DNA of 64,000 nt from Neocallimastix sp. 'constans' (lineage: Eukaryota). Made by a program: the position numbers and the translations under genes. How positions within the stretch are numbered: position 1 is the first letter of the stretch; the number at the start of each line of letters is the position of its first letter. The notes under the pieces were generated by a model. It saw nothing but the letters and a program-made list of their open reading frames with translations, ran no database searches and was not told the DNA's origin. The DNA is taken from contig JBODTK010000119.1 of NCBI GenBank assembly GCA_050613775.1, positions 434,001-498,000 on the forward strand, given 5' to 3'. Below, one piece after another: positions 1-64,000 of this stretch.

Positions 1-835
1 CTTTTTCTTCCATCTCTGCTAATTCCCTGAAAGAGTAAGGACATTGGTTTAAGTAGTGTCCCACTTGACCACATTTATAGCATTTTCTATTATTTTGTTG
101 ATGTGTGTTTGAATTATCTTGGCGTCTTCTAGTCTGTTCTTGATTTGACTTCAGTTTATTTTCTTTTACATACCTATAATCGCTTCGGTCGTTATCCCTT
201 GTGTTGTATTTTCGGTTACCAAAGCCCTTGAATGGATGACCTCCGTAGTTGACTTTATAATAATAAGGTTGGTTGGATTGAAATGTTGCTAAAACAGTTT
301 CAGGCTTACGTAGGAAGTTTTCTTCAGCCCTTTCGGCTAGTTCGGCTTCTTCGAAGGCATCCTCCAGATCATAACACCTTTGGGTGATTACTTGAGACCT
401 TGCATAAGGTCTACTAGCAATGGATTCAATGTAATCGTCTACCGTAATGAAAGATTGGTATAGTTTGGAAAGACTATTATAAAGCTTTTTGTACCTCCAG
501 TTAAAGTTTTGAATACTTTCACCCTTTCTGATTCTAAGTTTCTGGAGTCTCTTGCATTTTTCCTGGGGAGTAACTTCAAGTGCATCTTCTATAGCCTTTT
601 TCATCTGGTCGATGGATGGATACTTCTTTCCCCCTTCTTCGTCGGTAGTTACTAAGTCTTGTAGTATACCTCTTAGTTTGCCTTCCACACATTCCATAGC
701 CCAGGAATGTATGTTCATAGGTTCAGTGATGTTTGCTAGTCTCATGATCCTAGCAAATTCATCACCCCAAGAATCCACATCTCTTGCTGTTTCGTTTAGA
801 CGAGGTAGAATCTCTTCGAGTTCCCTGATCTTCAT
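1..835 (-). CDS. gag: Gag protein with CCHC zinc knuckle (partial, open at the window edge)
   Basis: Manual translation from ATG at 835: MKIRELEEILPRLNETARDVDSWGDEF...LRIRKGESIQNFNWRYKKLY...KCYKCGQVGHYLNQC. Similar to E2/EB Gag (LRIKRNERIKDFNIKYKTLY). Absent from the ORF track, probably because there is no stop in the window. Confidence 0.9.
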   Translation of the reverse strand, partial: MKIRELEEILPRLNETARDVDSWGDEFARIMRLANITEPMNIHSWAMECVEGKLRGILQDLVTTDEEGGKKYPSIDQMKKAIEDALEVTPQEKCKRLQKLRIRKGESIQNFNWRYKKLYNSLSKLYQSFITVDDYIESIASRPYARSQVITQRCYDLEDAFEEAELAERAEENFLRKPETVLATFQSNQPYYYKVNYGGHPFKGFGNRKYNTRDNDRSDYRYVKENKLKSNQEQTRRRQDNSNTHQQNNRKCYKCGQVGHYLNQCPYSFRELAEMEEK

Positions 836-968
836 TTCTTTAGTTTTTTTTTTTTTTCTGTTTTATTTTATTTGCTTTATTATTATTATTATTATTTCGT
901 TTATAATATTTTATTTAATCTTCTTTCTTTTTTACTATCTATTAATGTTTCATATTATTATACTTTCG

Positions 969-985
969 TCCTACATAGCTCGCCA
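969..985 (-). promoter_or_regulatory. Primer binding site of E0 (TGGCGAGCTATGTAGGA), probably tRNA-Arg
   Basis: Complement reads TCCTACATAGCTCG-CCA, a tRNA 3' end resembling eukaryotic tRNA-Arg(ACG); tRNA identity is inferred. Confidence 0.7.
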
Positions 986-1598
986 GAAATTATGGTACAG
1001 GACTTTTGAAATTGATGGATGTATAATAATATATTGGTAAATAGATAGTAGACGTATAAAAATTACGAAAAACTTATACAATATTTATTTATTTATTTAT
1101 TGATTATTTATTAATTTATTTATTTAAAAATTTATTTAACTATATATTATTCATCCATTTATTTATTTGTTCATTTATTTATTTATTCCTCCATTACATA
1201 AAAAAAAGAAAAGAGAGAGATTTAAAATAATATTATTACAAAATATTTTATAAATTTTGGTAATACATTGATTAGTTAAAAATAATTTTGTGTAACAATA
1301 AAATAATAATAAAATTTTAGATATGAATATTAATAATAAAAATAATAAAAAAATTTATAATATAAAATAAAATTTATCAAATGTATAATAAAAATATAAT
1401 AAGAATATAATAAAATATTTATTTTATAGCAAAATATTAATAATTAATAATATATATATTTATATAATAATAAAGGAAATATTGATAAAGTTAATAAAGA
1501 TAATAATTAATTAATAAAATAGATTTAAAACATATTTATATGGAGAAATATTAAAATTATTATAATTTAAGGTATTTGGGTAAATACCGTATCACGAA

Positions 1599-4500
1599 TG
1601 TTGAGGTTCATATTAGAAAAGGAGTGTGAACATTAAATAAATAGATAAATTAAATAACTATTAAATTACACTAAAAGAATTTATCATTACACATTATAAA
1701 TTTTATTTAAAGAACTATTATTAAAAATATTTATTATTTATAAATTATATAATTATTTTATTGTTAAAAATAACTTTATTAATATTAATATTTATTATTA
1801 TAACAATATGGGAAACCTTTCAATTCTTATTCCTATTTCATTATCACTACTATTTCTACTATTTCTTTTCTCAGAAAGGCCCCCTTCATAAAATAATATG
1901 GATAATACATATTTTATATTATTTAATTACATTATTAAAACCAATCATATAAATTAATTAATTACATAAATTTAATATTTAAAATAATAAAATATAACTA
2001 ATATAAAAATTATTAATATAGAATATAAGAAAATTATTAATAGTAAAGAATATAATAATATATTTTTATATAATAAATTATTAAAAATTTAATTAAAAAT
2101 ATCATTATTATTCTATTCTTTATCATGATGCCCCCGCTAAAACTTTTGCTATACTATAGCAAAGGCAAATTTTCTTATATTATTAACTAAATACTTATAA
2201 CTAAATAAAAATATAAATTTTTTTTTTTTTTTTTTTTTTTTTTATATATATATAATATTATCATTATTTCTTAAATTTAAAAATTTTTGTATATTTTAAA
2301 ATATATTTTAATATATGTATTAATTGAAATATTTAAATTAAATAATTTAATTTATATATTACCATATATTAAAAATTTTTCATAATAATTTTTAAAAGTT
2401 CCAAAAATTTCAGGATCAACTTGGATTGTACCAAAAAAAAATTTTTCAAATATTTTTTTTTTAATTTTTTTTTTTTTTTCTTGCCATTTTTTTTTATTTT
2501 TGTTATATTCTTCAGTTCTCCAGTAGCTTCGATATCTTCGCTAGTTATTTCAACTATGAACTTTAAAACTTCATTTTCTTCTTTCATTTAGAAATTAACC
2601 TTTTTTATTTTATTTTTTTTTTTTTATTTCTTCGTATAATAATTTCTTATTCAATTAAATTAAAAATTATTATATAACATATTTTGAAGGTTATATTTAA
2701 TATGTATTCTCCTTTTTTTTTTTTTTTTTTATATTTCATCATAATTATTATTACTAATGTTCAATTATCCTCTTATTTATTATATTCTTCTTGTTTTAAA
2801 GTTATTATTTCATTAAATTCTTTAATTCTATTTTCACATTGTTTTAATGAATTCTCTAAATCAGTGATATTAATATTATGTTCAAACTTCAATAATTCAA
2901 TTTATGAAACTAAATGAATTTTCCATTTGATATATCACTAATTTATATTTTATTTTTATTTTATTTTAAATTACTACTTTTACCAAGTTTCAAAGATTCA
3001 ATTTCACAATTTAATTTATTAATTTTCTTGGACTGTGAAGAATTGTTTCATTTGTAATATTTTCTTTTTTCAATTACTGAATTGTTCTCTTCCTGAATTA
3101 AGAATATTTATGTTATCTTTATAGGGATTTTTCTTACTAATATTTTCTTCTTTTTTTGTAATTTGAATAAAATTATCTTCTTCAAAAATAATTTTCTCTT
3201 TTTATTTTTCTATAATTTGAATAATATTATATTCTTCAAAAATATTTTTCTTTAATTCACTTTTTTTTAATTCACTTATTTTATCTTTCAATTCAGTTAT
3301 GCTTTGCATTAATAATTCTTCGTTTAAGATAACATCTGGAACTTGTTCTTCTCATATTTTGTTTAATTCTTAAAATGCTTAATGTAATTATATAATTTAT
3401 TAAATTCCTCAATTGGAATTCTAATTATTGATCATAAAAAAAAAAATATAAAATTTATTATGTTCTAATAAATTTTCAATTAATGTAATTATATAAACAC
3501 TAAATAATATAATAAATATTATTATTTCTTAAAAATATATTGTAAATTATTATTTTTTTTCTATAATTTCTTCAAAATTTGTAATATTTTAAGTATTAAT
3601 TTTATATTATAAACTAAATATAAATTATTTTAAATTAAAATTTTAAAATTATTCAATGTTTATTATATTGGAACTACCGCAGTAAACCAATATATTGTTA
3701 ACTTTCTTCAAGTTCGAAAATCCTTTTTCGACACCCAAGAAAGTTTTTAAATAATTTTTATATATTTATTCCTTCAAGTTCGGCACTCTCTGTCCGACAC
3801 TTAAGGATTAAAAAAAAAAAAATTATTATATTTACCTTCAGGCTCAGCACTCTCTGGCTGACCACCTAAGGATTTTATTTAAAAATTAAAAATTTCTTTG
3901 TTAGGCTCGAAATACTCTTCGACCACCTAACTAAAAAAAAAATAATTATTATATTGAATTCATTTTAAAATAATTCATTTTTATAACAATTTAATTTTAA
4001 ATTTATATATATATTATTTTTACTTAAGTTATTACTAAAATTTTATAATTAAATTTAAAATTTCTTTGTATTACTATTATGATCATTTAATTTTTATATT
4101 ATATTTTATTCTATTATTTTTATTATCTATTCATCAATGTTTTCACACTCCCCGATATCTCCACCAATTTTTATGTTAAGGTTCATATTAGAAAAGGAGT
4201 GTGAACATTAAATAAATAGATAAATTAAATAACTATTAAATTACACTAAAAGAATTTATCATTACACATTATAAATTTTATTTAAAGAACTATTATTAAA
4301 AATATTAATTATTTATAAATTATATAATTATTTTATTGTTAAAAATAACTTTATTAATATTAATATTTATTATTATAACAATATGGGAAACCTTTCAATT
4401 CTTATTCCTATTTCATTATCACTACTATTTCTACTATTTCTTTTCTCAGAAAGGCCCCCTTCATAAAATAATATGGATAATACATATTTTATATTATTTA

Positions 4501-4700
4501 ATTACATTATTAAAACCAATCATATAAATTAATTAATTACATAAATTTAATATTTAAAATAATAAAATATAACTAATATAAAAATTATTAATATAGAATA
4601 TAAGAAAATTATTAATAGTAAAGAATATAATAATATATTTTTATATAATAAATTATTAAAAATTTAATTAAAAATATCATTATTATTCTATTCTTTATCA
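1599..4700 (-). mobile_element. Non-autonomous LTR retrotransposon E1 (LTRs 1599-2125 and 4174-4700, 527 bp each)
   Basis: Near-identical LTRs TG...CA; tRNA-Ala PBS TGGTGGAGATATCGGGG (4150-4166); PPT GCGGGGGCATCA (2126-2137); CGAA TSD on both sides; no recognisable gag/pol. Confidence 0.9.
2369..3360 (-). pseudogene. Degenerate K/E/I/L-rich ORF remnants inside E1, unknown origin
   Basis: Short minus-strand frames (EEQVPDVILNEELLMQSITELKDKISELKK; MKEENEVLKFIVEITSEDIE) broken by stops and homopolymers; no RT/IN/Gag motif seen. Confidence 0.35.
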
Positions 4701-4704
4701 CGAA

Positions 4705-5886
4705 TGTTGAGGTTCATATTAGAAAAGGAGTGTGAACATTAAATAAATAGATAAATTAAATAACTATTAAATTACACTAAAAGAATTTATCATTACACAT
4801 TATAAATTTTATTTAAAGAACTATTATTAAAAATATTTATTATTTATAAATTATATAATTATTTTATTGTTAAAAATAACTTTATTAATATTAATATTTA
4901 TTATTATAACAATATGGGAAACCTTTCAATTATTATTCCTATTATCACTACTATTTTTACTATTTCTTTCCTCAGAAAGGCCCCCTTCATAAAATAATAT
5001 GGATAATACATATTTTATATTATTTAATTACATTATTAAAACCAATCACATAAATTAATTAATTACATAAATTTAATATTTAAAATAATAAAATATAATT
5101 AATATAAAAATTATTAATATAGAATATAAGAAAATTATTAATAGTAAAGAATATAATAATATATTTTTATATAATAAATTTGTCAAAGTTTTAAGATAAT
5201 TTGGTCTTAACGATTAGGTCAAGATGCCAAATTATAGTAATTAATTAATAACTTAATTTTGCTCTTATTTAAAACATATTGTTATTAGTAAATTTTATAA
5301 TTAAATTTTTATTTAAAATATAAATTTTATTTAATCTTAATAATATTTTATTACATTATTATTTTATATAATTATTACTATAATTTAAATTACAATAATC
5401 CTACAAAGGATTAATCAAAAGAATTTAAACATGTATTTATATAAAATAATTAATTATTAAAATATTAATTATTAATATGAATATGTAAATAATATTAATA
5501 TAAGTTTGATATTGATAATATAAAGTTAGATAATAATATAAAAATATAAATAAAATATAAGAATCAAATATTGCTAAATATTATAATTTATAATTAAAAT
5601 ATAATATGTAGAAATTAATTTAATATGACAATCACGTGTTTACATTATTTAATATATATTAAATTCAATATGTTAATAATATTTAGTAATTAGTTGGCCT
5701 AGACTAATTCCTAAATATTTTAATAAAGTTAATTTAATAATAATTATTATATTATTATTATTTATTAATATTGAAATTCAAATAACTGAATTATCGAAAT
5801 TGAAATTGAATTGAAATTCAGTTATTATCTTAACAAAATTATTAAAAATTTAATTAAAAATATCATTATTATTCTATTCTTTATCA
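4705..5886 (-). mobile_element. Solo LTR of the E1 family, interrupted by another solo LTR
   Basis: Nearly identical to the E1 LTRs with several differences; CGAA at 4701-4704 and 5887-5890. Confidence 0.9.
5181..5835. mobile_element. Solo LTR of an unrelated family
   Basis: TGTCAAAG...CTTAACA ends; 5-bp TSD AAATT (5176-5180, 5836-5840); removing it restores the E1-type LTR. Confidence 0.85.
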
Positions 5887-5890
5887 CGAA

Positions 5891-6549
5891 TGATACAGAA
5901 CATTTAAAATATTCCATATCTAGTTATTTATTTATTTGGTCGTTTCTCTAGGGAATTATGACACAATAATATATTCTAATAAATATAAGAAAATAATTTA
6001 TAATAATAATGTTTTATAATAATATTTTGTTCTTTATTTATTTTTATAATTTTATTTTTACATACATAATAATTTATTATTACATTCTCTTAATTTTATA
6101 TAATTGTTAAAATAATTAATTAATATTATATTTTTATTAAACATATCTCTTTAACTATTAATTTCCTAATAACTTTATTTAAAAATACAATTTCATTATT
6201 AAATATATTTAACTATTAATATTTAAAATATATTTCCTAAATAAAATATAATTATCAATATTTATAATATAATTCCTAAAACTATATAATTCTCAAAATA
6301 ATATTTAAAATATAAAATAAAACTTATTAATAATAATGATGAATTAATTTATTATCATAATAATAGAATCATTAATAATATAATTTATCTATTTTTAATT
6401 ATGATAAAAGAATTAACCATGCTTTTAAAAATAATTATTTGAATTAACTATATATAAATTATTTTAATTATTATAACCAATAATATTTATACAATATTTC
6501 TAACCTAAATTTCTTACCTAAATCTTATTTTTATAGTGGTATCGTATCA
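5891..6549 (-). mobile_element. Solo LTR with termini like E0
   Basis: Perfect 6-bp terminal IR TGATAC...GTATCA; ends resemble the E0 LTR; CGAA on both sides; orientation inferred from E0 similarity. Confidence 0.8.
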
Positions 6550-7603
6550 CGAATGGTAGACTCGGGGTTGACACTTAGATATTTAAAATCAAGCAGGGGG
6601 GGGACGGGTATTACCCTGCTTTGATTTTAAATAAAAAAAAAAAATAATAATTTTTTTTTTTAAAAGTTATTTATTTATTTTTTTTTATTAATATAAAATT
6701 TTTTATTTAAAGTACACACATTTAATTTTTAAGAAATTGTTACAATATTTATATTTTTTTATAAATTTAAAGTATAATTAATTGTTTATAATTTAAGTAA
6801 TTTTATAGAATTATTGAATTAATTTTATATCAATAATTCATTTTTGTTTTAATTTTTATAAATATAATAATATAATATTCAAATATAATTTAATTAAAAA
6901 TAATTATAAAATAAATATATAGAAAATAGTTTTTACTATTTTCTTTGATATTTTTAAGTTAAATAAATTGTTTTTAAAGATTAATATAATAAATTTAATA
7001 ATCTTTAATTATTTTAAATAATACTTGTAATTATTTTCAAAATAAAATAAAATTTTTATAATATTTAATTAATAAATTTGATAATATTTAAATAATAATT
7101 TTTATAATAAGTAAAATTTTTAATAATAATTTTTAATAATAAATTTAATTAATAATCTTAATAATTTTATAATAATATTTAATAGTTATAATATATAAAT
7201 TTTTATAATAATATTTAATAATTTTAATAATTTTATAATATTAATAATTTATAATAATTTTTAGAATAATATTTAATTAATAATTTTAATAATTTTATAA
7301 TAATTTTTATAATAATATTTAATTAATATTTTTAATAATTTAGTATCTTAAAAGTATAATTTTAATATTTACAATTGTATTTTAATATATACATATATTT
7401 AATAATATAACAATAAAGTGATTAATTAAAATTTATTTACATTATTTACAAATTAAAATTAATTTATATCAAAATAAATTAAATTTACAATGAGGTTTAG
7501 GTTATGAAGAATATAGGAAAGTACAATTTAGTAAAGAATTATTAATAATAAAATAAAGGTTATTAATTCATTCTTTACCATGATGCCCCCTCTAAAACTC
7601 AAG

Positions 7604-10600
7604 CTACATCGAAGCTGAGTTATACTTGACTATATTCTTCAAATGAACATTCCTATTCATTTGAATTCCAGAATTTGGATCAGCCAAGGTAACCGTATTA
7701 AATTGTTTTTTTATAACTTTAAGAGGACCAACAAAATAAGGTTCTAGTTTAGTTCTTGAAAAATTTCTAACTAGAACTAAATCACCTTCCCTAATTCTTT
7801 TTCCTTCATTCAAACTATTCTTTTCCTCTCTTCTAGCAGCCCAATACTTATTTGCATTTTTAACATTTTCGGCTGCTTCTAAAGTCCATCGGTAATGATT
7901 TATAAATTTTTCTAACAACACTTCATCCGATGACTTATTAATATCCTTGGTAGGTCTAGCAGCAATATCAAAAGGCTGCTGATCCTCCCTACCATAAACC
8001 AACTCAAAACTTGAATGTTTTGTTACCTTATTTTTGGTAGTTCTAAGAGCCCATAAGGCGGATGGTAAAACTTCATCCCAATCCTTATTCTTAGAACCCA
8101 ACAACCTCAATAACTTGCCGATCTCTTTATTACGGTTTTCCGTAAGTCCATTACTTTCAGGATGATATGTGGAAATAAACTTCACATATACATCATAGAG
8201 ATCTAAAAATATTTTCGTCATGTCCGAGGTGAACTGAACACCATTGTCAGTTGTTATTACCTGTGGAACACCATGACGAGCAAACACATTAATTAAGAAC
8301 TTAATCACATCCTGTGATGTTATATTTTCCGTGGGTTCTGCTTCAACCCATTTGGTGAAGTAATCCACCACAACCATAATATATTGATTATTATTTTTAG
8401 TTTTAATCAAAGGTCCAATAATATCTAAACCCAAATGTATAAAAGGACCTTCTACTTTAGTTGGAATATTTTCTGTAGGTTCTGGATATGGTTGTGACCT
8501 ATTCAACTGACACTTGTCACAACTTTGCACCACTCTTTTAATATCCATCACCATATTATTCCAATAAAAACTTTTACGAAGCCTTTGATAAGTCTTATAA
8601 TATCCCTCATGACCTATCTTATGGGCTTCTAAAATAAGTTTTACTCTTTCCGTTTGATCCGTAATTAATTTACGATAGTCATTACCATCAACAAAATAAT
8701 CTTCACCATCTATCGTAACAAATTTTTCATTTATAAAGTCTTTAATAGTTTTAGAAAGCAACTCTTCTTCTTCCTTTGAAGTTAACTTAGTTGCCAATAC
8801 CACAGAATCATCTCTTTTCTTCATCCTAGATAATGCATCGGCTAACACATTTTTCTTACCCATTTGATATTGAATTTCAACACCAAGGGTACTAACAGTT
8901 AAGCACCACCTTGCTTGCCTAGCATTATTAGGTTCCTTATTTTTAAAGAAACTGATTAAAGGTTTATGATCTGTTATTACTACTGTTTTATTAGGATTTC
9001 CTAATATATAAGATTTCAACTTAGTAATACAATAAATTAATGCAGCTCCTTCCAAGTCAGTAATGCCATAATTTTTCTCGGCTTTACTTAAACTTCTACT
9101 TATATAATGAACTGGATGTTCCTTTTTGGTTTCTAAATCTTCTTGGAGTAATACTCCTCCAATACCTTCATAGGAAGCATCCGTTCTAATTATAAACCTT
9201 TGATTAAAACTTGGATATTTTAAAATTGGAGCATTTATTAACTTTTCTTTTAACAGATCAAAACTTTGTTGATGTTCATTATTCCATTTATATTTAACAT
9301 TCTTTCTTAATAATTTACATAAAGGAGCAGAGATTTGGGCATATTTATCAATAAAGTTTCTATAATATCCTACTGCTCCAAGAAAAGATCGTAATTCATG
9401 AACATCAACAGGTGCTACCCACTCCTTGATAGCCTTAATTTTGCTATCCTGGGGACTTAAACCTTTCACTGATGCCTTATGACCTAAGACTTCTACTTCA
9501 GTCTGCATAAAGGCACATTTTTCAATGTTAATTTTTAATTTGTGTTGGCGAAATACTTCCAACACTTGCCTAATGTGGCTTATATGTTCTTCTATACTCT
9601 TAGAGTATATTAAAATATCATCTATAAAGTTAAAAACAAACTTTCCTATAAATGGGAAAAGAATCCTATTCATTTCCCTTTGAAATGTAGCTGGGGCTCC
9701 GGTTAAACCAAAAGGCATAACCTTGAATTGGTAGTTACCAAATTTTGTGGTGAAGGTGGTAATTTCTACACTTTCCTCATCCATCAAAATTTGATGATAA
9801 CCAGAGTAAAGATCCATTGTTGTAAAAATCTGTGCCCCATCTAAACTATCAAATATCTCATCAATGTAAGGTAATGAATAAGAATCTTTAACTGTTAAAT
9901 CATTAACCTTACGATAATCAATACATAATCGCCATTTACCGTTCTTCTTCGGTACTAACACTATTGGCGATGACCATTCGGAACAAGAAGGTTCAATTAA
10001 TTTCTTATTAATTAATTTAATTAATTCCTCCTTAAGTATATCCGACTTAAATTTAACTAATCTATAGCACCTTTGCTTAACTGGTTTCGCACCAGGAATT
10101 AAATTAATCTTATGTGGAGGAAGATCAGAAGGTGTTAATTCTTCTGAAGAAGTAGCAACTATTTCTAAGTTCTCCTCCAGAATTTTAATTATTTCATCTT
10201 TATATTTTTCGTTTAAAGTATTTAGGAAAATTTCATGATGAATATATTGCTTTGGGGATAATCCTTCAATTTTCTTTAAATCATTCTTTTTGGAATCCTC
10301 ATCCAAAGCCTTAATCATACACAACAACTTTTCTTCATCTTCATAATCATTATTAATAGGTGCAATAACGTCAATTACTCCCTCAGGAGTAATTTGACAC
10401 AAACTATATAAAATGGGGTGGATAAACAAATTATAATCAATTTGGGTTTTTAAGTTAATTAGAATATCGTAAAAAGGATCCTCCTTTTCTACTATTCTAC
10501 AATTAACCATTAATACAAGATTATTAATCTTTACTGGCACCCGAATGATATAACCTTCCGAGTAATCATCATTCTTAGTTGCCAACCTAATTCTGCCACG

Positions 10601-11653
10601 ACTAATATCAATAGGTTCATATTCGGACGGAAGCTTATCTAAAAATTGTTGAGTAATTATACTTAAATTACTACATGAATCAATTAAAGCCTTCCCCGAA
10701 ACACCTTCAACTGTAACATCAACCATGGCAATATCCTCTTCACATGGTTCGTTACCTTTACTTTTATAAGTGTGGTCTATGTTATTAACGACCACAGTCG
10801 TGGCTGACACATTATCCAACACCCCAGAGATATTAGATTGGTCCCTATCCAATTTAATACCCTGTGACACCTTATATCTTAATTTTGGAGCAGCATCCAA
10901 TAACTGTCCAAAAGTAATATTGCAATGGGCAGAATTTAAATCTTTAAGAATATCATATTCTTCTTCCCCCGATTGCATCTTAATTTTCCTAGATACTCTA
11001 GAACTTTTATTTTCTTTTTGAGTATCTTTATCTTTACTAATTAACACCTTTGTTAAATCAATTACTTTATTATTCTCCTTCACAATACTTTTTTTATTAT
11101 CATTATTTTCTTTCATTAAATTTTTATTCTTTCTTTTATCATTATTTACATTATTTATAATAACTTCATCATTCACTAATGAATTATTATTAATATTATC
11201 ATTACTATTATCATTACTATGATTATTACTATAATTAGTATTACTATTACTAGCTCTTTCATTATCACGAATTTGTCTTTCAATCTCTTTTTCTTTTTCA
11301 ATTCGTGGTTGAGCTAGAATAGATGGTTTAATTTGTTTAACAATTTTATTACTTATATTATTTTCTTTTACTTCTCGTTCTTTCTGTTTTCGTAATGCAG
11401 GAGTTATTATAGGTTTAGGATTCTCCTTCAACGACTTATGAATCCTTTTCTCTGCACTACCTTCATCATTATTAACATCATAAATTTTACGTTTAGATGC
11501 TCCTACTAAATAATCAACTTTCTTTTTATTAACCACCCTTTTATTAGCAGGAGTTTCTTCAATATTAGAAAGACGAGAATTTTTAATTTCTTTTTGATAT
11601 TTAAGTGAAGCTGCTTTATTAAGTATGGGAGAGCTTCTTATCCCATTACTCAA
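7604..11653 (-). CDS. pol: Pol polyprotein PR-RT-RNaseH-IN, expressed by -1 frameshift
   Basis: LIDSCS protease, FIDD RT, TDAS RNase H, H..H/C..C and DDE integrase, GPY/F-like tail; gypsy domain order. Confidence 0.95.
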   Translation of the reverse strand: MSNGIRSSPILNKAASLKYQKEIKNSRLSNIEETPANKRVVNKKKVDYLVGASKRKIYDVNNDEGSAEKRIHKSLKENPKPIITPALRKQKEREVKENNISNKIVKQIKPSILAQPRIEKEKEIERQIRDNERASNSNTNYSNNHSNDNSNDNINNNSLVNDEVIINNVNNDKRKNKNLMKENNDNKKSIVKENNKVIDLTKVLISKDKDTQKENKSSRVSRKIKMQSGEEEYDILKDLNSAHCNITFGQLLDAAPKLRYKVSQGIKLDRDQSNISGVLDNVSATTVVVNNIDHTYKSKGNEPCEEDIAMVDVTVEGVSGKALIDSCSNLSIITQQFLDKLPSEYEPIDISRGRIRLATKNDDYSEGYIIRVPVKINNLVLMVNCRIVEKEDPFYDILINLKTQIDYNLFIHPILYSLCQITPEGVIDVIAPINNDYEDEEKLLCMIKALDEDSKKNDLKKIEGLSPKQYIHHEIFLNTLNEKYKDEIIKILEENLEIVATSSEELTPSDLPPHKINLIPGAKPVKQRCYRLVKFKSDILKEELIKLINKKLIEPSCSEWSSPIVLVPKKNGKWRLCIDYRKVNDLTVKDSYSLPYIDEIFDSLDGAQIFTTMDLYSGYHQILMDEESVEITTFTTKFGNYQFKVMPFGLTGAPATFQREMNRILFPFIGKFVFNFIDDILIYSKSIEEHISHIRQVLEVFRQHKLKINIEKCAFMQTEVEVLGHKASVKGLSPQDSKIKAIKEWVAPVDVHELRSFLGAVGYYRNFIDKYAQISAPLCKLLRKNVKYKWNNEHQQSFDLLKEKLINAPILKYPSFNQRFIIRTDASYEGIGGVLLQEDLETKKEHPVHYISRSLSKAEKNYGITDLEGAALIYCITKLKSYILGNPNKTVVITDHKPLISFFKNKEPNNARQARWCLTVSTLGVEIQYQMGKKNVLADALSRMKKRDDSVVLATKLTSKEEEELLSKTIKDFINEKFVTIDGEDYFVDGNDYRKLITDQTERVKLILEAHKIGHEGYYKTYQRLRKSFYWNNMVMDIKRVVQSCDKCQLNRSQPYPEPTENIPTKVEGPFIHLGLDIIGPLIKTKNNNQYIMVVVDYFTKWVEAEPTENITSQDVIKFLINVFARHGVPQVITTDNGVQFTSDMTKIFLDLYDVYVKFISTYHPESNGLTENRNKEIGKLLRLLGSKNKDWDEVLPSALWALRTTKNKVTKHSSFELVYGREDQQPFDIAARPTKDINKSSDEVLLEKFINHYRWTLEAAENVKNANKYWAARREEKNSLNEGKRIREGDLVLVRNFSRTKLEPYFVGPLKVIKKQFNTVTLADPNSGIQMNRNVHLKNIVKYNSASM

Positions 11654-11659
11654 TTTAAA
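11607..11659 (-). promoter_or_regulatory. -1 ribosomal frameshift signal: U UUA AAU plus H-type pseudoknot
   Basis: Slippery heptamer just before the gag stop; stems AUGGGA/UCCCAU and GAAGC/GCUUC. Confidence 0.8.
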
Positions 11660-12333
11660 CGTTTATTGTTTCTAATTTCCTTCCTATTTTTCTCAACAAT
11701 TGCTCTCAACTTTGGGCAATTGTTTTGATAATGACCTGGTTCTTTACAGAAATAACAAGCCTTTATTGTTAAACTTCTCATTTTTCTTGTTAATTCCTCT
11801 ATGTCATTATCTTCTTTAGGTTTAATATTAACTTTTTGTTCTAATTTATTTTTAATAGGAGGATGAAAATTAACTCTATTATTAAAAGAAGATATATTTG
11901 CAGAAGGTGAAGGGGTAGAAGGATGTCTTCTTTGATTACTACCCATATAATTTAACCTATCTGCTTTTTCAGCAATTTTAAAGGCTTTTGACAGAGAAAT
12001 GTTATCAAATAAGGTTAGACGTTTCCAGGCTTCAACATTGTTTTCAATGGAGTCTGTGTAATCTAAAACACTTATCTGACTTCTTTTCTTTTTATTTAAT
12101 TTTAAATATAAAGTTTTATACTTAATATTAAAATCCTTGATTCTTTCATTTCTCTTAATTCTTAGAGCACGTAGCTCTCTTAATAAATTATTTTGATCCT
12201 CCCTAATGCCATAAAATTCTTCTATAGCTTTTACAATTCTATTAAGGGAAGGATAAGCTTTATTCTTTTTATCAATTTCTTTATCTTCTTCATTATCATC
12301 ATCCTCATCTTCATCATTAATATCCTTATAATT

Positions 12334-12370
<37 letters not shown>

Positions 12371-12600
12371 CTATCATCATCTTTATTATTATCATCCATT
12401 AATTCTTGGATGACTTTCCTGGTTTCACCAATTGAGGTTAAAACACAGGCATAAAATATAATCTTGGAGTCTTCAACATGTTCAAGCTTTATCCAAAGCT
12501 CTAAATCAGACTTCCAAGTTTTAACATCTAAATTTTCTTTGGATATTTTTTCAATATCCTTAAGTTCTTTTTTTAAATCTTTAAAATTAATTGAACTCAT
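11650..12600 (-). CDS. gag: Gag with acidic insert and CCHC knuckle
   Basis: CYFCKEPGHYQNNC; lies upstream of pol. Confidence 0.93.
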
Positions 12601-12970
12601 TTTAAAAAAAACACACTTTTAAAAAAAAATAAAATAAAAAAATTGATTTATTAATTATTTAATTGCTATATTTTTATTTATTTATTTATTTATTTACAAT
12701 TAAAATTATATATTTAAGTAATTTATATCTCTAGTGAGACGTTTCCGGCTAGTGTATATTTAATTTTGCTATATACACCCGTACTCCCCCTCCTGGACAC
12801 TAGAATAAATATAAATTAATAAACTAGTTGGAGTGTTCACTATTCTTTCAAGCTAATAACCCCTTTCGTTTATCTTTACTTAAATAAAAAAAATATATAC
12901 AATTATTTACAAAAAAAATTTTTTTTTTTTTTAATATAGCAATTAAAAATATTTAAAAACACAAAAATTA

Positions 12971-13001
<31 letters not shown>

Positions 13002-13589
13002 ATTTATTTATTTATTTGTTATCGGTTATTATTACAATATTTACAATTACAATTACAATTACAATTATTATTAAGTTTATATAATTACAACTTAAAAAAA
13101 ACAAATAAACTTAATTAAAAACAAGGTAAATTAACAAACCTAATACAACTTGAAAAACCGCTATCTATTACAACTGCCGACCACGCAGAGGGACCTTAGT
13201 ATTTCGGTATACTAAGTGAATTTGCCTGAGTCAAGTGGAGGAGCACCCAAACCGTGTTGAACGTATAATGGGTGATCTATAGGGTAATTTCTGCTTCCCA
13301 ACAGTATTTACCGCTATATCTAATCGGGGTTCGATTAGTTCGTAACCGGCCCCTCTCCAAACACCTGATTAAACCACTCGCAATTATAGAATTATCTATA
13401 ACTGCTTAGTACGCAGTAAACTCAGTATATAGTTTTATTTGGAGCACGCGAAGACCAAATAAAACTGATGTTAATTTTTATTACTACCACAACAACAACA
13501 ATCACAACAACAACACCAACCACAACAACAACACAAAAACCGATAACAATAAAAAAAAAATTTGATGATGATGATTGTAAAAGTGTAAA

Positions 13590-13647
<58 letters not shown>

Positions 13648-13744
13648 TAATTTAATTTAATTTAATTCTATTAAATTTAATTTAAAAAAATTATTCTCAT
13701 AATTCCAAAAAAAAAATAAGTCCTAGTAGTTCCAATTTCCTTCT

Positions 13745-14162
13745 TGGTCTTCTCCTTCTTGGTCTCTTCTTCTTGGTCTTCTTCTTGGTTTTCTTCTTGG
13801 TCTTCTTCTTGGTTTTCTTCTTGGTCTTCTTCTTGGTTTTCTTCTTGGTTTTCTTCTTGGTTTTCTTCTTGGTTTTCTTCTTGGTCTTCTTCTTGGTTTT
13901 CTTCTTGGTCTTCTTCTTGGTTTTCTTCTTGGTTTTCTTCTTGGTTTTCTTCTTGGTTTTCTTCTTGGTCTTCTTCTTGGTCTTCTTCTTGGTTTTCTTC
14001 TTGGTCTTTTTCTTGGTCTTCTTCCACTTGGTTTTCTTCTTGATCTTCTTTTTCTTGGTCTTCTTCCACTTGGTTTTCTTCTCGATCTTCTTTTTCTTGG
14101 TCTTCTTCCACTTGGTCTACTTCTTCTTCTTCTTCTTCTTCTTCTACTTCTTCTTCTTCTTC

Positions 14163-14194
<32 letters not shown>

Positions 14195-14291
14195 CTTCTT
14201 CTTCTTCTTCTTCTTCTTCTTCTTCTTCTTCTTCTTCTTCTTCTTCTTCTTCTTCTTCTTCTTCTTCTTCTTCTTCTTCTTCTTCTTCTTC

Positions 14292-14323
<32 letters not shown>

Positions 14324-14329
14324 CTTCTT
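13745..14329. repeat. (TTC)n microsatellite (~14120-14329) plus 12-bp minisatellite TCTTCTTGGT(T/C)T in the E2 leader
   Basis: Directly visible; begins immediately 3' of the PBS on the element strand. Confidence 0.95.
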
Positions 14330-15398
14330 CCCCGATATCTCCACCAATTTTGGTAGACTCGGGGTTGACACTTAGATATTTAAAATCAAGCAGGGGGGGA
14401 CGGGTATTACCCTGCTTTGATTTTAAATAAAAAAAAAAAATAATAATTTTTTTTTTTAAAAGTTATTTATTTATTTTTTTTTATTAATATAAAATTTTTT
14501 ATTTAAAGTACACACATTTAATTTTTAAGAAATTGTTACAATATTTATATTTTTTTATAAATTTAAAGTATAATTAATTGTTTATAATTTAAGTAATTTT
14601 ATAGAATTATTGAATTAATTTTATATCAATAATTCATTTTTGTTTTAATTTTTATAAATATAATAATATAATATTCAAATATAATTTAATTAAAAATAAT
14701 TATAAAATAAATATATAGAAAATAGTTTTTACTATTTTCTTTGATATTTTTAAGTTAAATAAATTGTTTTTAAAGATTAATATAATAAATTTAATAATCT
14801 TTAATTATTTTAAATAATACTTGTAATTATTTTCAAAATAAAATAAAATTTTTATAATATTTAATTAATAAATTTGATAATATTTAAATAATAATTTTTA
14901 TAATAAGTAAAATTTTTAATAATAATTTTTAATAATAAATTTAATTAATAATCTTAATAATTTTATAATAATATTTAATAGTTATAATATATAAATTTTT
15001 ATAATAATATTTAATAATTTTAATAATTTTATAATATTAATAATTTATAATAATTTTTAGAATAATATTTAATTAATAATTTTAATAATTTTATAATAAT
15101 TTTTATAATAATATTTAATTAATATTTTTAATAATTTAGTATCTTAAAAGTATAATTTTAATATTTACAATTGTATTTTAATATATACATATATTTAATA
15201 ATATAACAATAAAGTGATTAATTAAAATTTATTTACATTATTTACAAATTAAAATTAATTTATATCAAAATAAATTAAATTTACAATGAGGTTTAGGTTA
15301 TGAAGAATATAGGAAAGTACAATTTAGTAAAGAATTATTAATAATAAAATAAAGGTTATTAATTCATTCTTTAGCACGAATCTTAAAAATAATTAACT

Positions 15399-15452
15399 TG
15401 TCTTAGTTGTTAGTAACTAAGTCACCGATTTGAACTTCTCGAGTTCAAATCC
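15399..15452 (+). promoter_or_regulatory. Pol III type-2-like A box (degenerate TGTCTTAGTTG) and B box (GAGTTCAAATCC) in the C LTR; second copy at 29651-29704
   Basis: B box fits GTTCRANNC; A-to-B spacing 44 nt as in tRNA genes; T5 run at 15463-15467. Confidence 0.6.
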
Positions 15453-15921
15453 GCATAATTTCTTTTTATAAAAAAATTTATTTTAAAAAATTCTTATCTT
15501 ATCAAAAATTATTTTAAAAAGTTCTTATCTTATCAAAAAAAATTTTTTTTTATCAAAAATTTTATCAAATTATCTTAATTGGTTTAAAATTACATCATAA
15601 AAAATTTCTTTTGAAAATTTTTTGTATAAATACGAGTGAATTTTTCTTCAAAAAATATTTTTAAAAAATCGTGTTTTTTATTAATTATTTAATAAGTAAT
15701 TTAATTACAAATTTTTAATTAATAAATAAAAAAAAAAAATAAAAATAAAAATAAATTTTAACTTTAAAAAAAATAATAAATTCTTTTTTATTAAAAAACT
15801 TTTTACTTATTTATTTTTTATACAAACCTAGTGGTGTTAATTATTTTGGGTTACGCCCCGAATTCACGTTACAATAAAAAACACCACTGAAAAGAACCAC
15901 TACCTTTGTATAAATTCTTTC

Positions 15922-16099
15922 TTTTGGTTTCTACCCTTCAAGATATACTTTTGGTTTCTACCCTTCAAGATATACTTTTGGTTTCTACCCTTCAAGATAT
16001 ACTTTTGTTTCTACCCTTCAAGATATACTTTTGGTTTCTACCCTTCAAGATATACTTTTGGTTTCTACCCTCCAAGAAATACTTTTGGTTTCTACCTTC
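15922..16099 (+). repeat. 27-bp tandem repeat (TTTTGGTTTCTACCCTTCAAGATATAC) in the C leader, about 6.5 copies; continues at 24708-24780
   Basis: Directly visible; split by the solo LTR S insertion. Confidence 0.9.
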
Positions 16100-16597
16100 T
16101 GTAACGAAATCTTCATGATAAGAATGTACTAAATAATGCATTCTTAATTAAATCTACGATTTATTTCTAATACATTATGTGTACATTATTATTTTTGTAC
16201 TTTAATAAATTTTTAAATCCAAAGATCAAAAATTAAATCAAAAATTATATTAAACTTTATATTTTTATATTAAATCTTATATTAATAGTAATATTTTTAT
16301 ATATTTAAAACTTATATTAGCAATATTAATAATAAATCTTATTTTTTTTATATTAATAATGAAAATTTATATTAATAATATTTTTATATATTGATAATTA
16401 AAAATTTATATATTATATTTTAACTTTTTATTATAAAATTTTATATCGAAATGTTTTATTTTATATTGAAAAATATTTTATTTTATTAAAAACCTTTATA
16501 TTAGAATAGTATTTTTATTTTTATTTGAATATTTTAACAGATTGTAATAAAAATTTTAGCCAATTAAATAAATTCTTATTAGTAATATTTTAGATAG

Positions 16598-16645
<48 letters not shown>

Positions 16646-18314
16646 TATTAATATTATAAATGCATTTTATTTATATTGTTATAATTAAATTTTATATAAT
16701 TGATTATAAAAATCAATTTAAATTTAATAGTTTCATATATAAAAAGAAAAATAATAATAAAATGTAATTTAGTGGCAAGAACAACTTTTATGCCTTGAAA
16801 AAAAAGTATAAATAGTTGTAAATTTTGCTACTAATTTTTAAATATCATCAAATAAAATCAAATAAATTTATAAATAAAAATAATAAATAAATAAATAAAA
16901 TTTGTGTTTCCTTACTTTATTTTTATTTAATTCTCTAAAACCTTAACATTTATATGGTGGAGATATCGGGGAATTAAATAGAAATAATAGTAAATAACAT
17001 AGATTTTTTTTTAATTTTTTTTTTATTTTATATTGATAAACAAGTAAGTCGTTAATCCTTTGATTAACCCATGGCGCTTGTTTGATATATATATATAAAA
17101 AAATTTTTTTTAAATAAGTAAAATTAAGATTCTAAAAAAACAAATTTTGTAAAATTATAACAAGGAGCGGATAGAGCTCATACACAGTGTATTCTCAGAT
17201 AGCAACAAATTAACTCTATTCATAGTAGGTTATTGAATAGTAGTTAATTTGGAGATTAATTGGAAAGTAGACGAAGGTATTTGGTTACCGACCCGGTAAT
17301 AATAGTTCAACCTTCAACGTTTCAACACACGAAGGTGCGGGTACTTTCCAAGCACTGGCGAATAAGGAGCTTACGTCACCGAAGGCGTAAGATTGTTTTT
17401 TTTATATAATTTTTTTTACTTTTCTTTGTGCTAGTTATAAGGCACTTTATTATATAAAGTATCAGACTTTGGCTAACTTCGCCATTTAAATTTTTTTTAT
17501 TTTTTTTTATTACTGGTACTTTATTTGTTATATAATTCCTGTAATAGAATCTTAATTTACTTTGAAAATATTGTGTTTTTAGTTAATTTTTATTAGTTAA
17601 TAAAAATATTATTGAATACTTTTAAAATTTTTTTATTCCGTACATAGATTATCGGATTAAGTTTATCCTACATAGTAATTGGGCTAGTGGGCTCTGAACT
17701 GCTATATTTTATATTGAATATAGTAATCGTGGCACACGCGTGGCATGACACCATTAGGTAAGCTGCACGTCAGACAGTGTGTACTATCAGATTGTACGAC
17801 AATAAAGATTATTTTTTTGTATTTAATAATTATAATTAATTAATAATTTTATTAGCTATAACAATACAATATTTATCGTTTAAAAAGAAAAATTTTTGAA
17901 AGGTGAAAATAATAAATAAAACTTTGCTTCTAAATTTATTACTACAAATATACTAAATTACAAAATTCAAGTGGTCGATAAAGATTTCGAGCTTGAAAAA
18001 TATTCTATTAAGTTGTCGATAAAGATTTCGAACTTAAAATTATTCTATTAAGTTGTCGATAAAGATTTCGAACTTAAAATTATTCTTAAAAAAGTAGTCG
18101 AAAAGAACCTCGTGCTTTATAATTTCTACTAAGTTGTCGATAAGGATTTCGAGCTTATATCTACTAAAGAAAGCAAATAAAATTATTATTTTCAAAAGTT
18201 ACTAAAATATATTGTTTTAAAAATTGATTCGATATTAAATTACCTATTAAATTACATTTTGAAAGTTGGATTTCCCAAATTTATTTGTATTTAATCACCT
18301 CATATTTAGACAAA

Positions 18315-19226
18315 ATGTCCAAAGAAACAACTTTGAGCTTTAAAGAATTGAAAAAAGAATTGAGAGATATTGTGAAACTTAGCAAGGACAATTTAGATAT
18401 TAAGTCCTGGGCTACTGAATTGAAACTTTGGATCAAGATACAAGGTATCACAGATCCAGAAACAATATTTAATGCTTGTTTACTTACCAGCTCTGGTGAA
18501 GTACAACGCGTTATTGAAGATTTGGGAGAAGATAGTGATGATGAAAGTGATGATTCATCAGATGAAGAAGAAGAACATGATGAAGAAGAAAATGTTGATG
18601 ATGATATTAAATTTCCTTCTCTTGGAAAAATTATTTCAAGTCTTGAAAATTTTTACGGTATTAAAGAAGACCAAAATTTACTTCTTAAAGAACTTCGTGC
18701 AATGCGAATTAAAAGAAACGAAAAGATTAAGGACTTTAATGTAAGATATAGAACTTTGTACACTAAACTTGATAAAAAGAGAAGAAAGCGCATCGGTGTA
18801 CTAGATTATATTGATTCTATTCAAAATAATTATGAAGCCTGGAAGAAATTATCCCTTAAAGATGATATAAGTATGGAGAAAGCTTTCAAAATTGCCGAGA
18901 AAGTAGATAGACTTTCTGTAAGGAACAATAATATTAATACCTATAATGTTAATAATTCCCAGCATAATCAAAATAATCAAAACAGTACTACTTCAAGACT
19001 TTATCCTAAAAGAAGAAACGAAACTTTCCAAACAAGTCAAACAAATAATAAACTGAAACCTCAAGATATTATAGAAGAATCAACCCAGAAAATGAGAAAT
19101 TTATCTGTTAAAACTTGCTTCTTCTGTAAGGAAGAAGGTCATTACTCATACTATTGCCCTCAATTAAATAAGATTATGGAAAAAAATAAAAAAGAAATAT
19201 ATTCCAAAAAGTCTTTAAACTTCTAA
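18315..19226 (+). CDS. gag: Gag with CCHC knuckle
   Basis: ATG at 18315 (MSKETTLSFKELKKEL); CFFCKEEGHYSYYC; homologous to E2 Gag. Confidence 0.93.
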   Translation: MSKETTLSFKELKKELRDIVKLSKDNLDIKSWATELKLWIKIQGITDPETIFNACLLTSSGEVQRVIEDLGEDSDDESDDSSDEEEEHDEEENVDDDIKFPSLGKIISSLENFYGIKEDQNLLLKELRAMRIKRNEKIKDFNVRYRTLYTKLDKKRRKRIGVLDYIDSIQNNYEAWKKLSLKDDISMEKAFKIAEKVDRLSVRNNNINTYNVNNSQHNQNNQNSTTSRLYPKRRNETFQTSQTNNKLKPQDIIEESTQKMRNLSVKTCFFCKEEGHYSYYCPQLNKIMEKNKKEIYSKKSLNF

Positions 19227-19266
19227 ATGGGAGCAGAAGCACTCCCAATGACAAAACAATAGCTTC
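19214..19266 (+). promoter_or_regulatory. -1 frameshift signal: U UUA AAC plus H-type pseudoknot
   Basis: UUUAAAC at 19214-19220; stems UGGGAG/CUCCCA and GAAGC/GCUUC; the -1 frame is open into pol. Confidence 0.85.
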
Positions 19267-22200
19267 ATTAAATAATTTACAAAATAATACTTTTACTAAG
19301 AATACTCCAATTGATAATAATTCCTTTAATGAAGAATCTGAAGAATCTGATTTTAGTGACACAACTGAAAGTGAGGATGATATCATTATAAATGCTATAA
19401 AAAGAAAAATGAATGATAATAACAGCGAAAAAGAAGAAAATAATTCCAAGAAAGTACATAAAAGTTTAAAAGATAATCCACGTCCTTTCGCAACTCCTGC
19501 TTTAAGAAAGAAGAAAGAAAATGAGCTACATAATAAACCAAATAAAGTTTATAAAAATCAAATACTTCCTTCAATTTTAACTCAACCAAATATTAACAAA
19601 GAAAAACAAAAAGAAAAGGAATTAAGAAAAATAACAAGAGTAAGAGAAAGTAAAGAAGAAAACAACAATTATTCATCAAAAGGAAAGGAAAAAGTTGAAT
19701 CTGAAGATATACTCGTAATCGATAATGAAATAGAAGATCTAGAAATGAATAAAGATAATCAACAAAATAAAACTAATACTTTGGAAAAATTAATTTCAAC
19801 AAAAACTAAAGAAACTAATAATGGAAATACTCAGTTAGTAAAAAGGAATATTAAAATGATGAATAATAAAGAACCTTACAATATTATGGATGATTTAAAT
19901 AATCTTAAATCCAGTATTACGATAGGTCAACTCTTGAATGCATGTCCGAAAATTCGTTCACAATTAACTCAAGGTTTAAAGTTAGAAAAGTCTAAAATAA
20001 TTGGGACTGTAGACAATGTAATAGCACGAACTTTATTAGTAAATAACTATGATCATAGCTACATAAGTAAAAGTAATGAAGTAGCCGAAGAAGACTTAGC
20101 AATGGTTGATGCAAGTGTTGACGGAGTACTAGGAAAACTTTTAATTGATTCTTGTAGTAACCTAAGCATCGTTACTAAGCAGTATTTTGATAAATTACCT
20201 GGTGAATATGAAACAGTTGGAAAAAGTCGTGGAAGAATCCAACTAGCAACACAAGATGAAGAATACTCGGAAGGAATTATTGTTCGATTACCAGTAAAAA
20301 TTAATAATTATGAATTTAATGCGGACTTTAGAATTATTGAGAAAGAAGACTCTTTTTATGATATGTTAATAAACTTTAAAACTCAAATCGATCATTGTTT
20401 ATTTATTCATCCGACCTTAAACAGTTTATGTAAACTTTTGTCAGAAAGTGAATACGAAGAAATAGCTAAAATAAATAATCAATATTATGATGAAGAAAGT
20501 ATAATTTGCACTATTAGAAAAGTTAAAGAAACGAATAATGAAAAGGAAATTATAAAGGAATTAACTCCAATGGAATTTATTGAGAGTGATGAATTTTTAA
20601 GTACCTTAAATAAAGATTATAAAGAACAAATTATTAAAATTCTCAAAGAAATGATTGACATAGTTGCCACTTCAACAGAAGAACTAACTCCTTCTAAACT
20701 TTCACCACATAAGATCCGTTTAAAAGCAAATGCAAAGCCAGTAAAATTAAGAAGTTATAGGTTAACTAAATTAAAATCAGATATCTTAAAAGAAGAACTT
20801 ACAAAACTTATTAAGAAAGGATTGATAGAACCATCCTGTTCAGAATGGTCATCTCCAGTAGTACTTATTCTAAAACACAATGGAAAGTGGCGCTTGTGCA
20901 TTGACTACCGAAAAGTCAATGATATGACAGAAAAAGATTCTTATTCAGTTCCATATATAGATGAAATTTTTGATAGTCTCGGAGGATCTAAAATATTTAC
21001 AACTCTTGATTTATTTTCTGGTTTTCACCAAATCTTAATGGATGAAGAAAGCGTTGAAGTAACCACTTTCACTACTAAGTTTGGAAATTATCAATTTAAG
21101 GTTATGCCTTTTGGACTTACTGGAGCTCCCTCAACCTTCCAAAGAGAAATGAATAAAATTTTATTCCCTTTTATTGGTGAATTTGTTTATGTATTTATTG
21201 ATGATGTTTTGATCTATTCAAAAAGTATCGAAGAACATTTAATTCATATTAAACAAGTATTAGAAGTATTTAAAGAAAACAAGTTAAAAATTAATATTGA
21301 AAAGTGCCATTTTCTTCAAACTGAAGTTGATGTATTAGGTCACAAACTTACTACTAAAGGATTAAGTCCCATGGAAAGTAAGATAACAGCTATTAAGAAG
21401 TGGGAAGCCCCTTCATCACTTCATGAATTAAGATCATTTTTAGGAGCAGTGGGATATTATCGTGATTTTATTCCTAAATATGCTCAAATTACCTCACCTT
21501 TATGTAAATTATTGAAAAAGAATACTAAATATGAATGGAATAAAGAACAACAAGAAAGCTTTGAACTCCTAAAAGAAAAATTAATCAATGCACCTATTCT
21601 AAAATTTCCGTCATTTGACAAACCTTTTATCATTAGAACTGATGCTTCGTATAATGGAATTGGTGGAGTTCTTTTACAAAAAGAAGAAGAAACCGGTAAG
21701 GAGCATCCAATACACTTTATAAGTAGAAGTTTAAAGAAAGCTGAAAAGAATTATGGTATTACCGATTTAGAAGGAACCGCTTTGTTTTACTGTATGACTA
21801 AATTTAAATCTTATATTGAAGGAAATCCATTACCTACAACTATTTACACAGATCATAAACCATTAGTTGGTTTATTTAAGAATAAAGAACCTTTGAATGC
21901 AAGGCAAACAAGATGGTGTCTAACCGCTAGTATGCTTGGAATTAATATAAAATATGAATCAGGCAAAAAGAATGTGTTAGCTGATGCTCTTTCAAGAATG
22001 AAAAGTAAGGAAGAGAGAAAGATATTATTAACAAAAATTACTAATGGAAATAATGAAGAATTATTATCTAAGGTTATAAAGGAATTTATTAATGAAAAGT
22101 TTACTGTTATTGATGGTGAAGATTACTTTATCGACAATGGAAATTATAGAAAATTAATAACGGACGAAAATGAAAGGTTTAAATTAATTTTAGAAGCTCA

Positions 22201-23224
22201 TAATATTGGCCACGAAGGATATTACAAAACATATCAAAGACTTAAGAAAAACTTTTATTGGAATCATATGATTAAAGATATCAAAAGAATTGTTAGTAAT
22301 TGTGAAAAATGCCAATTAAATCGTCCTCAACCATATCCAGAACCAACCGAAAACCATCCAACTAAAGTGGAGGGTCCCTTTGTGCATTTAGGATTAGATA
22401 TTATAGGACCGTTACCAAAAACAAGAAATAATAATCAATATATTATAGTAACTGTTGATTACTTTACCAAATGGGTTGAAGCCGAACCCACTGAAAACAT
22501 AACTTCCTCTGATATAATTAAATTTTTAATAAACGTTTTTGCAAGACATGGTGTACCTCAAGTTATTACTACTGATAATGGAGTCCAATTCACTTCTGAT
22601 ATGACTAAAATCTTTCTTGATCTTTATGATGTATATGTTAAATTTGTAGCTACTTACCACCCTGAATCAAATGGCCTTACTGAAAATCGAAATAAAGAAA
22701 TTGGAAAATTACTCCGTTTATTAGGAAGGAAAAATCAAGATTGGGATGAAGTTTTACCTTCTGCTTTATGGGCACTTCGAACTACCAAAAATACAGCTAC
22801 TGGACATTCTAGTTTTGAATTAGTATATGGAAGAGAAGACCAACAGCCTTATGATATAGCCATAAGAACAATTGAAAATGCAGGTAAATCATATGATGAA
22901 ATCTTAATGGAAAAATTTGTTCGTCATTATCAATGGACTAGAGAAGCATGCGAAAATGTGAAGAATGCTAACAAGTATTGGGCAACAAGACGAGAAGAAC
23001 AAATAAGTATGAAAAAAGGAAAAGAATTAAAGGCTGGTGATCTTGTTCTTGTTAGAAACTTTAGCCGCACTAAGCTAGAACCATATTACAATGGACCATT
23101 TAAAATTTTAAAAATTCAATTCAACACGGCAACCCTAATCGATCAGAAGACTGGAAAGCAACTCGATAGGAATGTTCACTTTAAAAATTTAGTAAAGTTT
23201 AACTCCGCTTACAGAGAAGCTTGA
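19214..23224 (+). CDS. pol: Pol polyprotein PR-RT-RNaseH-IN
   Basis: LIDSCS, FIDD, TDAS, HHCC/DDE, GPF motif; frame open from the slippery site, upstream of the ATG at 19409. Confidence 0.95.
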   Translation, partial: FKLLNGSRSTPNDKTIASLNNLQNNTFTKNTPIDNNSFNEESEESDFSDTTESEDDIIINAIKRKMNDNNSEKEENNSKKVHKSLKDNPRPFATPALRKKKENELHNKPNKVYKNQILPSILTQPNINKEKQKEKELRKITRVRESKEENNNYSSKGKEKVESEDILVIDNEIEDLEMNKDNQQNKTNTLEKLISTKTKETNNGNTQLVKRNIKMMNNKEPYNIMDDLNNLKSSITIGQLLNACPKIRSQLTQGLKLEKSKIIGTVDNVIARTLLVNNYDHSYISKSNEVAEEDLAMVDASVDGVLGKLLIDSCSNLSIVTKQYFDKLPGEYETVGKSRGRIQLATQDEEYSEGIIVRLPVKINNYEFNADFRIIEKEDSFYDMLINFKTQIDHCLFIHPTLNSLCKLLSESEYEEIAKINNQYYDEESIICTIRKVKETNNEKEIIKELTPMEFIESDEFLSTLNKDYKEQIIKILKEMIDIVATSTEELTPSKLSPHKIRLKANAKPVKLRSYRLTKLKSDILKEELTKLIKKGLIEPSCSEWSSPVVLILKHNGKWRLCIDYRKVNDMTEKDSYSVPYIDEIFDSLGGSKIFTTLDLFSGFHQILMDEESVEVTTFTTKFGNYQFKVMPFGLTGAPSTFQREMNKILFPFIGEFVYVFIDDVLIYSKSIEEHLIHIKQVLEVFKENKLKINIEKCHFLQTEVDVLGHKLTTKGLSPMESKITAIKKWEAPSSLHELRSFLGAVGYYRDFIPKYAQITSPLCKLLKKNTKYEWNKEQQESFELLKEKLINAPILKFPSFDKPFIIRTDASYNGIGGVLLQKEEETGKEHPIHFISRSLKKAEKNYGITDLEGTALFYCMTKFKSYIEGNPLPTTIYTDHKPLVGLFKNKEPLNARQTRWCLTASMLGINIKYESGKKNVLADALSRMKSKEERKILLTKITNGNNEELLSKVIKEFINEKFTVIDGEDYFIDNGNYRKLITDENERFKLILEAHNIGHEGYYKTYQRLKKNFYWNHMIKDIKRIVSNCEKCQLNRPQPYPEPTENHPTKVEGPFVHLGLDIIGPLPKTRNNNQYIIVTVDYFTKWVEAEPTENITSSDIIKFLINVFARHGVPQVITTDNGVQFTSDMTKIFLDLYDVYVKFVATYHPESNGLTENRNKEIGKLLRLLGRKNQDWDEVLPSALWALRTTKNTATGHSSFELVYGREDQQPYDIAIRTIENAGKSYDEILMEKFVRHYQWTREACENVKNANKYWATRREEQISMKKGKELKAGDLVLVRNFSRTKLEPYYNGPFKILKIQFNTATLIDQKTGKQLDRNVHFKNLVKFNSAYREA

Positions 23225-23724
23225 GTCTTCGTCGGGGCATCTTGATAAGAATGTACTAAATAATGCATTCTTAATTAAATCTACGATTTATTTCTAATAC
23301 ATTATGTGTACATTATTATTTTTGTACTTTAATAAATTTTTAAATCCAAAGATCAAAAATTAAATCAAAAATTATATTAAACTTTATATTTTTATATTAA
23401 ATCTTATATTAATAGTAATATTTTTATATATTTAAAACTTATATTAGCAATATTAATAATAAATCTTATTTTTTTTATATTAATAATGAAAATTTATATT
23501 AATAATATTTTTATATATTGATAATTAAAAATTTATATATTATATTTTAACTTTTTATTATAAAATTTTATATCGAAATGTTTTATTTTATATTGAAAAA
23601 TATTTTATTTTATTAAAAACCTTTATATTAGAATAGTATTTTTATTTTTATTTGAATATTTTAACAGATTGTAATAAAAATTTTAGCCAATTAAATAAAT
23701 TCTTATTAGTAATATTTTAGATAG

Positions 23725-23772
<48 letters not shown>

Positions 23773-24098
23773 TATTAATATTATAAATGCATTTTATTTA
23801 TATTGTTATAATTAAATTTTATATAATTGATTATAAAAATCAATTTAAATTTAATAGTTTCATATATAAAAAGAAAAATAATAATAAAATGTAATTTAGT
23901 GGCAAGAACAACTTTTATGCCTTGAAAAAAAAGTATAAATAGTTGTAAATTTTGCTACTAATTTTTAAATATCATCAAATAAAATCAAATAAATTTATAA
24001 ATAAAAATAATAAATAAATAAATAAAATTTGTGTTTCCTTACTTTATTTTTATTTAATTCTCTAAAACCTTAACATTCAGTTAGTAAAATTAGAACTT

Positions 24099-24151
24099 TG
24101 GTTCAATGGTTAGTTACATTGACCATGACCAATACTTCATGGGTTCGACTC
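24099..24151 (+). promoter_or_regulatory. Pol III A box (TGGTTCAATGG) and B box (GGGTTCGACTC) in solo LTR S
   Basis: Both boxes are close to tRNA consensus; 44-nt spacing; T4 run at 24165-24168. Confidence 0.75.
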
Positions 24152-25173
24152 ACACCTCAACCCATTTTGCATAAATAATTATTTTATTAATTATTTTATT
24201 AATTATTAATAATATTTTCTTGAATATTCTTTCTGTATAAAATTATAGAAAGTTAAAGATTCTTTCGGTTCGTAATTCAACCGAAATGAATTTAGAAATT
24301 CTTATTATATAAATTATTTTATTCTTTTTTGATAAGATTCATTTTCATCAATTAAAATCTATATTCTAGAAACTTTACATTATTAATTATTACAAACATA
24401 TTTCTAAATATTTCTTTAAAATTATTTTTACATGTTAAAACTGTTTTTCCGTTAAAAGTATAAATAGTGCGAACTTCACGAATGAAAATATTTTTCTTCG
24501 TGCTTTTATTAATAATAATTAACGTATAAGTAATTCGAAATATTACCTTGTTGATTAATATTAATAATTATTTTAAATTTTATAATTAATAAAAAATATT
24601 TCTAATAAAACGAATTATTTATACAGATAGTGTAAACCTATTGAGTTTTCTCCTTTCTGTGTTTCTATATCTCATCCCGCCTTTACAATAGAAGCACCTC
24701 CGTTACACCTTCCAAGAAATACTTTTGGTTTTTACCTTTCTTTGATTTCAAGATATACTTTGGTTTCTACCTTTCAAGTTTTACCTTTAGTTACTACTTT
24801 GAATTCTTACTTTAGGCTCCTATATTTTTGCATTATTCAGTGTTTCACTGTGCTTCAACGTTGAATTTCTACCTTTGAGCTTTACTTTTTGTATTTACTT
24901 CTTGTTTTTACTGTTTTGAGTCTTTTCTACCTTTTAGTATTATCCTCTTTATTGGTATCCCTACAACTACTTTGGTGAACTTCTATTCAGATATATTCCC
25001 TTGGTTTTCCAATTACTCCAGGACTTAATTCTACTATTTGATTTCTTACTACTAGTAAACCTTGTGTTTTAAAGCAATCCTAAACATCCTAAAAATATAA
25101 AATTTAGGTTCAGTCTAACAAAATTTATAATCGTATTCAAATCTTGATAAAATTCTTAAAAATTTAATTTAAA

Positions 25174-28100
25174 ATGGAAGATCAAAATAATATTTTAAAT
25201 AATGCTACTCTTAAAGATGGTTTTGCAGGAGACCGTCGTTACTTAAAGGGTTTTTTAGCAAAAATTGAATTGGTTTTTATGCTGTACCCAGACAGATACA
25301 ACACCGATGAAGCTAAAGTCATATATCTTATATCTAGACTTTACGGTGATGCTATGAACTGGGCAGCTACTTTAATTGAAAACAGGGATGACTGTCTTGG
25401 AGATTATCAAGCATTTAGAGAAAGAATGAAAGCTGTTTTCGGAGACAACGACTCAGTATTTATCGCCAATCAAAAACTACGTGTAATTAAACAACGAAGA
25501 CTTGGTGATATTACAAGTTATATTAATGAATTTAATAAATATTCCGATAATTCTTCTTGGAATGAGGATGCAAAAATGGATGCTTTCATTGATGGTCTTC
25601 AAGATTCTATTGCAACAAGAATATTAGAAATGTTTCCTGGTCCCAGAAATCTCCTTTCCCTTCAAACTATTGCAGCAAGAATTGATTCTAGAATTTCTAC
25701 ACATAGACAATTTTTTAATCATAATAAGCATTCAAATGATAATAAAACATGTCCAAAGTTTACTCCAAAAAAGAAATCTTCAAATAACAATAATAAATCT
25801 TTTAGTAAGCTTTCTAATGAAGAAAGAGAAAGAAGAATTAGAGAACATCTTTGTCTTTATTGTGCCGATCCAGATCACATTCGTGAAAATTGCCCTAAAT
25901 TAAAAAAGAATAAACCTTCTTCAAGTTCTCACATTTCAAATCCTGTTTTAAATTCAACTCTTAGGCCAAGAATTTCTGACCAACCTAACCACAGGCTTCC
26001 AATCTTTGATTTCACTCTTTCTATTTCGGACGTTTCAGTTAATTCAAAGATTCTTCTGGATTCAGGTTCTCAACTTAATCTTATGGACGTTTATTACGCT
26101 AAAGAAAATAACATTCCCTATAATGAAAATTCTAAATTACCGAGCGTTTCCGGTATTGGAGGTGATCAATTAATTCTGGGAAAAACTTTACCAATATCAC
26201 TCAAATACGGAAATCACATTTGTCAAGCTGAATTCTACATTGTTGATTTACCCTCTTACTGTGCTATACTTGGTACTGACTGGTTATTCACACACAATCC
26301 GACAATAAATTTCGTAACTAAAGAACTATCCTTTAAGTCTAGCAATTGTATTTCAAATTGTTTACTAACTCCAAATTCTTTTACAGCTCATATTTCTTCT
26401 CCTACAACTGTCCCTTCTACAAAAGAAAAGGAACCTGCTACTGTTGATAGAATATTAAAATTATTGCCTACTATACTTCAACCTTATAAAGATATTTTTG
26501 ATGAAGGATCTGCAAACATATTACCACCACATAGGCAGTATGATTGTGAGATTAAGCTTAAGCCTAACTCTATCCTTTATTATGGCCCTATCTACCCGCT
26601 TACTGATGCTGAGTCTAAAGCTCTTAAAGAATATATTGAAGAAAATCTCTCAAAAGGCTTTATTCGTAAATCCAAATCTCCTGCTGGTGCTCCTGTATTT
26701 TTCGTTTTTAAGAAGAATGGTGAATTACGTATGGTTGTTGATTACAGAAAACTTAACGAAATAACAATTCGGGACTCTTATCCATTACCACTTATTAATG
26801 ACATGCTCGAACATTTAGGTAAAGGTAAAGTATTTTCAAAACTCGATCTCCGTTCTGCATATAATCTTGTAAGAATAAAAGAAGGAGACGAGTATAAAAC
26901 AGCTTTTACCTGCAAGTATGGCCACTTTGAATATTTGGTTATGCCTTTCGGGTTAAAAAATGCCCCAGCTGTTTTCCAACACTTCATTAATGATGTATTC
27001 GAAGATATTCTTGGTACATATGTCTACTGTTATATCGATGATATTATAATCTTCTCCCCAGATATGTCTTCTCATTTTGAACACGTTATCGAAGTTCTCA
27101 AAAGACTTCGTAAAGCTGGTCTTTTTGCGAAACTAGAAAAATGTGAATTCTTTGTCTTACTTAGATTTCTTTGGTCATAGAATTTCTGCTACAGGTATAT
27201 TTATGGATCCCAAAAAGATTTCTTCAATTCTTGAATGGCCTACTCCAACTTGCGTAAAAGAAATTCAATCTTTCCTTGGACTCACAAATTATTATAGAAG
27301 ATTTATTCCTGGATTTGCCAAGTTAGCCCATCCACTTAATCATCTTTTAAGAAAGAACGTTAAATTTGTATGGTCAATTGAAGCTCAAGAAGCTTTTGAT
27401 AATATTAAATCGAAATTTTCCTCTTCTCCGGTCCTTGCTTACCCTGATCGTAACCTACCCTTCACTGTTGAAACTGACAGCAGTAATTTTGCAATCGGTG
27501 CTGTCCTTTCTCAAAAGACTCCTAAAGATAATAAAGTTCATCCTATTGCCTTTTATTCAAGATCTCTCTCTCCTGTTGAAAGAAATTATCCAATTTACGA
27601 TAAGGAACTTTTAGCTATTATTGATTCTTTAGAAAATTGGAGACACTTTCTAAAGGGTGCGACTCATCCTTTTATTATCTACTCTGATCACCGAAACCTG
27701 TTATATCAAAAGAAACCTGAAAAAATGACTCAAAGACTTGTTCGTTGGTCTCTCTTCTTATCAGAATTTAACTTCAAGATTGAATATCGTTCAGGTTCTT
27801 CCAATGGTAAACCCGATGCCTTATCAAGAAGACCTGATTATGCTTTGAATTATGAAATTTCCACTTCTGATATTCCATTTACTGTTCTCCGCCCAGAAAA
27901 CTTTTCTGCTTTTCCAGTCTCTGTTGAAACATTTTCTGAAAAAATCCTTTCCGAATGTAAAACCGATCCATTTTATCATTCCATTTGCGATTACTTAGAA
28001 AACAAGAAATTACCTGTCCCTCATCAAAAAATTAAGGAATTCTCAATTAGTAACAGCTACTTACTTTTCCAAAATAAACTCTATGTTCCTCCCAACTGCC

Positions 28101-29351
28101 GGTCTTTAGCCTTGAAAATTTGTCATGACTCTCCATCCGCAGGTCATTTTGGTTTTAAAAAACTATTAATCTCTTAAATCGTGACTTTTGGTGGCCTTCC
28201 CTTAACTCTGACGCTCAAGACTACATCCGATCTTGCGAAACTTGTTGTCGTTCAAAGGTACTCCGACATAAACCTTACGGATTTTTACAACCTTTGGAAA
28301 TCCCTTCTCGTCCTTGGTCTTCAGTCTCTATGGATTTTATTACTGATTTATCACTTTCCAATGGGTTTACTTGTATATTTGTTACCGTTGATCGTTTTTC
28401 CAAGATGTCTCACTTCATTCCTTTTGCAAATATCCCTTCTGCTATTGATACCGCTTCTGCTTTCATGAAATCGATCTTCAGACTTCATGGACTCCCTGAT
28501 GAAATTCTTTCCGATCGTGGATCCCAATTCACTTCTAAATTTTGGATTGCTATCTGTAAAGCTCTTGGAATTAATATGAAATACTCTTCACCATTCCATC
28601 ACCAAACCAACGGTTTGACGGAGAGGGTGAACTCCGTTGTAGAACAATACCTTAGATGTTTCACAAATTTCAAAGGATTAGATTGGGAGAATTATCTCTA
28701 TTTAGCCGAATTCAGTTACAATAATGCTCTCCAGGAATCTTCTAATTATTCTCCTTTTTTTGCAAATTACGGTTACAACCCAAGACATTCTCCTGAAATT
28801 CCAAGTATCATAAATGTTCCCAGAGCTGAAGAACTTGTGAAGAACTTAACAGATCTATCTAAAGAATTAAAGAAGAACTTAGAGTCTGCAAGCAAAAAGC
28901 AGGAAGAATATGCAAATAGACACCGAATTAAACCTCCAGAATTTAAAACAAACGACAAAGTCTGGCTAAATAGCTCCTTAGTACTCAGAAATAAGAACAA
29001 GAAACTTAAACCAAGAAAACTCGGTCCTTTCAAAATATTCAGAAAGTATCACCAGTTACCTATAAATTAGATCTTCCGAAGAAATTACGAATTCATCCCA
29101 TTATTCATGTCTCAGAACTTGAACCCTACTACGAAGATACTTTTGGAAGAAATCAACCACCACCACCAGTAATAGTCAATAATGAAGAAGAATATGAAGT
29201 CGAGAAAATATTGGATAAAAGAACTTACTATGGAAAAATTCAATATTTAATCAAATGGAAAGGTTATCCAATTTCAGAATCTTCATGGGAACCCGAATCT
29301 AATTTAAATTGTCCTGAACTTCTTAAGGATTTCAATTCAAGGGATAAATAA
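25174..29351 (+). pseudogene. Gag-Pol of chromovirus C with group I chromodomain, broken by about 3 frameshifts
   Basis: CLYCADPDHIRENC, LLDSGS, YIDD, TDSS, integrase, [12 protein letters not shown]...YLIKWKGYP...SWEP; frameshifts near 27150, 28170 and 29040 (real decay or assembly error). Confidence 0.9.
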
Positions 29352-30397
29352 CAAAAATATTCTATTTTATTTTATTTTATTTTATTAATTATATCTAAAC
29401 TCTTATTTATATCAAAATTGAATTTAAATATTTTATTAATATCAAATTATTTTATAAAAAAAAAAAAAAAAAAAAAATTATTTTATCTTTTAATATAGTT
29501 AAATTTATTAAATATTTTTAATTCATGTATGTTAAATGTAAAAAGTTCACTCGTTAGTATATTAAAAATTAATTTTAGTTTAGAATTAGATTCGTCTGGT
29601 ATCCGAATCCTCGAGGAGGACCATGTAACGAATCTTAAAAATAATTAACTTGTCTTAGTTGTTAGTAACTAAGTCACCGATTTGAACTTCTCGAGTTCAA
29701 ATCCGCATAATTTCTTTTTATAAACAAATTTATTTTAAAAAATTCTTATCTTATCAAAAATTATTTTAAAAAGTTCTTATCTTATCAAAAAAAATTTTTT
29801 TTTATCAAAAAATTTTATCAAATTATCTTAATTGGTTTAAAATTACATCATAAAAAATTTCTTTTGAAAATTTTTTGTATAAATACGAATGAATTTTTCT
29901 TCAAAAAATATTTTTAAAAAATCGTGTTTTTTATTAATTATTTAATAAGTAATTTAATTACAAATTTTTAATTAATAAATAAAAAAAAAAAAAAAAAAAA
30001 AAAAAAAATAAAAATAAATTTTAACTTTAAAAAAAATAATAAATTCTTTTTTATTAAAAAACTTTTTACTTATTATTTATTTTTTATACAAACCTAGTGG
30101 TGTTAATTATTTTGGGTTACGCCCCGAATTCACGTTACAATAGGTATAAAAATAGAAAGGATTCCTAATGGTTACCTTTTACATCAAGAAAGATATTTGG
30201 AAGACATACTCGAAAAATTTGGACTAAAAGATTGTAAAGAAATAGGAACTACTGAACCAAGTTTATCTGATAAAGAAGATGATGAAGAATTATTTGATCC
30301 AACAACGTATAGGTCCGCCGTAGGAAGTTTAATATATCTGGCTATCTGTACAAGACCATATATTATTGTTTCTGTGAATAGTGTAGCTCAACATTGC

Positions 30398-33300
30398 TGT
30401 AAAGATATTATTAATATCTTTATAAATTTTAATTAAATTTAATCATAAATTTAAGTAAAATTGAAATAAATCTATTAAAAATCACGTGTATAAAATTATT
30501 GCAAATAATTTTAAACAAAACTTCGACTTCTTCCCAATCATATTAATAAATTAAAAATTTCTCTTGTGAAACTAGTAATTGAAAATCATTTCTTTTTATG
30601 TAATTTAATTTAAATAATAAGAGTTAAGGTTTTTTAATAGATAAATTAACAACATGAAACTATGCAATTAGTCATGTTGAAACTTACGGCATTTTATGCT
30701 AAATTTATATTAAATAATTATGACAACTTTTATATTATTTTAAAATAGAAAATATATAATAAATTTACTAATAATATTTAAATAATAAATAAATAATAAA
30801 TGAACTCAATTAGAATTGATTATATTTATTTTAGTTATTAATTATAATTCTCTTTATTTAGTAATAGTTAATTATTTATTATTAGTTTAGGTTAGTATTG
30901 TTTTTAAATAAATAGTTAGATAATATAATTCAATAGGAATTATATATTCTAAATGTAATAAGATAAAAATATAAATAGTTAACCAAATTTCATGTATTTT
31001 AATCGATGTAATTGTTATTAACGATTTATTGTTAATAACACTAATAAGTAATAAAGATTATTTTAAAATCTAAATATAATAAAACTTATTTGTTTATAAA
31101 ACATTTTTGTGTTATTTAGTGTTATTATAATTTTTGACTTATAATCTATTTTTTAAATCAAAACTTTATAATAACAATTACCTTTTTCTCTCAATAAAAT
31201 ACGTTATAAGTCAAGATTATAACACGTGATACGTTAACAGTGGCTTGTGTGTGGCTTGATTCAAAATATTTTTTTTACCAGTTTTAGATTATTGCTACCA
31301 GTTTCAGAATATTGCCACCAGCTCTATAATATTGCTACCGAAATTACAATTACACGTTTTAGAACAAGATTCGAAAAACCATAAACCTTTAATATTTTAA
31401 TTTATAACGTTACGTTTACTCGACAGCACCGCTTCAAAGGATAGAGCTAGATCGACTAGATGAAAAAACGTTATAGTTTGAAATATTTATTTGTTTGATA
31501 TTTTTGTTAAAGAAATTGCAAAAATTTAAGTCAATTTAAAATAATCAAATTGGAGGGATTTAACAACCTAATAAGAAGATTCGAAGACCTTAACCTGCAA
31601 GAAATGAATCAAGAGAATCATCAAGTTCTGCCCCGTAACAATCAAAAGATTGTTAACGAACCACCGCTATTTTCTGGAATCAAGAAGGACTTTGATGGCT
31701 TCCTTACAAGAGCTGAAATAGCTATGGAAGCCAATCCACAAGGTTTCAATAACGACCATACAAAGGTCAGATTTATAATTTCTTATCTTGTCGGTGATCC
31801 CTTGATATGGGCCTCAAACTTGCGAAGAAATAATGATCCCCTGCTCAATGTTTATGAAGATTTTATTCAAGAATTAAGAAATCAATTTGGAGAGCAGGAC
31901 ATGAGCACAGTTGTCGCAAACGGTAAATTATGCAGCATCCGACAACATAAATTTGGTCATGTTAGTGAGTATATAAATGAATTTAATAAAATCAGCAGAC
32001 ATTCAGATTTTAACGATTCTGCTAAGATTTATATGTTTGTAAAAGGACTTCACTACAAGATGAGGGAGCACCTTGCAGTGGTAAATCCAAATCCCAACAA
32101 CTTAAGAAGACTTTTCACTGATGTCCTTAGTATCGAAAGCTTAACTAAGAGACATGAAATAAATGAATTTTTCTATCATAATTATTACCATCGTAAGGAA
32201 ATAAATAATAATAATCATGCGTCTACTAGTGACCCAATGGAAATAGATTTATACAGAATTAAGAGAGGACAAACGAATACAAGTTACTTCCCTTCTAACC
32301 AGAAATTATATCAAGAAAACTCGAATTCAAGAGATGAAGAAAGAAGGAAAGGATTGTGCTATTATTGTAAAAAACCAGGTCATCGCTATTTTAACTGTCC
32401 AAATAAGAAGAAACCTGCCGGAGTCAAGATTATCAGTAAACAAGAAAACACCGCTACCACACCCTCAAGTAGTTTAAGAAGAATTAGAAGAATCAACAGC
32501 CAAGAAGATATTGTCAAAGTTAGAAAAATCGTGGAAGAACAAAACTCACTTTTGACAAAGAAAAGTAATATCATTGATTTCTATATTAAAACAAACAATA
32601 CAGAAGAAGTAAAAGCAAGAGTTCTGATCGATTCTGGTTCTGATCTTAATTTTATCCATCCTGAATTCGCTAAAGCCTTTGGAATTAAAACAAAAGAAAT
32701 CGAAGAACCTTTCCGTGTTACTGGTCTTGGATATGGTGTTTCATCAGTAAAAAAGGAAACTGAGAAATGCGTTCTTCGTTTAAGGAACCACTTGGAAACG
32801 ATTCAACTCTATGTTCTCAGGATTCCTGATGTTGATATTATCTTGGGTTTACCATGGATCAATAAGCACTCCCCCTACAACTACCATGACGCAAAGAAGA
32901 TTTCTTTCGGATCCGGTTTCTGTGCAAGACATTGTAACAATGGTAAAAGAAAAAGGAAAAACAAGAACAAGAAAAGGAACAAAGGAAAAGAACCTGCTAC
33001 CAACCTAGAAGAAAACAAAGTTATTATTGAAGAATCAAGAAAAAGAAAACCTCTCTTTGACTCTGATTCCGACTCTGACTCAGAAGAAGAAATTTCTATT
33101 CGTGGCCGCCGAACTCGTATTAGAACTTGCTCTGAATTTAATAATTATGATAGTGATAGTGATATTAATGATACTTTTATGTTAGATAATTTTAGTGATA
33201 GCATTAGTGATAGTGATAACTTTAGCGATAGTGATGATATTATTGTTATGAATTGTGATAGTAAAATTAGTACTAATAGTTTAAGGATTTTAAAGAAAAT

Positions 33301-36300
33301 TTGTGAATCTAGTAAATGTAAGAAATTAAATGTAATTGAAAAATGTAATGATGAAGATAATAATTTAAATAAAGATGGTGAAAAGGTCGAAGTACCTGAA
33401 ATCTATTTGATGTTTAAAGAAGTGTTTAATGAAAATAATTGTAATGTGTTACCTCCGCATCGTAATTATGATTGTGAAATTAAATTAAAAGATAATTGTA
33501 GTCTATTTTATGGTCCGTTGTACCCTTTAACTGAAACGGAGAGAGAAGAATTAAAGAAATATTTAGAAGAGAATTTAAAAAAGGGTTTTATTAGGAAATC
33601 TTCTTCTCCTGCTGGTGCACCTATTTTATTTGTTAGAAAAAAGGATGGTACTTATAGACTAGTTATTGATTATAGAAAATTGAACGAAATGACCATCCGT
33701 AACTCTTATCCACTTCCTTTAATTAGTGAATTGTTGGATAGAGTTAAAGGTGCTAAATATTTTACTAAGTTAGATTTAAAATCTGCTTATAACTTAGTAA
33801 GAATTAAAGAAGGTGACGAGTACAAAACTGCCTTTCGTACAAGATGCGGGCACTTTGAATATCTCGTTATGCCTTTTGGGCTTAAGAATGCCCCTGCTAC
33901 ATTCCAACATTTTATAAATGATGTTCTCAGTGATTACTTAGATGATTTTGTAATCTCTTACATTGATGACATTTTAATTTATTCTAATACTTTAGAAGAA
34001 CATCATGTACATGTTAAGAAAGTTTTAAGAAAATTGTTAGAGAATCATTTAGTTGTTAAATTAGAAAAGTGTGAATTTGATGTAACTGAAACTACCTTTC
34101 TTGGTTATGTTTTATCAAGAGATGGAATTAAAATGGATAAAGAAAAAGTTAAAGCAATTTTAGATTGGCCTGTTCCAACAAACGTTAAAGAAATTCAATC
34201 GTTTATTGGACTTTGTAATTATTACAGAATTTTTATTAAAGACTTTGCGAAAATTGCAAATCCTCTCCACAAATTAACTAGAAAAAATGTTCCTTTTAAT
34301 TGGAGTTCTGAACAACAAAAAGCGTTTGATACTTTAAAAGAATTATTTACTACTGCTCCTATTTTGAAACATCCTGATAGCAACAAACAATTCATTGTTG
34401 AAACTGATGCTAGTAATTTTGCTGTTGGTGCAATTCTTTCTCAGGAATTTGATGGGCATTTGCATCCAATTGCTTTTATTTCTACTAGCTTAACTAAATC
34501 CCAAAGAAATTACCCTATCTATGACAAAGAACTTCTTGCTATTAAAGTTGCATTGGAAGGATGGAGACATTACTTAGAAGGAGCTCGCCATCAGTTTATT
34601 ATTTATACTGATCATAAGAATTTAACTTTCCCTCGAAAACCTGAACTTCTTTCCCAACGCCAAATTCGTTGGTATGAATTCTTATCTAGATTTGATTTTA
34701 AACTAATTTACAGAGCTGGTAAAAAGTCAGGTAAACCAGATATTTTATCAAGACGTAGTGATCATTTATTTGCTAGTGTTCGTCCTATTTCATGCGTTAT
34801 TAATTCATGTAGTTTTAAGAATGATTCTTTAATCTCCTCTATTCATGATTCTCTAGCTAATGATGAATTCTATTGCAAAATAACTGAATTTCTTAAAAAT
34901 GATAAATCAAAAGATCCCCCTTTTAGTAAAATCGATAAATTTTCTCTTGACAAAAATGGTTATTTACTTTTTGAAAATTTAATTTATGTTCCCAATAAAA
35001 TTAGAATAAGAGTTTTAGAACTCCATCATGACTCTATTTCTGCTGGTCATTTTGGAATTAATAAAACTATTGAACTTATTTCTCGTAATTTCTGGTGGCC
35101 TAAATTACAAAAAGATGTTAAAATGTTTATTAAATCTTGTGAAATTTGTTCAAAATCCAAAATCCCAAGACATAAGCCATATGGTTTACTTTCTCCACTT
35201 TCTACACCAAATAGAGCCTGGTCTGCTATCTCTATGGATTTTATTGTTGAACTTCCGAAATCCAAAGATATGACCACTATAATGGTTGTTGTGGATCGCT
35301 TAACTAAAATGGCTCATTTTATACCATTTAGATGTCTTCCTACTGCTTCTATTGCTGCTGATTCTTTCATTGCTAATATTTTTAAACTTCATGGTTTCCC
35401 CGATTCTATTATTTCTGATCGTGGTTCTCAATTTACCTCTGATTTTTGGAATCGTCTTTGCTCTCTTTTAAATATTAAGCATTCTTTTTCTACTGCTAAT
35501 CACCCGCAGACTGATGGTCAAACGGAGAGGGTGAACTCGATATTGGAACAATATCTTCGTTGTTTCATTAACGAAAAACAAAATAATTGGTTTGATTTAT
35601 TACCTTTTGCAGAATTTTCTTATAACAATACTTTACAACAATCAATAAATCAATCACCATTTTTTGCAAATTATGGTTTTAATCCGAAATTTAATCCTGA
35701 AATTCCTTCAAATGAGAATCCGCATAGAGCTGAGAAAAGAATATTAAATATTAATGAAAACATTAAATTTTTAAAAGAAAACTTAGAGCAAGCAAAAAAG
35801 ACTTATAAGTAATATGCAGATCTGAAAAGAATGGATTCTCCAGATTTTAAAGTAGGAAATAAAGTTTATCTTTTAAAGGGTAATACAACAAAGAAAAATA
35901 GAAAATTATCTGATCAACTAATAGGACCTTTTGAAATAATAAGAAAAGTTAGTGACTTAGCGTACGAACTTAAACTTCCTAATAATATGCGTTGTCACCC
36001 TGTATTTCATGTTTCACTTCTCGAACCTTACCATGAAAATGAATTTTCAAACAGAAGAAATACTCGTAGAAGAAATATTAATCTTAATACGGATACAATT
36101 GATAGAACTCCTGAAAGAATAATTAAAATGAAAACCTTTAACAATAAGAATCGTTACTTGATTAAATGGAAAGGATGCGATTTTAGTGAAAATACTTGGA
36201 TTGATGAAGATCAAATTCTTGATAGACAATTAATACAAGAATATTACAGAAAAGAAAAGAAGAACAAATCTTCGAATGTTAACAACGAATTCTGTCAACC

Positions 36301-37180
36301 ACCTGATGATGCAAACGAGTACTATGTTAGACATAAATATCAACCTTTTGTAATTGATCTTCCTTCTTAAAGTTAATCTCGCAGGAGCTCGACTTAAGGG
36401 GCGAGATTGTAAAGATATTATTAATATCTTTATAAATTTTAATTAAATTTAATCATAAATTTAAGTAAAATTGAAATAAATCTATTAAAAATCACGTGTA
36501 TAAAATTATTGCAAATAATTTTAAACAAAACTTCGACTTCTTCCCAATCATATTAATAAATTAAAAATTTCTCTTGTGAAACTAGTAATTGAAAATCATT
36601 TCTTTTTATGTAATTTAATTTAAATAATAAGAGTTAAGGTTTTTTAATAGATAAATTAACAACATGAAACTATGCAATTAGTCATGTTGAAACTTACGGC
36701 ATTTTATGCTAAATTTATATTAAATAATTATGACAACTTTTATATTATTTTAAAATAGAAAATATATAATAAATTTACTAATAATATTTAAATAATAAAT
36801 AAATAATAAATGAACTCAATTAGAATTGATTATATTTATTTTAGTTATTAATTATAATTCTCTTTATTTAGTAATAGTTAATTATTTATTATTAGTTTAA
36901 GTTAGTATTGTTTTTAAATAAATAGTTAGATAATATAATTCAATAGGAATTATATATTCTAAATGTAATAAGATAAAAATATAAATAGTTAACCAAATTT
37001 CATGTATTTTAATCGATGTAATTGTTATTAACGATTTATTGTTAATAACACTAATAAGTAATAAAGATTATTTTAAAATCTAAATATAATAAAACTTATT
37101 TGTTTATAAAACATTTTTGTGTTATTTAGTGTTATTATAATTTTTGACTTATAATCTATTTTTTAAATCAAAACTTTATA
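30398..37180 (+). mobile_element. Chromovirus D1 (LTRs 30398-31170 and 36408-37180, 773 bp)
   Basis: Near-identical LTRs TG...TA; TSD ATTGC; removal restores the Copia frame AQHC-KEPK. Confidence 0.95.
31550..36370 (+). pseudogene. Gag-Pol of D1 with one in-frame stop at 35810-35812
   Basis: TAA where D2 has AAA (KKYAD); otherwise complete gag-PR-RT-RH-IN-chromodomain. Confidence 0.9.
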
Positions 37181-37878
37181 ATTGCAAAGAACCAAAGGTA
37201 AAAGATTGGAAAAACATAATACAAATATTCAGATATTTAAAAGGAGCAAAATATTACGGTATTTTATTTAATGGAGAAAAATGTCTAAAAACGTATGTCG
37301 ATTCAGATTATGCTAATGATAAAGAAACGAGAAGGTCTACGACAGGTTTTATCTATTTTATGGGTTCAGGTCCAACTAGTTGGTACTCAAAGCTCCAAAA
37401 GTGTGTAGCTACCTCCACCGCAGAAGCCGAATATTATGGACTATGTGAATGTGCGAAACAAGCTTTATGGTATAGAAACATTTTAGGAGAAATAAAGGAT
37501 CAAAGAGAATGCATAAAAATTTACATTGACAATCAAGCAGCAATATATAACGCTGAAAATAATACAATAAACCCAAGATCAAAACACATTGACATTAAAT
37601 ATCATAAAATCAGAGAATTAATAAGGGAAAAAAAAGTAGAACTTGAATACATAGAATCAAAGAATAATAAAGCAGATGGTCTGACGAAATTTTTAAATAA
37701 ATATAAAATGCAAAATTTTAGAAATAGTTTATTATACAAATATAAATAAAAATTAATAATTAGGGGGAATGTGAAATAATAAATACATTTAATATTAAAA
37801 AATAAATAAATAATATGTAGTACAAATATCAATGTAAAATGTATTTATTTAGTAATTATTAATATTTTATTTTAAACC

Positions 37879-37910
<32 letters not shown>

Positions 37911-40900
37911 CTTTTCTTGATTAATTGATTTTTGAAGTTTTATAAAAATTTACATTGTTTAATGTAGATATATTATTTTAATATTTATTAATAAAATTAT
38001 TATTTCATAAACCCAATTGTTTATTGAGTTTTGTACGTTCGAGTGTTTGTTTTCTTTATTTTTATATATTAATAAATTAAATTTTAACATTTATTTGAAG
38101 CAAAAGGCTTATTTTTTAAGAATACATAATTTAATGTTGTTTATACATACAAATACATTTGATGGATCATACATATTTTAATACATTAAATACATGTTTT
38201 AATATTAACTATATAAAAGAGGCTTATAAAAATAAAAAAAAATTTTAAAACTATATTCATAAACTATATAAACTATATATTAATATAATATATCCTATTT
38301 ATTTATAATAAACTATTTAATATTTAAAATTATAATAAAAGTTGTAATAAAATAAAAATATTAATTAAAATGTTAATTGAATTTATAAACTAAAAATACT
38401 AATTTTCTAACAATAATAATTAATTTTCACAATAAAATTGTACTATAAATTTTTAAAAGGTTAGAGTTAAAATATTTTATAATAGGTTAGGAAATAATTG
38501 AAACAAATGGAGGGGAGAGTTGCATTTCCCCAGATTTCATTTCACCAAGTGGCGTAGTATTAAAATATTTCATTTAATATTTAATTTTATTTATTCATTT
38601 ATTCATTTAATAATTTTCAATTTGGCGAAATGCACCATTCGCATTAGTGCATTTCGCAATATGGCTTATAAAATTTTAAAATAAAGCCATACATTTTAAA
38701 ATATTCTATACAATCATAGATAAACATCTAAATAATTATTACTTCAAAAGAAATACTAATAAATAATAATATATTTTTTAATTAAATATTAATAAATAAC
38801 TATTTCAAAAGAAATAATAATTATTTAAATATTTATTTATGATTGTATAGAATATCTTAAAAATGTATGCCTTTATTTTATTATATTATTAGCCACATTG
38901 AGAAATGCACGATCCCCAACTAAGAGATATTCACAAGTATGAATGTATATCATTTTGCAATTGTGTATTTCATAATGTGGCTTATCTTTTTTAATTAATT
39001 GCCACATCATATAATATTTTTTTTAACCAATAAATAAATAAATAACTAAATAAAGAATGTAGTCCAAAACGTTTTTTTTTGAAATTTTAATAAGCCATCT
39101 ATTTATTTGTGGCTTTTAAATTTTATATTATAACGCCATAAAATTTAATATAATTTTAAAATAAAAAAGAAATAAATGTATAAATAAATAAATAAATAAA
39201 AATTATAATTATTTTATTAATAATTGTTTAAATATTTTATTAATATTTTTTTTTAAATAAATAAATCTATGTAATTGTTAAAAGTATTTTATTAATATTT
39301 TTTTTAAATAAATAAATCTATATAATTGTTAAAGTATTTTATTAATATTTTTTTTTTTTTTTACAAAAAATAAACCTTTTAATTGTTTGAATATGTTTGA
39401 ATATGTGAAATAAATATGAAATATACGTTAAATGTATTAAAATGTATTTATTATATATGTAATGTATGAGCCACAATGTATTAATATAAAAGCATGTAAA
39501 TTTATTAAATTTAAATATTTGCAGCTCTTTATCATAAAATATATTAATAAAGTTGACATAATTATAAAACCCAAACTATTGACTTTTAACAGAATATTTT
39601 GGGTGTGGGGCATTTCGCCAATTTTTTTGAAAGCATGTGGCGTATTAAAAAAATGTGGCATTTCGCCAAATTGAAAATTATTAAATAAACAAATAAATCA
39701 ATAAATAAAATTAAATATTATTTTTGTTTATAAAATATTTTATTGATTAAAGTTTATTTATTTTAATATGAGTAATTACTTGATTTTTAAAATTTATGAG
39801 ATTACATTTGTATTTATACTATTTGTGGCTAAATAAAAATATAACGAGAAATTATTACATAATATATTTCATTGTATTAGCTTAACAACGAGTTCGTTGT
39901 ATTATAAAAATATCTTTTAATTTATTTAATACACATAAATTATTATAATATAAATTTAATATATTTTTCTTTGTATTCTAACATTCCCCCTCAGACCAGA
40001 ATGTTTGCTTGTCAAAGATTTGGTTTGTAAACTTAGTCATTTTTGGTCCATTATAATCTTTTGTTAATGGATCGGCCAACATCCTTTCGGTATTGATGTA
40101 TTCTAATTTTATTCTGTTATTTTTGATATTATCTTTATTGAAGTAAAATTTTATTTCTATATGTTTTAATTTATTGTTGAGTTCACCGTTTTCTATTGTC
40201 GTTTTACTTGCTAAGTTATCAGTGAATATTTTTATTGGTTTTTTAATGTTGAATATTTCATATAAAATATTTCGGATCCATAAAACCTTTTTAGTACATT
40301 CAGCGGTAGCAATGTATTCAGCTTCCGCGGTAGATGTGGCAACTACTGTTTTGTTTCTTGGATTGCCAACATATTGGATCATTATTCATTGATATTATAT
40401 ACCCCGAAGTAGATTTCCTATCTTTTGGGTCACCAGCGTAGTCAGCATCAGTATATGCCATAATTTCCCCCTGTCCTTTATATTTAATTTTGTAGTATTT
40501 AGTATAATTTAAGTATTTTAATATATTTATTACCATTTTCCAATCAGCTATGGTAGGATTCTCAGAATTTCTAGTATCTTTCCTACAGCGTAAGTAATAT
40601 CTGGACGGGTACACCTGGCTAGATAGATTAACGATCCGATTGCACTTTTAAATGTTGTTTTATCGAATGGTTCATTATTCTTTGCTGAATTTGAGATGCT
40701 TGAACAAGGTGTTTTTGACTTTCTTATATTTTTAACTTTGAATTTTTGTAATATATCATTTATTAATTGAATTTGAGAAATTACGTAGCTTGAATTTTCC
40801 TTTTCAATATTAATTCCTAAAATATAATCTGCTTCACTGCATTTTGAAACTTTAAAGTTTTTCTTAATTCTTTTAATAATTTTATTTATATAGTATTTTA

Positions 40901-43880
40901 TTCCTGTTATTAATAAATCATCCACATAAACTCCAATAATACAGACAGCTCTTCCTCCCTCCATTTTAACAAAAATACATGGTTCAGATGTCAATTGAGT
41001 GAAACCATTATTTTTAAGAAAGTTTGTGAAGTGGATGTGCCATTGGCGACCTGACTGTTTTAATCCGTATAAAGCTTTTCTAAGAAGCCAATAACCTTTA
41101 CCAAAATTCTTGTCACCAGGGGGGATATTAACATAAATATCCTTATCCAACGGAGCATTAAGATAGGCAGCTTTAATATCAAGCTGCATTAGATCCCAAT
41201 TGAATTTTGAAGCAAGCGCAATTATAAGTTTTAGACTATCTAAACTAAGGGTAGGGGAATATGTTAAGTTATAATCAATTCCCTTTCTCTGGGTGAAACC
41301 ACGAGCAACCAGACGAGCCTTGTATTTTGAGATATTACCATTACCGTCCTTTTTGAGAGTATAGACCCACTTAGTAGTTATGGGTTTAACATCAGGAGGA
41401 AGGGATTTAACAAGAATCATGGTTCGGTTGTCATAGAAGTTTTGTAATTCGGAATTCATAGCTTCTATCCACCGGATTTTATCTGAACGCGTGATGGCTT
41501 GTTTATATGAAAGAGGTGTTTCAGTAATACATCTTTTAGAAGTTTCAACATTGTCGAGGGAGATCTTGTGCTTTTTGTTACTGTTGGATTGAATAGGGTT
41601 TCCAGGTCTTTTATGCGATTCATTCATGGATGGTCTTAATTTCTTACTCTCTGGATGTTCGGAATGAATCAATTTATGTTTAAGGGGAACAGTGTTTAAT
41701 ATTTCATTGTTTAAGTTAATCTTCTTTTTGGTAGGTGAAATATTACAAGTTGATGACTTTCTTTTAGTGGATGGATTAAATTTTATTTTATCCTTTTCTA
41801 AAGAAATGTCCCCAGAGAAATTTGATTCATCATTTGAAACACTAATAGATTGGAAATCTGAAGCGAGATCATCAATGGATTCAATTTTTTCATCATTTAG
41901 ATAATTGTCTTCAGGTTCCTTACCTTTAGCAGAGTTATTATTCTCATCTTTCTTGTTGTTAGTAATAGGAGTATTTATAATTTTATTAATATTATTGTTT
42001 TTAATAGATGAAACAGGTGAATCAATTTCTGATTCCTTACCTTTTCTTGATGAAGAATTATTTTCTTTGGATTCTGTATTTTCTTCATTAGATTCTTCAT
42101 TAGATTCTTCATTAGATTCTTCATTGTATATCAATTTTCCAGAATCATCGTATGTATTTTCATTTTCGTTAGAGTTGATAATTGGTAATTCGTAAATATA
42201 ATTGTCGTTATTGAAAATGTTGGTTGGTAATTTATTGTTGCGTATCTTGGTTGATAAATTTGATGGAGTTTCTTCATCAAATACAGCTTCTCTTACTAAG
42301 TGAATACTGTAGTCCTTTGAATCCATAATTATATAGCAATTGGATTCAATGCTTATTCCTAAAAATACGCCTTTTTTACTGTTGCTATCAAATTTCATTT
42401 TTCCTTGTGAAAAATCTTTATAGTAGGCATCACAACCAAAAACTTTAATATATTTAAGACTGATCTTTTTGTTATAATAGATTTCATTTGGAATTTTATT
42501 TCCAATTCCTTTATGTGGAGTTATGTTATAAAGTAAATTTGCATATTTGATAGCGTAATCCCAAAACTCACTAGACATTTTGCTCCACTGAATTAAAGTT
42601 TTTGCACAACTTACAATGGTGTAGTTGAATCGTTCAGCAATCCCGTTGTTTTGAGGATTGTATGGTGGTGAAAATGTTTTTATAATACCGTGTTCCTTGC
42701 AGTAGTTTAGTACCTTTTTATTGTTATATTCAGTACCTTGATCCGAACGAAAAGTTTTAATATTATAATAGAATTGATTATATAAGTAAGTAAAGAAATT
42801 TATAATTGTTCTTGGAACTTCTGATTTGTTTTCCAAGAGGAAGATCCAACTTTTGCGAGTATATTCGTCAATAAAAGTAAGAACATACCTTTTCCCTGTA
42901 AAGATATTATTAATATCTTTAAATAATTTTAATTAAATTTAATCATAAATTTAAGTAAAATTAAAATAAATTTATTTGAAATCACGTGTATAAAATTATT
43001 GAAAATATTTTTAACATAATTTCGATTTTTTTCCCAATCATACTAATAAATTAAAAATTTCTCTTGTGAAACTAGTATTTGAAAATCATTTCTTTTTATG
43101 TAATTTAATTTAAATAATAAGAGTTAAGGTTTTTCACAAGATAAATTAACAACATGAAACTATGCAATTAGTCATGTTGAAACTTACGGCATTTTATGCT
43201 AAATTTATATTAAATAATTATGACAACTTTTATATTATTTTTAAATAGAAAACATATAATAAATTTACTAATAATATTTAAATAATAAATAAATAATAAA
43301 TGAACTCAATTAGAATTGATTATATTTATTTTAGTTATTAATTATAATTCTCTTTATTTAGTAATAGTTAATTATTTATTATTAGTTTAGGTTAGTATTG
43401 TTTTTAAATAAATAGCTAGATAATATAATTCAATAGGAATTATATATTATAAATGCAATAAGATAAAAATATAAATAGTTATCAAATTTCATGTATTTTA
43501 ATCGATGTAATTGTTATTAACGATTTCTTGTTAATAACACTTTAAAATAAATAAAGATTTTAATATTTAAAAAATTAATAAAACTTGTTCTTTAAAACTA
43601 TTATTTTGTGTTTTAGTGTTATTATTGAAGTGTTGATTTATAATCTATATTTTTACCAAAACTTTATAATAACAATTACCTTTTAAACAAACAAAAATAC
43701 GTTATAAATCAATAAAAAATATTTAAAACACGTGACTCTTTTGTGGCTTATTTGTGGCTTGAATCAAGATATTTTTACCAGATATTTTTACCAAGGATTT
43801 TTAGAAGCTACCCACTTTTGACACTACCAACTTTGGAATACTCACAATTTTAGATTATTGCTACCAGCTTTAGGATATCG

Positions 43881-44170
43881 CTACCAGTTTAAGGAAATAT
43901 TCTACTCGATTTAGGCTAATTCTACCAGTTTAAGGAAATATTCAACTCGATTCAGGCTATTCTACCAGTTTAAGGAAATATTCTACTCGATTTAGGCTAA
44001 TTCTACCAGTTTAAGGAAATATTCAACTCGATTCAGGCTATTCTACCAGTTTAAGGAAATATTCTACTCGATTTAGGCTAATTCTACCAGTTTAAGGAAA
44101 TATTCAACTCGATTCAGGCTATTCTACCAGTTTAAGGAAATATTCTACTCGATTCAGGCTAATTCTACCA

Positions 44171-44171
<1 letters not shown>
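43881..44171 (+). repeat. Alternating 41/40-bp tandem repeat (7 units, 81-bp period) in the D2 leader
   Basis: CTACCAGTTTAAGGAAATATTC(T/A)ACTCGATT(T/C)AGGCTA(A)TT units. Confidence 0.95.
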
Positions 44172-44216
<45 letters not shown>

Positions 44217-44498
44217 TTACCAGACTCATACCATACCATTTATCATATTGGGACACTTGTGCAAGACTTTTGAATAAAATTACCAGATTACGTGAGAAAT
44301 CCATAATATTATTTGGAATTAAATTTTAACCAGTAAGATACTATATTATAATATTCAGTTTACTCGACGGCACCATTACAATTGGAGAGAGCCAGTTCGA
44401 CTTTACATACAATATTATAATAGAAATATCTTTTTATTAGAACATCTATTTCAAATATCATTATTTAAATTATTCAAAAGTAAATAATAAGTTACAAA

Positions 44499-47400
44499 TT
44501 GAACGAAGTTGAAGATTTAATTCAAAAATTCGAAAACCTTGATTTAGAAATGAACCAAGCAAATAATCAAGGCTTCTTAAGAAACACTCAGAAAACAGTA
44601 AATGATCCACCACTGTTTTCTGGTATCAAGAGGGAATTCGACGGGTTCCTAACCAGAGCCGAAATTGCTATGGAATCCAACCCACATGGAATTAATAATG
44701 ACATCGCAAAAGTCAAATTCATAATTTCTTATTTAATTGGAGAACCTTTAGACTGGGCTTCGTCTTTGAGACGCAACAATGACGAAATTTTGAATTCCTA
44801 TGAAAATTTCATTAATGAACTTAGAGCTCGTTATGGTGAAGAAGAAGTTAATACTGTAATTGCTAATGGGAAACTTTGTTCAATCCGTCAACATAAGTTT
44901 GGTCGCGTTAACGATTACATTAATGAATTCAATAAAGTTGCAAGAAACTCAGACTTCAACGAGTCTGCAAAAATATACATGTTTATCAAAGGATTACATT
45001 ATAAAATGAGAGAACATCTTGCCGTGGTCAATCCGAACCCAAACAATTTAAGAGCTTTGTTTACTGACGTTATTAGCATTGAGAGTTTAACCAAAAGACA
45101 CAGTATTAATGAATTTTATTTTCATCAATACAATCACCGAAACAACGCTAGTTCCAGTACACAACTCACTAATAATGATCCCATGGAAGTTGACCTCTAT
45201 CGAATCAAGAGAGGTCAAAGGAATACCAACTATTTCCCATCCAACAAGAAATTGTACCAGGAGAATGTTAACTCTAAGGAAGAAGAAAGAAGAAAAGGTC
45301 TTTGCTACTATTGTAAGCAACCAGGGCATCTTAAATTTAATTGCCCGAACAAGAAGAGGCCCGCTACAGTTAAAATGATCAACAAGAAAGAAAGAAATGA
45401 TAATATTGCATCTACTAGCTTAAGAAGAATCAGAAGAATCAACAGCCAAGAAGATATTTTGAAAGTCAGAAAAATTGTTGAAGAGCAAAACTCACTCTTG
45501 ACCAAGAAAAGTAACATTATTGATTTTTATATCAAAACAAACGATACAGAAGAAGTAAAGGCAAGAGTTTTGATTGATTCTGGATCAGATCTTAACTTTA
45601 TTCACCCAGAATTTGTGAAGGCTTTTGGAATCAAAACCCAACAAATTGAAGAACCATTCCGTGTTACTGGTCTTGGTTACGGAATATCAACAGTTAAAAA
45701 GGAAACGGAGAAGTGCATTTTACGTTTAAAAAATCACTTAGAAATCATTCAATTGTATGTACTCAGAATTCCTGATGTTGATATTATTTTAGGTCTACCT
45801 TGGATTGAGAAGCATTCGCCTTATAATTACCACGACGCAAAGAAGATCTCCTTTGGCTCAGGATTTTGCGCTAGACACTGTAATAACGGTAAAAGAAAAA
45901 GAAAGAACAAGATCAAGAACAAGAAAAAGAACAAAGGAAAAGAATCTGCTACCGACTTGGAAGAAAATAAAATTATTGAAGACTCAAGAAAAAGAAAATC
46001 TTTCTTTGACTCCGATTCCGAATCTGATTCTGAAGAAGAAATTTCTATTCGTGGCCGCCGAACTCGTATTAGAACTTGTACTGAATTTATTAATAGTGAT
46101 AGCGATAGTGATATTAATGATACTTTTATGTTAGATAATTTTAGTGATAGCATTAGTGATAGCGATAATTTTAGTGATAGTGATGATATTATTGTTATGA
46201 ATTGTGATAGTAAAATTAGTAAAAATAGTTTAAAGATCTTAAAGAAAATTTGTGAATCAAGTAAATGTAAGAAATTAAATGTAATTGAAAAATGTAATAA
46301 TGAAAATAATAATTTAAATAAAGATGATGAAAAGGTCGAAGTACCTGAAATCTATTTGATGTTTAAAGAAGTGTTTAATGAAAATAATTGTAATGTGTTA
46401 CCTCCGCATCGTAATTATGATTGTGAGATTAAATTAAAAGATAATTGTAGTTTATTTTATGGGCCGTTGTATCCTTTAACTGAGACGGAGAGAGAAGAAT
46501 TAAAGAAATATTTAGAAGAAAATTTAAAAAAGGGTTTTATTAGAAAATCTTCTTCTCCCGCTGGAGCACCTATTTTATTTGTTAGAAAAAAGGATGGTAC
46601 ATATAGATTAGTTATTGATTATAGAAAATTAAATGAAATGACCATCCGTAACTCTTACCCTCTTCCTTTAATTAGTGAATTGTTGGATAGAGTTAAAGGT
46701 GCTAAATATTTTACTAAGTTAGATTTAAAATCTGCCTATAACTTAGTAAGAATTAAAGAAGGTGACGAGTACAAAACTGCCTTTCGCACAAGATATGGGC
46801 ACTTTGAATATCTCGTTATGCCTTTTGGGCTTAAGAATGCCCCTGCTACATTCCAACATTTTATAAATGATGTTCTCAGTGATTACTTAGATGATTTTGT
46901 AATCTCTTATATTGATGACATTTTAATTTATTCTAATACTTTAGAAGAACATCATGTACATGTCAAGAAAGTTTTAAGAAAATTGTTAGAGAATCATTTA
47001 GTTGTTAAATTAGAAAAGTGTGAATTTGATGTAACTGAAACTACTTTTCTTGGTTATGTTTTATCAAGAGATGGAATTAAAATGGATAAAGAAAAAGTTA
47101 AAGCAATTTTAGATTGGCCTGTTCCAACAAACATTAAAGAAATTCAATCGTTTATTGGACTTTGTAATTATTACAGAATTTTTATTAAAGACTTTGCGAA
47201 AATTGCAAATCCTCTCCACAAATTAACTAGAAAAAATGTTCCTTTTAATTGGAGTTCTGAACAACAAAAAGCGTTTGATACTTTAAAAGAATTATTTACT
47301 ACTGCTCCTATTTTGAAACATCCTGATAGCAACAAACAATTCATTGTTGAAACTGATGCTAGTAATTTTGCTGTTGGTGCAATTCTTTCTCAGGAATTTG

Positions 47401-49319
47401 ATGGGCATTTGCATCCAATTGCTTTTATTTCTACTAGCTTAACTAAATCCCAAAGAAATTACCCTATCTATGACAAAGAACTTCTTGCTATTAAAGTTGC
47501 ATTGGAAGGATGGAGACATTACTTAGAAGGAGCTCGCCATCAGTTTATTATTTATACTGATCATAAAAATTTAACCTTTCCTCGAAAACCCGAACTCCTT
47601 TCCCAACGTCAAATCCGTTGGTATGAATTCTTATCTAGATTTGATTTTAAACTAATTTACAGAGCTGGCAAAAAGTCAGGTAAACCAGATATTTTATCAA
47701 GACGTAGTGATCATTTATTTGCTAGTGTTCGTCCTATTTCATGCGTTATTAATTCATGTAGTTTTAAGAATGATTCTTTAATCTCCTCTATTCATGATTC
47801 TCTAGCTAATGATGAATTCTATTGCAAAATAACTGAATTTCTTAAAAATGATAAATCAAAAGATCCCCCTTTTAGTAAAATCGATAAATTTTCTCTTGAC
47901 AAAAATGGTTATTTACTTTTTGAAAATTTAATTTATGTTCCCAATAAAATTAGAATAAGAGTTTTAGAACTCCATCATGACTCTATTTCTGCTGGTCATT
48001 TTGGAATTAATAAAACTATTGAACTTATTTCTCGTAATTTCTGGTGGCCTAAATTACAAAAAGATGTTAAAATGTTTATTAAATCTTGTGAAATTTGTTC
48101 AAAATCCAAAATCCCAAGACATAAGCCATATGGTTTACTTTCTCCACTTTCTACACCAAATAGAGCCTGGTCTGCTATCTCTATGGATTTTATTGTTGAA
48201 CTTCCGAAATCCAAAGATATGACCACTATAATGGTTGTTGTGGATCGCTTAACTAAAATGGCTCATTTTATACCATTTAGATGTCTTCCTACTGCTTCTA
48301 TTGCTGCTGATTCTTTCATTGCTAATATTTTTAAACTTCATGGTTTCCCCGATTCTATTATTTCTGATCGTGGTTCTCAATTTACCTCTGATTTTTGGAA
48401 TCGTCTTTGCTCTCTTTTAAATATTAAGCATTCTTTTTCTACTGCTAATCACCCGCAGACTGATGGTCAAACGGAGAGGGTGAACTCGATATTGGAACAA
48501 TATCTTCGTTGTTTCATTAACGAAAAACAAAATAATTGGTTTGATTTATTACCTTTTGCAGAATTTTCTTATAACAATACTTTACAACAATCAATAAATC
48601 AATCACCATTTTTTGCAAATTATGGATTTAATCCAAAGTTTAATCCTGAGATTCCTTCAAACGAGAATCCACATAGAGCTGAAAAAAGAATATTGAATAT
48701 TAACGAAAACATAAAGTTTTTAAAAGAAAATTTAGAACAAGCGAAAAAGACTTATAAAAAATATGCAGATTTAAAAAGAATAGATTCTCCTGATTTTAAA
48801 GTAGGAAATAAAGTTTATCTTTTAAAGGGTAATACAACAAAGAAAAATAAAAAATTATCTGATCAACTAATAGGACCCTTTGAAATCATTAGAAAAGTTA
48901 GTGATTTAGCGTATGAACTTAAACTTCCTAATAATATGCGCTGTCACCCTGTATTCCATGTTTCGCTCCTCGAACCTTACCATGAAAATGAATTCCCAAA
49001 CAGAAGAAATACTCGTAGAAGAAATATTAATCTTACTACGGATACAATTAATAGAAGTCCTGAAAGAATAATTAAAATGAAAACTTTTAACAATAAAAAT
49101 CGTTACTTGATTAAATGGAAAGGATGCGATTCTAATGAAAATACTTGGATCGATGAAGATCAAATTTTTGATAAACAATTAATACAAGAATACTATAGAA
49201 AAGAAAAGAAGAATAAATCTTCGAATATTAACAATGAATTTTGCCAACTACCTGAAGATTCGAACGAGTACTATGTTAGGCATAAATATCAACCTTTTGT
49301 GATCGATCTTCCTTCCTAA
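44499..49319 (+). CDS. Gag-Pol polyprotein with C-terminal chromodomain
   Basis: DPMEVD, CYYCKQPGHLKFNC, LIDSGS, YIDD, TDAS, HHCC/DDE, GPF, YLIKWKG...NTW. Confidence 0.95.
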   Translation: MNEVEDLIQKFENLDLEMNQANNQGFLRNTQKTVNDPPLFSGIKREFDGFLTRAEIAMESNPHGINNDIAKVKFIISYLIGEPLDWASSLRRNNDEILNSYENFINELRARYGEEEVNTVIANGKLCSIRQHKFGRVNDYINEFNKVARNSDFNESAKIYMFIKGLHYKMREHLAVVNPNPNNLRALFTDVISIESLTKRHSINEFYFHQYNHRNNASSSTQLTNNDPMEVDLYRIKRGQRNTNYFPSNKKLYQENVNSKEEERRKGLCYYCKQPGHLKFNCPNKKRPATVKMINKKERNDNIASTSLRRIRRINSQEDILKVRKIVEEQNSLLTKKSNIIDFYIKTNDTEEVKARVLIDSGSDLNFIHPEFVKAFGIKTQQIEEPFRVTGLGYGISTVKKETEKCILRLKNHLEIIQLYVLRIPDVDIILGLPWIEKHSPYNYHDAKKISFGSGFCARHCNNGKRKRKNKIKNKKKNKGKESATDLEENKIIEDSRKRKSFFDSDSESDSEEEISIRGRRTRIRTCTEFINSDSDSDINDTFMLDNFSDSISDSDNFSDSDDIIVMNCDSKISKNSLKILKKICESSKCKKLNVIEKCNNENNNLNKDDEKVEVPEIYLMFKEVFNENNCNVLPPHRNYDCEIKLKDNCSLFYGPLYPLTETEREELKKYLEENLKKGFIRKSSSPAGAPILFVRKKDGTYRLVIDYRKLNEMTIRNSYPLPLISELLDRVKGAKYFTKLDLKSAYNLVRIKEGDEYKTAFRTRYGHFEYLVMPFGLKNAPATFQHFINDVLSDYLDDFVISYIDDILIYSNTLEEHHVHVKKVLRKLLENHLVVKLEKCEFDVTETTFLGYVLSRDGIKMDKEKVKAILDWPVPTNIKEIQSFIGLCNYYRIFIKDFAKIANPLHKLTRKNVPFNWSSEQQKAFDTLKELFTTAPILKHPDSNKQFIVETDASNFAVGAILSQEFDGHLHPIAFISTSLTKSQRNYPIYDKELLAIKVALEGWRHYLEGARHQFIIYTDHKNLTFPRKPELLSQRQIRWYEFLSRFDFKLIYRAGKKSGKPDILSRRSDHLFASVRPISCVINSCSFKNDSLISSIHDSLANDEFYCKITEFLKNDKSKDPPFSKIDKFSLDKNGYLLFENLIYVPNKIRIRVLELHHDSISAGHFGINKTIELISRNFWWPKLQKDVKMFIKSCEICSKSKIPRHKPYGLLSPLSTPNRAWSAISMDFIVELPKSKDMTTIMVVVDRLTKMAHFIPFRCLPTASIAADSFIANIFKLHGFPDSIISDRGSQFTSDFWNRLCSLLNIKHSFSTANHPQTDGQTERVNSILEQYLRCFINEKQNNWFDLLPFAEFSYNNTLQQSINQSPFFANYGFNPKFNPEIPSNENPHRAEKRILNINENIKFLKENLEQAKKTYKKYADLKRIDSPDFKVGNKVYLLKGNTTKKNKKLSDQLIGPFEIIRKVSDLAYELKLPNNMRCHPVFHVSLLEPYHENEFPNRRNTRRRNINLTTDTINRSPERIIKMKTFNNKNRYLIKWKGCDSNENTWIDEDQIFDKQLIQEYYRKEKKNKSSNINNEFCQLPEDSNEYYVRHKYQPFVIDLPS

Positions 49320-52300
49320 AGTTAATCTCGCAGGAGCTCGACTTAAAGGGCGAGATTGTAAAGATATTATTAATATCTTTAAATAATTTTAATTAAATTT
49401 AATCATAAATTTAAGTAAAATTAAAATAAATTTATTTGAAATCACGTGTATAAAATTATTGAAAATATTTTTAACATAATTTCGATTTTTTTCCCAATCA
49501 TACTAATAAATTAAAAATTTCTCTTGTGAAACTAGTATTTGAAAATCATTTCTTTTTATGTAATTTAATTTAAATAATAAGAGTTAAGGTTTTTCACAAG
49601 ATAAATTAACAACATGAAACTATGCAATTAGTCATGTTGAAACTTACGGCATTTTATGCTAAATTTATATTAAATAATTATGACAACTTTTATATTATTT
49701 TTAAATAGAAAACATATAATAAATTTACTAATAATATTTAAATAATAAATAAATAATAAATGAACTCAATTAGAATTGATTATATTTATTTTAGTTATTA
49801 ATTATAATTCTCTTTATTTAGTAATAGTTAATTATTTATTATTAGTTTAGGTTAGTATTGTTTTTAAATAAATAGCTAGATAATATAATTCAATAGGAAT
49901 TATATATTATAAATGCAATAAGATAAAAATATAAATAGTTATCAAATTTCATGTATTTTAATCGATGTAATTGTTATTAACGATTTCTTGTTAATAACAC
50001 TTTAAAATAAATAAAGATTTTAATATTTAAAAAATTAATAAAACTTGTTCTTTAAAACTATTATTTTGTGTTTTAGTGTTATTATTGAAGTGTTGATTTA
50101 TAATCTATTTTTTTTATCAAAACTTTATATTCCCTGAGTATGATTTTGAAATAGGACCGATAACATCAGAATGGATTACATCTAGTGGATGCTTTGCCTT
50201 TGGAGTGTCTCCATTATGGGGTTTCCTATTTAATTTGGCAATTTTACAATTTAAGCATTCATTAATTTTGACATTGTGGAGTTTTAGATATTTAGTTAAA
50301 TTGTCTTGATAAAAATGTCCAAGTCTTCTATGCCATAGCATTTTAGACTGGTCATTTATGTCCATTGTTTCTTCAGGTGAGACGATGTCAATACAATTCT
50401 TTAAATTCGATTTATTCTTCGTAAGTATATGAATTGTATTGTTTTTATTAGCTTTAAATGTGCCTATGTTAATTGTTCTTTTGTTTTCAAGTGTGGTTTT
50501 TAAAGTGAGAAAAACTTTGTCTCTCCTGGATTTAATGTTACATTTTAATCCATTCTTCGCAAGTTTAATTCCACTCAGAAGATTCTTGTTAACTTGTTTA
50601 GAATAGAGGACATTTTCGAATTTTATGTTGTAACCATTAATACTTCCTTCATAGGTACCAACCCCGTCAAACTCACAGATTGAATTATTTGCACACTGCA
50701 TAGAGATCTTTTCTTCTCTAAAGTTTGAGAGGATATCTTTTTTATTGGTAATGTGCTCTGAAGCACCAGTATCAAAGGTCCAAATCGTTGTATCTTCTGA
50801 AGAATTTAATACTAAAGAAATGTATTTATTTTCGTAGTTTACTTTAGTGTCCTTTTTTTCTTCTAACGGCTCAAAGCTGTCTAAATTTTTATCATACATG
50901 GTCCTAAGTTCTTCTAAGGAAAGTTCTTCATCAGAATTTCGTTCTTCATATTCGACGTTTGCAATTGATTTTTGGTGGCTATTTTTACCTTTCCTTTTAT
51001 TGATTTTAGTTTTCTTTTTGTTTGATTGCTTCTTGCCTTTTTGAGTCGATCTGTTCCTATTTTTGTTGATAAGGTTAAATCTACATTCATCGGTAGTATG
51101 TCCAAACATTTTGCACAGGTAACAATAGTTTGGCTCCGGATTTGGTCTGGTTTTATTATTTTTTGAACCGCTTGACTCAATGTTATCAATATCCATGAAG
51201 TCACCTTTATCTGTGACGTTTCTATCGAAATTGATAGCACTATGCAGGAAAATGTGGAAATTAATCTTGTTGATTGACTCTTCGAGGAAGTCATCAACTG
51301 TTTCTGTTCCACTAGGATGAATAAGGTCTCTTAAAACTTTTGGATAAGACAAATATAAAACCCTGATCTTTTCCCAAGTTCCGAGTCTGATATTGTTCTT
51401 ATCCATTACTTCAAAGATTTCTTTAATTTGATTAATGATATCCTTGCATTCCGAAAGATTTTTGGCTTTTAAAGAATATAACTTCTTCAACCAGTAGTTG
51501 AGATCAGCAGTTTTCTTTTTTCCATATAAGACCTTTAATTTTTTCATAATATCATAGGCGGTGGTAAGATATCTTATGTAGCTCAAAACTTCTTGACTTA
51601 CATTTTTACTGATAATGGTACTGGCTAAGGCATCTTGAGTTTCAGCTTCTTTGATATCCTTTTCCAAGTCCTTGATAGCTTTGACGGTTTCGTCGGATTT
51701 GGGTTTTCCCTTTTCCTCCTTAAGCTTATCATTTAATTTACCGATTACATTCTCATTTACATACTGTAAAATTTTTAAAAGATTTGAGAATTTTTTTAAT
51801 AAGGAATTCCCAGTTTTCGAAGTTATCCTTATTGAGAATATCTTCAGTTCTTAATTTGGTTTCGTTAGACATGTCGTAGATAGTATAAGAGGATGAGACT
51901 CTTAATCTTTTGTTTATAAAATATTTTATTGATTAAAGTTTATTTATTTTAATATGAGTAATTACTTGATTTTTAAAATTTATGAGATTACATTTGTATT
52001 TATACTATTTGTGGCTAAATAAAAATATAACGAGAAATTATTACATAATATATTTCATTGTATTAGCTTAACAACGAGTTCGTTGTATTATAAAAATATC
52101 TTTTAATTTATTTAATACACATAAATTATTTTAATATAAATTTAATATATTTTTCTTTGTATTCTAACAATTATTAATATTGCATAAAAACAATTTTAAA
52201 AAAAATATATTTTGAATTAATATTTATTTATTTATTCATTTATTTATATCAATACTCTACTTGTCGAAATGCAACCTGGCGAAAAGCAACTTGGGGAAAC

Positions 52301-52432
52301 GTAACATTTTAATACTACGCCACTTGGCGAAATGCAATTTGGGGAAATGCAACTCTCCCGAATATTTTATTTTATTTTTTTTTTTTGTAAAAAAATATTT
52401 ATTTTTATCTAACCATTATAATTTATTTAATT

Positions 52433-55400
52433 TAATAAATATAGTATATCAAATTTATTTATTTAATAATTATTTATTTATTTATTTATTATTTATAAAA
52501 TAATAAGGTAATTACAAGGATATAAAATTAGGGTAAAATTAATGACATTTATACACATGTTGTGGCCTGATTTTATTTATCATTTGATCAAAACTATTTC
52601 TAATTTACATAAAAAATTGCGAATAAATTTAATTACAAATTTATAAAAATAATTGCTACGAATTTTAATTTATTTATTTCAAATAATTTATTTTAATATT
52701 TTAAATCAATATTTATAACATTTCCCCCTCAAACTTATTTTTAATATGATTAAAATATGAGTTTGGAATTATTAATATTATTTATCATTTTTTAGTATTT
52801 ATTATCATTACTATTAAATTTTCTTTTATTTATGTTGTTATTATTGTCTATGATATAGTGGTAATTGTGTTTATTTTTGTAATTAATATTATTGTTATTT
52901 TGGTTATTGTTATTATTTATTTCGAATATCTTTTTGGTAAATTTCTTTATTTGACTTCCGTTTTGATTTTTTGTTAATGTGTCAGCGAGCATTTCGTCGG
53001 TTGGAATATATTTTAGATCTATTTTATTTTGATTAATATTGTCTTTGTTAAAGTAATATTTTATTGAAATATGTTTTAATTTGCTGTTTAGTTCGCCGTT
53101 TTTTATTGTTTTTAAGCTTGAAGTATTATCTGTGAATATCGTTATAGGTTTTTTAAAATTAAGTAATTCCTTTAGGATGTTTCTTATCCAAAGTACCTTT
53201 TTTACACATTCGGAAGTGGCTATATATTCAGCTTCTGTAGTACTAGTGGCTACGATGGACTGCTTCTTTGATCCCCAGCATATTGGGGAATTTCCTATTA
53301 ATATTATGTGTCCTGAGGTAGATTTTCTATCTTCAAGATCTCCTGCAAAGTCAGAATCGGTGTATCCAATAAAGTTCCCTTTTCCATTATATCTCAGCTT
53401 ATAATCTTTAGTAGCGTTTAGGTATTTGAATATATTCAATACCTTGTTCCAATCTGATACGGTAGGGGATTCAGATTTTCTTGCTATTTTATGAACGGCG
53501 AAGCTGGTGTCTGGACGTGTGATTTTTGCGATGTATATCAGCGATCCAATTGCACTTTTGAATATCGTCGTGTTAAATGGTTTTTTGTTTTCTGATATTA
53601 GATTGTCTCCTGTACATGGTGTAGATTGTTTTTTGATATTTGTAATATTATATTTTTCGAGTAACGTATTTATTGTGTGAGTTTGAGATATTATATAATC
53701 GTTATGATCCTTTTCTATTTTTATTCCTAGTATATATCTTAGAGGTTCACAATTTGAGATTTTGAATCTTTTCTTAAGTTTGCTTATTATATTTCTTATT
53801 TCTCGATTGTTTCCGGTAATCATCATGTCATCGACGTATAATCCAATAAGACCGACAAGTTTATTATTGATTACCTTTTTGAAGATGCATGGTTCTGAAC
53901 TCAAATGCGTATATCCATTTTCTCTAAGGAATTTTGAGATAGTAAGAAACCATTGTCTTCCGGCCTGTTTTAAACCGTAGAGTACCCTATTTAATCTCCA
54001 GAAACCTTTTTTGAAATTTTTATCTCCTTTTGGAATTTGGATATTTAATGTTTTGTCAATGTTTGCATTTAAGTATGCTGCTTTTATGTCCAGTTGTTGA
54101 ATATTCCACTTGAATTTGGCAGCAAGGGCAATAATTAGTTTTATGCTATCTGTGTTAAGTGTTGGTGAATAAGTAATGTCATAGTCTATACCTTTTTGTT
54201 GCTTGTAGCCCCTGGCTACTAATCTTGCTTTATATTTAGTGATATTGTTGTTTTCATCTCTTTTTACAGTGAATACCCATTTTGAAGATATAATGTTGGT
54301 ATTTTTTGGTATTCTTTTAGTGAATGTCATTATTTTATTTGCATATAAGTTATCAAGTTCATTTTTGATTGCAGTTAACCATTCTTTCTTTTCATTACTG
54401 TTAATAGCTTCATTAAAATTTTTGGGGATCTTTTGGATTGTGTTTTTGGCTGAAATTTTATTTTTATTGTTATTTATGTGTGAGATGTTATTGAATTCTT
54501 TATTATTGATTAGTGATTTTATTTTTTTATTAGATATTGGATCGCTTTTATCTGTTGATGTATGTGGTCTTTTTCTGAGTATTTGAGGAATGTTGTCGAT
54601 ATTTTTTATTTTCTTATAAATTATGTTTTCTACGTCTTCAATATTTCTTTTTCTTTTATGATTAATTGAACTAGGGTTTCTTTTTATTTTCTTGTGATTA
54701 TTGTCATCATTCGTAAATAGTGATCTATTGCGATTTATAGTTTTTGATTGTTTATCAGTATTATTATTGTTGATTATAATATTGTTGGTGTAATTTGTGG
54801 AATCGTTGTGGATTTCATTGTTGTTATTTTCAATATTTTTGGTATGATTGATGTCATCATTGTTGGTATAGCTTTGTCCATCAGTATTTTCTGTATTGTT
54901 GTTTTCATTTTCTTGAATACTATCTGTAGTACGAATATCATGTATATGTTGTTGTATATTATTATTAGGGTAATTATTATTATCAATATTTTGGAAGGTG
55001 TCTGAAATGTCTGAGTTTTCAAAAGTAAGAGTGTTGTTTGTAATACAGAGTTCATTATTGATATTTGATATTTTACTATTTAATTGTACTCCAGGAAATA
55101 TATCTTCTAAGAATAGTGCTTCTCTAACAAGTTTACATTTATTATCGTTTAAGTCCATAATGATGAAACTATTAGATTCAAAATCAATACCTAAAAATAT
55201 TCCTTTTCTTGATTTGGGCTCGAATTTAGAAATTTTGTTGTTATTGGGAATTTTATAATATGTAGAGCATCCGAAAACTTTGATTTTTGATAAGTTGATG
55301 TCTTTATTAAAGAAAATTTTATTGGGAATTTGATTGTTTATGCTGGAATGTGGAGTGATATTATATAAATGAGTGGCGTACTTGATTGCAAAATCCCAAA

Positions 55401-58079
55401 ATTTAGTATTGAGTTTTGAAGTGAATAGTAATGTTCTTGTGCAATCGACTATGGTACGGTTGAACCTTTCCGCGAGACCGTTGATTTGCGGATTATAAGG
55501 TGTTGAGAATACTTTGTTTATACCTTTATTGTTACAGAAATTAAATATCCTTTTATTCTTGTATTCTTTACCATTGTCTGATTTGAAAGTTTTGATAACC
55601 TTATTATATTGGTTTTCAATAAATGTGAGAAATTGTATTATTATTTCAGTTGCTTGTGACTTTTCTTCAAGTAAGTATAACCATGCCTTTCGTGAAAATT
55701 CATCTATGAATGTTATGAAGTATTTTTTGTTAGTAATGGATGGTTCAACAGGACCAACAATGTCGGAGTGGATTGTCTCTAGTATTTCAATGGCTCTAGG
55801 GGGAGTACCATTAAAAGGGTCTTTATTCATTTTGGAAATTCGGCATTCAGTACAATTTAATGGCTTTATTTTATTTAGTTTTAGATATTTGTTAATGTCA
55901 TAAAGAAAAAAGTGACCAAGTCGATTATGCCAAATTTTTAAATTATTGTTGTCTATTTCAATGTTAAGTAGATTGTGGGAATTAGTATTAATTGGATTTA
56001 TAGTCATGTGTATTATATTGTGGATGTTGGAATAAAAAGTTCCAATAACTCGATTGTTCATAATAAGACTGATGTAAGGCTTGTTTTTTCGATCTAATGC
56101 AATTAGGGTATATATTCCTTCTTTTGAAAGTTTAATACCACTAATTATATTTTTTGATACGTTCTTTGAAAATAGCACGTGGTGTAAGGTAATTCTATGA
56201 CCGTTTATTTTCCCATGAAATGTACCATATCCTTCAAAGTAGCATTCGGTATTGTTAGCACATCTCATTGTAATGTTTTGTTTTTTAAAATCAGCTAATA
56301 GATACTTATTATTTGTAATATGTTCAGAGGAACCTGTGTCATAGGTCCATTGAGTACTATATGGATATTGTTCGTTTGATGATAAATATTCAAGGTTGAA
56401 TATATTTTTATCATTTACTTGACGATACGGTTTTGTATTCATAAATGAATGATATGCTGAGCAACCCCAACTATACACATGATCATTTGAAAGTAAAAAA
56501 TTAATGAAAAATGAAATATTATTATTAAAATTGTTGTTTAATATAAAATTATTATTAGTTGTTATCATGTGATTATCCATTGTTTCTATGTTATTTATAA
56601 ATTCATCATCGGTATATTCAATGCTATTAATGGAATAATCATAATAGTTATTATAAAGTTCATCGAAGGAGACATATTCATCGTTATGTTCGATGTTTTT
56701 TAATGATCCAGTTTGTTTTTTGTAATTATATTTATGTTTCTTTTGATTGATTCTTTTGTTTTTGTAATTTTTTGAGTTTCGAATTCTTTTGTTTGTCTTC
56801 GCATTGAAAAAACATTCGTCAGTGGAATGTCCGTTGATTTTACAAATGTGACAAAATTTCTTGTTGGAAGGATAAGATTTTGAGTTGCGTAGATTTTTAG
56901 TATGATGGTAGACGTGGTTAAGATCATAATCAAGGTCCATGTTGTCTTCTTGAGAATTTTGAATATAATTATTGTTTAAACTAGTGAGTCTATTGGACTT
57001 ACTATTATATTTTCTAATAAAAATCTTATTTTTGATATCATTGTAGAATTCAATCGGGTTGACGTCTGCGCTAAAATTGACAATATTTTTGATTTCATTT
57101 GGAAGAGCATTGTGTAAAATTGTGAGTTTTTCTAAATTGTTTGGATTTAAATTTGTGTCATGTAACATATTGAAAAGTTCCATAATTTCATTTATGACAT
57201 CCATAGTGTTATTGATGTCACTTGCTTTAAGTTCATAGAGCCTCTTGTACCAAATAGAATGTTCTTCTTCGTCTCTTTCGTAGAGTTGTTTAAGTTTCTC
57301 CATTTTTTCAAATGCTTTTTCTCTCCTTTCGATAAATTTTAAAACTTTATCTGTTACATTAGCGATGATTATGGAGTTAGCCATAGCGTCGTTGGCAATC
57401 GCCTCTTCTATAGCGTTCTGTTGTTGAATCAATTGTTATTGAATATTTTGGATATTGGCTTGAAGTTCCCGGTTATTTTGATTATTCTCGGCCTGAGCTT
57501 GTAGATTTTGGAGATCATTAGTTAATTGATTAAAGACGTTGGTTCGTTCAGCAATGATGTCGACTTCAGTATATTGGAATAGTCTCTTTCCTTTAAGGAA
57601 ATTTTGAATAAAGAGGTACCAAGTACGAAAATTTTTTCCATTGAGTTTTTGGACAAAAGGTGTAGTAGTAGTGGCGGCGTTCATGGTAGAAAAAGACTCT
57701 TAATCTAATAAATATAGTATATCAAATTTATTTATTTAATAATTATTTATTTATTTATTTATTTATTATTTATAAGATAATAAGGTAATTACAAGGATAT
57801 AAAATTAGGGTAAAATTAATGACATTTATACACATGTTGTGGCTTGATTTTATTTATCATTTGATCAAAACTATTTCTAATTTACATAAAAAATTGCGAA
57901 TAAATTTAATTACAAATTTATAAAAATAATTGCTAATACTTTAATTAAATTACGAATTTTAATTTATTTATTTCAAATAATTTATTTTAATATTTTAAAT
58001 CAATATTAATTAAATTACGAATTTTAATTTATTTATTTCAAATAATTTATTTTAATATTTTAAATCAATATTTATAACA
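52433..58079 (-). mobile_element. Ty1/copia element C (LTRs 52433-52720 and 57706-58079)
   Basis: TSD TAATT; PPT GAGGGGGAAA; PBS GATTAAGAGTCT; LTR ends TG...TA on the element strand. Confidence 0.92.
52792..57684 (-). pseudogene. Copia C polyprotein with a single in-frame TAA at 57436-57438
   Basis: The 82-aa and 1546-aa ORFs share a frame; CHICKINGHSTDEC, YDTGSS, WHNRLGH, YVDD, DSDFA. Confidence 0.9.
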
Positions 58080-58114
58080 TAATTATTCACTTAATAAATT
58101 TTAAGTGAATAATT

Positions 58115-58260
58115 AATAAATAGTAAATAATAATAAATAGTAAATAATAATAAATAATAAATAATAACAAATAATAAATAATAACAAATAATAAATAATA
58201 AATAAATAATAAATAATAAATAAATAATAAATAATAAATAAATAGTAAATAATAAATAAA
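58115..58260. repeat. (AATAATA)n-like simple repeat
   Basis: Directly visible. Confidence 0.8.
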
Positions 58261-60072
58261 AAAATAAATATTTTTCTAATTAAAAAAAATTGAATAATTA
58301 AATCTAATTTTTTATTCAGAATAAATATAAATATTTCAAATATTAAGCAATAAAAATATATTTTCATATACACTTCATATCTTTATATTTCTTGTTTATT
58401 AAAAAATTATATATTATTTATCTGAATAATATCTGAATAATAAATAATTATATATATAGAATATCAATATTTTATATAGTTATTTTTATTATTATTATCA
58501 ATATCAATATCTTATATAGTTATTTTTATTAGTAATATCAATATCAATATTATATAGCTTTTTTATTTTATTAAAATTTTAATAATAAAATAAATTAAAA
58601 TTTGAAATTAAGATGAAATATAAAAGAGTAATAATAAAACATTTTTAACATATTTATTTTTTACTTAATATTTTTTTATTTATTATTAATTTTATTTATT
58701 TATATGTTTATTTTTTAAAAATATTTTGAGTCACATTTTGCGAAATGCACTATTGAGAAATGTACAAGGATATATATATGATTTTGGTTATATAGGTATA
58801 TTTAAAGAATATACATAATCTACTAAAAAAAATATATATATATATATATAATAATATATTAGATATAATTATGATATTAGATATAATTATGAAATCTAAA
58901 TAATTAATTTCTAACAACGAAATCGAAAGTCATAATACAAAAGAAGATAAAAAAAAAAAAGGTTTAATATTTGTTTCACATATTTTTCTTTTATTTTTTT
59001 CTCTTATTATATTTATCATGTTAATTTTATATATTATGTAAAGTTAACAAGATTGGTTTTTTTTTATTATTAGTATTTGATATATAATTTAATAGTTATT
59101 ACACGATAAATAATTTAAAAAGTTATTAATAATAATAATTTTTGAGTGGAAAAAATTATAGTTTAAATCTACCAATTTATTTGAATTATTTAATAATTAA
59201 ATTATTTTATATTTTATGTATAATTCGAATTTTAATTCTTTGAAAATAAATATATATTAAAAAAAAATATTTTTTTATAATTAAAATATGTTTTTTTTTT
59301 ATGATTATTTAATTAATAGTTTAATATTTAAAAAAAGTAGTTAAAATTTTTTTCAAAAAATCAATTTAACCCTAATTATATATATATAAATATAAAAAAA
59401 TAAAGTCAATTAATTGATAAATATTACAAATGAATGTTATTCTATAAATAACATTTTATGTAGTATTTTTTAGATTTAACAGTGAATAAAAGATTTAACA
59501 GTGAATAAAAATTTTAAAAATATTAATAATATGTGAATATAAATATAAATATAAATATAAATTTGAAATTGATAGTATTTTTTTTTTTTTTTAAAAATTT
59601 TTAATTAAAAAATTAATTATTCTAAATTTAGATATTTTCTATTGTACAAAAAAAGCTTCATGACATAAAATTTTAATTAATAATAATTTTGAAAATAAAT
59701 TTTTTGATATATTATTCAATAATGTATAAATACACTTTGAATGTAAAAGTAAATTTTAATAGTTCATTTTTAATAAATAAAGATTATATTACAATAAATA
59801 TATTAATATACTAAGTAGATTAAAGAATAATATAATTTAAATAATAGTCATAACTTTAAATAATGTATAAAATGGGAAATCAAAAACTAAATAAACCCAT
59901 AAACATATAAAAAATAATTTCACCCTATTTTTTTTAAAATAAGCACCCTGTTATTTTTATTTTTATTTTTATATTATTATTTTTATTTTTGAAATTAAAA
60001 AAAAAAAAAATTATGAAATTGTTTTTTTTATATAATAAAAAAAAAAAAAGGAATAATTTTGATGGAATAATT

Positions 60073-60109
<37 letters not shown>

Positions 60110-62659
60110 CAAAAAATTCAAAAAAAAAGGGAATTTATATTGTTAACTTCATAAAAAATTATCAATACATTTTCTTATTTATATTATTAAATAAAATAAG
60201 TGCTTTTTTTTTGTTTTTCTCTTCTTCTTTGAATTTATAATTATTATAATAAAGTACTAATCCAGAAAATTTTTTCATTTTTAGTATTGTCGTTTTTTTT
60301 TAAAATTGAAAATTTTATATTTATAAAATTAAAAAACTATAGAAAAATAGTGACTTTTATATCTATAATATTGGAGAAATATTTTGTAATATATGTATAA
60401 CAAGCCAGAAGCTTGCGATACATATAAAATAATAAAGTAATAATTAATTTACCACGTGTGGCAAATTAATATTATGAAATAGCAATTTATTTTAAAATTT
60501 ATTATTAGATATTTAGTATTTTGAAATAGTTGAATTTTTTTTTCATCCTTTTAGTAAATCAATATTTAAATATTGCAAAAAATAAATTTCATCTTTTTAG
60601 TAAATCAACATTTAAATATTGCAAAAATAAAAAAATAACAAATTATAATAAAATGTTTTATTTAATACGTAACAACATAAATTATTAAAGTCATTTTTTA
60701 GTTATGATTATTACAATATTTTATATAAATATAAAAATTTACACATTGATTATGAAAATAAAATAAAAATAGAGAAATAATATTAGTCTAAACACATATA
60801 TTTATAATATATTAAATGCTTATTTACCACTAATAAAACTTAAGGAATTCTTTTATTTTTTACACATATTTTTATTTTTTAAATTATTATGGTCAATAGA
60901 AAAAAAAAAAAACTGTAATAACATATGTATATGTATATATAATTTTTTTTTTTTTGAAAAAATAGACAATAAAATTTAAATAAAAAAAATTATGTTTCAT
61001 TTGATCATGTGTTACATTATAAATATTTCATTTAAAATTTTTAAATATAATATTATTGTATTTAATTAATTAAAAATTTTATATATAAAAAATAGGTGCT
61101 TAAGAAATTTTCTTTAAAAATATTAATATATTTAAATATTGATTATTATATATTTAATGTAGTAATATAAATTTTTATTATTATATTTTAAAAAGATTAA
61201 TATATTACATACCATTGAAATGATCTTAAATGGTTTAAAAACATTTATATATATGCATTCTAATAATTATAAATATTTGAGGATTATCAATTATAAAATA
61301 TCTAAACAATTTTATGAAAACCTTTATAATGGATTTTAAATATAATTAAAAAAAAAAAATAGTTTTCCAAATTAAACTAAAATGAATATTAAATAATAAT
61401 AATTATAATAATAATTATAATAAAACAAAAAATTTTACTATTGATAAAATAATAAAATATATAGGAGTATAAAAATTTTACTAATAATAGTAATAAAGGA
61501 AAAAAATTTATATTATTTATTAATTAAAAGAAGCAAAAATAGTATTGATAATTTGTATGATTAATAATATATAATATTATAAAAGTGTGCTTTTATTAGA
61601 AAGTAATAAATAATAATGAATCTAATTGTATTAAATATTAATATAATTTTTAATAAATAAAAAGATAATTTTTTTTTTCTCTATTTGTATACTATAGTAT
61701 ATTATAGATAATATTAACAATAATCAATTTTATAATTTCTTTACTATTTTTTATTTCGAACTTTATATTATATATATTATCAAAAAAACAATAATTTTAA
61801 AATATATAATTATTATCAAAAAAATAATATAAACATATTGTAGTATTTTATTATATAAATAATTTTATAAAATCTATAAACCAATAATAATTATAATAAT
61901 TATCATAATACTAATTATATATATAGTTATAATTTAAATAACTATAAATAAAAATTTTCCTAATTATTTATTATTATATTAAATTATTATTGTAGTTGTA
62001 AAAAAGCTTAATTTTTTTTTGTAGTAAAATTGAAACTGAATGTAGTAGAAAGGACAATTTTTTTGAAAATATTTACCCAATTATAATTATGTTATAAAAC
62101 TAATAGAATAAAAACCAATTAGTTTTAATTCATATGATATAATAATAATATTAAGTATTTTATTTGTTTATAATTATTAAAGGAGATAAATTTAAAAATT
62201 ACAAACTGAATTAACTATTATTATATAAATTTCATAATTTTGATAGTTATTAATAAATAATATAAATAAAAATAATTATTAGTAGTAAGAATATTTATAA
62301 TGAAACATATATAATTAACAATAACAAATATCTTAAATTTTTTTGTTAAAATTTTATATTATTATAATAATAATATATATATTTTTAAATATACCAAATT
62401 TTTTATTATTGTTTTTTTAATATCTACATAGATACTACTAATGTAACTAAATATTTATTGAATTATTTAAATATAATATATTGTATGGTTCTACAAATTA
62501 TATTATTGATTATTGTAATACTTTGATTTTGTATATAAAATTATTAAGGCTATTCAAAATTGTCTATTATTAAATATACCTTTGGATTATTATAATTTTT
62601 TAATAGACAATATTTTATTTATAAAGAATTAATGAAATAGTTTATAAACAAATAAAAAA

Positions 62660-63490
62660 TGAATAAATATAATAAATAATAAATAATAAATAATAAATAA
62701 TAAATAATTAATGAGTAATAAATATTATATATATTTAATAAGGAATAATAAATATAATAACCAATTACTATAAATAAAGAATAATAAATATAATAACCAA
62801 TTAATGTAGTTAATAATGAATAATAGATATAATAACCAATTAATATAATAAATAATGAATAATAAATATAATAACCAATTAATGTTGTTAATAATGAATA
62901 ATAAATATAATAACCAATTAATATAATAAATAATAATAAATATAATAACCAATTAATGTAGTTAATAATGAATAAAAAATATAATAACCAATTAATATAC
63001 TTAATAATGAATAATAAATGCATTTAATATAATAAATAATAAATAATAATTATAATAAAAAATTAATATACTAATAAATAATAAATATAATGATCAAGTA
63101 ATATAATAAATAATGATAAATAAATATAATTAATGTAATAAATAAATAATTAATAATGAATAATGAATAATAATTAATTATTAATAAATAATAAACTATA
63201 AATAATGAATAATGAATAATAAATAATAAATAATAAATAATAAATAATAAATAATAAATAATAAATAATAAATAATAAATAATAAATTATAAATAATAAA
63301 AAATTATAAAAATGAATAATAAATTATAAATAATAAATAATAAATTATAAAAAATTATAAATAATGAATAATAAATTATAAATAATAAATAATAGATAAT
63401 AAATAATGTATAATAAATAATAAAAAATAAATATAATTATTATGTAATAAATAATAGATAATCGATAATAATAAATAATATAATAAATAA
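62660..63490. repeat. ~40-bp minisatellite (GAATAATAAATATAATAACCAATTAAT..., ~62740-63020) within (AATAATA)n repeats
   Basis: About 7 recurrences of ATAACCAATTA; 7-bp periodicity at 63200-63490. Confidence 0.8.
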
Positions 63491-64000
63491 ATAATTAAAA
63501 AAAAGGTTAAAATTTTTTTTAACTTTTTTTTTATTGAAAATAATAATATTTTAATTTTTATATAAAGTTTTAATATTTAATATTTAATATTTAAATTTAT
63601 TAGTATTTACTATTTATTAATATTTAATATTTATATTTATATATTATTTATATAATATATATAAATGATAATTATAAATAGAATAGTATATTCTAAATTC
63701 GTATAATGAACTATTATTTATATAATAAAATTTTATTTTTTACGTAAATATAAATATAGATATATTATTTTTAAGACTATTGTAATTTTAATATTTAATA
63801 ACTAATTCAAATAATGAAAAAATCTTTATAGTTCTACAGATACTATTTGAAATTATATATATATTTTATTAAAAGATACATAAAAAAATAACTAAACCGT
63901 ACTTAAACAATTTTTTTTATTTTTACTTCGATACATGTATATAATTTTTTTCTTTAAATGCTTTTTTTTATACAAATTTTAATTTCAATAAAATGCAAAT

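Follow-up and report, generated by a model that had tools for sequence, protein, structure and literature searches.

The window analysed here, the whole 64,000-nucleotide stretch of Neocallimastix sp. 'constans' DNA, contains a genuine array of LTR retroelements stacked at one 4-bp site, CGAA, inside an LTR of another element. The stacked units are LTRs of four families from a single Ty3/gypsy lineage of anaerobic gut fungi, here called the E lineage, and the host is a chromovirus, H1. A promoter motif of Pol III type lies 15 bases past the site, and the units therefore likely home in on Pol III starts, as does yeast Ty3. On our reading of the DNA, the stack is likely the work of an integrase tethered at a Pol III start by TFIIIC/TFIIIB bound to that motif, with another parasite's promoter likely serving as a reusable landing pad.

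Structure of the array

The features of the array and its host are as follows.

2..862, minus strand: E0 gag (zinc knuckle), continuing beyond the window edge
993..1594, minus strand: E0 5' LTR, 602 bp; read along the element, the PBS TGGCGAG comes next
1595..1598, no strand: CGAA spacer 1 (TSD)
1599..4700, minus strand: E1, non-autonomous LTR element
4701..4704, no strand: CGAA spacer 2
4705..5886, minus strand: solo E1 LTR, 5-7 substitutions from the E1 LTRs
5181-5835: solo LTR of another family, 655 bp, nested in the solo E1 LTR, with 5-bp TSD AAATT
5887..5890, no strand: CGAA spacer 3
5891..6549, minus strand (orientation inferred from its ends only): solo LTR of a fourth family, 659 bp
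6550..6553, no strand: CGAA spacer 4
6554..15376, minus strand: E2, full Ty3/gypsy element
15377..15380, no strand: CGAA spacer 5, the copy adjoining the target motif
15377..30139, plus strand: H1, host chromovirus, with a 5' LTR remnant (15377-15873) and a 3' LTR (29624-30139) in which the site is empty and the cassette recurs (box A at 29651)

An LTR-terminal CA is followed by CGAA at all five junctions (1595, 4701, 5887, 6550 and 15377), exactly where the original prediction had placed them. At the first four the TG of the next LTR comes directly after CGAA, and at the fifth the host LTR resumes with TCTTAAAA. As also predicted, the host's other LTR retains the empty site, reading TGTAA-CGAA-TCTTAAAA at 29624, and is followed by ATAGG and Copia RT codons. 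The spacer is thus a single TSD copy identical to the empty-site sequence at 5/5 junctions, the arrangement expected of double-insertion tandems. Together with the 4-bp repeats that flank two intact members of the lineage, this supports the claim that integration occurred repeatedly, to the exact base and with a 4-bp TSD. The string CACGAATG occurs four times in positions 1-15400, where an order-2 Markov model predicts 0.056; one further match, at 24477, lies away from any junction.

The predicted order of E0, E1, solo E1 LTR and E2 is upheld, but two details were amended. The 659-bp solo LTR, previously described as E0-like, resembles the E0 LTR at its ends only (20% substitutions, many gaps) and therefore represents a separate, fourth family, and the nested 655-bp solo LTR had been missed. 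All five stacked units face one way, as proposed, one of them being oriented from its ends only. The four LTR families at the site have no blastn similarity to each other, and they include lineages with 29% gag identity: E0 gag is 29% identical to that of E2 and 58% identical to that of locus L105, whose pol is in turn 46% identical to E2 pol. Judged by sequence, E0 is a sister lineage to E2.

E1 has LTRs at 1599-2125 and 4174-4700 (2 substitutions in 527), a PPT at 2126 and the PBS TGGTGGAGATATCGGG; tblastn against lineage proteins gave no match under E 0.1 and hence no coding remnant. E2 has LTRs at 6554-7580 and 14351-15376 (1 substitution in 1026) and two open reading frames, gag (11650-12618) and pol (7604-11662), the latter with RT, RNase H and integrase and without a Chromo match. 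The PBS TGGTGGAGATATCGGG is common to E1, E2 and E3, an element described below; that of E0 is TGGCGAG. The tRNAs concerned we take to be those for Ala and Arg.

E2 and E3 have the RT, RNase H, integrase order of Ty3/gypsy elements, with TG..CA LTRs, PBS and PPT. In a quick RT tree of 70 rows the E lineage forms a 30-row group (SH-aLRT 94) apart from that of H1 (99), and it shows neither a chromodomain nor RT grouping with chromoviruses. H1, by comparison, carries a chromodomain after the integrase (PF00385, E 5.7e-19) in a gag-pol region, 25168-29345, that runs in several frames. The integrase tail of the E lineage, from GP motif to end, is 36-53 residues long in 91 of the 95 relatives that show the motif (99 examined), and the end of the E2 integrase aligns at residue 1443 of the 1547 of Ty3. 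Insertions of other families in the window (n=4) have 5-bp TSDs.

The prediction that the newest unit adjoins the host agrees weakly with the divergence of LTR pairs, which rises from E2 (1/1026) through E1 (2/527) to the host (3/497); with Fisher p values of 0.27 and 0.10, the age gradient is not significant.

Two rival explanations concern the origin of the array. Misassembly of repeats might be suspected in so AT-rich and repetitive a region, and among the contig pieces listed from public reads, for junction 5 only, none bridges that junction. We nonetheless regard it as extremely unlikely: each junction consists of exactly four empty-site bases between intact LTR ends, and adjoining units have no common sequence on which to misjoin. 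Alternatively, one or two insertions could have multiplied or changed order through gene conversion or unequal recombination among copies of the host LTR. E1 does adjoin a solo E1 LTR, and the solo LTRs attest recombination here; but the four LTR families are dissimilar, each with intact ends and CGAA, recombination via shared LTRs would leave no TSD between unlike families, and site-exact insertions would be required first anyway. This origin too is very improbable.

Other copies of the host family with the empty site appear as loose ends at 15376 in three public runs. In one run, X14, a single contig has a loose end at 15378, with letters ending ACAACA before GAATCTT; this could represent either a further LTR, inserted one base away, or a host start that has decayed.

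The target site and its promoter motif

A second, independent insertion of the lineage, E3, lies in the window and allows the two targets to be compared.

15399..15467, plus strand: cassette in the H1 5' LTR, with box A, box B and a T5 run
16100..24707, plus strand: H2, solo LTR split by E3, with 5-bp TSD CCTTC and a head related to that of H1
16116..24075, plus strand: E3, second independent insertion of the lineage
24099..24168, plus strand: cassette in H2, with box A, box B and a T4 run

E3 has 833-bp LTRs identical to each other, the 4-bp TSD TTCA and a pol 65% identical to that of E2. The H1 cassette comprises box A TGTCTTAGTTG at 15399, with 2 mismatches, and box B GTTCAAATC at 15443, and folds into two hairpins (z -4.9). 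That of H2 comprises box A TGGTTCAATGG, with 0 mismatches, and box B GTTCGACTC at 24143, again folding into two hairpins (z -3.2). The spacing of the boxes is identical at 44 nt. Box A/B pairs number four in the 64 kb, both strands considered (H1 twice, H2, and one in coding DNA), against a mean of 0.6 in 40 shuffles, or ~5e-5 per site for a 5-nt window, the motif thresholds having been chosen after the target sites had been seen. A true tRNA gene as target is ruled out, since none was found within the window (ARAGORN 0 genes; no Rfam tRNA match to E 10).

Both lineage sites in the window lie at a similar distance from the motif. The TSD ends 18 nt from box A at the H1 site and 19 nt from it at the E3 site, which places the LTR end 15 and 16 bp, respectively, from the equivalent of the tRNA +1 position. 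The +1 equivalent was set 7 nt before box A, a placement in the cassettes that we take from tRNA numbering. Thus at 2/2 sites the distance from the LTR end to the downstream +1 of a box A/B unit falls within 13-18 bp, whereas 0/9 insertion ends of other families lie within 480 bp of a box A/B pair. The original prediction, framed around CGAA, was incomplete, because the lineage member E3 used a different sequence, TTCA, lying 19 nt upstream of box A; it also passed over the likely cause, the Pol III-type promoter motif that the site tracks.

The evidence on local sequence cuts both ways. One rival explanation holds that the integrase reads a short DNA sequence, a TTCR core plus flanks, with the regenerated motif producing the stack and the boxes mere bystanders. 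In element orientation the TSDs are TTCG and TTCA, which match at 3/4 bases as expected from a sequence-reading integrase, while the elements at the H1 and H2 sites lie in opposite orientations with respect to the boxes and all five stacked units (one by its ends) face one way. Moreover, a site preference plus a TSD suffices for double insertion, as the relevant part of 10.1101/158386 describes. Set against this, the window contains 148 instances of CGAA and 139 of TTCG, and the flanks of the two target sites have no match in register. H2 begins with TGTAACGAA, as does H1, but its own CGAA, at the same LTR position as that of H1 and 26 nt from box A, is unused: E3 inserted 7 nt beyond it. Both sites nonetheless show the Ty3 spacing from a motif that is rare, and we consider sequence reading as the primary cue unlikely.

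A second rival explanation, which we rate about as unlikely, locates the cue in some other feature of the H-type head, such as a cruciform or double hairpin, or a protein unrelated to Pol III that binds there, so that these LTRs rather than Pol III genes would be targeted. Since the two sites, the only ones available, lie in related heads, the cue could be anything else that the heads have in common; each head forms a strong inverted repeat, neither is a tRNA, and plant LTR elements show a weak palindrome preference, according to the part of PMC6911290 covered. However, the hairpin arms are unlike between H1 and H2, yet both boxes, their spacing and the T-run are kept. In addition, contig depth at the E2 LTR end is ~13-15 times that at the H1 head in two runs (9312 vs 624-677, and 12961 vs 991; these values are not copy numbers), so that most E2 LTRs would need other targets or long stacks.

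Searches elsewhere returned elements without their flanks. A metagenome scan with the E2 LTR end gave 18 loci, 17 of them without similarity to the window and one a collapsed internal E2 contig lacking a flank. Viral contigs contained no match for the E2 LTR end, E2 pol or H1 pol; the lineage alignment found there only distant gypsy elements and apparent pararetroviruses, and the two loci with the host-head pattern look like chance. Of 13 loci in prokaryote bins, 12, from 5 bins, are AT-rich contigs that represent collapsed elements and carry no flanks. No H-type head occurs in these or any other locus retrieved; a loose box A pattern proved too unspecific over prokaryote bins, and an LTR common to the ends of loci L110 and L140 belongs to another family, inserted in coding DNA.

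A proposed mechanism and its implications

Overall, we think it probable, though well short of assured, that the array reflects targeting of a Pol III start that keeps its site, each newcomer landing beside the promoter. TFIIIC would bind boxes A and B and place TFIIIB upstream, and the integrase would then cut at the start site with a 4-bp stagger. With the promoter internal and the promoter-side CGAA staying put, the same bonds would be offered again, so that each newcomer would adjoin the host and push older units away. Later LTR-LTR recombination would reduce some units to solo LTRs. Local bases, TTCR in element orientation, likely set register and orientation. The stack lies in the U3 of the host 5' LTR, from which progeny LTRs would not be copied, so that two fresh sites would come with every new copy of the host. 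Several points count against this Pol III reading: the 2 mismatches in the H1 box A and the failure of ARAGORN and Rfam to recognise the cassettes as tRNA, base-exact insertion five times here where Ty3 and Tj1 scatter over several bases, and an integrase without Ty3's C-terminal extension.

A broader proposal, which is doubtful at present, is that in anaerobic fungi the U3 of chromoviruses houses either a functional Pol III gene, whose product would be a small RNA of two hairpins, or a chromatin barrier akin to a tRNA gene, and that the second lineage has adopted these mobile cassettes as a main target. By transposing, the host would then spread landing pads, each with a base-exact, time-ordered, multi-family stack in which the hyperparasite's own history is recorded.

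Pol III targeting and stacking are both already known. In the literature searched we found no 4-bp, base-exact stack of LTRs built on a Pol III cassette that itself belongs to the LTR of a different element, although Navaratna 2024, on anaerobic-fungal LTR elements, may already cover such arrays. According to the part of a 2026 review covered, LTR elements of anaerobic fungi are largely uncharacterised (PMC13728883). If correct, our explanation would add a further independent origin of Pol III start targeting, in a fungal phylum that branched early and whose genomes are large and rich in repeats; this targeting would use a 4-bp stagger and dispense with the targeting tail of Ty3. It would also mean that Pol III cassettes within LTRs are read by the cell and attract other elements. 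Polarised stacks would show in what order the families were active, with no need of a molecular clock, and the integrase, being base-exact and encoded in open reading frames in E2 and E3, could become a safe-harbour insertion tool for anaerobic fungi.

Comparison with known systems

The E lineage resembles Ty3 and the Yarrowia elements Tyl3 and Tyl6, for which TFIIIB-based targeting of Pol III starts is described (PMC5911963; 10.1101/2021.07.27.453949, parts covered), in its Ty3/gypsy gene order. It also resembles Ty3 of S. cerevisiae in distance, Ty3-type elements lying 15-17 bp from LTR end to tRNA +1 in the sections covered (PMC5014426) against 15-16 bp here. It differs in its TSD (4 bp at both sites, 5 bp in Ty3) and in its integrase, where E2 lacks ~100 residues of Ty3's tail and no Ty3-type extension with chromodomain is present. 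The target of Ty3 is a tRNA gene and that of the E lineage a cassette in another element's LTR, where binding to TFIIIB is proposed.

DGLT-A of Dictyostelium is similar in several respects, as described in the sections of PMC5006619 and PMC6101501 covered: insertion in a 13-18 bp window (18/20 copies; PMC6101501), several elements per target, a short integrase tail (a 32-residue extension) without chromodomain, and a gag zinc knuckle. In dictyostelids, one tRNA gene has been integrated into repeatedly (PMC5006619). DGLT-A has one ORF rather than the two overlapping ORFs of the E lineage, and belongs to another kingdom. Tj1 of Schizosaccharomyces japonicus also inserts just upstream of Pol III genes, in fixed orientation (PMC4600332, part covered), but unlike the E lineage it is self-primed, with a 5-bp TSD, 5-11 bp from the mature end. 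E-lineage orientation is fixed within a site and differs between sites.

On the host side, Helenus and Cassandra (TRIMp3) share with H1 and H2 a box A and box B within the LTR (PMC10886601). Helenus is a short non-coding TRIM, whereas H1 encodes gag-pol-chromo and H2 is known from its solo LTR alone. The H1 and H2 cassettes, moreover, show no tRNA fold that could be detected and end in a T-run close to where the LTR starts, unlike the tRNA-derived sequence of Helenus. The sections of PMC10886601 covered do not describe such LTRs as a target for other elements. Finally, the array matches the double-insertion tandems of R1, the P element and jockey in keeping a TSD at each junction (10.1101/158386). 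The same source, in the part covered, ascribes tandems of LTR elements to recombination at shared LTRs; here, by contrast, TSDs join unlike families.

Five LTR units at a single CGAA

Nested LTR retrotransposons run throughout the window, which is N-free and has a GC content of 24%. An LTR-terminal CA followed by CGAA, as originally noted, was found at 1595, 4701, 5887, 6550 and 15377, with TG following at the first four junctions and the LTR of the host element, H1, at the fifth. The empty site noted in the other host LTR is also confirmed, the 3' LTR of H1 reading TGTAA-CGAA-TCTTAAAA. The sequence CACGAATG occurs four times in 15.4 kb against an expectation of 0.056, and the array is real. 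Its units are as follows.

Units of the stack at CGAA
E0: minus strand; gag and 5' LTR in view
E1: minus strand; non-coding; LTR pair differing at 2/527 positions
Solo E1 LTR: minus strand; contains a later 655-bp insertion
Solo LTR of 659 bp: minus strand, orientation from its ends only
E2: minus strand; gag and pol open; LTR pair differing at 1/1026 positions

The units do all face the same way, lying on the minus strand with the host on their 5' LTR side; for the 659-bp solo LTR this is judged from its ends only. This last had been described as E0-like, a description that must be dropped: it is a separate family with only its ends in common with E0, and blastn with dust on found no similarity among the four LTR types of the stack. 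The 655-bp insertion, at 5181-5835, is a solo LTR flanked by a 5-bp TSD. In run X3 its end appears to abut a different E2 LTR copy as well (loose end at 15326).

H1 belongs to the chromoviruses (PF00385 match); its pol is now spread over several frames and its LTR pair differs at 3/497 positions. It sits within Copia RT codons and is bordered on the right by ATAGG. Self-priming is a feature of Tf1. The 11 bases following the 5' LTR of H1 are complementary to LTR position 15671, a low-complexity match, suggesting that H1 may prime itself in the same way and start Pol II transcription at 15671, which would place the stack at the 5' extremity of U3. The H1 leader holds a 27-bp tandem repeat (15896-16100 and 24708-24830), into which the solo LTR H2 is inserted.

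Box A/box B cassettes and the choice of site

A box A-like sequence, TGTCTTAGTTG, starts 18 bases to the right of the last CGAA, and 44 nt after that start begins a box B, GTTCAAATC, followed by a T5 run. H2, which has a 5-bp TSD and a head related to that of H1, carries a comparable cassette and is split by a second member of the E2 lineage.

E3: 16116-24075; located in H2; LTRs identical; pol matching that of E2 at 65%; PBS as in E2

E3 has a 4-bp TSD, TTCA, 19 nt ahead of a perfect box A (TGGTTCAATGG), and box A to box B is again 44 nt, followed by T4. The H2 head, TGTAACGAA, is like that of H1, but here 26 nt separate CGAA from box A, and this CGAA is unoccupied. Since E3 lies at TTCA while this CGAA is empty, the insertion site tracks box A, and neither the LTR end nor CGAA. 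The window contains 16 matches to box B, and in four cases (two in H1, one in H2 and one in coding DNA) a box A precedes the match by 40-50 nt, as against 0.6 pairs in shuffled sequence, with up to two mismatches allowed in box A and motif thresholds set after the sites were seen. The four other-family insertions for which both flanks can be seen have 5-bp TSDs, and 0/9 of the other-family insertion ends lie within 480 bp of a box A/box B pair. Neither cassette is a tRNA gene, an identity that was considered and rejected; each folds as two hairpins (z -4.9 for H1, -3.2 for H2).

Tethering to a Pol III start site, with a 4-bp stagger, is a rather probable explanation of the stack, the targeting evidence consisting of two sites, both in related LTRs. 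Searches of metagenomes, viral contigs and prokaryote bins yielded no flanking sequence for further copies. The promoter being internal, it and the nearest CGAA would outlast every insertion, and the next element would insert between the host and the preceding one. That the newest unit adjoins the host, as first proposed, agrees with the direction of LTR divergence (E2 0.10%, E1 0.38%, host 0.60%), but the differences are not significant (p 0.27 and 0.10). Local bases probably set register and orientation, because both TSDs are TTCR in element orientation although the insertions at the two sites have opposite orientations with respect to the boxes.

Read contigs were compared at junction 5 only, in 4 of the 21 runs listed. 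Empty host sites were present in three runs, and no piece bridging the junction was found among those listed. In two runs the depth at the E2 LTR end exceeded that at the H1 head by a factor of ~13-15. This excess suggests that the majority of E2 copies have gone to other targets, probably to true tRNA genes, and weakens any claim of host LTRs as the main target.

The element lineage and its neighbours

The E2 integrase region has relatives in ~99 clusters, which make up a block mostly at 44-100% identity; below this block most matches drop to ~30%. In the eight clusters checked, organism names were of anaerobic gut fungi only: Pecoramyces and, in one cluster, Neocallimastix lanati. Animal faeces metagenomes contain DNA near-identical to the window; together these findings make a neocallimastigomycete the likely source. 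The gags of E0 and E2 are 29% identical; one contig combines an E0-type gag (58%) and E0's PBS start with a pol 46% identical to that of E2. Of 161 candidates, 70 had a long RT match and were entered as rows in a quick RT tree, which places E2, E3 and this contig in one 30-row group (SH-aLRT 94), separate from the chromovirus group.

In this lineage a spacer of 3-6 nt, differing by family, separates the LTR end from the PBS (4150-4173, 14330-14350, 16949-16970, 970-992). Directly after the E2 PBS comes a long purine-rich tract of 12-bp and 3-bp tandem repeats (13690-14330), open in several frames, of which E1 has a short version only. The E2 LTR has a strong inverted repeat with ~19-bp arms near the U5 end (6576-6633 and 14373-14430). 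Gag and pol overlap at 11650-11662 (minus strand) in E2 and 19190-19226 (plus strand) in E3; TTTAAAT, directly ahead of the E2 gag stop, is likely a -1 frameshift heptamer.

Two related chromovirus-group elements, at 30398-37181 (in-frame stop at 35812) and 42897-50129, have 5-bp TSDs and LTRs terminating in TATA, not CA, and each lies within a different Copia. AT-rich fungal retrotransposon contigs (L099-L110) also occur in five rumen/gut-type prokaryote genome bins (G001-G005), which are therefore likely contaminated. In two different elements (L110, 3210-3391; L140, 3216-3344) the coding DNA is interrupted by an insertion of another LTR family (TGTAAAATAATCCG).

Comparison with known targeting elements

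Pol III targeting, stacking and box-bearing LTRs (Helenus, PMC10886601) are each known singly. With most subscription journals outside the search, no report was found of Pol III start-site targeting in anaerobic fungi, nor of one element's LTR Pol III cassette as the target of another.

With the tRNA +1 equivalent placed 7 nt ahead of box A, as in tRNA, the LTR end lies 15 bp upstream in the CGAA stack and 16 bp upstream for E3. Ty3-type elements are reported 15-17 bp upstream, TSD counted (PMC5014426), and 18/20 DGLT-A copies 13-18 bp upstream (PMC6101501). Ty3 is described as requiring intact boxes and loaded TFIIIB, full transcription being dispensable (PMC5911963); in dictyostelids more elements are reported to integrate at a tRNA gene already in use (PMC5006619). 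A TSD preserves the target site for reuse (10.1101/158386). Unlike Ty3's, the integrase of the E2 lineage lacks the tail and ends soon after the GP motif (91/95 relatives), so that any contact would be unlike Ty3's; that of DGLT-A is reported to differ from it too (PMC6101501).

What the first reader, a model, noticed from the sequence alone, without database searches (positions are those of the whole stretch)
15377..24151. Chromovirus LTRs carry Pol III A/B boxes, and Ty3-like elements land 19-20 nt upstream of the A box: an LTR-borne landing pad or trap
Seen: in LTR C the TSD ends at 15380, the A-like box starts at 15399 and the B-box G is at 15443. In solo LTR S the TSD ends at 24079, the A box starts at 24099 and the B-box G is at 24143. 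A-B spacing is 44 nt in both and TSD-to-A-box distance is 19 and 20 nt, although the TSD sequences differ (CGAA vs TTCA) and lie at different distances from the LTR end. Established: Pol III starts about 18-20 nt upstream of the A box; yeast Ty3 integrates at Pol III start sites via TFIIIB/TFIIIC, and Dictyostelium DGLT-A targets upstream of tRNA genes. Inference: the E0/E1/E2/EB clade is Pol III-targeting and parasitises, or is decoyed by, a mobile tRNA-like promoter spread by a chromovirus.
Basis: partly seen in the sequence, partly recalled or inferred. Interest (0 to 1): 0.95.

Follow-up and report, generated by a model that had tools for sequence, protein, structure and literature searches.

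The report
Retrotransposon LTR carries another's landing site
In a gut fungus, one family of jumping genes carries tRNA-promoter-like motifs at the tip of its terminal repeats, and a second, unrelated family has inserted five times in a row at one base position 19 bases in front of one such motif and once 20 bases in front of another, likely because it homes in on the RNA polymerase III machinery that these motifs would recruit.

Summary
Observation confirmed and larger than reported. At least five LTR elements or solo LTRs (EB, E0, E0 solo, solo X, E1) are stacked head to tail, each pair separated by the same 4-bp CGAA. The stack ends at nt 6-9 of the 5' LTR of chromovirus C, 19 nt before an A box (2 mismatches) and 63 nt before a perfect B box. 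E2 sits in solo LTR S at TTCA, 20 and 64 nt before perfect boxes; S also has CGAA at nt 6-9, unused. The host is probably Neocallimastix. The spacing equals that of Tj1, Ty3 and DGLT-A at tRNA genes, so Pol III start-site targeting is the best reading (0.7). It rests on two related sites; other copies and real tRNA genes could not be examined. The E clade works like Ty3 but is not close to it: no chromodomain, 4-bp TSD, and chromovirus D2 scores higher against Ty3. The cassette is not a tRNA gene. C is an autonomous-type, likely self-priming family with the cassette in U3, so 5'-LTR hits would be harmless: a mobile safe harbour, not a shown trap. New variant of known kinds.

The parts
2..829 (-). 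EB gag (runs off the window's left end)
   Evidence: tblastn 25% identity to E2 and E1 gag, E 1e-11 and 7e-10; no hit to C or D gag
993..1594 (-). EB 5' LTR (starts TGATACGG); PBS at 970-985 (tRNA-Arg assignment recalled)
1595..1598 (+). CGAA target-site copy
1599..4700 (-). E0, non-autonomous element; LTRs 1599-2125 and 4174-4700 (525 of 527 identical); same PBS and PPT type as E1/E2
4701..4704 (+). CGAA target-site copy
4705..5886 (-). E0-family solo LTR, interrupted at 5181-5835 by a 655-bp solo LTR with a 5-bp TSD (AAATT)
5887..5890 (+). CGAA target-site copy
5891..6549 (-). solo LTR X (659 bp, TGATAC...GTATCA); placed in the E group only by its termini and 4-bp TSD
6550..6553 (+). CGAA target-site copy
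6554..15376 (-). E1, full element; LTRs 6554-7580 and 14351-15376 (1 substitution, 1 indel); gag 11650-12618, pol 7604-11662 with RT, RNase H, IN, no chromodomain
15377..15873 (+). 5' LTR of chromovirus C from nt 6; begins with the promoter-proximal CGAA
15399..15410 (+). A-like box of LTR C (2 mismatches), in the stem of hairpin 1
15442..15452 (+). B box of LTR C, one arm of an 11-bp palindrome
15463..15467 (+). first T run after the B box, predicted Pol III terminator (RNA of about 85 nt)
   Evidence: function inferred
15671..15681 (+). 11-mer complementary to the 11 nt right after LTR C (15874-15884): predicted self-primer and Pol II start, LTR nt 301; TATAAATA about 45 nt upstream
   Evidence: 3 of 5000 shuffles
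16100..16115 (+). first 16 nt of solo LTR S (holds an unused CGAA at nt 6-9 and the TTCA target copy); S is flanked by the 5-bp TSD CCTTC in the 27-bp repeats of C's leader
16116..24075 (+). E2, full element; identical 833-bp LTRs (16116-16948, 23243-24075); gag 18228-19226, pol 19190-23224, no chromodomain; PBS TGGTGGAGATATCGGGG (tRNA-Ala assignment recalled)
24076..24707 (+). TTCA target copy and the rest of solo LTR S
24099..24109 (+). A box of LTR S (0 mismatches)
24142..24152 (+). B box of LTR S; first T run at 24165-24168
25174..29348 (+). C gag-pol-chromodomain; matches intact 1392-aa P0121 at 98-100% in four pieces in different frames (three frameshifts in this copy)
29624..30139 (+). 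intact 3' LTR of C with the same boxes (A 29651, B 29695) and no insertion

Best explanation
Two related chromovirus LTR families (C and S) carry A/B-box motifs at the extreme 5' edge of the LTR, and a separate chromodomain-less Gypsy clade (E) has inserted at a fixed 19-20 nt before those boxes, likely because the boxes recruit TFIIIC/TFIIIB and the E integration complex is likely tethered to the RNA polymerase III start site, as for Ty3, Tj1 and DGLT-A. Shown: the boxes, the spacing, 4-bp TSDs, and at least five insertions at one position. Inferred: because the promoter is internal, each insertion leaves it intact and the next element cuts the same four bases beside it, pushing older elements away. 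Inferred: C's genomic RNA starts at about LTR nt 301 by Pol II with Tf1-type self-priming, so the cassette is in U3, is copied from the 3' LTR into every new copy, and hits at nt 6-9 of a 5' or solo LTR are neither inherited nor damaging to C's RNA. The chromovirus thus spreads new, harmless landing sites. Why C keeps the cassette is a guess: most likely a TFIIIC/Pol III boundary that shields its LTR promoter in the heterochromatin that chromoviruses target, with a two-hairpin RNA of about 85-90 nt as the second option.
For: Same offset to A (19, 20) and B (63, 64) at two sites with different TSDs and different LTR positions. S has the same TGTAACGAA start as C but its CGAA was not used. Five different elements use one 4-mer although the upstream DNA changed each time. 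Chance that the second site matches the first offset within 1 nt if uniform in the LTR is 0.005. Offset equals 11-12 bases before tRNA nt 1; Tj1 inserts at -10/-11 in most rows seen of its Table 1 (PMC4600332), DGLT-A on average 15 bp (PMC5006619). Control: five non-E insertions (S, D1, D2, the 655-bp solo LTR, one copia) make 5-bp TSDs where read and lie 397 nt or more from any relaxed B box; no B box in 9 other LTRs but one, a copia LTR with a relaxed match. Cassette is 39-43% GC in LTRs of 9-16% GC, with no T run of 4 or more inside and one just after. In four runs no variant at 5% or more is listed across S's boxes, while 7 are listed in the next 250 nt. One contig joins an E2 LTR end to an E2 LTR start over TTTT, which fits stacking at another locus.
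Against: Only two target sites, in related LTRs, so they are not fully independent. No tRNA gene lies in the window, no genome is held, and none of the 8 E-clade loci fetched shows a flank, so insertion beside real tRNA genes is unseen. The 3' LTR of C has the same boxes and no hit. C's A box has two mismatches, yet it is the hotter site. The one flank consensus at the E2 LTR 5' end (4 contigs, agreement 0.59) shows no A box at the expected offset; it mixes loci, and in the window it is E2's other end that faces the box. E1 and E2 are different families (78% identical IN) and could differ in sequence preference. The TTTT junction differs by one base from an expected 2-LTR-circle junction. Both cassettes fold strongly (z -3.5 and -5.0), so structure rather than TFIIIC could be what is conserved.
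Confidence: 0.7

Rival explanations
1. E elements target the 5' edge of C/S-type LTRs through a feature other than Pol III, such as the double hairpin or cruciform, or a protein bound at that LTR end; the A/B likeness is a relic of an old SINE or tRNA capture.
For: Both cassettes fold into two hairpins; C's B box is one arm of an 11-bp palindrome; the two targets are related LTRs (shared start and PPT).
Against: A and B consensus positions are kept at 44 nt in two LTRs that are otherwise about 47% alike (AT-rich background); the offset equals that of three known Pol III-targeting lineages; a terminator-like T run follows in both.
Confidence: 0.14
2. The boxes bind TFIIIC only (an extra-TFIIIC, insulator-type site without transcription) and E is tethered by TFIIIC, as proposed for DGLT-A through its RNase H.
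For: C's weak A box and perfect B box; E's short IN tail lacks the chromodomain that Ty3 uses for Brf1; DGLT-A RNase H binds Tfc4 (PMC6101501 abstract); TRE5-A inserts at bare A/B loci (PMC5391098 abstract).
Against: Ty3 does not use extra-TFIIIC sites in yeast (PMC5911963 passage); single-base precision at the predicted start site fits a TFIIIB-set ruler. This rival shares the box-dependence of the best explanation.
Confidence: 0.1
3. First hits were chance; E elements then stack by recognising the end of a resident E LTR.
For: Each junction is LTR end-CGAA-LTR end; an E2-E2 junction exists in another sample.
Against: Needs two chance first hits at the same offset from rare boxes (74 of 128,000 strand-positions); E2 in S is a single insertion with no resident E element; stacked elements have dissimilar ends.
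Confidence: 0.06

Closest known systems
Ty3 (S. cerevisiae), Tj1 (S. japonicus), Tyl3/Tyl6 (Y. lipolytica), Tca8 (C. albicans)
   Same: Gypsy elements inserting at the Pol III start site; Tj1 at -10/-11 and Ty3 typically within 20 bp of mature tRNA nt 1 (PMC4600332, PMC6673722, PMC5911963 passages); here the equivalent is 11-12.
   Different: Ty3, Tj1 and Tyl3 make 5-bp TSDs (papers read), E makes 4-bp. Ty3 binds Brf1 with a vestigial chromodomain (10.1101/2021.07.27.453949 passages); E's alignment to Ty3 stops at residue 1444 of 1547 and its IN ends there. E2 scores 358.8 bits against Ty3 Gag-Pol, chromovirus D2 518.9 (RT/RNase H only: 282.3 and 304). The target here is a box cassette in another element's LTR.
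DGLT-A (Dictyostelium)
   Same: No chromodomain, short IN tail (32 aa; E 36-63 aa from GPY/F in 37 of 109 rows scored), canonical PBS, about 15 bp upstream of tRNA genes, several elements at one gene (PMC5006619 passages).
   Different: DGLT-A has one ORF and is described as related to the chromovirus Skipper; E has separate gag and pol frames. No DGLT-A sequence was available, so kinship was not tested.
Helenus / Cassandra / Ajax (TRIMp3; Kojima 2024, PMC10886601, parts 1-4 of 6 read)
   Same: LTRs with tRNA-type A and B boxes and no working cloverleaf; found in fungi.
   Different: Those are non-autonomous TRIMs of 311-1263 bp, fungal ones Copia-dependent, in Pucciniales and Agaricomycetes; the paper expects autonomous partners to use Pol II and not to share such LTR sequence. 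C is a roughly 6-kb chromovirus family with an intact Gag-Pol-chromodomain protein. The parts read report no second element targeting the boxes.
TRE5-A at A/B-box loci of Dictyostelium rDNA (PMC5391098, abstract)
   Same: A Pol III-targeting retrotransposon uses bare A/B boxes without tRNA context.
   Different: Non-LTR element, about 47 bp upstream, and the boxes are host rDNA, not mobile.
Tf1/sushi self-priming chromoviruses
   Same: 11-nt complement between the post-LTR sequence and an LTR site, no TGG PBS (Tf1 rule from PMC7175516 passage).
   Different: No A/B cassette is described for them in the papers seen; D1/D2 in this window self-complement the same way and have no B box.

Membership tests
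Chromovirus (element C) | Gypsy order RT-RNase H-IN with C-terminal chromodomain | tested here: met
   Pfam domains; P0121, 100% identical over 99% of the query, carries PF00385 and maps to 25174-29348
Chromovirus (solo LTR S) | LTR of a chromodomain-bearing element | tested here: inconclusive
   Shares start TGTAACGAA, end GTTACA, 5-bp TSD and a C-like PPT; its coding region was not seen
Tf1/sushi self-priming group (C) | 11-nt complement between PBS and RNA 5' end | tested here: met
   perfect 11-mer at LTR nt 301, 3 of 5000 shuffles; RNA start not mapped
Ty3 lineage (E clade) | closer to Ty3 than chromoviruses are; vestigial chromodomain; 5-bp TSD | tested here: not met
   scores; no chromodomain; 4-bp TSD. 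Ty3 itself was not in the tree
Pol III-targeting Gypsy (functional class) | TSD about 10-16 nt before tRNA nt 1 equivalent | tested here: met
   11 and 12 bases at 2 of 2 E target sites in the window
Pol III-targeting Gypsy (functional class) | most copies genome-wide lie at Pol III genes | tested here: inconclusive
   no genome; 8 E-clade loci without flanks; one mixed flank consensus
Pol III-targeting Gypsy (functional class) | dependence on intact boxes and TFIIIB/TFIIIC contact | not testable with these tools
   needs ChIP and integration assays
DGLT-A lineage | monophyly with DGLT-A; single ORF | tested here: inconclusive
   single ORF not met; no DGLT-A sequence for a tree
Ylt1-like non-chromoviral fungal Gypsy | RT monophyly with Ylt1 | not tested
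   no Ylt1 sequence among the hits; 4-bp TSD and Ala primer for Ylt1 are recalled only, so this is a lead
Helenus (TRIMp3) | A and B boxes in the LTR | tested here: met
Helenus (TRIMp3) | non-autonomous, under about 1.3 kb, no ORF | tested here: not met
   C encodes Gag-Pol-chromodomain
tRNA gene | cloverleaf recognised by tRNA models | tested here: not met
   ARAGORN 0 genes; Rfam no tRNA match at E up to 1 in the window and up to 10 in the two cassettes

The most novel reading that the evidence does not exclude
Autonomous gut-fungal chromoviruses have domesticated a working Pol III/TFIIIC cassette at the U3 edge, as a portable anti-silencing boundary or small-RNA gene, and a large independent Gypsy clade (113 RT rows across anaerobic fungi) has evolved Pol III start-site targeting without a chromodomain and now uses these mobile cassettes as a main, self-renewing supply of targets: one retrotransposon manufactures the niche of another, building nested clusters by rule.
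Probability: 0.3. Interest if true: 0.82.

Novelty: new variant of a known kind. Interest (0 to 1): 0.62.

Why it matters
It would add an independent origin of Pol III start-site targeting, in an early-diverging fungal phylum and with an integrase that lacks Ty3's targeting chromodomain. It would show A/B boxes in the LTR of an autonomous element, which the Helenus paper thought unlikely. It gives a rule for how nested retrotransposon clusters grow: the number of safe targets is set by another element's copy number and not by host tRNA genes. A precise, recently active, site-specific integrase would also be of use for anaerobic fungi, where gene insertion tools were reported lacking (PMC5796279, start of abstract, 2018). 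Ten literature searches listed no paper on Pol III-targeting elements in Neocallimastigomycota or on one element targeting boxes in another's LTR; the library lacks most subscription journals and Repbase entries.

Tried and rejected
No whole genome is held and the loci's records cannot be searched. Exact search for the LTR C cassette in metagenome contigs: 0 hits. Integrase scan of metagenome contigs: 80 loci kept from a partial scan (17 of 64 parts); 8 are E-clade (47-98% identity), none showed an insertion flank, tRNA gene or cassette. Viral contigs: no relative of E integrase or of C polyprotein. PBS pattern in prokaryotic genomes: 98 matches; the 80 listed are titled as bacteria or archaea and were not used. 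Earlier findings: none for this genome or sequence; 7 unrelated word hits. Laying contigs on the E2 3' LTR and S did not cover the E2 LTR 3' end well enough to read flanks; occupancy of other LTR C copies was not measured. Rejected: cassette as tRNA gene; sequence-specific targeting of CGAA (unused in S); assembly artefact or recombination tandem (different elements, exact TSD at each joint); membership of the Ty3 lineage; 'trap' (hits are outside C's predicted transcript). The RT tree is the quick method only, midpoint-drawn, without Ty3, DGLT-A or Ylt1. LTR divergence (E1 1 substitution in 1026, E0 2 in 527, C 3 in 496) fits youngest-nearest-the-boxes but is too small to order events. No supplementary files were read; the Helenus tables S1-S3 could list a gut-fungal family.


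Full report
Setting. The window is 24% GC and made of nested LTR retrotransposons. Relatives of the E2 polyprotein include Orpinomyces models, and its 90% cluster holds a Neocallimastix lanati protein, so the host is an anaerobic gut fungus, probably Neocallimastix. Of 24 sequencing runs listed, 20 hold half or more of the sampled words of 21500-24800, from 17 studies. No whole genome is held.

Observation. In LTR C the TSD CGAA ends at 15380, the A-like box starts at 15399 (2 mismatches to the recalled consensus) and the B-box G is at 15443. In solo LTR S the TSD TTCA ends at 24079, a perfect A box starts at 24099 and the B-box G is at 24143. The strict B motif occurs 5 times in the window, all in C or S LTRs, against 1.09 expected; the relaxed motif occurs 16 times. 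Only 74 of 128,000 strand-positions lie 16-22 nt before a relaxed A..B pair.

The stack. Left of LTR C lie, in order away from the boxes: E1 (6554-15376), solo X (5891-6549), an E0 solo LTR (4705-5886), E0 (1599-4700) and EB (LTR 993-1594, running off the window). Each joint is LTR end, CGAA, LTR end. All five appear to face the same way, LTR start towards the boxes (solo X by its terminus only); E2 in S faces the other way. EB gag matches E1/E2 gag and not C or D gag; E0 shares the PBS and PPT type of E1/E2. Different elements with an exact 4-bp duplication at each joint mean successive integrase events at one position, not recombination. C's LTRs differ at 3 of 496 aligned positions, so the five events are recent. 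Five is a lower bound, because the far end is outside the window.

What sets the position. S begins with the same TGTAACGAA as C, yet E2 used TTCA at nt 13-16 and not CGAA at nt 6-9; this keeps the distance to the A box (20 against 19) and B box (64 against 63). In the stack the upstream DNA was replaced at each event while the cut stayed put, so the ruler is read from the box side, unless elements recognise resident LTR ends. Controls: S, D1, D2, the 655-bp solo LTR and one copia lie 397 nt or more from any relaxed B box, and the first four have 5-bp TSDs. The offset equals 11-12 bases before tRNA nt 1. Tj1 inserts at -10/-11 in most rows of the part of its table that I saw (PMC4600332, passages), DGLT-A on average at 15 (PMC5006619, passages), Ty3 1-4 bp upstream of the start site (PMC5911963, passages; PMC6673722, passages).

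The cassette. It is not a tRNA gene. In both LTRs it is a GC-rich island (39% and 43% against 9% and 16%), has no run of four T inside and one just after the B box, which predicts an RNA of about 85-90 nt. Both fold into two hairpins, one holding the A box and one the B box (z -5.0 and -3.5 at best). It is part of the family LTR: both C LTRs have it, and intact S follows a C-like PPT in 3 of 4 runs laid; one 596-nt contig covers 24076-24551 with one difference; no variant at 5% or more is listed over the boxes, against 7 in 24216-24458. Depth over the boxes is lower than downstream in two runs, which may be an edge effect or mean that some S copies differ there.

The carrier. C belongs to an autonomous-type chromovirus family: P0121 (1392 aa, 18 members, chromodomain) is 98-100% identical to this copy, which has three frameshifts. 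The 11 nt after C's 5' LTR have a perfect complement at LTR nt 301 (3 of 5000 shuffles; same arrangement in D1, 12 of 5000), the Tf1 self-priming signature (PMC7175516, passage). So the genomic RNA likely starts about 200 nt downstream of the cassette, which is then in U3. Inference: the cassette is passed on through the 3' LTR, and insertions at nt 6-16 of 5' or solo LTRs are outside the RNA, so they neither hitchhike nor kill C. That is a landing pad; a trap or a harm is not shown. That the 3' LTR is unhit fits selection or the GC-rich PPT upstream of it, but is one case.

The visitor. E1 and E2 have gag and pol in separate frames, RT-RNase H-IN, no chromodomain; none of the 120 relatives listed carries the chromodomain family. 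In 37 of 109 E-clade rows where my pattern found GPY/F near the end, 36-63 residues follow; in 23 of 25 C-clade rows mostly 107-112. A quick RT tree of 145 rows puts E1 and E2 in a clade of 113 rows (SH-aLRT 99), apart from C, D1 and D2 (100) (no Ty3, DGLT-A or Ylt1 in it). Against Ty3 Gag-Pol, E2 scores 358.8 bits and D2 518.9 (queries of 874 and 979 aa). Ty3 reaches Brf1 through a vestigial chromodomain (10.1101/2021.07.27.453949, passages), a region E lacks. So E works like Ty3 or DGLT-A but is likely an independent origin; a TFIIIC contact as for DGLT-A (PMC6101501, abstract) or an SH3-TBP contact are candidates.

Against. Two related sites only. No E copy was seen beside a real tRNA gene: the 8 E-clade loci had no flanks. 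The single flank consensus (4 contigs, agreement 0.59) shows no A box at the expected offset, though it mixes loci. The hotter site has the weaker A box. One E2-E2 junction over TTTT fits stacking elsewhere but could be a circle junction. Nothing here shows binding or transcription.

Comparison and novelty. Pol III start-site targeting by Gypsy elements, stacking at one gene, use of bare A/B boxes (PMC5391098, abstract) and A/B boxes in LTRs (Helenus, PMC10886601, parts 1-4 of 6) are each known. Not found in ten searches: boxes in the LTR of an autonomous chromovirus, their use as a target by a second element, or any such targeting in Neocallimastigomycota. I also saw passages of PMC5014426 (Tyl3) and PMC3248453 (Ylt1-like elements in fungi). 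tRNA-Ala and tRNA-Arg primer labels and the box consensus are recalled.

Verdict. Real feature; new variant of known kinds. Best explanation 0.7; box-dependent readings together 0.8. Interest 0.62; the bold reading has probability 0.3 and would deserve 0.82.

Noticed in passing
window 30398-37180 and 42897-50129: Two related chromoviruses D1 and D2 with 773-bp LTRs ending TG...TA rather than TG...CA, 5-bp TSDs (ATTGC, TTCCC) and an 11-nt self-priming complement at LTR nt 611; each is inserted in a copia element. D1's ORF stops before the chromodomain.
   Followed up: partly
window 5181-5835: 655-bp solo LTR with 5-bp TSD AAATT inside the E0 solo LTR; far from any box; family unassigned.
   Followed up: partly
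window 15896-16099 and 24708-24800: 27-bp tandem repeats in C's leader, into which solo LTR S inserted.
   Followed up: no
window 13635-14330: Long 12-bp-period purine/pyrimidine repeat just inside E1's PBS.
   Followed up: no
window 16949-16954, 14345-14350, 986-992: E-clade PBSs lie several bases (about 4-7) from the LTR end rather than the usual 1-3.
   Followed up: no
window 15374-15376: E1's 5' LTR starts TGC while its 3' LTR starts TGG: the only substitution between them is at the third base, next to the target site.
   Followed up: no
window 38492-39352 with 52297-52380 and 57867-58072: Inverted similarities that may be ends of a DNA transposon enclosing the copia nest.
   Followed up: no
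L004:900-1460: E-clade relative with PPT, LTR, PBS and then a second PPT-like tract and TG start, perhaps a small TRIM or a collapsed assembly.
   Followed up: no
window 17020-17800: E2's long leader has GC-richer conserved-looking blocks, partly echoed in L001 and L002; possibly structured RNA or a subgenomic promoter.
   Followed up: no

Follow-up and report, generated by a model that had tools for sequence, protein, structure and literature searches.

A structured RNA domain, apparently undescribed, in the 5' leaders of gut-fungal Ty3/gypsy retrotransposons, with signs of module exchange

Outside Ty1 and Ty3, little is known, to our knowledge, about how LTR retrotransposons select their RNA and bring it into pairs. 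According to PMC6844567, retroviral and Ty1 dimerisation and packaging signals are located near the 5' end, and PMC12786077 describes structured export elements in the mouse LTR elements IAP and musD, as well as export of cauliflower mosaic virus (CaMV) via a structured 5' leader; the CTE and Nxf1 are treated in PMC4338338. Here we describe a structured RNA module, real as judged from comparison of related copies and apparently undescribed, that a Ty3/gypsy clade of gut fungi carries in its leader.

The window, i.e. the whole stretch of 64,000 nt of Neocallimastix sp. 'constans' DNA that was analysed, is very rich in AT and harbours a nest of LTR retrotransposons. Two of these, EB and E2, carry the RNA module:

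16116..24075, + strand: EB, an intact Ty3/gypsy LTR retrotransposon with an LTR pair and the 4-bp target duplication TTCA
16116-16948 and about 23243-24075, + strand: LTRs of EB, 99.9% identical
16955..16972, + strand: primer-binding site of EB, 18 nt
18315..23224, + strand: gag and pol of EB, with pol in an overlapping frame and the CCHC zinc knuckle of gag a weak Pfam match
6554..15376, - strand: E2, an intact Ty3/gypsy element with an LTR pair and the 4-bp target duplication TTCG
15376-14351 and 7580-6554, - strand: LTRs of E2, 99.7% identical
14346-14329, - strand: primer-binding site of E2, the same 18 nt as in EB
12600, - strand: gag ATG of E2

Both elements have gag followed by reverse transcriptase (RT), RNase H and integrase in this order (Pfam), and together with the LTRs, primer site and target duplication this identifies them as Ty3/gypsy. 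The gag zinc knuckle and a pol with RT, RNase H and integrase are common to both, with 71% DNA identity between the pol regions and 53% identity between the Gag proteins. The 18-nt primer-binding site is identical in all eight leaders reaching that far among the matches listed, and its primer is presumably tRNA-Ala, going by the implied acceptor stem (G3-U70 rule); a search of the window found no tRNA gene. The primer-site pattern matched twice in viral contigs. An AUG overlaps the primer site in EB, L003 and L012 (16954-16977 of the window, + strand; L-numbers denote related loci from metagenome contigs), and the AUG of EB starts an ORF of 7 codons. Counted from the primer site to gag, the leader measures about 1.35 kb in EB and about 1.73 kb in E2. 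The Gag protein has 64 relatives, of which the six with a name are all from Orpinomyces (JGI Orpsp1) or Neocallimastix, and faecal metagenomes are among the sequencing runs containing the stretch of the window, which makes an anaerobic gut fungus the likely host; no relatives were found with Gag and Pol searches of viral contigs or a Gag search of prokaryote genomes.

Several other features of the nest were recorded. A TATA-like word (16805-16813, + strand) is conserved in the LTRs of several families, being also present upstream of the primer site in L003, L004, L007 and L012, and the E2 LTR has a strong GC-rich hairpin near its U5 end (14375-14425), followed at the start of the E2 leader by about 600 nt of GAA/GACCAA repeats without U on the sense strand (14330-13730, - strand). 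A third gypsy element (15376-30142, LTRs at 15376-15876 and 29628-30142) has its leader interrupted by EB and its 5' LTR abutted by E2. Two chromodomain gypsy elements (30398-37182 and 42897-50129) are 89% identical, the former with an in-frame stop at 35812, ahead of the SH3 and chromo domains, and there are copia fragments at 40548-42932, 50117-51850 and 52792-57435, as well as a long imperfect inverted repeat at 38647-38910 (about 80% complementary).

The module, which we call domain B, lies between the primer-binding site and gag in both EB and E2. The sequence-only reading had placed a conserved multibranch RNA domain in the leaders of both retrotransposons, and this is supported; its EB span of 17260..17391 does hold conserved RNA domain but is too short, as the domain extends beyond it:

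17160..17485, + strand: domain B of EB at full extent, about 330 nt, containing 17260-17391
17185-90 with 17352-57, + strand: outer helix P0 (span 17185..17357), enclosing an inserted long arm (about 17193-17255) and P1
17260..17351, + strand: helix P1, enclosing hairpins H0 and P2
17284-17300, + strand: hairpin H0 with the RACCC loop, inside P1
17310-17336, + strand: hairpin P2 with the UUCAACA loop, inside P1; its ACCUUC strand has a rival partner at 17273-78
17356-62 with 17478-84, + strand: predicted long helix X, enclosing the ACCGAA hairpin (17370-91) and H3, with a local rival at 17470-73
17428-45, + strand: hairpin H3, inside helix X
13124..13470, - strand: domain B of E2, matched by hand and with a covariance model
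13368-62/13237-31 and 13359-55/13240-36, - strand: helices P0 and P1 of E2
13338-20, 13274-44, 13216-13195 and 13188-74, - strand: hairpins H0 (AACCC loop), P2, ACCGAA and H3 of E2
13318-13278, - strand: extra arm of E2
13227-19/13132-24, - strand: helix X of E2

The individual words and pairings first read from the sequence are in place. In EB, the closing stem UUGGAAAGUA (17260-69) with UACUUUCCAA (17342-51) is paired at 10/10 positions, ACCUUC (17310-15) and GAAGGU (17331-36) can pair at 6/6, GGCGAAU is present at 17357-63, and in the hairpin CUUACGUC (17370-77), ACCGAA, GGCGUAAG (17384-91) all 8/8 are paired. On the minus strand in E2 the corresponding parts are the closing stem UGGAG (13359-55) with CUCCA (13240-36), paired 5/5 and weakly predicted (probability 0.14, with rival pairings), CACCCA (13274-69) with UGGGUG (13249-44), paired 6/6, GGCAAAU at 13226-20, and CUUAGUAU-ACCGAA-AUACUAAG at 13216-13195, paired 8/8. 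Shared parts that had been overlooked are the outer helix P0, the RACCC hairpin, H3 and the long helix X, while each of the two elements also has a private arm in B. The description of conserved loops on rewritten stems holds for the UUCAACA and ACCGAA loops, to which RACCC is added as a third shared loop, on a fully rewritten stem. It is not supported for GGCRAAU, which varies in E2-like contigs, for which each of the three full copies offers a pairing partner further downstream (7/7 in EB, 7/7 with wobbles in L003, 8/9 in E2), and which by these predicted pairings is probably a helix strand rather than a loop. The partner of ACCUUC in EB is likewise only partly as described: the downstream GAAGGU is pairable (probability 0.38), but the upstream GAAGGU at 17273-78 is predicted more often (0.62), and in L003 the upstream partner has 0.95 vs 0.04 for the downstream one, with no clear counterpart of this rivalry in E2. 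Helix X of EB forms in a fold of the sub-domain but has a probability of only 0.16 in the whole-domain fold, and in both EB and E2 its 3' strand can close a local 4-bp hairpin instead, whole-domain folds giving the long form a low probability. Predicted rival pairings of this kind make an RNA switch possible.

The evidence for selection comes mostly from EB and L003; the sample for B consists of three full copies (EB, L003 and E2, from two independent lineages) and about four partial haplotypes. EB and L003 differ in 41 of 349 aligned columns. These differences make up 8 compensatory pairs and 3 changes that are one-sided but consistent, and they leave no pair broken, a level of covariation reached by 0/200 column shuffles; the consensus energy z is -7.5. 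Five of the compensatory pairs are in the inserted arm and three in the ACCGAA stem, where three adjacent pairs are all swapped around an unchanged loop; the span first proposed (17260-17391), taken alone, has 3 compensatory pairs, reached by 1/200 shuffles. Identity between the two copies is 94% in this core, 73% in the linkers and 85% in gag DNA. In single-sequence folding the original EB span is weak (z -1.9), and the larger regions reach z -3.6 and -3.9. The sense strand of B folds better than the antisense strand (-83 vs -62 kcal/mol; one-sided wobble changes 3 vs 0), which is expected of an RNA element. The conserved core and a covariation not reached in 200 shuffles indicate that the structure is real as far as two sequences show, and going by these substitutions domain B is under selection for structure.

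The relationship of the E2 copy to the EB copy was assessed with a covariance model built from EB and L003 only, without E2. The top non-self match of this model in the window was E2 13285-13191, full length and with both hairpins, at 15.2 bits (E 0.036, a rough value), while its best match in 246 kb of unrelated viral DNA, covering 100 of 120 loop-word matches, was partial at 16 bits. As partial chance matches reach this level, the score alone is not decisive, and the case is carried by strand, position and the full length of the match. The three loop words were matched 120 times in viral contigs, with ACCGAA closed by a stem of at least 6 bp in 0/120; the 0 matches in 20 Mb of simulated sequence are not a valid test, since that pattern was derived from both copies. 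It could be argued that both islands are real structures of separate origin which share their words by coincidence (a view that overlaps with other alternatives below), given the score of only 15 bits beside partial chance matches of 16 bits elsewhere, a global identity between EB and E2 of 60%, and the failure of plain alignment, as a whole-region MAFFT alignment of EB, L003 and E2 was misaligned and helices were matched by hand instead. Against this, four words occur in the same order and spacing with matching helices, and an E2-like haplotype has EB-like letters at 13248-49. We regard separate origins as very unlikely, and on this sequence evidence the EB and E2 domains are very probably homologous.

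About four haplotypes of the region 12640-13520 were found in the contigs of four DNA runs, 77-87% identical over roughly 13166-13310; they were assigned from matching depth figures among the best 40 of 76 rows. Among the matches listed, the wobble 13365-13234 is G-C in some haplotypes and possibly A-U in another, C-to-U changes at 13237, 13243, 13271 and 13274 retain G-U pairs, and a change at 13224 repairs the sole mismatch of E2 helix X, while ACCGAA and UUCAAC are unchanged, which is not significant alone. Changes at 13212, 13216, 13225, 13238-40, 13248, 13249 and 13174 (again among the matches listed) break pairs wherever the partner is unchanged. In the haplotype with the best cover 16/21 differences are listed, so that partner changes may be among the remaining five; for both P1 and X the cover extends to one strand and not to its partner. 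In three E2-like haplotypes among those listed, the part upstream of 13310 is replaced by sequence unlike it.

For a wider view of the leaders, metagenome contigs were scanned with the Gag alignment, giving at least 13 loci, of which L003, L004, L007, L008, L010 and L012 have a complete leader and the other seven listed are cut upstream. The leaders listed consist of one to three GC-richer islands between A/U tracts. Domain B is present in 3/8 complete leaders listed (EB, L003 and E2) and was not found in the other 5/8, where a two-sequence model could miss diverged copies; leaders without B carry other domains:

17035..17090, + strand: module A of EB, a hairpin with GUAAGU, by eye common to L003 355-405 at 77% identity
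17635..17810, + strand: domain D of EB, a second structured module, identified by covariation and model search
17965..18175, + strand: tandem bulged hairpins of EB just before gag, with similar arrays in L003, L004, L005, L006, L008 and L012
12725..12890, - strand: domain F, the last module of the E2 leader, common to L009 178-360 and L013 125-310

The GUAAGU of module A is a perfect splice-donor-like word about 70 nt past the primer site. Domain D is present in L003 966-1143, L007 920-1103, L008 350-531 and L010 319-500 among the matches listed, with a more distant match of the model in L012 400-584 (42.6 bits) and a D-like island in L004, seen by eye at 59-66% identity and not reported by the model. 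Its structure has 13 compensatory pairs of 53, with 0/500 shuffles as high and slid controls at 0-1, in five related sequences from which the structure itself was derived. By this covariation D is the better supported structured RNA of the two, without an Rfam match, and its pattern gave 0 matches in prokaryote genomes. It is absent from E2, which has F instead. The structure of F is unproven, as its three close copies contain 0 compensatory pairs and thus offer no covariation; read by eye, F is a conserved island with a possible pseudoknot. The sequence of the hairpin arrays ahead of gag differs between families, and these arrays are alternative candidates for Gag-binding sites. Extra GC-richer islands in L004 (1850-2160 and 2300-2480) and L012 (870-1030) have no counterpart among the loci listed; an island-versus-island BLAST gave mostly low-complexity noise.

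The distribution of these modules does not appear to follow the Gag proteins. Between EB and L010, D is 94% identical in nucleotides at a Gag identity of 56%, while between EB and L012 it is 67% identical at a Gag identity of 53%, and L008, which has D without B, is sister to the E2 clade (96/96) and apart from EB in a 13-row Gag tree with deep branches that are not resolved. This uncoupling of D identity from Gag identity suggests module swapping, and the simplest reading of the sequences is that modules have been exchanged between element families by recombination; repeated loss with uneven rates could also leave a patchy set of modules, and is not the simplest reading. A bolder proposal is that these retrotransposons carry a library of large RNA folds, so far undescribed, to which B, D and F belong together with three or more islands of L004 and L012. 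Such cassettes would be traded between families with proteins of only about 55% identity, and one or more of them would go beyond a plain packaging signal and represent a new class of functional RNA, be it a switch that senses a protein or ligand, a new element that recruits ribosomes or a ribozyme. This proposal we consider rather doubtful.

What B does can only be suggested from position and analogy. Its position, its strand and its coexistence with scanning would best fit a cis-acting domain deciding the fate of the full-length RNA, and our leading, still tentative reading, held at somewhat below an even chance, is an optional and exchangeable packaging or dimerisation domain that works with Gag. 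B would then help Gag to select and pair full-length RNA for particles, folding, as predicted, on its own between A/U-rich linkers, with ribosomes still scanning through it from the cap. Gag or a host protein could dock on the RACCC, UUCAACA and ACCGAA loops, or these loops could make tertiary contacts, and the rival pairings (ACCUUC with either GAAGGU in EB, long vs local X in both) could switch the RNA between a scanned, translated state and a compact, packaged one, while modules might pass between families through template switching between co-packaged RNAs. Like a packaging signal, B is in the 5' leader, downstream of the primer-binding site and on the sense strand, but it is not present in all intact members of the clade, having been found in three of the eight complete leaders listed. 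Its absence from 5/8 means that it cannot be the only packaging signal of the clade, and if B is optional, D, F or the hairpins before gag must serve where it is missing; these are equally good candidates. Nucleocapsid sites are usually G-rich, and the A/C-rich conserved loops of B count against nucleocapsid docking. No conserved long-range partner of at least 6 bp was found for the three loops within the RNA of either element. Dimerisation, one of three functions offered by the sequence-only reading, is disfavoured in the form of a palindromic kissing loop: AACGUU is 6 nt in EB and L003, the palindrome is reduced to 4 nt (ACGU) in E2, and it is lost in two E2-like haplotypes among the matches listed, in which its G is changed.

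The translational alternatives can be weighed against the distribution of start codons. No trinucleotide is as depleted as AUG in seven pooled leaders, where 16 AUGs stand against 96 expected (ratio 0.17) and the next lowest trinucleotide is at 0.70; the ratio for AUG is 0.78-1.17 in control non-coding DNA and 0-0.36 in the leaders of three other elements of the window. There is no AUG inside B in EB, L003 or E2, where a Markov model predicts 2.7-4.7 and base composition about 7. In segment counts that include both EB and its close relative L003, the part ahead of the first module has 3, against about 11 (Markov) or 26 (composition, much of it from the simple repeat of E2), and base composition predicts 69 inside modules, 14 between and 51 after them, against 10, 1 and 4 observed. 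A depletion that spans the entire leader is typical of a 5' UTR that ribosomes scan starting at the cap. It argues both against an IRES that loads ribosomes at B or beyond it and against cleavage that would remove the upstream leader. An IRES or cap-independent translation enhancer for Gag, also among the functions first offered, is disfavoured and unlikely: scanning would be difficult in leaders that are 1.3-1.7 kb long and contain large multibranch folds and C-rich loops, and the sequence downstream of the modules is AUG-poor as an IRES might leave it, but AUG is depleted inside B and before the first module too, B ends 520-830 nt ahead of the gag start codon with another module between, and there is no Rfam IRES match at E up to 10. 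A helper role of B in translation may be compatible with the AUG pattern. The third function offered, a catalytic RNA, would have to belong to a new class, as a known ribozyme is disfavoured by the lack of an Rfam match and the absence from B of the core words of hammerhead, twister, hairpin, pistol, group I and group II. Rfam 15 gave only chance-level matches (best E 1.9), with the window searched at gathering scores and the leaders, B and D at E up to 10; suspected resemblances, of the E2 copy of B to a dicistrovirus IRES and of D to a CTE export element, were not borne out by it. Short invariant single strands on a variable scaffold do resemble catalytic cores, and in one RNA-library contig of low depth 17192 is directly followed by 17349, a joint at the foot of P0, as a self-cleaving or self-splicing RNA removing part of the leader might. 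This sole joint has a depth of 4.4, a 30-nt side and unknown letters between, however, and may stem from a variant element, or from template switching where P0 has its base; moreover, no Rfam ribozyme or intron matches, a loose HDV descriptor has one match in E2 and none in EB or L003, and cleavage would sever the primer-binding site from the genome, which makes a new ribozyme very unlikely. RNA-library contigs cover B without differences in 3/4 runs; such contigs may include DNA and carry no information on strand, ends or level. Their gap in cover at 16742-17062 is a skipped repeat, and no GT..AG joint in the EB leader was seen among the matches listed.

The remaining alternatives leave scanning untouched. 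Recruitment of export machinery to the unspliced genomic RNA, with B as a nuclear export or localisation element, has precedents in IAP, musD and the CaMV leader (PMC12786077), is compatible with scanning and interchangeable modules, and would suit the splice-donor-like word upstream of B in module A; B nevertheless has no Rfam match and lacks a CTE loop word, so that neither sequence nor structure places it with CTE, RTE or MTE, and its absence from 5/8 complete leaders listed also speaks against this role, which we think improbable to about the same degree as an IRES. The self-contained closing helices, the one to three modules per leader listed and the patchy distribution on the Gag tree would also be understandable if B were a hitch-hiking or defensive RNA cassette spreading among families, for example a decoy for RNA silencing or a block to nucleases, but the modules showed neither a target duplication nor an ORF and any decoy or blocking activity is conjectural, so that we find this distinctly unlikely. 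Finally, the CCGA of the ACCGAA loop has its complement in a 4-nt word of the primer-binding site and, presumably, in the freed T-stem strand of the primer, as if B helped reverse transcription to start through additional pairing with the primer tRNA outside the primer-binding site; with only 4-5 bp involved, and with the primer site shared by 8/8 leaders of which 5/8 lack B among the matches listed, this is hardly likely.

The literature accessible to search on structured RNA of Neocallimastigomycota and anaerobic fungi and on LTR retrotransposon leaders yielded no description of B, D or F, and supplements and subscription journals could hold such motifs. With B and D, at least two covarying RNA motifs beyond Rfam 15 are added in a fungal group for which this accessible literature yielded no structured RNAs. 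A clade with one primer site and natural swaps of whole domains also makes the question of RNA selection testable by exchange.

Compared with described systems, B resembles viral IRESs of the picornavirus, HCV and dicistrovirus types in that a long 5' UTR contains a multibranch fold whose conserved loops are short, but it has no Rfam match, is away from the start codon and is AUG-free inside. Like the HDV-like, twister and hammerhead ribozymes of retroelements, it is a structured RNA carried by a retroelement, yet without core motifs and in an internal position of the genome, past the primer site, instead of at an end. The RTE of IAP, the MTE of musD and the CaMV leader are likewise large structured domains of retroelement RNA with long-range helices, from which B differs by the lack of a sequence or model match and by its fungal host; the CaMV leader, moreover, is rich in short ORFs and shunted, whereas the leader with B is nearly AUG-free. 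With the retroviral Psi/DIS leader and the PAL1-3/SL1 elements of Ty1 it has in common that a structured RNA acts in cis close to the 5' end of the genome of an LTR retroelement, as well as a CCHC-type Gag and alternative pairings, but unlike these B is about 330 nt long, has no conserved palindromic loop, is optional within its clade and is one of several modules in a leader of 0.5-1.8 kb. As judged from these likenesses, B would belong with the leader cis-elements of LTR retroelements, a known kind, to which the signs of a swappable module set add interest.
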